Source: a virus
Direction: 5' to 3' (one strand)
Virus genome (UHGV): UHGV-0392283
DNA: 37,163 bases
Shown: one piece after another, positions 1-37,163 of the stretch
How the letters are laid out: each line of letters begins with the position of its first letter
How positions within the stretch are numbered: position 1 is the stretch's first letter
Notes under the pieces: generated by a model
Database searches by the model: none
What the model was told of the DNA's origin: nothing
What the model saw: only the letters and a program-made list of their open reading frames with translations
Position numbers and translations under genes: made by a program

Positions 1-664
1 TTATTTTTTCTTTTTCATTTTCACTTTCTATTAAAAGCATTTCTATCTCTTTTAAAATTTCATCTTCTCTTGTCATTGTAATATTGTTTTCTAGATATTC
101 TTTATTTAACGCTGCAATTTTTTCTCCAATATATAAATATCTCTCTTTTATAGAATAAAAAATATATAATTCCTCATATATATCTATATCTTTCCAATTT
201 TTAATTATATTCATTAATCCTGGGAATTTTTTATCAAGCCTATCCCTCTTTATTAATTTTTTTTGTTGTCTTAATATATCCTCTATATCTTTATCTTCAT
301 ATATTCCAAAATGTTTATTACAATCTCTTCCTATATCAATTTTTTCTCCAGTAATCTTATTGTGAATTGTACATACAAATTTCAATGCATGGTTACATAT
401 ATAACATACCTTATTGTCTGACTCTTCATAATTTTTAACATCTTCTTTTATTGAGCCTGTCCATTCTCTAAATGCTTGACTTCTTACTGTTAAATACATA
501 TTTTCAAAAAACCTAGCATGTTCATCTGAAAGATCTTTCAAATCTTCTAAATGTATATCTGGATGATTTTCAATTACATCTATTAATATTGGATAATCTT
601 TAGTTACATTACAAAGCTTTAATAATCTTAAATCTTTTTCATGAATAGCTTTTCCCAAAAGCAT
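1..664 (-). CDS. Hypothetical Cys-rich protein, 3' end runs off the window start. Start is ATG at 664 or in-frame TTG at 658.
   Basis: Manual translation gives an open frame from 664 to position 1 (MLLGKAIHEKDLRLLKLCNVTKDYPILIDV...CYICNHALKFVCTIHNKITGEKIDIGRDCNKHFG...). GGAG RBS at 667-670. Absent from the ORF track, probably because it touches the edge. Confidence 0.45.
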   Translation of the reverse strand, partial: MLLGKAIHEKDLRLLKLCNVTKDYPILIDVIENHPDIHLEDLKDLSDEHARFFENMYLTVRSQAFREWTGSIKEDVKNYEESDNKVCYICNHALKFVCTIHNKITGEKIDIGRDCNKHFGIYEDKDIEDILRQQKKLIKRDRLDKKFPGLMNIIKNWKDIDIYEELYIFYSIKERYLYIGEKIAALNKEYLENNITMTREDEILKEIEMLLIESENEKEKI

Positions 665-800
665 CACTCCTTTAATATTTATATATTAAAATTATACCAT
701 AGTTAAAATTTATTATCTTAATATCTAAGATTTATATATACACTTAGGTATAAAGTTACTATCCTTATAAAGACTGTTTGTAATAGTCATACCTTGATCG

Positions 801-1199
801 TTAAAAATTATTGTTTGTTAAATCATTTAAACTTACTTCTTCTGTGTCATCTTCTAATTTTAATTCTAAATCTGGTACTTCTCCTAAATCATGATTATGA
901 TTTATTTTTGAATTAATATCATCAATTTTCTTTAATGTTTTTTCTAAAGAATCTGATATACCATTTTGCAATTCTTCTAGCAATTGGATAATCTCTTTGA
1001 AGTTTGAATTATTTCTATATTTATCATTTAACTCAATAAATATTTGATATATTCTTAAATTAGTAGATATAGATTTTTTCACAAAACTACTAACGCTTAT
1101 ATTTAATCCTTTAGCAACTTTACTTACTAATTCTTTTTCTTCTTTAGTACACCTAAATCTTATTTCTTCTGTTTTTTTCTCATAATTGTTTTCAAACAT
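801..1199 (-). CDS. MobC-like ribbon-helix-helix DNA-binding protein (mobilisation accessory or regulator)
   Basis: N-terminal IRFRCTKEEKELVSKVAKGLNISVSSFVKKS resembles the MobC/RHH motif (R.R.T.EE...L...A...G.S.S...R). No relaxase gene is visible in the window. Confidence 0.5.
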   Translation of the reverse strand: MFENNYEKKTEEIRFRCTKEEKELVSKVAKGLNISVSSFVKKSISTNLRIYQIFIELNDKYRNNSNFKEIIQLLEELQNGISDSLEKTLKKIDDINSKINHNHDLGEVPDLELKLEDDTEEVSLNDLTNNNF

Positions 1200-1242
1200 T
1201 TTTACTTTCTCCTAAAATTCTCATAAACCATATTTTTACATT

Positions 1243-1266
1243 ATGTAGTTACAATTTGTAGTTACA
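1243..1266. promoter_or_regulatory. Tandem TGTAGTTACA direct repeat (two copies, 14-bp period) upstream of the RHH gene. Candidate operator or oriT-proximal site.
   Basis: atgTAGTTACAattTGTAGTTACAgta. Each copy is itself TGTA-N2-TACA dyad-like. RHH proteins typically bind tandem repeats. Confidence 0.3.
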
Positions 1267-1419
1267 GTATTCTCTCTCACTTACATTTATTTTATTATAA
1301 AATGCTGAACTATATAAAGCATGTTTTAAATCGCCAGAGATTAGTAGTTAAAATTTAATTTTATTACTTTTTACTTTACTTTTATTATTATTTCAATCAT
1401 CATTTTACAAATGTAATTT

Positions 1420-1743
1420 CTAATATTTATTAGTTTTTAAATTTATATATCCTATAAAGCTTAATAACATGCTTGGTATAAGAAATACTATTAATATAAA
1501 CATCGGGAATAATCCAGCAAGTAAATAAAAAATAATCGCTATTAATACAAAATTATATTTATTTTTAAAACATCCAATTAAATTAAATATTAATGCAAAA
1601 ATTACTAATATTATATGTGGAATAAAAAAATTTACTATAAGCATATCTATAGGTGGCTTTAATATAAATATTATTAATACTATTAAGTATACAATGTTTA
1701 AAATAGATGCTATTAAGATCTCTTTTGCTTTTTTTATCTCCAT
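1420..1743 (-). CDS. Small polytopic membrane protein
   Basis: 107 aa, almost entirely hydrophobic helices (ILIASILNIVYLIVLIIFILKPP...). Confidence 0.45.
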   Translation of the reverse strand: MEIKKAKEILIASILNIVYLIVLIIFILKPPIDMLIVNFFIPHIILVIFALIFNLIGCFKNKYNFVLIAIIFYLLAGLFPMFILIVFLIPSMLLSFIGYINLKTNKY

Positions 1744-1750
1744 TATATAT

Positions 1751-2593
1751 TTACTGCTCCCATCCTAATAATTGTTTTTCTAATTCATTCATATCTTGAT
1801 CTCTTTGTGTAAAGTTTGCATGATTATTTATTTTTTTATTATCTATGTTAATATTAACTTCCTTAGTCTTGTCCATATCATTTAAAGTTGCAAGAAGATA
1901 ACCTTTATAGTTTTTAATTTTAGTATCTGTAGCACTAGCAGCTAATATTGCTTTAGCTATTTTATTAAAATCATATATAGTTAGTAAATCCTTAATATCA
2001 TTTTTCTTTAATTTAAACTTATTATTCTGGCATATTTGTAAAAGCTTAATAACTTCTTTCTTTCTTTCTTCTTCCTCATCTTCGTTAGAAGAAGAAGATA
2101 TATTATTATTTAACTCAGTATTATTAATATTAGTATTATTAGAGTGTGATTTTAACACTTCTAGAGATGTGATTTTCACACTTCTAGAAATGTGATTTTC
2201 ACACTTCTGTTGGTATGACTGGTTTTCAAGCTCTTTTTCAATTTCAATTTGTAATAGGTAATGCCAAGAAGGTTTACCTTGACCTTTCTGTTGTGAAATT
2301 AATAAATCAAACTTTCTTAATTCTTTTAGTTGTTTTACGACCTTTTGGTTTCCCCAGCCTGTAAGATCCATTAAGTTTTCTATTGTTGCTATGAAATAAA
2401 CTCTATTACATTCATCTATCCAACCATTAGAGATTGATAGGCTATTTCTATCAGCTAGTATTGCATAAAGTAGTTTTGAATCAGAACTCATACTATAATA
2501 TTTGGAATTTTTATTCATGAATTGTTTTGGGACTTGAAAGAATTGTTTTCTATTTTCTGTTTCTAATGTGAAAAATCTATTATTTGATTGCAT
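1751..2593 (-). CDS. repA: Plasmid replication initiator, RepA_N family
   Basis: FFQVPKQFM...SDSKLLYAILADRNSLSISNGWIDECNRVYFIATIENLMDLTGWGNQKVVKQLKELRKFDLLISQQKGQGKPSWHY matches the RepA_N pattern of Firmicutes theta plasmids. GGAGG RBS 9 nt before ATG 2593. Iterons lie within the gene. Confidence 0.65.
   Translation of the reverse strand: MQSNNRFFTLETENRKQFFQVPKQFMNKNSKYYSMSSDSKLLYAILADRNSLSISNGWIDECNRVYFIATIENLMDLTGWGNQKVVKQLKELRKFDLLISQQKGQGKPSWHYLLQIEIEKELENQSYQQKCENHISRSVKITSLEVLKSHSNNTNINNTELNNNISSSSNEDEEEERKKEVIKLLQICQNNKFKLKKNDIKDLLTIYDFNKIAKAILAASATDTKIKNYKGYLLATLNDMDKTKEVNINIDNKKINNHANFTQRDQDMNELEKQLLGWEQ
2145..2213. repeat. Three tandem 23-bp iterons (TGTGATTTTcACACTTCTAGAaA) inside repA
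   Basis: Units at 2145-2167, 2168-2190 and 2191-2213. Units 1 and 2 differ at 3 of 23 positions (2154, 2155, 2166); the first 17 bp of unit 3 (2191-2207) are identical to unit 2 and its last 6 bp diverge. Each unit contains a GTGAttTTCAC dyad. Encodes the repetitive HISRSVKITSLEVLKSHS peptide. Confidence 0.55.
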
Positions 2594-2711
2594 AAAAATA
2601 TACCTCCTAATTTAGGAATAATTAAAAAACATTACACCTATCCTTAATTAGAAAGTATCTATATGATTAAAAAATAAAAATATTGTTGTTAAATATTTTA
2701 TTGCTTTTTTT

Positions 2712-2741
2712 TTGCATATGCATTATAATAAATCATATAAT
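2712..2741 (+). promoter_or_regulatory. Near-consensus sigma-A promoter (TTGCAT-18 bp-TATAAT) divergent from repA
   Basis: -35 TTGCAT at 2712-2717, -10 TATAAT at 2736-2741. A 12-bp perfect hairpin lies ~45 bp downstream. Confidence 0.35.
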
Positions 2742-2783
2742 ATTAATGCAAATATTTTAGAGATACTTTCTCTAGGTTGTGAG

Positions 2784-2829
2784 CCTATTAAATTCAAAGT
2801 TTGGTCGCCGAGAATTTAATAGGTTTTTT
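2784..2829 (+). terminator. 12-bp perfect inverted repeat (CCTATTAAATTC...GAATTTAATAGG) followed by a T6 run. Terminator-like, possibly ending a ~80-nt sRNA.
   Basis: Stem 2784-2795 pairs with 2811-2822; loop aaagtttggtcgccga; then TTTTTTG. Confidence 0.35.
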
Positions 2830-2904
2830 GCTATTTAATTAATCCGTTTTCAAAAATTTGTTGTTTTCATTATACTATAATTAGTAAGATTTTGTCTACT
2901 AAAG

Positions 2905-2957
2905 TTATCCACAGTAGGATAAATTTTAGATAATAATGTAGAATTTGTTGTGGATAA
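2905..2957. promoter_or_regulatory. Two consensus DnaA boxes in inverted orientation (TTATCCACA at 2905-2913, TGTGGATAA at 2949-2957). Candidate oriV element.
   Basis: Exact 9-mer matches to the DnaA box consensus, in the AT-rich region between repA and the par locus. Confidence 0.4.
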
Positions 2958-3004
2958 GTCTATTTGAAAGGAAGGTTTTAAGAATCTTCCTTTTTTTATA
3001 TTCA

Positions 3005-3190
3005 CTACAATTGAAATTATAACACTTTAACATTGAGATTACAATGTTATTTTATCTGACCATAACTCAATAAAGAAATATATTGAAAATTCAATGTTTT
3101 AATGTTGAAAAAACAATTTATAAATGTTATAATTAGTATATAACGAAGTTTAAATTGAAATTACAATGTTATTATATTGAAATATAAATA
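3005..3190. repeat. parC-like centromere repeat array upstream of parM
   Basis: Multiple copies of ATTGAAAtT and ACAATGTTAT with inverted AACATTG partners (3011-3054, 3082-3110, 3122-3130, 3154-3185), immediately 5' of the actin-like ATPase gene. Confidence 0.5.
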
Positions 3191-3204
3191 AAGGAGATGT
3201 TTTT

Positions 3205-4113
3205 ATGGCACAAATAATAGGATTAGACATAGGTAGGGGTTACGTAAAGGGATATTCAGAAGTAAATGGATTAACTAAGGAATGCATGTTTAAATCAATT
3301 ATTGGAGAAGGTAGAGAATTAAATTTTAAGGATTATGAAAATCCAATAATGATTAATTATGAAGGTGAAGATTGGTTTGTAGGACTTTTAGCAGAAGAAG
3401 AAAGTCAAACTCCTATAAGAAATAGTAAAGATAGTAAAACTACTACTACAGCTCAGACATTATTAGCTGCTGCACTAAGTCAATTAGCAGTTGAAGAAGA
3501 AGTTAAGATCTTTCTAGGAGTTCCTTACAAATCATTTAGAAAATCAGTTAGGGAAGATGTAATAGCAACATACAAAGGTAAATCAATTAAAGTTAAAGAT
3601 AGGATAAATGGTGGAATTAAAGAAGTAAAGATATCTGATATAAATATTCTTAGAGAAGGTGATGCTGCTTTATATTGGCAAATAAAAGGGAAAAACTGTA
3701 ATGAGAAACCAGTTGGACTTGTTTCTATAGGTTTTAGAACTACTGAAATGTCTTATTTTGATAAGGGATTAAAATTTAATGATAAAAAATCTGATACAAT
3801 AGAATTCGGAAATAGATCAGTAATGAATAATGTTAAAGATAAATTACTTAATATGGACATAATAAAAGATATAAATGAAATAGATACTAGTAATGATTAT
3901 GATGATATGAAGAAAAAAGCTTATAAAATAGCATCTGAAAACATTGAGCAACAAATAGAAGATAAATGGGTTAATTTATCTGAGATGGATATATATATAG
4001 CAGGTGGTACAGCATTAAATATGAGTTTTGATAATAATTTTAAAGTTATTGAGGATGCTCAAATGGCTACAGCTAAAGGATTATGGTTAGTTGGAAATGT
4101 AGCTTTTAAGTAG
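3205..4113 (+). CDS. parM: Actin-like plasmid segregation ATPase (ParM/Alp family)
   Basis: N-terminal IIGLDIGRGYVKGY phosphate-1-like motif. ~300 aa. Followed by a small RHH gene and preceded by the repeat array. RBS AAAGGAG. Confidence 0.65.
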   Translation: MAQIIGLDIGRGYVKGYSEVNGLTKECMFKSIIGEGRELNFKDYENPIMINYEGEDWFVGLLAEEESQTPIRNSKDSKTTTTAQTLLAAALSQLAVEEEVKIFLGVPYKSFRKSVREDVIATYKGKSIKVKDRINGGIKEVKISDINILREGDAALYWQIKGKNCNEKPVGLVSIGFRTTEMSYFDKGLKFNDKKSDTIEFGNRSVMNNVKDKLLNMDIIKDINEIDTSNDYDDMKKKAYKIASENIEQQIEDKWVNLSEMDIYIAGGTALNMSFDNNFKVIEDAQMATAKGLWLVGNVAFK

Positions 4114-4124
4114 GAGTGATATAA

Positions 4125-4418
4125 ATGAAAAAAAGCAGAACTTTTAGTTTAGAAGAAGATGTTTTAGAAAAGATAGAAGAATATCAAAAGTCTAAAAACC
4201 TAAGTAGTGCAAGTGCTGCATTAGAAAGAATAATTTTAATAGAACTTGCTAAAAGAGATGATATAGAACAAATAACAGAGAAGATGAAAGAGTTATTAAA
4301 GAATGTTAAAGCTACTGAAATAACTGAGGAAATTGTTTTAGATAAAAATGAAGATAATAATATAAACCCTGACATAGATAGCTCTATAATGAATTCATTT
4401 GCTAATATGCCAGATTAG
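4125..4418 (+). CDS. parR: ParR-like ribbon-helix-helix centromere-binding adaptor
   Basis: 97 aa. N-terminal RTFSLEEDVLEKIEEYQKSKNLSSASAALERIIL has RHH character. Lies immediately downstream of parM. Confidence 0.5.
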   Translation: MKKSRTFSLEEDVLEKIEEYQKSKNLSSASAALERIILIELAKRDDIEQITEKMKELLKNVKATEITEEIVLDKNEDNNINPDIDSSIMNSFANMPD

Positions 4419-4454
4419 TAATTCTAGTAATAGTAGTATTACTTTAAAAATATT

Positions 4455-4703
4455 ATGTTTAAAGGAGAATTTATGAGTAAGATTTTTAAAAATGAAAATA
4501 AAAGATATGAACTTGATGGTACTGTTCTTTCAAGTGGAGATCCAGTATTATTAAACTTAGGAACTGAAGATGAACCACAATGGGTTCGAGGAAGAATAGA
4601 GCATGATGGAGATGATTATTACTTCTTAGCTAGAAGTGAAAAACATATTAGTTTAACAGATGGTGATGAAGTTAAAATCATTGAAGTAGAAACTTGCTGG
4701 TAA
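4455..4703 (+). CDS. Small conserved hypothetical protein (possibly a DUF5348-like fold)
   Basis: 82 aa, YELDGTVLSSGDPV...WVRGRIEHDGDDYYF. RBS AAAGGAG. Confidence 0.45.
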   Translation: MFKGEFMSKIFKNENKRYELDGTVLSSGDPVLLNLGTEDEPQWVRGRIEHDGDDYYFLARSEKHISLTDGDEVKIIEVETCW

Positions 4704-4799
4704 TTAATTTAAAGGCTAGGCTTAATGCTTAGTCTTTTTATTGCTTTATAGTGGAAATTATTGTAAAGTAATACTAGGTGATACTTGTAATTAAGGGGT

Positions 4800-5255
4800 G
4801 TGAGTAATGTGAATAATGTGGACAAGTCTTTAGTTGAACAAATTAATAATTCTCTTGTACTTGAGGGAAAGAGTATTAATCAAATAGCAAAGATGTTAAA
4901 AGTAAAAAGAAGTGAAATTTTTGATATTATGAAGCAAAATGGATTTACATATGATAAAGAACAAGGCTTCTTTGTAAAGATTAATGAGGAATCCTTAATT
5001 AAAAGAATAGAAAAAATTGAGAAAAAACAAAAAGAACAAGAAGAAATAATACTAGAATTACTTAGTAATACTAAGCAAAAAAATGAGTTGAAAATTGATA
5101 ATGATATTTTAAATGGAAAAATTATAGGACGTAGTTTTAAACTTTATGAAAATACATCAAAAAAGTTTACTGAGTTTTGCAAAAATCATCCTGAGTTAAA
5201 AATGCAAGAAATTATTACAGTTGCTTTGGAGAAATATATGGAAGATAATAAATAA
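4800..5255 (+). CDS. Putative DNA-binding protein (N-terminal HTH, C-terminal RHH-like). True start may be GTG at 4809 or 4818.
   Basis: KSINQIAKMLKVKRSEIFDIMKQNGF is HTH-like. C-terminal RSFKLYENTSKKFTEF...IITVALEKYM is RHH-like. Confidence 0.4.
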   Translation: MSNVNNVDKSLVEQINNSLVLEGKSINQIAKMLKVKRSEIFDIMKQNGFTYDKEQGFFVKINEESLIKRIEKIEKKQKEQEEIILELLSNTKQKNELKIDNDILNGKIIGRSFKLYENTSKKFTEFCKNHPELKMQEIITVALEKYMEDNK

Positions 5256-5329
5256 ATTAAATCTTTAGCATTAAATAGATAATTAATATATAATTTTAAT
5301 TATAAATAAAAAGAAAAGAGTTGATACAT

Positions 5330-6004
5330 ATGAAAAAGAAATTAATAGCTAGTTTAATAATAGGAACTTTTCTAATTTCTGGTTTAGCTTTTATAGGATG
5401 TAATAAACCTGATAGCTCAACAGCTCAAACTAATACTGAATCAGATAGTAATTCAAAAAAAGATTCAACAACAGAAGATAATAAAATAGATAGTGATCAA
5501 AATAAACAGGAGTCTTCTAAAGATTCAAATAAAGAAAATAGTTCGTCATCAGAAACATCTAAAAAGGATAATGAAAATGCGGAGACTTCTAAAGATTTAA
5601 AAAAAGCAAATGATTCTGCTATCTCAAAAGAAAAATCTAATAAAGAAGATAATTCTTCTAAAAAAACAGAGTCAACTTCAAATGATGAAAATAAAACTAA
5701 TAAAAATTCAAATAGTGATTCTGAAGAAAAAAATTTAAAATATGAATATGAAGAAGCAGATAAACAATTAAATGAACTTTGGGGTCAAATAGTAAGTTAT
5801 GGTGCAGATTATCCAGATTTAATTAAAAGTCAAAAAAAATGGATAAAATATAAAGATAGTAAAGATTTGGCTACAAAAACAAAATTAACACAAGAGAGAA
5901 TAACAACATTACAAAAATGGTTTGCTTATCAGATGAGGATACAAGGCGAGAAGGGGTATCAATTTGCTCAAACTCATAAATGTCCAAGCTTAGATTGGGA
6001 ATAA
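5330..6004 (+). CDS. Lipoprotein with a Ser/Asp/Lys-rich linker and a C-terminal DUF1311 (LprI-like) domain
   Basis: Signal peptide plus lipobox (LISGLAFIGC). C-terminal ADKQLNELWGQIVS...QKKWIKYKDSKDL fits the DUF1311 motif. ATG 5330 is preferred over the track's TTG 5321. Confidence 0.5.
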   Translation: MKKKLIASLIIGTFLISGLAFIGCNKPDSSTAQTNTESDSNSKKDSTTEDNKIDSDQNKQESSKDSNKENSSSSETSKKDNENAETSKDLKKANDSAISKEKSNKEDNSSKKTESTSNDENKTNKNSNSDSEEKNLKYEYEEADKQLNELWGQIVSYGADYPDLIKSQKKWIKYKDSKDLATKTKLTQERITTLQKWFAYQMRIQGEKGYQFAQTHKCPSLDWE

Positions 6005-6120
6005 AGTATATATAATTTATATATTTAGATTTTATTGGAAAATATGTTTAAATTTACAGAATATGTCTATAATTTAAATGACATTTATAGAAAATTTCCT
6101 TATATATTTTTTAAAGTTTA

Positions 6121-6150
6121 AGCTACACAATTTAAGTGTAGCTCTTTTTT
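6121..6150. terminator. Bidirectional rho-independent terminator (AGCTACAC aatttaa GTGTAGCT followed by T7)
   Basis: 8-bp perfect stem followed by a T-run on the plus strand and preceded by an A-run. Sits between convergent ORFs. Confidence 0.55.
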
Positions 6151-6154
6151 TATT

Positions 6155-6319
6155 TTATAATCTTTTATATAAATCAAAATTTTCATCAATTTCTTTATCT
6201 ATCTCTTTATCTGTAAATTTTCTAGTTTTATCTAATTCTCTTTGAATTTGAAAGTTATATTTGTAACCATACTTTTTTATGAATTCTAATACATCATCTA
6301 AGCATATTTCTTTATTCAT
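6155..6319 (-). CDS. Small hypothetical ORF (54 aa)
   Basis: Manual translation MNKEICLDDVLEFIKKYGYKYNFQIQRELDKTRKFTDKEIDKEIDENFDLYKRL*. Weak RBS. Below the ORF-track size cut-off. Confidence 0.25.
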   Translation of the reverse strand: MNKEICLDDVLEFIKKYGYKYNFQIQRELDKTRKFTDKEIDKEIDENFDLYKRL

Positions 6320-6417
6320 AATATTATTTTAATATATAAATTCACAAAATATACAAAAAAAGTTAATATGTGATATAATCAAATTGTTAATATTATATTA
6401 AAAAAGGAGTATTAAAA

Positions 6418-7317
6418 ATGAATAAAGGAATATTAAAAGTAATAGGAATCATTTTATTAGTAGCTGGTATATCTTTAACTGTAATATCATCTGTAACTCT
6501 ATATAACAATAGAGAGCTGAAATACGAATTAAAAGATAATTTAGAAAATACATTAGAAGATAACTTTAATGCTGCTACTCATAATTTTATTGAAAGAGAT
6601 GAAAGTAAATATGATGATGCTAAAAATATGTTAGGAATGGGAGTAGGTTCTTCTATTCTTGGAATAATATTATTAGCTTTTAGTAAAAAAAGAGTGAATA
6701 TATCAGAAAACGAGAGTGAAGAAATTGAATACATAGATGATAATTTAATTACTAGCAATGAAATTGCAGATATATTAAATAAATCAAAAAAAATGTTAGA
6801 TTTAGATATAATAAATAAAAATGATTTTGAAAATAAAAAAAATGAAATAAAGCTAATGCTAAGTAATAAATCAATTATTTCAACACCAGAAGAATTTGTT
6901 TTAGAATTAAATGACTTATTAGAAGATGGAATATTTGATAATACTGAGTTAAAGAAAGTAATAATATTATTAAAGAATAACAAAGCAAAATTAGTTAAAA
7001 AACCAATAAATAAAATAAAAAAGAAAACTTTATTTTATGAAATAGAAAAGAAAATTGCTTTTACTAATTTTGGGTGTAAAATAAGAAGAAAATATGAGAA
7101 ATATGATTATAAAGATAGTGCATTATTAAGTTTGTTATCTGAACATACACAACTTATATTGATACCATTAATTTTATTAGTAATAATAGATTTTGCACAA
7201 AGAACAGTATTACCAACATCTAAAATCTTTTTTGTTTTAGTAAATTTAATATTAATATTAATTTATTTATTTTTAGAAAGTAAAAAAATATTTATTTTAA
7301 ATGATTATTCCGAATAA
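6418..7317 (+). CDS. Membrane protein with two SHOCT-like motifs
   Basis: N- and C-terminal transmembrane helices. Repeated DIINKNDFENKKNEIKLML and LLEDGIFDNTELKKVIILL segments. RBS AAAGGAG. Confidence 0.45.
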   Translation: MNKGILKVIGIILLVAGISLTVISSVTLYNNRELKYELKDNLENTLEDNFNAATHNFIERDESKYDDAKNMLGMGVGSSILGIILLAFSKKRVNISENESEEIEYIDDNLITSNEIADILNKSKKMLDLDIINKNDFENKKNEIKLMLSNKSIISTPEEFVLELNDLLEDGIFDNTELKKVIILLKNNKAKLVKKPINKIKKKTLFYEIEKKIAFTNFGCKIRRKYEKYDYKDSALLSLLSEHTQLILIPLILLVIIDFAQRTVLPTSKIFFVLVNLILILIYLFLESKKIFILNDYSE

Positions 7318-7384
7318 ATTTGCTAATTTGATTTATTTAATAATATTACTTGGGATTAAGATTTCCACGCAAAGGCAAAAAAAT

Positions 7385-7408
7385 AGGTTAGGATTTTATT
7401 CCTAACCT
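7385..7408 (-). terminator. Rho-independent terminator abutting the tape-measure stop codon
   Basis: AGGTTAGG / CCTAACCT 8-bp stem with loop attttatt, followed on the minus strand by a U-run (atttttttgcc). Confidence 0.5.
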
Positions 7409-16441: not shown

Positions 16442-17639
16442 CTCCTTGTGCTTTTAATAACGTTATTTTACTTAAATCATCTAGTTTATAATAACCAGAT
16501 GGAACTAAAACACTATCACCACCATCTATTAATGACATACCTAAAATTCTCTTAGCATTATTTATGCTATAAGCACCATTTTGTAGATACTTACAAATTA
16601 TTTCAGCTTGTGTTTTGGCATCTGTCCTTAACATTACAGATTGATTAAATCTACATTTAAATCCATTTTCTCTATCTTTAGAACTTAGATATTTCCAGTC
16701 TAATTCTTGTTCAATTTGCTGGAATTTAATTAATAAAGTATCAGCTAAAAATCCTAAGTTTTGCATTTCCATATTATTATTATTGGAATCGCTTAGGTCA
16801 TTAATTTGTGCTGGACTTAATCCAAAACAGTTAGCAATTTCTCTTCTACTTAACTTCCTAAGTTGCTCAAATTGGGCATCTGCAAGAGATAAATTTAAAC
16901 TAGATATACTGTAACCAGCTGGAACAGTAAATGTTCTACCATTAGAAGAATATAACTTATCAAACTTTTCCTGAGTCTCTTTAAGTTTCTTGTTATCTTT
17001 AATATCACTTGTTAATTGCACAAGAATTTTATTAGTTAGTCCATTATCAAAGAGTTTATTTAAATATTCCGAGCTTTTAATATTAGTATTAATTATATTT
17101 GTTAATAAAGATCTATTTGATTTAGTTTTTAAACCATCGAAACTTATTCCAGATTTATAAATACATAAATCTTCTTCTTTTACATCAAAGTTACTTCCAC
17201 AAACTGTAATATTATATAATGTTGCATTTTTCTTTAATGTTTTTATTAAACCCAGATTATCTATTAATATATCTTCTATTTTAGCTGGATATAAATCCAT
17301 AGTTTTTCTATCTATATATAATCCGCTTATACCATAGTGTTCTCCTAATGCTATTAAAGTCTTAATACAATCAACTGCATTCATATAAGGATTTGGTCTA
17401 AGTCTTAATTTTTCATGCAATTTATGCTTATAAGCTTCTAATTCACCTTTTTCAGTATCCTGTTTTAGAATTATAGGACATTTAGCAACACTCTCACTAA
17501 TATATTTAATACATTTAAAATATGTACTTTCTTTTAGTGCATTATCTTCAGTTTCAAAACCATTTTTAAGTAATTCTCCAAAAGTATATTTTTGTAAAGT
17601 TTCTTCTGTACTTCTTTTTTCTAATCTATCCCAATACAT
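16425..17639 (-). CDS. Portal protein (HK97 family)
   Basis: 404 aa, downstream of the large terminase. RBS AAAGGGGG. The ATG overlaps the stop of an upstream small ORF (TAATG). Confidence 0.65.
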   Translation of the reverse strand: MYWDRLEKRSTEETLQKYTFGELLKNGFETEDNALKESTYFKCIKYISESVAKCPIILKQDTEKGELEAYKHKLHEKLRLRPNPYMNAVDCIKTLIALGEHYGISGLYIDRKTMDLYPAKIEDILIDNLGLIKTLKKNATLYNITVCGSNFDVKEEDLCIYKSGISFDGLKTKSNRSLLTNIINTNIKSSEYLNKLFDNGLTNKILVQLTSDIKDNKKLKETQEKFDKLYSSNGRTFTVPAGYSISSLNLSLADAQFEQLRKLSRREIANCFGLSPAQINDLSDSNNNNMEMQNLGFLADTLLIKFQQIEQELDWKYLSSKDRENGFKCRFNQSVMLRTDAKTQAEIICKYLQNGAYSINNAKRILGMSLIDGGDSVLVPSGYYKLDDLSKITLLKAQGGVKSE

Positions 17640-17830
17640 TACTTACTACCCCCTTTCTGAATAAAATAACTTTCTACAAATAAGCCTAAAGCTAGTAAGT
17701 AAAAAGCTATATATTTATTTAATGTAAAAGTAGTTGTAAAGAATATTAGAAAGGATATTTTTACTAATAAATCAGATACAAAAGTTGCATCTTTTAATTT
17801 CTTTTTAATAAAATTCAGTAACTTTTTAAT
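17639..17830 (-). CDS. Small two-helix membrane protein ORF with no canonical start (AGGAGG followed by ATTATTATT), translationally coupled to the portal gene
   Basis: Open frame (I)IKKLLNFIKKKLKDATFVSDLLVKISFLIFFTTTFTLNKYIAFYLLALGLFVESYFIQKGGSK*. The stop is TAA inside TAATG at the portal start. A strong RBS lies at 17838-17843. No ATG, GTG or TTG in frame. Confidence 0.3.
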   Translation of the reverse strand: MKKLLNFIKKKLKDATFVSDLLVKISFLIFFTTTFTLNKYIAFYLLALGLFVESYFIQKGGSK

Positions 17831-17843
17831 AATAATCCCTCCT

Positions 17844-19559
17844 TTACCAATCCATTTTTTCTAATGAAGCAAATGGATCATAGTGTTCAATTTCATTATC
17901 TTCTATAGCCAATCCTAAACCCATTAGCATAGCTATTATTCCATCGATTTTAAACCTAGATCTCTTTTTACTATATTTACAATCAAGTTGTTCATTATAA
18001 ACAGCAATACAATTACTAGCCATAAAATCAAATAAACTATTTTTAGCAATTACAAGCCTATTATCTATAAGTAAATTTTCAAAGTCTTTTATGAAAACAT
18101 TCATAGTAACTGTTCCTTGTCCTAAAGGTGCAATATTCCATTCATCCTCTAATACATTCATAATTGTTGGTGTACCATATCTATCAAATCCAAGTTTTTC
18201 AAAATCATATTCATTGCTTAAATTTTTTATGTAATCTAACACACTATTAAATCTTATATAGCGTCCTTTTGTAGCTATTAATTCACCATTTTTAATCCAT
18301 GTAGAATAAGGATTTTTATCTCTTTCTTCTCTTTCCATTACAGTATCCTTTGCTGTAAATAGATGCGGGAATATATAATATTTATCATCTTCTTCTCTGT
18401 AAAATACTTGGACAAATCCAGTGATATCCTTTTGAGATGATAAATCTAAACCACACCAACATTTCTCACCTTTGAAGTCTTCTAGTTTTATGTCTTGTAT
18501 GCACTGTTCCCACAATTCCATGTTAATTGCATTTTTAATATGGTCTGTTGCAACATGTTGATTTAAAAACATTCTTCTAAATATATTTTCTTGTAAAGGC
18601 ATCAAAGATACTCTATTACAAAGGTTAACTATATCTTCTACATTTCTAAATAAACCAAGTGCTGGATTAGCCTTAAACCATTGTCTTACATCATCAATCT
18701 CACAATCTTTATCAGCTTCATATATTTTATAGTAAAAAGATTCATCTACACCTTTTCCTTCTTCTATATTTTTAGCTGTTGTATATAATTGCATTTCCAA
18801 ATTAAAAGGATCTTCACCAGAACTTGCAGTTGTTAAAGTAATTGCTAATGGTTCTCTCCATTGACCTGTACCAGTCTTTAATTTCCCATATATTGCATCA
18901 CTTTTATATTCATGAATTTCATCACAAGCAAAGCTATAAACTGAATAAGAGTCAGCTCCACCACCATCATTGCTTAAAACTATTAGTTTATTACCGTTAT
19001 CTTTTCTTATTATTTCTTTTCTTGAATCTGTAATTTTACATTTTTTTCTTAGGGCTTTATTGCTATTAACAAAACACTTAAAAGTATTATATAATTCACT
19101 TGCTTGCTTAGTTGTATTACCAGTTATAATAAATAAAGCTCCAAATATCTCTTTTTGCATAAAGAATATATAACTCATAATAATTCCAACTAAAAAAGAT
19201 TTAGAGTTTTTTCGCCCAACATTTATATGAGCTTCTCTAAATCTTCTCAAATTATCTTTTCTTCTTTTAACACATAAAATTTCAACTATTATTTCAAATT
19301 GAAATCTTAAAATGGTAAATTTCCTAGAAGTTCCTTTATCATTTTTTAATAAACTTATATATTTATAAATTTTTATACTTTCTTTTTCATCAAAATAATA
19401 TTTATCATCGTTCCATTTTTCTTTAAGTTCTTCATTGATTTTATCAAGTTGAAAAGTTTGTTTTATTTTATTTTCTTCAAGTAATTTATCTAATAATTCT
19501 TCATTAATCATTAAATAACTGCTCCATTTCTCTATCTTCTTCAGTATAGAATTCACCAT
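17844..19559 (-). CDS. terL: Terminase large subunit. True start is probably MINEELL at ~19511.
   Basis: 571 aa. ATPase plus nuclease architecture (GADSYSVYSFACDEIHEY...). The N-terminal 16 codons overlap terS. Confidence 0.75.
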   Translation of the reverse strand: MVNSILKKIEKWSSYLMINEELLDKLLEENKIKQTFQLDKINEELKEKWNDDKYYFDEKESIKIYKYISLLKNDKGTSRKFTILRFQFEIIVEILCVKRRKDNLRRFREAHINVGRKNSKSFLVGIIMSYIFFMQKEIFGALFIITGNTTKQASELYNTFKCFVNSNKALRKKCKITDSRKEIIRKDNGNKLIVLSNDGGGADSYSVYSFACDEIHEYKSDAIYGKLKTGTGQWREPLAITLTTASSGEDPFNLEMQLYTTAKNIEEGKGVDESFYYKIYEADKDCEIDDVRQWFKANPALGLFRNVEDIVNLCNRVSLMPLQENIFRRMFLNQHVATDHIKNAINMELWEQCIQDIKLEDFKGEKCWCGLDLSSQKDITGFVQVFYREEDDKYYIFPHLFTAKDTVMEREERDKNPYSTWIKNGELIATKGRYIRFNSVLDYIKNLSNEYDFEKLGFDRYGTPTIMNVLEDEWNIAPLGQGTVTMNVFIKDFENLLIDNRLVIAKNSLFDFMASNCIAVYNEQLDCKYSKKRSRFKIDGIIAMLMGLGLAIEDNEIEHYDPFASLEKMDW

Positions 19560-19902
19560 TATCTTTAGCCTTAGATTTATTCATTCTTGCTCTTGAAGCT
19601 GGAGTTAATCCTAATTCTTTCATCCAGTTTCTCATTTCCTGTTCAGCATTCTTTTTAAGTTGACAGTAAGGATGCTGCTGAGGATATCCATTAGGACTTT
19701 TTATTATGTAACCTGATTCCTCCAATAAATTAGAAAATTTTAGAACATCTGAATAACAAGAACAATATCTTTCTAATGCTTTAGTATCTATACTTTCAAA
19801 GTCTTTTTTCTGTTCTTCTAAAATTTTTAATATTCTTTTCCACTCTTTTTTTCCTTCTTTATCTAAAAGTGAAGGGCATTTTATTTTAGTCAAATTTATC
19901 AT
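19504..19902 (-). CDS. terS: Terminase small subunit (P27 family)
   Basis: 132 aa. ...GYPQQHPYCQLKKNAEQEMRNWMKELGLTPASRARM matches the P27-family C-terminus. RBS AAAGGAGG. Confidence 0.6.
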   Translation of the reverse strand: MINLTKIKCPSLLDKEGKKEWKRILKILEEQKKDFESIDTKALERYCSCYSDVLKFSNLLEESGYIIKSPNGYPQQHPYCQLKKNAEQEMRNWMKELGLTPASRARMNKSKAKDNGEFYTEEDREMEQLFND

Positions 19903-19910
19903 CCTCCTTT

Positions 19911-19994
19911 CAGCACCCCCCCTACCCTAAAAAAACACAAAATAATTTACGGAAGGTTGAGACCCGCGACTTTTTAATTTTTCTAACAAACTTT
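19911..19994. other. GC-rich island between the HNH and terS genes. Candidate cos or packaging site.
   Basis: cagcacccccctaccc and acggaaggttgagacccgcgac stand out in an AT-rich context, at the HNH-terS junction where cos sites of HNH-dependent cos phages lie. Confidence 0.25.
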
Positions 19995-20468
19995 TTAAAC
20001 TCCCCCACCTAACCTGAACTCATCCATGAACCTAGCCTTCAAATCAAACAATAATTCTTGCATCTTAGCCTTATTTCCATTATTGTATTCTCTATGCACT
20101 ATTCTATGATTCCTTTCTGTTAAGTAAATAAGATTATCTTTATTTAATCTCTTATCAAAATCATCACTTAATTCAATGATATGATGAACTCTTTCTCCTT
20201 GAGTAATTCTATTTAACTTATAGTAATCAATTACATCTATTGCTAAGGTATCTATTATTGCACCTTGCTTACCCAACTCCCATTCTTTACTTGAATAGAA
20301 GTTCTGATATTTCTTTTGCTCTTTATCTTGTCTCCTACGATTAGCATACTCTCTATATCTTTTCTTTTCTTCTTCATCAACTTTCTTCTGATGATAATTG
20401 CAATACTTTATTCCATCACTTAGGATACGAGTACAACCATGCCAACTACACTGTTTTAATATTGCCAT
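19995..20468 (-). CDS. Phage HNH endonuclease (terminase-associated)
   Basis: 157 aa. CSWHGC...C..H zinc site and ERVHHIIELSDDFDKRLNKDNLIYLTERNHRIVH HNH motif. Lies immediately upstream of terS. RBS GGAGGTG. Confidence 0.7.
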   Translation of the reverse strand: MAILKQCSWHGCTRILSDGIKYCNYHQKKVDEEEKKRYREYANRRRQDKEQKKYQNFYSSKEWELGKQGAIIDTLAIDVIDYYKLNRITQGERVHHIIELSDDFDKRLNKDNLIYLTERNHRIVHREYNNGNKAKMQELLFDLKARFMDEFRLGGGV

Positions 20469-20554
20469 TAGTTAAACACCTCCATTAAAAGGATTTTAAT
20501 TATCTTTTATAGAATTAATTATTTAAGGGATAGTTAAAGAAAGGATCTGATAGT

Positions 20555-20725
20555 ATGGCAAAGAACACAGGAAAAGGTAGTAGAAAAGGTGCGGTAAAAA
20601 GTAGAACCCAAACATATAACCCTAAAACAGATACTTGGGTAAAAAGAGATAGTTCAACTGGCAGATTTATTGATGGTAAAACCTCAAGTAGTACCCCATT
20701 TAAAGGAGTAACTAAAGAGAACTAA
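20555..20725 (+). CDS. Small basic hypothetical protein (56 aa)
   Basis: Manual translation MAKNTGKGSRKGAVKSRTQTYNPKTDTWVKRDSSTGRFIDGKTSSSTPFKGVTKEN*. RBS GAAAGGA. Flanked by a 9-bp inverted repeat GGGATAGTT / AACTATCCC (20527-20535, 20741-20749). Confidence 0.3.
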   Translation: MAKNTGKGSRKGAVKSRTQTYNPKTDTWVKRDSSTGRFIDGKTSSSTPFKGVTKEN

Positions 20726-20830
20726 TCTTAGTTTAATATCAACTATCCCTTAATTTAGGGTATAAAAAAAGAAGCTATTAATTAGCTTCTTAATTCTATA
20801 TTTTCCTTTTCTTTATAGTTTTTTATATTA

Positions 20831-20874
20831 TTTTTTTGCATAATAAAAAGCTACAAAACAATATGCAGCTCTTC
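20831..20874 (-). terminator. Repeated ~44-bp terminator module (TTTTTTGCATAAtAAAAAGCTACAaAAcAaTATGCAGCTCTTC), copy 1
   Basis: On the minus strand: AGCUGCA...UGUAGCU stem with one G-U pair, then a U-rich tail. ~85% identical to 34754-34798, with a partial copy at 25164-25183. Confidence 0.4.
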
Positions 20875-20879
20875 ATTTA

Positions 20880-21239
20880 TCATCTATCTTTTTCTTGGTT
20901 ACTTTCATCCATTTTCTTATCTAATTGATTTAAAAACTCGTTAAGTCTTTTATCAAATTCCTCTCTTTCTCTCCTATCCCTTTCTTCTCTTTTCTTATTT
21001 TCTTCATGTAACTGTTTTCTTCCTTCTTCTGTTAAAACTGAAGGAATATTTGGGTATGGATCTACTAATTTATTTTTTTCTCGCTCTTCTCTAGATTTTT
21101 TAATCTTTGAGTTGACTCTAGACTGTCTAATTGCTACAACTATTAATAAAAATATCAACAATAATATCTGCATTGCTTTACCTTTTCTCCTTATCTTATT
21201 TGTTAAGATAATTATAACACTTTTACATAATTTTAACAA
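20880..21239 (-). CDS. Small membrane-anchored protein with a charged coiled-coil tail (start probably MQILLL at ~21173)
   Basis: Transmembrane helix ILLLIFLLIVVAI followed by a Lys/Glu/Arg-rich segment. Confidence 0.35.
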   Translation of the reverse strand: MLKLCKSVIIILTNKIRRKGKAMQILLLIFLLIVVAIRQSRVNSKIKKSREEREKNKLVDPYPNIPSVLTEEGRKQLHEENKKREERDRREREEFDKRLNEFLNQLDKKMDESNQEKDR

Positions 21240-21250
21240 TTTTATTAAAT

Positions 21251-21284
21251 AAAAAAGAACCTAGTTTGTCCACTAGGTTCATAT
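21251..21284 (-). terminator. Terminator hairpin GAACCTAG...CTAGGTTC (copy A of a duplicated module)
   Basis: 8-bp stem and 8-nt loop, followed by a U-run on the minus strand. Identical at 32 of 34 positions (mismatches at 21265 and 21270) to 22270-22303 in an ungapped alignment. Confidence 0.55.
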
Positions 21285-21299
21285 TTATATACTGTTTAT

Positions 21300-21908
21300 T
21301 TAAGTTCTTGTTGCTGCAACTTCTTCAAAGGCGACAGTTTTTAGATTTTTACCATGTTCAATTTTTGTTATCTTTCTATCTGTTATCTTTCTTCTAACTT
21401 GTTTTTTTACATAATAGTTTCCATGATGTACTAGGAATGTTTCTGGATAATAATAATTTGACGCTTTTGCCAAACATAAATGTATATATAATTTTTGCTT
21501 AACTAAATAAAATATCATATTAGATTTTATTAAAGTACCTTCTTCCCCATCATTTACTTTTAATTTCTTTTTGTTGAAAATAACAATTTTTTCATTATAA
21601 AGTAGGTCTTCAATTAAATAAAACCATTTCAATTTATCTTCAATCTTACTAAAATACACACTTTTAGATATTATTGAATAATCTAAATCCAAATTAGTTA
21701 GTTTTTTATAAATTAAAGATGCTGCAACCTTCTTTTCTGACAAATCTTTTAAAATTTCAATATCTTTTAATTTATGTAATCCAAGCAAATGTGGTAAATT
21801 TGATGGTATAATTTTAACTCTAAAATGATAATTATTATCTAATTTTAAATTGTATATTTTGCATTCTACATTTTTAAATGCTTTAACGCTTTTTTCTAAA
21901 ACATCCAT
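21300..21908 (-). CDS. Hypothetical protein (202 aa from M7). Possible nuclease (H..GLHK motif).
   Basis: GGAGT RBS 8 nt before the ATG at 21908. The track's upstream ATG at 21926 has no RBS. No recognisable family. Confidence 0.45.
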   Translation of the reverse strand: MDVLEKSVKAFKNVECKIYNLKLDNNYHFRVKIIPSNLPHLLGLHKLKDIEILKDLSEKKVAASLIYKKLTNLDLDYSIISKSVYFSKIEDKLKWFYLIEDLLYNEKIVIFNKKKLKVNDGEEGTLIKSNMIFYLVKQKLYIHLCLAKASNYYYPETFLVHHGNYYVKKQVRRKITDRKITKIEHGKNLKTVAFEEVAATRT

Positions 21909-21934
21909 TTTTATACTCCAAAACATAAATAAAG

Positions 21935-21963
21935 AGTGTCTTACTTAAAATAAATAAGACACT
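21935..21963 (-). terminator. Attenuator or terminator-like hairpin (AGTGTCTTA...TAAGACACT) plus U-tract immediately upstream of the 21908 RBS
   Basis: 9-bp perfect stem. On the minus strand it is followed by cuuuauuuauguuuugg and then the RBS and ATG. Confidence 0.4.
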
Positions 21964-22215
21964 TATAAACAAGTTATGAGCATTTTTTATGTTTCGAGTT
22001 TCCTCTAGCTATAAACAGGATCATGCACAACCATCCTACTATCTCCACACTCACCTTATAGCAAGGCTAATGCTTCTTAGATAAAGCCACCATTTCACTT
22101 ACCTTATTTAAGCCCCTGTAAGTTCAGAAGGGGACATGTGGTGACACACGTTAGTAAGTATTCTACACATACATACTACAAGTATTTTAAATAAACTGTA
22201 ATTATTTAAATTACA
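21964..22215 (-). ncRNA. Candidate ~250-nt structured leader or ncRNA. A GC-enriched ORF-free segment between a consensus promoter and the attenuator hairpin.
   Basis: No ORF on either strand. GC content is visibly higher than the flanks. Internal hairpin GCCCCTG...CAGGGGC, and AGGUGAG / GGAGAUA motifs. No tandem repeats. No confident riboswitch match by eye. Confidence 0.3.
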
Positions 22216-22220
22216 ACTTT

Positions 22221-22249
22221 ATTATAAACCCTTTTACAACTATTGTCAA
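22221..22249 (-). promoter_or_regulatory. Consensus sigma-A promoter on the minus strand (TTGACA-17 bp-TATAAT) driving the leader and the 21908 gene
   Basis: Minus strand reads TTGACAatagttgtaaaagggttTATAAT. -35 at 22244-22249 and -10 at 22221-22226. Confidence 0.45.
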
Positions 22250-22269
22250 ATAAATATTTTTCATATAAT

Positions 22270-22303
22270 AAAAAAGAACCTAGCTTGTACACTAGGTTCA
22301 TAT
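22270..22303 (-). terminator. Terminator hairpin GAACCTAG...CTAGGTTC (copy B), after toxN
   Basis: Near-identical to 21251-21284. Lies directly 3' of the toxN stop. Confidence 0.55.
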
Positions 22304-22306
22304 ATA

Positions 22307-22840
22307 TTATTTTTTAATATTTATTTGATTTGAAATTGCTGAAACTTCTTTTTTCTTACAATAATTATTATATGCTATTTCTAATTTTCTAAAATCACAG
22401 CAGTTTTTATAATTATAATCTTTTTCATTACAGCCCCATTTGTAAACTCTTTTTGCTAATTTTTTAATTGCCTCAGCGTTTTCTCTACACCAAGAAAGTT
22501 CTTTTCTAATCAAACTTATACTTTTAGTATTCCAATAATTATTTATAATAAATCTTTTCACAACAGTATCATTTACTGGTATCATAAAACATAATCTAAC
22601 CGAACCAACTACAACTAATTCTTCTGAGTATTTATCTCTAACTTTTATTAATAAATTTGTTTTTTGCTTTATAGGAAATGAAGATACCGGAGCAAAATAT
22701 TTAAATCCATTAATTTCTAAAATTATTCCAACATAAAACTTTGTATTTTTATATTCATAATCTGATACACTAGAATCTCCATAGGTTTTTAAATATTCTA
22801 AATATTTAGTATCAACCTCATAAAAATCTAATTTACTCAT
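22307..22840 (-). CDS. toxN: ToxN/AbiQ-family endoribonuclease toxin (type III toxin-antitoxin, abortive infection)
   Basis: MSKLDFYEVDTKYLEYLKTYGDSSVS...KNTKFYVGIILEINGFKYFAPVSSFPIKQ matches the ToxN/AbiQ N-terminal signature (FY.V...Y..YL...D..V...K...GI.LEI.G..Y.AP.SS). RBS AGAGG. An upstream terminator and repeats fit the type III architecture. Confidence 0.65.
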   Translation of the reverse strand: MSKLDFYEVDTKYLEYLKTYGDSSVSDYEYKNTKFYVGIILEINGFKYFAPVSSFPIKQKTNLLIKVRDKYSEELVVVGSVRLCFMIPVNDTVVKRFIINNYWNTKSISLIRKELSWCRENAEAIKKLAKRVYKWGCNEKDYNYKNCCDFRKLEIAYNNYCKKKEVSAISNQINIKK

Positions 22841-22864
22841 AATATACCTCTTAATATTAAAAAA

Positions 22865-22886
22865 AGAGATAGAAAAAACTATCTCT
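22865..22886 (-). terminator. Terminator hairpin (AGAGATAG aaaaaa CTATCTCT plus U-run) between the repeat region and toxN
   Basis: 8-bp perfect stem. On the minus strand it is followed by uuuuuuuaauauuaa and then the toxN RBS. Mirrors the attenuating terminator between toxI and toxN. Confidence 0.5.
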
Positions 22887-23030
22887 CTGAATTATAGTCC
22901 TTCTAATCTTTATAGAGCGAAGGGACTCTGAATATATATACTATTTTTTAAGGAAACAGAGAAAACCTTATATTATTCCGTTTTTAAAAGGACAGAAACC
23001 TTTGAATTATCTTTTTATGATTTAATATTA
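22887..23030 (-). ncRNA. Candidate ToxI-like antitoxin RNA: about 3 degenerate ~34-44-nt tandem repeats
   Basis: On the minus strand the units each begin ATAAT(T/A)(C/T)A. R1 is ataattcaaaggtttctgtccttttaaaaacgga, R2 is ataatataaggttttctctgtttccttaaaaaatagt, R3 is atatatattcagagtccc... . R1 and R2 are ~70% identical. Much more degenerate than characterised ToxI arrays. Confidence 0.3.
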
Positions 23031-23061
23031 TCATTTACGTAAATAATTTGTCAACTCCAAA

Positions 23062-23646
23062 CTACATTTTTATCATTTTTAAATACTTATAAATAGTTGT
23101 CCTACTCATATTACAAAGTCTTGCAAATTCAGTTAATTTAATATCTCCATCTTTATATAAGGGGTAATGTTTAAAAAATATATTAGGTATATCTTCTACT
23201 TTTGTTTTTGGTCTTCCTAATACCTTTCCTTTAGCTTTTGCATTTTCTAAACCTAATTTAACTCTATTGCTAATCATATTTCTTTCTAATTCAGAAAATA
23301 CTCCCATCATTTGAATCATCCCCATTGTAACTGGATCATATTCACCTTTGGTAAAATCTAAAATAAAAGAACCTATAATTAATTTAATTTTTTTATTTTT
23401 TGCAAATTCAATTATCTCTAATAACTGCTGCATACTTCTACTAATTCTACTAACTTCTACAGCTATCAAAGTATCATTTTCTTTAATTAAATCTAATAAT
23501 AAATTTAATTGTTCTCTATCTTTTTTAGTGCCAGATGCATACTCTTGAAAAATTCTTTCTGTTCCAAGCTTTTTTAATTCTCTTACTTGAGTTTGTATAT
23601 CTTGTAAATTTTCATTAGTAGAACATCTAGCATATCCATATATCAT
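23062..23646 (-). CDS. Small serine recombinase (resolvase or DNA invertase family)
   Basis: MIYGYARCSTNENLQDIQTQ... catalytic Ser motif (YARVST-like) and a C-terminal HTH (LCNMSRTTIYKYL). 194 aa. Confidence 0.75.
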   Translation of the reverse strand: MIYGYARCSTNENLQDIQTQVRELKKLGTERIFQEYASGTKKDREQLNLLLDLIKENDTLIAVEVSRISRSMQQLLEIIEFAKNKKIKLIIGSFILDFTKGEYDPVTMGMIQMMGVFSELERNMISNRVKLGLENAKAKGKVLGRPKTKVEDIPNIFFKHYPLYKDGDIKLTEFARLCNMSRTTIYKYLKMIKM

Positions 23647-23717
23647 AAATTTAACACCATCCTTAATAATATAATATGATATTACTCACTTATTTGTCAA
23701 AGAAAACTATTATTTAC

Positions 23718-23810
23718 TTTTGTGAACACTTTGTGCTAAATTAACCTTGATTTATATAGTAAAATTTAAACTTTTAAAGCGTTCACAAAAACAAGTAATT
23801 TTTTGAACAT
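23718..23810. promoter_or_regulatory. Inverted repeat TTTTGTGAAC / GTTCACAAAA plus a third half-site, upstream of the recombinase. Candidate res, hix or operator site.
   Basis: 10-bp perfect inverted repeat at 23718-23727 and 23781-23790. A related TTTTGAACA lies at 23801-23809. Confidence 0.3.
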
Positions 23811-23844
23811 TTAAAATAAAAGACTAAGCATATTAAACTTAGTC

Positions 23845-37163: not shown

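Follow-up and report, generated by a model that had tools for sequence, protein, structure and literature searches.

The window, that is, the whole 37,163-bp stretch of DNA analysed here, is the complete circular genome of a Clostridium perfringens plasmid-prophage. Its phage module runs from packaging and head genes through the tail shaft and stops at the tape measure. The element is best read as non-autonomous, probably dependent on a helper or possibly defective. It represents a lineage without tail-tip and lysis genes that is probably, for this reason, unable to spread alone as a virus.

The circle closes through an open reading frame of unknown function that is continuous across the two ends of the window.

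36457..37163 joined to 1..685, minus strand: 455-aa ORF with its 5′ part at the end and its 3′ part at the start of the window

This ORF has no PHROGs match, and both a 100%-identical contig and the related plasmid pCP149-92_1 have a 454-aa gene call at its position. The ENA contig k141_17464, assembled by MEGAHIT, is 37,304 bp long, or 37,163 bp plus a 141-bp k-mer overlap, and is a circular permutation of the window with 100% identity. The ends are also joined in NZ_CP092482.1, NZ_CP075986.1 and NZ_CP134263.1, and all PLSDB matches (84/84) are C. perfringens plasmids. Thus the junction ORF and the permuted contig establish the extrachromosomal replicon that the original prediction had proposed. 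A closed circle leaves no room for the refuting case that had been named, integration beside an integrase just beyond the window.

The replication and partition backbone occupies the first part of the window.

801..1199, minus strand: NikA-like ribbon-helix-helix (RHH) protein, 132 aa (PF21983, E 3e-06, 27.7 bits, cutoff 27)
1420..1743, minus strand: membrane protein, strongly hydrophobic by hydropathy, 107 aa, directly downstream of repA (phrog_31229, E 3.9e-13)
1751..2593, minus strand: RepA_N replication initiator, 280 aa (PF06970, E 1.5e-21, 76.5 bits, cutoff 30)
2140..2213: iterons, three tandem 23-bp repeats inside repA (period 23, 3.0 copies, 93% matches)
2905-2913 (plus) and 2949-2957 (minus): convergent DnaA-box pair TTATCCACA, 36 bp apart in the repA-parM spacer
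3009..3192: parC-like centromere array of ATTGAAAnTnCAATGTT-type direct and inverted repeats, directly upstream of parM
3205..4113, plus strand: ParM actin-like partition ATPase, 302 aa (ALP_N, E 3.5e-20)
4125..4418, plus strand: candidate ParR adaptor, 97 aa

The initiator with internal iterons and the centromere array were both recovered as predicted, and relatives of the initiator carry the annotation 'replication initiator protein A'. The predicted DnaA boxes are there as two perfect copies beside repA. They are the only perfect ones in the whole window, for which we estimate an expectation of about 0.4 from base composition, while boxes with at most one mismatch are not enriched (10 found versus 10.75 expected). 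In the proposed ParM/ParR pair, ParM is secured by its family match. ParR is a candidate by its position after parM and its RHH-like N-terminus, its PHROGs matches being limited to families of unknown function. The protein once called MobC-like is indeed an RHH protein but has no MobC match, its family match being NikA-like, and no relaxase was found in the window.

The late genes lie on the opposite strand to parM and form one long module.

19995..20468, minus strand: packaging-associated HNH endonuclease, 157 aa (phrog_144, E 1.9e-23; 64% identical to the PhiS63 HNH)
19958..19968, minus strand: cos-like site CGCGGGTCTCA, aligning with the PhiS63 cos overhang CGCAGTGTCTA, flanks conserved
19504-19902, minus strand: TerS (P27 family)
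17844-19559, minus strand: TerL
16425-17639, minus strand: portal
15797-16441, minus strand: S78 prohead protease
14644-15747, minus strand: major capsid protein
13251-14591, minus strand: connectors (tail completion, gp10-like, head closure and head-tail connector proteins)
12613-13230, minus strand: tail tube
12256-12591, minus strand: tail chaperone
7409-11626, minus strand: tape measure, whole gene
10652..11626, minus strand: tape measure exon 1, 325 aa (PhageMin_Tail, E 7e-61)
9653..10651, minus strand: intron-like insert of 999 nt in the tape-measure gene
9865-10521, minus strand: HNH endonuclease ORF inside the insert (HNH domain, E 7e-06)
7409..9652, minus strand: tape measure exon 2, C-terminal 747 aa (phrog_1533, E 2.6e-180)
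6155..6319, minus strand: conserved 54-aa ORF closing the late operon (phrog_15170, E 4e-31)

The module is collinear in the order HNH-TerS-TerL-portal-protease-capsid-connector-tube-chaperone-tape measure. Every gene from terS to the tape measure was matched by Pfam or PHROGs, in agreement with its earlier assignment. The PhiS63 cos overhang CGCAGTGTCTA was mapped by experiment (PMC3442830).

The split of the tape-measure gene by the HNH-bearing insert had been overlooked before. The exon 2 boundary was set by alignment to uninterrupted relatives, which have no insert at that site. Exon 1 ends in U and the insert in G, and a P1-like pairing of UGGU with GCCA can be drawn. The 3′ 230 nt of the insert take a fold of 52 consensus pairs, 25 of them with compensatory changes; the insert has no Rfam match. 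The joined exons encode an open 1072-aa protein. Its last ~45 residues differ from the canonical end common to phiSM101 and a Paraclostridium element, both of which carry Dit next after the tape measure, and have no counterpart among the tape measures of the phage collection. Hence, a simple fit of this tail onto a known tail tip is not supported.

It had also gone unnoticed that the virion module ends with the tape measure. In profile searches of the ORFs, Dit, Tal, the receptor-binding protein, holin and endolysin all went undetected. Six-frame tblastn of the window with queries from PhiS63, phiSM101, pCP149-92_1 and a Paraclostridium phage-plasmid gave no Dit, Tal, BppU, fibre, holin or endolysin match. 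The same stop is seen in all close relatives examined, whether plasmid or chromosomal, among them the plasmids NZ_CP075946.1, NZ_CP120752.1 (circular) and NZ_CP075995.1, an IMG/VR contig and nine chromosomal copies. The 54-aa ORF follows the tape measure or BppU in all five plasmid or viral relatives checked, and the chromosomal copies have other ORFs in its place. Sister plasmids with a full tail tip are likewise without a recognisable or annotated holin or endolysin, and the family's route to lysis may be an unrecognised one.

The claimed lack of an integrase was borne out. Pfam found no tyrosine or large serine integrase in ~50 probable-gene ORFs (overlapping opposite-strand ORFs excluded), and six-frame tblastn with three integrase queries gave no match. 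The phage-plasmid architecture therefore stands in that a plasmid Rep/Par backbone directly adjoins the phage head and tail genes and an integrase is missing, but not as to a complete phage. Phage-plasmids by the definition of Pfeifer et al. 2021 must encode lysis and a full virion (PMC7969092); with neither lysis nor tail-tip genes detected, the element is not a complete phage under it. The class had been suggested to be under-annotated in Clostridia, but in C. perfringens it is not unannotated, phiSM101 (2006) and the 'phage-like plasmids' (PMC10210947) having already been described. C. perfringens plasmids carrying phage head, tail-tube and packaging genes are a known kind of element.

The remaining annotated genes are accessory, defensive or regulatory.

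4455..6004, plus strand: accessory genes for a DUF5348 protein, a KilAC-like protein and an LprI-like lipoprotein
6418..7317, plus strand: multi-pass membrane protein, 299 aa, with transmembrane segments
21300..22840, minus strand: defence cassette of a PBECR4 nuclease-like protein and a ToxN/AbiQ toxin (PF18813, PF13958, E 1.3e-33)
23062..23646, minus strand: small serine recombinase of the resolvase/invertase type, 194 aa (PF00239, E 1.6e-32, and HTH_7)
25209..26126, minus strand: GIY-YIG nuclease, 305 aa
26731..29433, minus strand: YonO-type single-subunit RNA polymerase, 900 aa, homologous with SPbeta yonO
29748..33097, minus strand: early/regulatory region with an HTH_36/DnaD-like protein (317 aa) and a cI-like HTH repressor (228 aa)

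The serine resolvase had been placed within 1-7317, but the real one lies at 23062-23646. The ORF at 6418..7317 was rejected as a resolvase, being a multi-pass membrane protein with no match in Pfam, PHROGs, NCBIfam or PADLOC. It is present only in 100%-identical contigs and a 21.5-kb contig likened by gene layout, and is absent from the first set of relatives fetched. The true recombinase falls in the NCBIfam Mpi invertase family (E 2e-22) and, as for the exact ParM, all contigs bearing it are 50 kb or smaller. The toxin is also called AbiQ by PADLOC (E 5.5e-32), and in relatives the site of this maintenance and defence cargo is a hotspot where the defence genes vary. The YonO homologue shows 38.9% identity with SPbeta yonO over 91% of its length (E 1e-144), carries a DNDGD motif at residues 582-586 and is conserved with a dN/dS of 0.17. 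About 20 ORFs of the window are without annotation, including membrane proteins at 1420-1743, 20880-21239 and 6418-7317.

The retained structural genes are well kept. Nearly all full-length copies of the 13 genes are intact among the 3-19 fetched per gene, such as capsid (14/14), tube (16/16) and tape-measure exon 2 (15/15). Their pN/pS of 0.06-0.35 indicates purifying selection, TerS excepted with 0.53 on 28 substitutions, and the low values persist in pairs at least 98.5% identical, although they could partly stem from selection in donor phages before the segments recombined in. A protein identical to the connector is found in 746 indexed assembly blocks. The same module boundary, at the tape measure, recurs on mosaic backbones and in plasmid as well as integrated copies. 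Near-identical backbones also sit in the chromosome, where identical backbone proteins adjoin a 338-aa tyrosine integrase that takes the place of Rep/Par, so the family uses both lifestyles.

With the retained genes intact and under purifying selection in plasmid and chromosomal copies, packaged and helper-reliant particles are the most likely reading. We give about an even chance to a helper-dependent, satellite-like phage-plasmid whose putative helper is a co-resident phage. Such an element would replicate from the RepA_N/iteron/DnaA-box region, partition its copies by ParM, the probable ParR and the repeats, and resolve dimers by the small serine recombinase. The AbiQ/ToxN cassette may serve retention and defence. 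The cI-like repressor region would control the YonO-type polymerase, which in turn would transcribe one long minus-strand late operon. HNH, TerS and TerL would cut at the PhiS63-like cos and fill an HK97-type head, and the connector, tube, chaperone and tape measure, the last restored by predicted splicing of the intron-like insert, would build the tail shaft. Packaged particles would thus still be made, with the tail tip and lysis coming from the co-resident phage, and the element alone would not complete an infection cycle.

A tentative second reading is that of a defective phage-plasmid now reduced to plasmid life, with its tail-tip and lysis genes lost and the remaining virion genes as silent passengers. 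Its persistence would rest on Rep, ParMRC, the resolvase, the AbiQ toxin and defence cargo of benefit to the host. The missing genes, the strong maintenance functions, the cargo in a variable hotspot and the non-canonical tape-measure C-terminus all fit this, and P1-derived plasmids without lysis and tail genes set a precedent (PMC10879196). However, silent passengers are hard to square with 13 structural genes intact in nearly every copy, low pN/pS even between the closest pairs, an exact connector so widely indexed, one module boundary on different backbones and a dedicated RNA polymerase under constraint.

It is unlikely that the element is a fully autonomous temperate phage-plasmid with tail-tip, receptor-binding and lysis functions in unrecognised hypothetical ORFs. 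The unannotated ORFs, several of them membrane proteins, leave room for it, and the sisters with full tail tips but no annotated holin or endolysin hint at non-canonical lysis. Yet only the 54-aa ORF follows the tape measure on the same strand, and the only large unknowns, the 455-aa junction ORF and the YonO homologue, are both found in sisters having their own Dit, Tal and BppU. To our knowledge, no siphovirus without Dit and Tal is known.

An integrated prophage or a mis-assembled contig in place of an episome is very improbable: closely related modules with identical connector and YonO do occur in contigs of 0.38 to >1 Mb, some of them at the PEP carboxylase-pfl locus beside the 338-aa tyrosine integrase, but the exact sequence self-closes in independent assemblies, Rep and Par occupy the integrase's place, and ParM and the resolvase keep to the small contigs.

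Among the known systems, phiSM101, the 38,092-bp circular episomal prophage of C. perfringens SM101, has the same overall layout as the window, in which rep and the par and accessory genes lie on opposite strands and a long late operon follows from HNH-TerS to tail. The two tape measures share 69% identity over residues 2-1006, the tail tube, gp10 and chaperone proteins of phiSM101 are related, and it too has no integrase. In contrast to the window, its tape measure is followed by ~11 kb that encode Dit, more tail proteins, a holin and the Psm endolysin. Its Rep and Par also differ, its head module is only 25-40% identical, and it gave no YonO in tblastn at E≤1e-5.

PhiS63, an integrative cos siphovirus of 33.6 kb, is the closer match at the head. 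Its head and packaging genes from HNH to connector are collinear and 58-83% identical, and the cos regions are homologous, whereas its tail module is unrelated with a tape measure only 22% identical. PhiS63 has the Dit, Tal, BppU, fibre, holin and endolysin not found in the window. Oppositely to the window, it has a large integrase targeting sigK (PMC3442830) and no Rep/Par.

The pCP955-85, pCPAAD1903_3 and NZ_CP120752.1 plasmids share the module ending at the tape measure with 89-94% nucleotide identity. The replication modules of the PLSDB relatives are of DnaD or HTH types, unlike that of the window. NZ_CP120752.1 carries a resolvase and ToxN as the window does, while pCP955-85 and pCPAAD1903_3 have a 189-aa tyrosine recombinase there. 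SPbeta YonO has a DxDGD-type motif like the window homologue, but it belongs to a 134-kb phage rather than a 37-kb plasmid-prophage, in which the late-transcription role is a predicted one.

Capsid-forming PICIs (cf-PICIs), a class of satellites, bring their own HNH, TerS, TerL, portal, protease, capsid and connectors, but they lack lysis genes and obtain their tails from a helper phage. They are much smaller and chromosomal with an integrase, and have no tail tube or tape measure; the helper dependence of the window element is a predicted one.

The 'phage-like plasmids' of the pCN5383_8 group (Gulliver et al. 2023, PMC10210947) resemble the window in species and in the concept of rep plus phage structural genes; pCN5383_8 itself has 46.8 kb. 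The P1-derived plasmids are phage-plasmid kin without lysis genes and most tail genes, from a family that has integrated prophage derivatives as well (PMC10879196), in another phage lineage and another host. Compared with theirs, the loss in the window element follows one sharp conserved boundary, and the genes that remain are under purifying selection.

A single 455-aa ORF bridges the two ends of the window, as 36457–37163 is continuous with 1–685. Its terminal and initial bases are adjacent in NZ_CP092482.1, NZ_CP075986.1 and NZ_CP134263.1. The ENA contig ERZ27296142:k141_17464 (37,304 bp) is 100% identical to the window but circularly permuted, running in the order of window 25378–37163 and then 1–25518. 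It exceeds 37,163 bp by exactly 141 bp, a terminal overlap that marks it as a circular MEGAHIT assembly at k=141. Across the junction, a second assembly (ERZ28627848, 37,205 bp) shows the same 100% identity.

The junction ORF, the contiguous relatives and the permuted identical contigs thus establish the episomal state proposed in the original prediction, and the element is confirmed as a closed-circular replicon. Since the circle is closed, there is no sequence outside the window to hold a hidden integrase, and the objection of flanking chromosomal integration falls away. The circle is AT-rich throughout (GC about 25%), and a tRNA scan of it found none. All 84 PLSDB records matching it are Clostridium perfringens plasmids, those listed being mostly 35–42 kb.

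The replication and partition genes named from the sequence alone were largely borne out, with the following features.

1751–2593, minus strand: RepA_N initiator, whose N-terminal domain scores 76.5 bits against the Pfam cutoff of 30 (E 1.5e-21)
2140–2213: three tandem 23-bp iterons inside the repA coding sequence, putative origin
2905–2913 and 2949–2957: convergent pair of perfect DnaA boxes in the repA–parM spacer
3009–3192: parC-like array, densely set with related repeats, both direct and inverted, upstream of parM, putative centromere
3205–4113, plus strand: ParM actin-like ATPase (ALP_N, E 3.5e-20)
4125–4418: 97-aa ORF, candidate ParR

Repeats lying inside the rep coding sequence are as in RepA_N replicons, and their origin function is putative. 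The two perfect DnaA boxes are the only ones in the whole window, where those with one mismatch occur at chance level. The predicted centromere array was likewise among the features claimed originally. The candidate ParR has no family match and stands at the expected position downstream of parM. Between repA and the DnaA boxes, 2700–2835 (plus strand) carries a promoter-like TTGCAT...TATAAT as well as a hairpin with a T-run after it; this region may encode a small RNA, possibly antisense to a long repA leader.

Two of the original assignments had to be replaced. The RHH protein at 801–1199, called MobC-like, is instead borderline NikA-like (27.7 bits against a cutoff of 27), and a Pfam profile search of the window ORFs found no relaxase. 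The serine resolvase placed within 1–7317 is absent there. The ORF at 6418–7317 was rejected as a resolvase, having several transmembrane segments and zero matches in four libraries. It had no counterpart among the loci fetched at first, and recurs only in 100%-identical contigs and a 21.5-kb contig of the same layout. Nothing further on Rep, the 299-aa ORF or the 900-aa ORF came from an NCBIfam scan.

A small serine recombinase of 194 aa does occur elsewhere, at 23062–23646 (E 1.6e-32). In pCP955-85 and pCPAAD1903_3 its slot holds a 189-aa tyrosine recombinase with the catalytic domain only (21662–22231 of the fetched relative L001). Either recombinase could serve dimer resolution or a DNA switch. 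An invertible segment adjoining the serine recombinase was considered and rejected, as its flanks showed no convincing inverted repeats.

A defence hotspot occupies the slot that runs from the small recombinase to a conserved 56-aa ORF, next to the packaging genes. In the window (20555–23646) it holds AbiQ/ToxN and a PBECR4 nuclease-like gene, while in relatives (L013–L021 and L035–L038) it holds RnlA, Kiwa KwaAB or an M78 peptidase pair. In pCP149-92_1, a SEFIR/TIR protein adjoins PBECR4 just upstream of TerS, with no recombinase or 56-aa ORF annotated there. The defence cassettes end in a repeated 49-nt terminator (21240–21288 and 22259–22307).

The ToxN/AbiQ endoribonuclease is recognized by PF13958 (E 1.3e-33) and by PADLOC as AbiQ (E 5.5e-32). 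Upstream of toxN, the minus strand of 22841–23061 has a TTGACA/TAATAT promoter-like site and, directly preceding the ribosome-binding site of toxN, a terminator hairpin. Type III antitoxin RNAs are arranged in this way, and the region is a candidate for one. Its repeats are only short and degenerate; TRF reports none and there is no clean tandem array.

The same backbone also occurs in chromosomes. The proteins of the window's 88-aa ORF and YonO homologue recur unchanged in chromosomal contigs of 0.38–1.1 Mb, where a 338-aa tyrosine integrase, adjoining the PEP carboxylase gene, takes the place of the NikA-like/Rep/Par block. Their attachment locus lies between the PEP carboxylase gene and pfl (fetched loci L028, L031, L036 and L043–L047). 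The full prophage is bordered by a duplication of about 530 bp that takes in the carboxylase gene's 3′ end and the integrase gene's 5′ end. Many C. perfringens chromosomes have at this site just a remnant of about 5.5 kb that starts with a 91-aa integrase fragment (672 indexed blocks).

The element is very common in C. perfringens, as a plasmid of about 37 kb and as an integrated prophage. The identical proteins in the Rep/Par and integrase forms imply that the family alternates between plasmid and integrated states by swapping one module, as described for P1-like phage-plasmids (PMC10879196). It is a natural example of lifestyle switching on one backbone.

Profile searches also found the predicted head and tail genes, from the terminase subunits through the connectors to the tape measure, and an HNH endonuclease ahead of them.

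20468 to 7409, minus strand, in order: HNH endonuclease, cos-like site, TerS (P27 family), TerL, portal, S78 protease, HK97-type capsid, connector, head closure, gp10-like, tail completion, tail tube, chaperone, tape measure
19958–19968: cos-like site CGCGGGTCTCA in the HNH–TerS spacer
10652–11626 and 7409–9652, minus strand: tape-measure exons 1 and 2
9653–10651, minus strand: 999-nt insert in the tape-measure gene, containing a 218-aa HNH endonuclease ORF

The head and packaging proteins are 58–83% identical to those of PhiS63, an inducible cos phage whose cos site has been mapped experimentally (PMC3442830). The cos-like site aligns with it; PhiS63 has CGCAGTGTCTA at the position of CGCGGGTCTCA, and the flanks are conserved. 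The tail part is nearest to that of the episomal phiSM101, whose tape measure is 69% identical over 1005 residues. Within 11627–12255 (minus strand), about 415 bp from the chaperone gene to the tape-measure start has a 51-aa ORF as its sole ORF; the region could be a chaperone frameshift extension or another unrecognized element.

The module stops where other phages continue. Downstream of the PhiS63 tape measure come Dit, a Tal of 1020 aa, BppU, fibre, holin and endolysin, about 10.5 kb in total, and phiSM101 and a Paraclostridium phage-plasmid have equivalent sets, unlike the window. Here the sequence beyond the tape-measure stop (7409) has only a convergent membrane-protein gene, a conserved 54-aa ORF (6155–6319) and plus-strand accessory and par genes.

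In profile searches, no window ORF matched any tail-tip or lysis family, and a six-frame tblastn of the window with 15 tail-tip and lysis reference proteins gave noise level at best. By both searches the window lacks Dit, Tal, BppU and fibre, and with them a complete virion. Holin and endolysin, the lysis genes sought, are absent from every window ORF and reading frame.

The same end point recurs in relatives, so the absence of the tail tip is not a deletion private to the window. The module ends identically in NZ_CP075946.1, circular NZ_CP120752.1, NZ_CP075995.1 and a 37.6-kb IMG/VR contig, and the homology of nine chromosomal copies to the window ends 38 bp past the tape-measure stop. The exact connector protein occurs in 746 indexed assembly blocks, the longest contig being 20–50 kb in 291 and above 50 kb in 52. 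The ParM of the sister plasmids L003, L023, L025 and L030 is identical to the window's (L023 and L025) or related to it, and these plasmids have Dit, BppU and a Tal bearing lysozyme and M23 domains. Those with the identical ParM carry a different structural module, in which the Tal has 998 aa. Even these, with a full tail tip, have no recognizable holin or endolysin, and the whole family may be without a canonical lysis cassette.

The tape measure itself ends unusually. Its final 45 or so residues (7409–7560, minus strand) read KNINIKTDLHIGTL...EELHTY, whereas phiSM101 and the Paraclostridium element share the end ...IPVSIAGEEIDRIVVPRVSNKLA..RR with Dit next. This altered end correlates with the tail-tip loss. 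A 120-aa C-terminal query gave just three matches in a large protein search, one leading to a complete Paraclostridium phage-plasmid. The metagenome fragment P0017, 49% identical, has the window's version of the end, so the C-terminus is a conserved native variant rather than a random fusion; for the same reason, an internal deletion in the gene was judged an unlikely source.

The tape-measure insert was bounded by alignment to uninterrupted relatives. Its precise removal joins the exons into an open 1072-aa protein (...STLFGKEAMSGW...) with the frame restored. The last base is U in exon 1 and G in the insert, and UGGU/GCCA pairing is possible at the 5′ junction. Relatives carry other inserts at two further tape-measure sites, making at least three insertion sites; besides the window, the insert observations cover the relative L004 at about 34409–34703.

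The 3′ 230 nt of the insert is about 80% identical to sequences in a Mammaliicoccus/Staphylococcus phage, a Clostridioides phage and an uncultured virus. An alignment of this part from five inserts has 52 consensus pairs, 25 with compensatory changes. Rfam gave no relevant family for the whole window at the gathering threshold, for 9400–10800 at E up to 1 or for two relatives at E up to 0.1, so the insert has no place among the curated group I introns. It is intron-like and most probably a divergent group I intron, with its splicing predicted from the sequence.

A YonO homologue of 900 aa is encoded at 26731–29433 (minus strand). In tblastn against phages it is 38.9% identical over 91% to SPbeta yonO (E 1e-144). 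It has DNDGD, in agreement with the metal-binding motif DxDGD, where the 26%-identical 1021-aa version of relatives has DYDSD. A search of PDB sequences with the 906-aa ORF, and another with a five-member profile, found nothing; for the 906-aa and 126-aa genes, the called starts lie downstream of the longest-ORF starts.

YonO is a single-subunit RNA polymerase that transcribes the SPbeta late genes. The homologue here heads a long minus-strand gene train, which by analogy suggests a role in late-gene transcription. Just upstream of it, 29584–29701 has three copies of a 23-nt repeat, TAAAACCACCTTTAGGGTGTCTA, that contains a palindrome, along with a 20-nt repeat; these repeats may be an operator for a lytic switch.

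The phage-plasmid criteria include plasmid replication and/or partition genes, packaging and head genes, a complete virion and lysis (Pfeifer et al. 2021, PMC7969092). As to the original prediction of this class, the architecture, the replication and partition genes and the packaging and head genes stand, while the lysis genes and the complete virion do not. This suggests that gene-content screens can tag elements as phage-plasmids that are without the parts for infection and lysis. The C. perfringens phage-like plasmids are already recognized as a group (PMC10210947), and the element belongs to it, as does phiSM101.

What the truncated module does can be read in different ways. That the element is a non-autonomous plasmid-prophage, with a functional head and tail-shaft module and a presumed need of another phage for the tail tip and lysis, has in our view about an even chance of being right. 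The main rival, a defective and plasmid-only element, we hold to be possible but rather improbable. It would be an example of phage-plasmid decay into stable plasmids carrying defence genes.

The state of the structural genes argues against such silent decay. Nearly all full-length fetched copies of the 13 genes are in frame and free of internal stops, for instance capsid (14/14), tail tube (16/16), tape-measure exon 2 (15/15), TerL (11/12) and HNH (17/19). Their pN/pS is 0.06–0.35, except for TerS with 0.53 on just 28 substitutions, and the low values persist in pairs at least 98.5% identical. Similar values come from backbone genes, for example ParM and the polymerase. Part of the purifying signal could stem from functional phages, brought in by recombination; mosaicism in the module is plain to see, its TerL being 69% identical to one relative and 99% to another.

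The helper-dependent plasmid-prophage can be drawn more specifically, as a doubtful proposal. This new kind of phage-plasmid would make heads, tail tubes and a tape measure of its own, with its YonO-type polymerase transcribing their genes. From the other phage it would need nothing but the tail tip, the receptor-binding device and lysis, and the changed C-terminus of its tape measure would serve as the adaptor that receives the stolen tip.

The virulence and defence traits of C. perfringens move on plasmids, and its phage-like plasmids are barely characterized. If a helper completes the module, the element would be a new form of satellite that steals just the host-recognition tip. In this gut pathogen, such a satellite would bear on host range and on the gene flow of defence systems. 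The element's size and its tube and tape-measure genes do not fit the known satellites; its gene content agrees with the cf-PICI-like ones in having its own packaging and capsid genes and no lysis genes.

Follow-up and report, generated by a model that had tools for sequence, protein, structure and literature searches.

The locus at positions 22250-23057 of the virus genome UHGV-0392283 (37,163 nucleotides, hereafter the window) is a genuine type III ToxN/AbiQ toxin-RNA-antitoxin cassette of a phage-plasmid from Clostridium perfringens. The antitoxin array consists of three different, strongly conserved units that are being maintained, not decaying. We consider it likely that the cassette is a functional toxIN system, that phage-plasmids and prophages of C. 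perfringens carry it as mobile cargo, and that its antitoxin is made of heterogeneous pseudoknot units. The element carries ParM/RepA together with phage structural genes, as a phage-plasmid. The portable cassette comprises a promoter, the RNA units, a terminator, toxN and a second terminator; its limits were drawn from the ends of homology in loci with unrelated flanks. All features described below lie on the minus strand.

The toxin gene, toxN (22307-22840), encodes a 177-aa endoribonuclease toxin of the ToxN/AbiQ family, as judged from profile, structure and selection. The Pfam profile PF13958 (ToxN_toxin) covers the ORF (E 1.3e-33; 116.9 bits against a cut-off of 25; profile positions 1-159 of 159) and is the sole Pfam match above the cut-off. 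The AbiQ model of PADLOC matches the same ORF at 5.5e-32, and the PDB sequences matched in phmmer are ToxN_Pa (4e-16), ToxN_Ec, AbiQ and ToxN_Bt. An AF2 model of the protein (pLDDT 87.1, pTM 0.83) returned ToxN_Bt, ToxN_Ec, ToxN_Pa and AbiQ as the top four Foldseek matches in the PDB (structures 4ATO, 7D8O, 2XD0 and 4GLK; E 4e-9 to 7e-7, TM 0.65-0.76). The full-length profile match, the PADLOC result and the structural model thus agree with the ToxN/AbiQ identity proposed for this protein in the first-pass annotation. Membership of the CptN or TenpN families was considered and rejected, since the CptN structure 4RMO gives a TM of only 0.34 (E 0.03) against 0.65-0.76 for ToxN-family structures, and ToxN_toxin is the only Pfam family matched.

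The active site of ToxN_Pa/Ec consists of Lys33, Thr52, Ser53 and Lys55 (PMC8860590). In the phmmer alignment, and in ToxN_Pa/Ec numbering, Lys33 corresponds to K34, Thr52 to S53 and Ser53 to S54 of our protein. S53 is a serine, like Ser51 of AbiQ, and S54 is unchanged across a nine-sequence family alignment. An indel in the loop prevents a confident alignment of Lys55, for which K58 and K60 are loosely placed candidates. Among orthologues, toxN has a dN/dS of about 0.1-0.4, indicating purifying selection.

Upstream of toxN, a scan identified a sigma70-like promoter (23025-23054; 10-11 of 12 matches), in which TTGACA is followed either by an 18-nt spacer to TG-TAATAT or by a 16-nt spacer to GATAAT. 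The -35 box is unchanged in all orthologues, and transcription is predicted to start at about 23018. Three full RNA units follow, and then a partial unit, U4 (AUUCAGAG...), which is fused to a rho-independent terminator (22859-22892; terminator scan and folding). In the terminator scan, the hairpin (22888-22863) has 10 pairs followed by a T-run and is located directly upstream of toxN; the U4/terminator segment folds at -11.7 kcal/mol with a z of -4.6. The ribosome-binding site AAGAGG (22847-22852), read from the sequence, lies 6 nt 5' of the ATG at 22840. A second terminator (22276-22299; 9 pairs and a T-run in the same type of scan) ends the cassette 3' of toxN, so that promoter and second terminator form its boundaries. 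The toxIN-type order of RNA units, rho-independent terminator and toxN, read earlier from the letters, is borne out by the hairpin and by the promoter at 23054-23025: promoter, array, terminator and toxin gene succeed one another on one strand. The 220-nt leader contains no ORF of at least 20 aa in any frame. Rfam 15 gives no match to the leader (22841-23061, E up to 10) and none in the whole window at the gathering score.

[quoted passage not shown] The leader array falls outside this pattern of near-identical, TRF-detectable repeats in 1.9-5.6 copies. At default settings TRF finds no tandem repeat in the leader, and exact-seed repeat finding returns a single 11-nt pair, ATAATTCAGAG and ATAATTCAAAG, 115 nt apart; similarity alone could therefore not settle whether repeats are present. 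With the lenient 2/3/5 setting, which Blower et al. 2012 applied to "more variable" antitoxins, TRF reports an array of period 34 (2.5 copies, 23017-22935, 66% matches, 12% indels, score 83) spanning U1, U2 and part of U3. This score is equalled or beaten in 19 of 1000 dinucleotide shuffles, and unrelated AT-rich DNA gives similar lenient scores.

The first-pass annotation had described about three tandem units of about 35 nt, roughly 70% similar to one another and starting with ATAAT(T/A)(C/T)A. Three full units are indeed present, with lengths of 34, 40 and 41 nt instead of a uniform one, although TRF at default settings reports none of them. The similarity estimate suits U1 and U2, which match at 26 of 30 aligned positions (45/1000 shuffles) and are about 76% identical, but it does not extend to U3, whose likeness to U1 and U2 is not significant (637/1000 and 202/1000 shuffles, respectively). 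U3 is therefore read as an antitoxin unit from its motif, layout and conservation. As for the starts, those at 23010 and 22976 mark U1 and U2, but the one at 22895 belongs to the partial U4, and U3 begins with ATATATTCA. The 37-kb window contains only two exact copies of the motif ATAATTCARAG, and both are located in the toxN leader; with two mismatches it was found 87 times against 89 expected, a chance level that is uninformative in AT-rich DNA.

The three units have a common layout, in which a conserved 5' tail of the (A)AUUCA type, predicted to be single-stranded, precedes two interleaved stems compatible with the pseudoknot template published for ToxI. The core runs from stem 1a through stem 2a, 0-1 nt, stem 1b and a loop to stem 2b, and the 3' tails are AU-rich. 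As applied here, the template requires two interleaved stems of 3-6 bp with a loop of 0-2 nt between 2a and 1b; in the description of Blower et al. 2012 the 2a-1b loop is 1-2 nt and the 1b-2b loop is either at most 7 nt or longer than 7 nt, and the loops of the units fit. U1 (22974-23007, 34 nt) can be written AUUCA-AAGG-UU-UCUG-U-CCUU-UUAAAAA-CGGA-AUA, with AAGG/CCUU as stem 1 and U(U)CUG/CGGA(A) as stem 2; its template fit, pair-keeping variation and low K mark it as a unit. U2 (22934-22973, 40 nt), recognized by template fit, pairing in orthologues and low K, reads AUAUA-AGG-UUUUCU-CUGUU(U)-CCU-UAAAA-AAUAG-UAUAUAU, with (A)AGG/CCU(U) and CUGUUU/AAAUAG as stems 1 and 2. U3 (22893-22933, 41 nt), distinguished by the lowest K in the leader and by double compensatory changes, reads AUUC-AGAG-U-CCCUUC-G-CUCU-AUAAAGAUUA-GAAGG(A)-CUAUA, with AGAG/CUCU pairing in stem 1 and CCUUC/GAAGG in stem 2. 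The stem sequences vary between units and are complementary within each unit.

In a template-constrained pseudoknot search, shuffled sequences did at least as well in 3/300 (U1), 1/300 (U2) and 15/300 (U3) cases, a test of low power, as the genuine ToxI_Pa fails it too (84/300). Across the orthologue alignment 91% of the proposed pseudoknot cells are paired and five pairs show double changes, the covariation coming mostly from one divergent lineage (L043/L044) and a few single substitutions. The covariation score is equalled in 0/500 shuffles, and pairing falls to 41-64% when the partners are slid by 1-3 columns; these statistics are inflated because the structure was derived from the very sequences on which it was evaluated. 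One pair of U1 stem 2, in alignment columns 67/84, is seen as U-A, U-G and C-G among orthologues, with pairing always kept. Both stems of U2 are 100% paired in nine orthologues, with one-sided G-U to G-C changes. U3 differs from its counterpart in the homologue L043 by two double compensatory changes, U-A replacing A-U in stem 1 and G-C replacing C-G in stem 2. Each unit has the sequence capacity for a ToxI-type H-pseudoknot, a fold that we predict from these pairings. Nested-only folding is weak: the z of the whole leader is -1.9, and the folds of U1 and U2, at about -3 kcal/mol, have z close to 0, the terminator being the exception. The minimum-free-energy fold also contains a long-range pairing of U1 GUCCUUUU with U3 AGAAGGAC, which we rejected as it is broken in orthologues bearing GACC.

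Every C. perfringens orthologue, with toxins that are 75-95% identical, retains U1, U2 and U3 in this order. A homologue of about 57-58% identity (L043) has counterparts of all units and one extra unit of the U3 type. Between orthologues, K of the array is 0.01-0.07, against a toxN dS of 0.10-0.96 and dN of 0.02-0.16. Divided by segment, the leader has a K of 0.055 in U1, 0.047 in U2 and 0.013 in U3, the most conserved part, against 0.214 in the promoter and 0.153 in the terminator-plus-RBS segment. Strong purifying selection thus acts on all three units. The suggestion that the array is decaying must be abandoned, because the order of the units is kept, K of the array lies below both toxN dS and the K of the flanking leader segments, and stem changes are compensated. 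The low leader divergence could partly stem from recombination that uncouples the leader from toxN: in L034, toxN is 96% identical to that of the window, the leader is only 90% identical, and the latter matches the L001 array. Scanning genome contigs for diverged orthologues gave only relatives of about 35% identity. In viral contigs, a protein scan found one orthologue, and a scan with a 15-mer of U2 returned chance matches and that same contig. A metagenome scan added one further orthologue and many distant relatives, which entered the survey described below.

A milder form of decay is conceivable, since one ToxI repeat is enough to neutralize ToxN in characterized systems: a single unit, most plausibly U3, would still act as antitoxin, with U1 and U2 left as relics or spacers. 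The lower K of U3 (0.013 against about 0.05 for U1 and U2) and its possession of the two cleanest double compensatory changes would accord with such an arrangement, as would the natural single-unit loci in a Treponema clade; the tenpIN literature poses a similar question about non-identical repeats. However, the conservation of U1 and U2 is 3-4 times that of the promoter and terminator segments within this leader, and it is far higher than at synonymous sites in toxN. The U-A, U-G and C-G variants in U1 stem 2 all keep the pair, U1 and U2, taken singly, match the template more closely than U3, and the 58% homologue retains counterparts of all units plus one. We therefore regard partial decay as unlikely.

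Much less probable still is a leader that serves only as a regulatory 5' UTR (an attenuator, or an mRNA stability or translation element), with ToxN otherwise controlled or inactive. The absence of an Rfam match and of strong thermodynamic structure besides the terminator, and a repeat likeness that is marginal by sequence alone, are what such an element might present. Conversely, the gene order and the ending in a partial unit plus terminator are exactly those of canonical toxIN, and related toxins have perfect-repeat arrays with the same unit layout and AUUC tail. No other candidate antitoxin gene travels with the cassette, which moves as a whole. Purifying selection acts on toxN (dN/dS about 0.2), and cells would not tolerate an RNase toxin without control. 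Finally, the idea that the units are chance similarities in AT-rich intergenic DNA, to which the empty default TRF, the chance frequency of the mismatched 8-11-nt start motif in the window and the comparable lenient TRF scores of unrelated AT-rich DNA might lead, is scarcely credible, being already contradicted by conservation far above that of neighboring non-coding and synonymous sites, by the compensatory changes, by the confinement of the exact 11-mer to the toxN leader and by a layout homologous to the perfect repeats of relatives.

The maintained three-unit cassette appears as a discrete mobile block. Homology to the window extends from 23054-23057 to 22249-22264 in three loci whose surroundings are unrelated, namely L034 (an integrase context), L040 (a tail tape-measure context) and L047. 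At the same site, the sibling plasmids MK275623 and CP075986 carry other cargo, and only the terminator stretch 22276-22299 is common to them and the window. The cassette is also found in large chromosomal contigs, adjoining defense genes such as Kiwa and PBECR4, and Kiwa, PBECR4 and SEFIR genes neighbor it in siblings. Given the chromosomal copies and the defense-gene neighbors, we favor mobile defense cargo over an addiction module, a reading based on gene context, and a role in phage-plasmid addiction as well is possible. In C. perfringens, the locus marks a variable defense hotspot on phage-plasmids and prophages. We looked for drum RNA near the PBECR4 genes of sibling loci and found none. 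An unrelated toxIN cassette on sibling MK275623 p5 also has non-identical units, arranged A-B-A, with the same stem 1 and a different, compensated stem 2; this hints at a host- or element-specific pressure.

We propose that a single promoter would produce a short leader RNA containing the three full non-identical units and the partial fourth, which enters the terminator, and that read-through of this terminator would yield a lesser amount of toxN mRNA. ToxN would cut the precursor at the unit junctions and remain on the tails of the processed units, giving an inactive ribonucleoprotein that would necessarily contain mixed RNAs. A stop in transcription, for instance when a phage infects or the element is lost, would let the RNA decay and so free ToxN. 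For this locus we infer the cleavage sites, the neutralization and the abortive-infection or addiction phenotype.

By analogy with the GAA|AUUC site of ToxN_Pa/Ec, which cut AA|AU inside GAAAU, the predicted site is AUA|AUUC, and the unit junctions are probably cut there. A UAU|AUUC junction is kept in many more distant relatives. AbiQ and ToxN_Bt, on the other hand, cut in A-runs (A|AAA and A|AAAA), and runs of A5-6 are present in the proposed loops of U1 and U2. An A-run register is less likely here, because it would separate each 2a from its 2b: every 2a is complementary solely to the 2b of its own unit, and the substitute, a pairing of U1 2b with UUCC of U2, is broken in CAGAA orthologues.

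A further possibility, which we regard as doubtful, is that the three RNAs are non-redundant and their diversification selected, either as obligate parts of a heteromeric closed complex with ToxN or through divided labor between a tight inhibitor and threshold-setting units. If so, units of different stability or affinity, for example, could set the trigger threshold. Selection for diversification might then have acted to keep recombination from collapsing the array, on a phage-plasmid prone to it, or to resist phage-encoded pseudo-ToxI mimics.

The survey of relatives covered 102 loci encoding ToxN relatives. Strict TRF detected arrays in 51 of them, and the lenient setting did so in 73; match levels spanned 100% to 62%, and one Treponema clade has a single unit. 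The array had been called unusually degenerate, which holds relative to characterized systems but not among the surveyed loci. Since imperfect and even single-unit arrays are common there, our locus is a variant of a type already known. The survey suggests that imperfect, even single-unit leaders are common among ToxN relatives, and repeat-based searches would consequently under-count ToxN-family systems. The C. perfringens array illustrates that a ToxN-family system can keep an antitoxin of different units over long evolutionary time. Heterogeneous units are also free of the circular-permutation ambiguity inherent in perfect repeats: as each stem 2a pairs solely with its own 2b, the sequence by itself gives the processing register and the tails that contact the protein. 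The natural unit variants provide a ready mutational series for the RNA features recognized by ToxN and for mixed ribonucleoprotein formation.

Compared with ToxIN of pECA1039 (Pectobacterium atrosepticum) and of Escherichia coli (7D8O), the toxin belongs to the same family and fold, at about 26-30% identity and a TM of 0.65-0.73. The pECA1039 locus has the same order of promoter, RNA units, partial unit, terminator and toxN. In both systems an AUUCA 5' tail precedes stem 1a (GAAAUUCAGGUG in ToxI_Pa; AUAAUUCAAAGG and AUAAUUCAGAG in C. perfringens units), the unit lengths lie within the 31-46-nt ToxI range, and the two-stem pseudoknot template applies. However, in pECA1039 a single 36-nt repeat is present in 5.6 copies that are 97-98% identical, whereas the C. 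perfringens units are 34, 40 and 41 nt long with different stems and 66% matches in TRF. The junction is AUA|AU in C. perfringens and GAA|AU in pECA1039, and the host element here is a Gram-positive phage-plasmid.

AbiQ/antiQ of Lactococcus lactis and ToxIN_Bt of Bacillus thuringiensis pAW63 are, like the C. perfringens toxin, Gram-positive members of the ToxN family, and they provide its best structural matches (4GLK, TM 0.71-0.76; 4ATO, TM 0.73-0.76). Their arrays are also short, with about 2.8-2.9 units of 34-35 nt. In contrast to our locus, these systems have near-identical repeats and are cut in A-runs; the 2a/2b complementarity in C. perfringens argues for cutting at the AUUC junction.

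Non-identical tandem units have been described for tenpIN, with up to about 35% variation, escape from TRF detection and possible H-type pseudoknots (Sci Rep 2025, PMC12283969); the same study calls toxIN and cptIN repeats nearly identical. tenpIN differs in its toxin family, TenpN, and usually has two longer units. In tenpI the core is reported to be conserved and the tails to be variable (PMC12283969), whereas the C. perfringens units have conserved tails and compensated variation in the core stems.

Outside C. perfringens, the toxins nearest to ours, at 43-47% identity, are encoded by 3.8-kb Enterococcus faecium plasmids (e.g. NZ_LR135381), Sporosarcina and metagenomes, in loci that are uncharacterized. 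Their arrays are perfect 34-35-nt repeats of the form (U)AAUUC-GAG-UUUA-UGG-xx-CUC-AxCAAAA-CCA-tail, and TRF matches reach 97-100% in pECA1039 and the E. faecium plasmid against 66% in the C. perfringens array. The layout of (U)AAUUC tail, 3-4-bp stem 1, interleaved stem 2 and A-rich loop is common to the E. faecium-type loci and ours, the loop being AUCAAAA in the former and UUAAAAA in the latter. A partial last unit with a terminator likewise occurs at the pECA1039 and E. faecium loci. While E. faecium-type units are 94-100% identical, the C. perfringens lineage has diversified its units and keeps them distinct.

The toxN gene (minus strand, 22840-22307) encodes a 177-aa protein that the first-pass annotation had placed in the ToxN/AbiQ family. 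Profile searches confirm this: the product covers the whole Pfam ToxN_toxin profile (PF13958; E 1.3e-33, 116.9 bits, cut-off 25) and matches the PADLOC AbiQ model (5.5e-32). A phmmer search retrieves all solved ToxN-family toxins, ToxN_Pa (4e-16), ToxN_Ec (1e-14), AbiQ (7e-12) and ToxN_Bt (1e-9). The fold agrees, as the same four are the top Foldseek matches in the PDB (TM 0.65-0.76) to the AlphaFold2 model (pLDDT 87.1, pTM 0.83); CptN reaches a TM of just 0.34. The catalytic residues of ToxN_Pa/Ec include Lys33, Thr52, Ser53 and Lys55 (PMC8860590). By phmmer alignment, the first three correspond to K34, S53 and S54 of the window toxin, S53 being the counterpart of AbiQ Ser51. The Lys55 counterpart coincides with a loop indel in the phmmer and family alignments, and its placement is not confident. 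The identification of the locus as a type III toxIN system is correct. A 137-aa shortened version of this toxin (P0005; 84% identity over 72% of the query) was found on 21 C. perfringens contigs, one of them 3.3-Mb, and its sequence may represent an inactivated or split toxN copy.

A serine recombinase gene (23646-23062, minus; Resolvase N-terminal domain, E 1.6e-32, and HTH_7) directly precedes the cassette. On the same strand, a promoter scan identified a sigma70-like promoter (TTGACA at 23054, -10 ending at 23025-23027). The antitoxin units are U1 (23007-22974, 34 nt), U2 (22973-22934, 40 nt), U3 (22933-22893, 41 nt) and a partial unit, U4 (22892-22859), continuing into the terminator. This terminator, already noted in the first pass, is a 10-bp hairpin with a T-run (22888-22863). 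The ribosome-binding site of toxN is AAGAGG, and a terminator scan placed a second terminator downstream of the gene (22299-22276, minus). No ORF of at least 20 aa was found in any frame of the 220-nt leader, and the leader had no Rfam match.

At default settings, TRF detected no tandem repeat in the leader, and an exact-seed repeat search returned one 11-nt pair only, 115 nt apart. The lenient settings, introduced by Blower et al. (2012) for "more variable" antitoxins, gave a repeat at 23017-22935 (period 34, 2.5 copies, 66% matches, 12% indels) with a score of 83; dinucleotide-shuffled leaders equalled or beat this in 19 of 1000 cases. U1 agrees with U2 at 26 of 30 aligned positions, a likeness matched by 45/1000 shuffles, and the similarity of U3 to U1 or U2 is not significant (637/1000 and 202/1000, respectively). 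Repeats are present, but only in a weak sense. The earlier description of three ~35-nt units of ~70% similarity thus holds only in part: U3 does not share in the similarity, and the lengths are 34, 40 and 41 nt.

What the units share is an (A)AUUCA-type 5' tail followed by two interleaved complementary segments. U1 reads AUUCA-AAGG-UU-UCUG-U-CCUU-UUAAAAA-CGGA-AUA, U2 reads AUAUA-AGG-UUUUCU-CUGUU-U-CCU-UAAAA-AAUAG-UAUAUAU and U3 reads AUUC-AGAG-U-CCCUUC-G-CUCU-AUAAAGAUUA-GAAGG-ACUAUA; the AUAUA tail of U2 is AUUCA or AUACA in orthologues. As read from the sequence, this layout is that of the ToxI template (Blower et al. 2012), with two nested 3-4-bp pairings (stem arms 1a/1b and 2a/2b), a 1-2-nt 2a-1b loop and a variable 1b-2b loop. 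In a template-constrained pseudoknot search, 3/300 (U1), 1/300 (U2) and 15/300 (U3) dinucleotide shuffles scored as well, although the power of this test is low, because authentic ToxI_Pa gives 84/300. Nested-only thermodynamic folding of the leader is weak, except at the terminator.

The pairing was tested further on a 9-sequence orthologue alignment, in which 91% of cells are paired in the proposed pseudoknots and five pairs show both-sided changes. The covariation score of 0.150 was reached in none of 500 shuffles, and sliding the partners by 1-3 columns lowers pairing to 41-64%. An A-U to U-A change occurs in U3 stem 1 and a C-G to G-C change in U3 stem 2, while one pair of U1 stem 2 occurs as U-A, U-G and C-G. 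The compensatory support for the putative pseudoknots is real but thin, since a single divergent lineage contributes most of the double changes and these same sequences were used to derive the structure.

The suggestion that the array is decaying is rejected by its conservation. The toxN orthologues compared (75-95% protein identity) derive from plasmids, one IMG/VR contig, metagenomes and 1.1-1.75-Mb chromosomal contigs, and every C. perfringens orthologue carries the ordered, non-identical U1-U2-U3-U4. A homologue of ~57% identity (L043/L044) retains recognisable U1', U2', U3' and U4' together with an extra U3-type unit. Among the C. perfringens orthologues, the Jukes-Cantor divergence (K) of the U1-U3 block is 0.01-0.07, against toxN dS of 0.10-0.96 and dN of 0.02-0.16 (dN/dS ~0.1-0.4), with the caveat that leader and toxN seem to have been recombined at some loci (L034, a tyrosine-integrase-flanked locus). 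The flanking leader segments are more divergent (promoter/5' leader, 0.214; terminator and RBS, 0.153) than U1, U2 or U3 (0.055, 0.047 and 0.013). Between the window and L040, an orthologous locus, dS is 0.70, dN 0.15 and K 0.027. Purifying selection thus acts on all three units, and more strongly than on the toxin amino-acid sequence. A more fitting description than "degenerate repeats" is three pseudoknot units that differ from one another and are each conserved. In orthologous locus L036 (GCA_030319865.1, 1380-1420), a 20-nt tandem duplication at the U2/U3 junction (AAAAAATAGTATATATATTC x2) repeats the 3' part of U2 and the 5' tail of the next unit, possibly a snapshot of unit gain.

Outside C. 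perfringens, the closest toxins show 43-47% identity and come from E. faecium 3.8-kb plasmids, Sporosarcina and metagenomes. Their loci carry perfect 34-35-nt repeats in ~3 copies, then a partial copy and a terminator, and these repeats have the layout of the window units, (U)AAUUC-GAG-UUUA-UGG-xx-CUC-AxCAAAA-CCA-tail. The UAU↓AUUC junction is kept in many more distant ToxN relatives; the pECA1039 ToxI junction is GAAAUUCAGGUG, and ToxN_Pa/Ec cleave AA↓AU inside GAAAU. On the analogy of these sites, we predict cleavage at AUA↓AUUC and, at the U2/U3 junction, UAU↓AUUC. Cutting within the A-runs is disfavoured: each 2a is complementary solely to the following 2b of its own unit, and the alternative pairing of U1 2b with UUCC of U2 is broken in orthologues carrying CAGAA. 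The AUUC-to-AUUC register is therefore favoured, and the heterogeneity of the units helps to fix it.

Promoter and units are evident from the sequence, and the former would drive U1-U3. Most transcripts would stop at the U4 terminator, giving RNA in excess of toxN mRNA. ToxN would cut the precursor at the AUUC junctions, releasing pseudoknots of 34, 40 and 41 nt, and keep hold of their conserved single-stranded tails. The resulting ribonucleoprotein complexes would be inactive and contain a mixture of the U1-U3 RNAs. Once transcription ceases, whether on phage takeover or because the element is lost, ToxN would be free to cleave RNA.

The window, a C. perfringens phage-plasmid with ParM/RepA and phage structural genes, has the 36-kb plasmid NZ_CP120752 as its top match. 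Where flanks are unrelated, homology to the window starts at 23054-23057 (-35 box) and stops at 22249-22264, past the second terminator; the stretch from promoter to terminator is thus transferred as one cassette. Its 5' neighbour is a serine recombinase in the window and L036-L039, a tyrosine integrase in L034 and a tail tape-measure gene in L040, so the insertion site is not fixed. Window positions 22250-22320 and the equivalent site in related loci (L002, L003, L036-L040) form a variable cargo hotspot downstream of the recombinase, at which the toxN terminator stretch is the sole part common to siblings. The cargo is toxIN and PBECR4 in the window, a different toxIN and a SEFIR-domain protein in MK275623, PBECR4 and SEFIR in CP075986, and, in L036-L039, KwaA/KwaB (Kiwa) right behind toxN; L040, like the window, has a PBECR4 nuclease gene. 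The Kiwa, PBECR4 and SEFIR neighbours suggest a defence-island role for the toxIN cassette, and a plasmid addiction role is possible. A candidate drum RNA (Rfam RF02958; 21975-22083, minus) matches at full length (42.2 bits, gathering score 43; E 1.1e-6) in the ~290-nt leader between a perfect TTGACA-17-TATAAT promoter (22249-22221, minus; promoter scan) and the PBECR4-domain nuclease ORF (21300-21926, minus; PF18813, E 1.5e-7). Drum RNAs are associated with particular nearby proteins and their function is unknown (Weinberg et al. 2017); this one and PBECR4 could be a second RNA-plus-nuclease pair adjoining toxIN.

In the literature consulted, repeats of toxIN and cptIN are described as nearly identical, and only tenpIN is reported to have repeats that differ from each other, by up to 35% (PMC12283969). 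In a survey of 102 loci with a gene for a ToxN relative, arrays were detected at 51 by strict TRF and at 73 under lenient settings, with matches from 100% down to 62%; 29 gave no TRF match. A Treponema clade has one conserved unit only; it lies between promoter and terminator and could form a pseudoknot. These Treponema/Spirochaetaceae MAG loci (L005, L006, L008, L011, L015, L021) carry the unit, (U)AAGG-AUA-UCGCG-C-CUUUA-AU-CGCGA, ~100 nt upstream of toxN; their leaders contain no tandem repeat, and repeat-based type III TA definitions would miss them. At the same hotspot, a sibling phage-plasmid (L002, NZ_MK275623 p5, 3173-3400, minus) encodes a different, 207-aa ToxN/AbiQ toxin with an A(51)-B(35)-A(51) array of 51-nt and 35-nt units. 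Units A and B have the same stem 1, GGU/ACC, as in ToxI_Pa, whereas stem 2 differs and is internally complementary in each (GUUCA/UGAAC versus UUUCUC/GAGAAA). Together with the window array, this makes two independent examples of non-identical units on C. perfringens phage-plasmids. Set against this survey range, the window array falls at the divergent extreme of a wide natural spectrum and is not a new kind of system.
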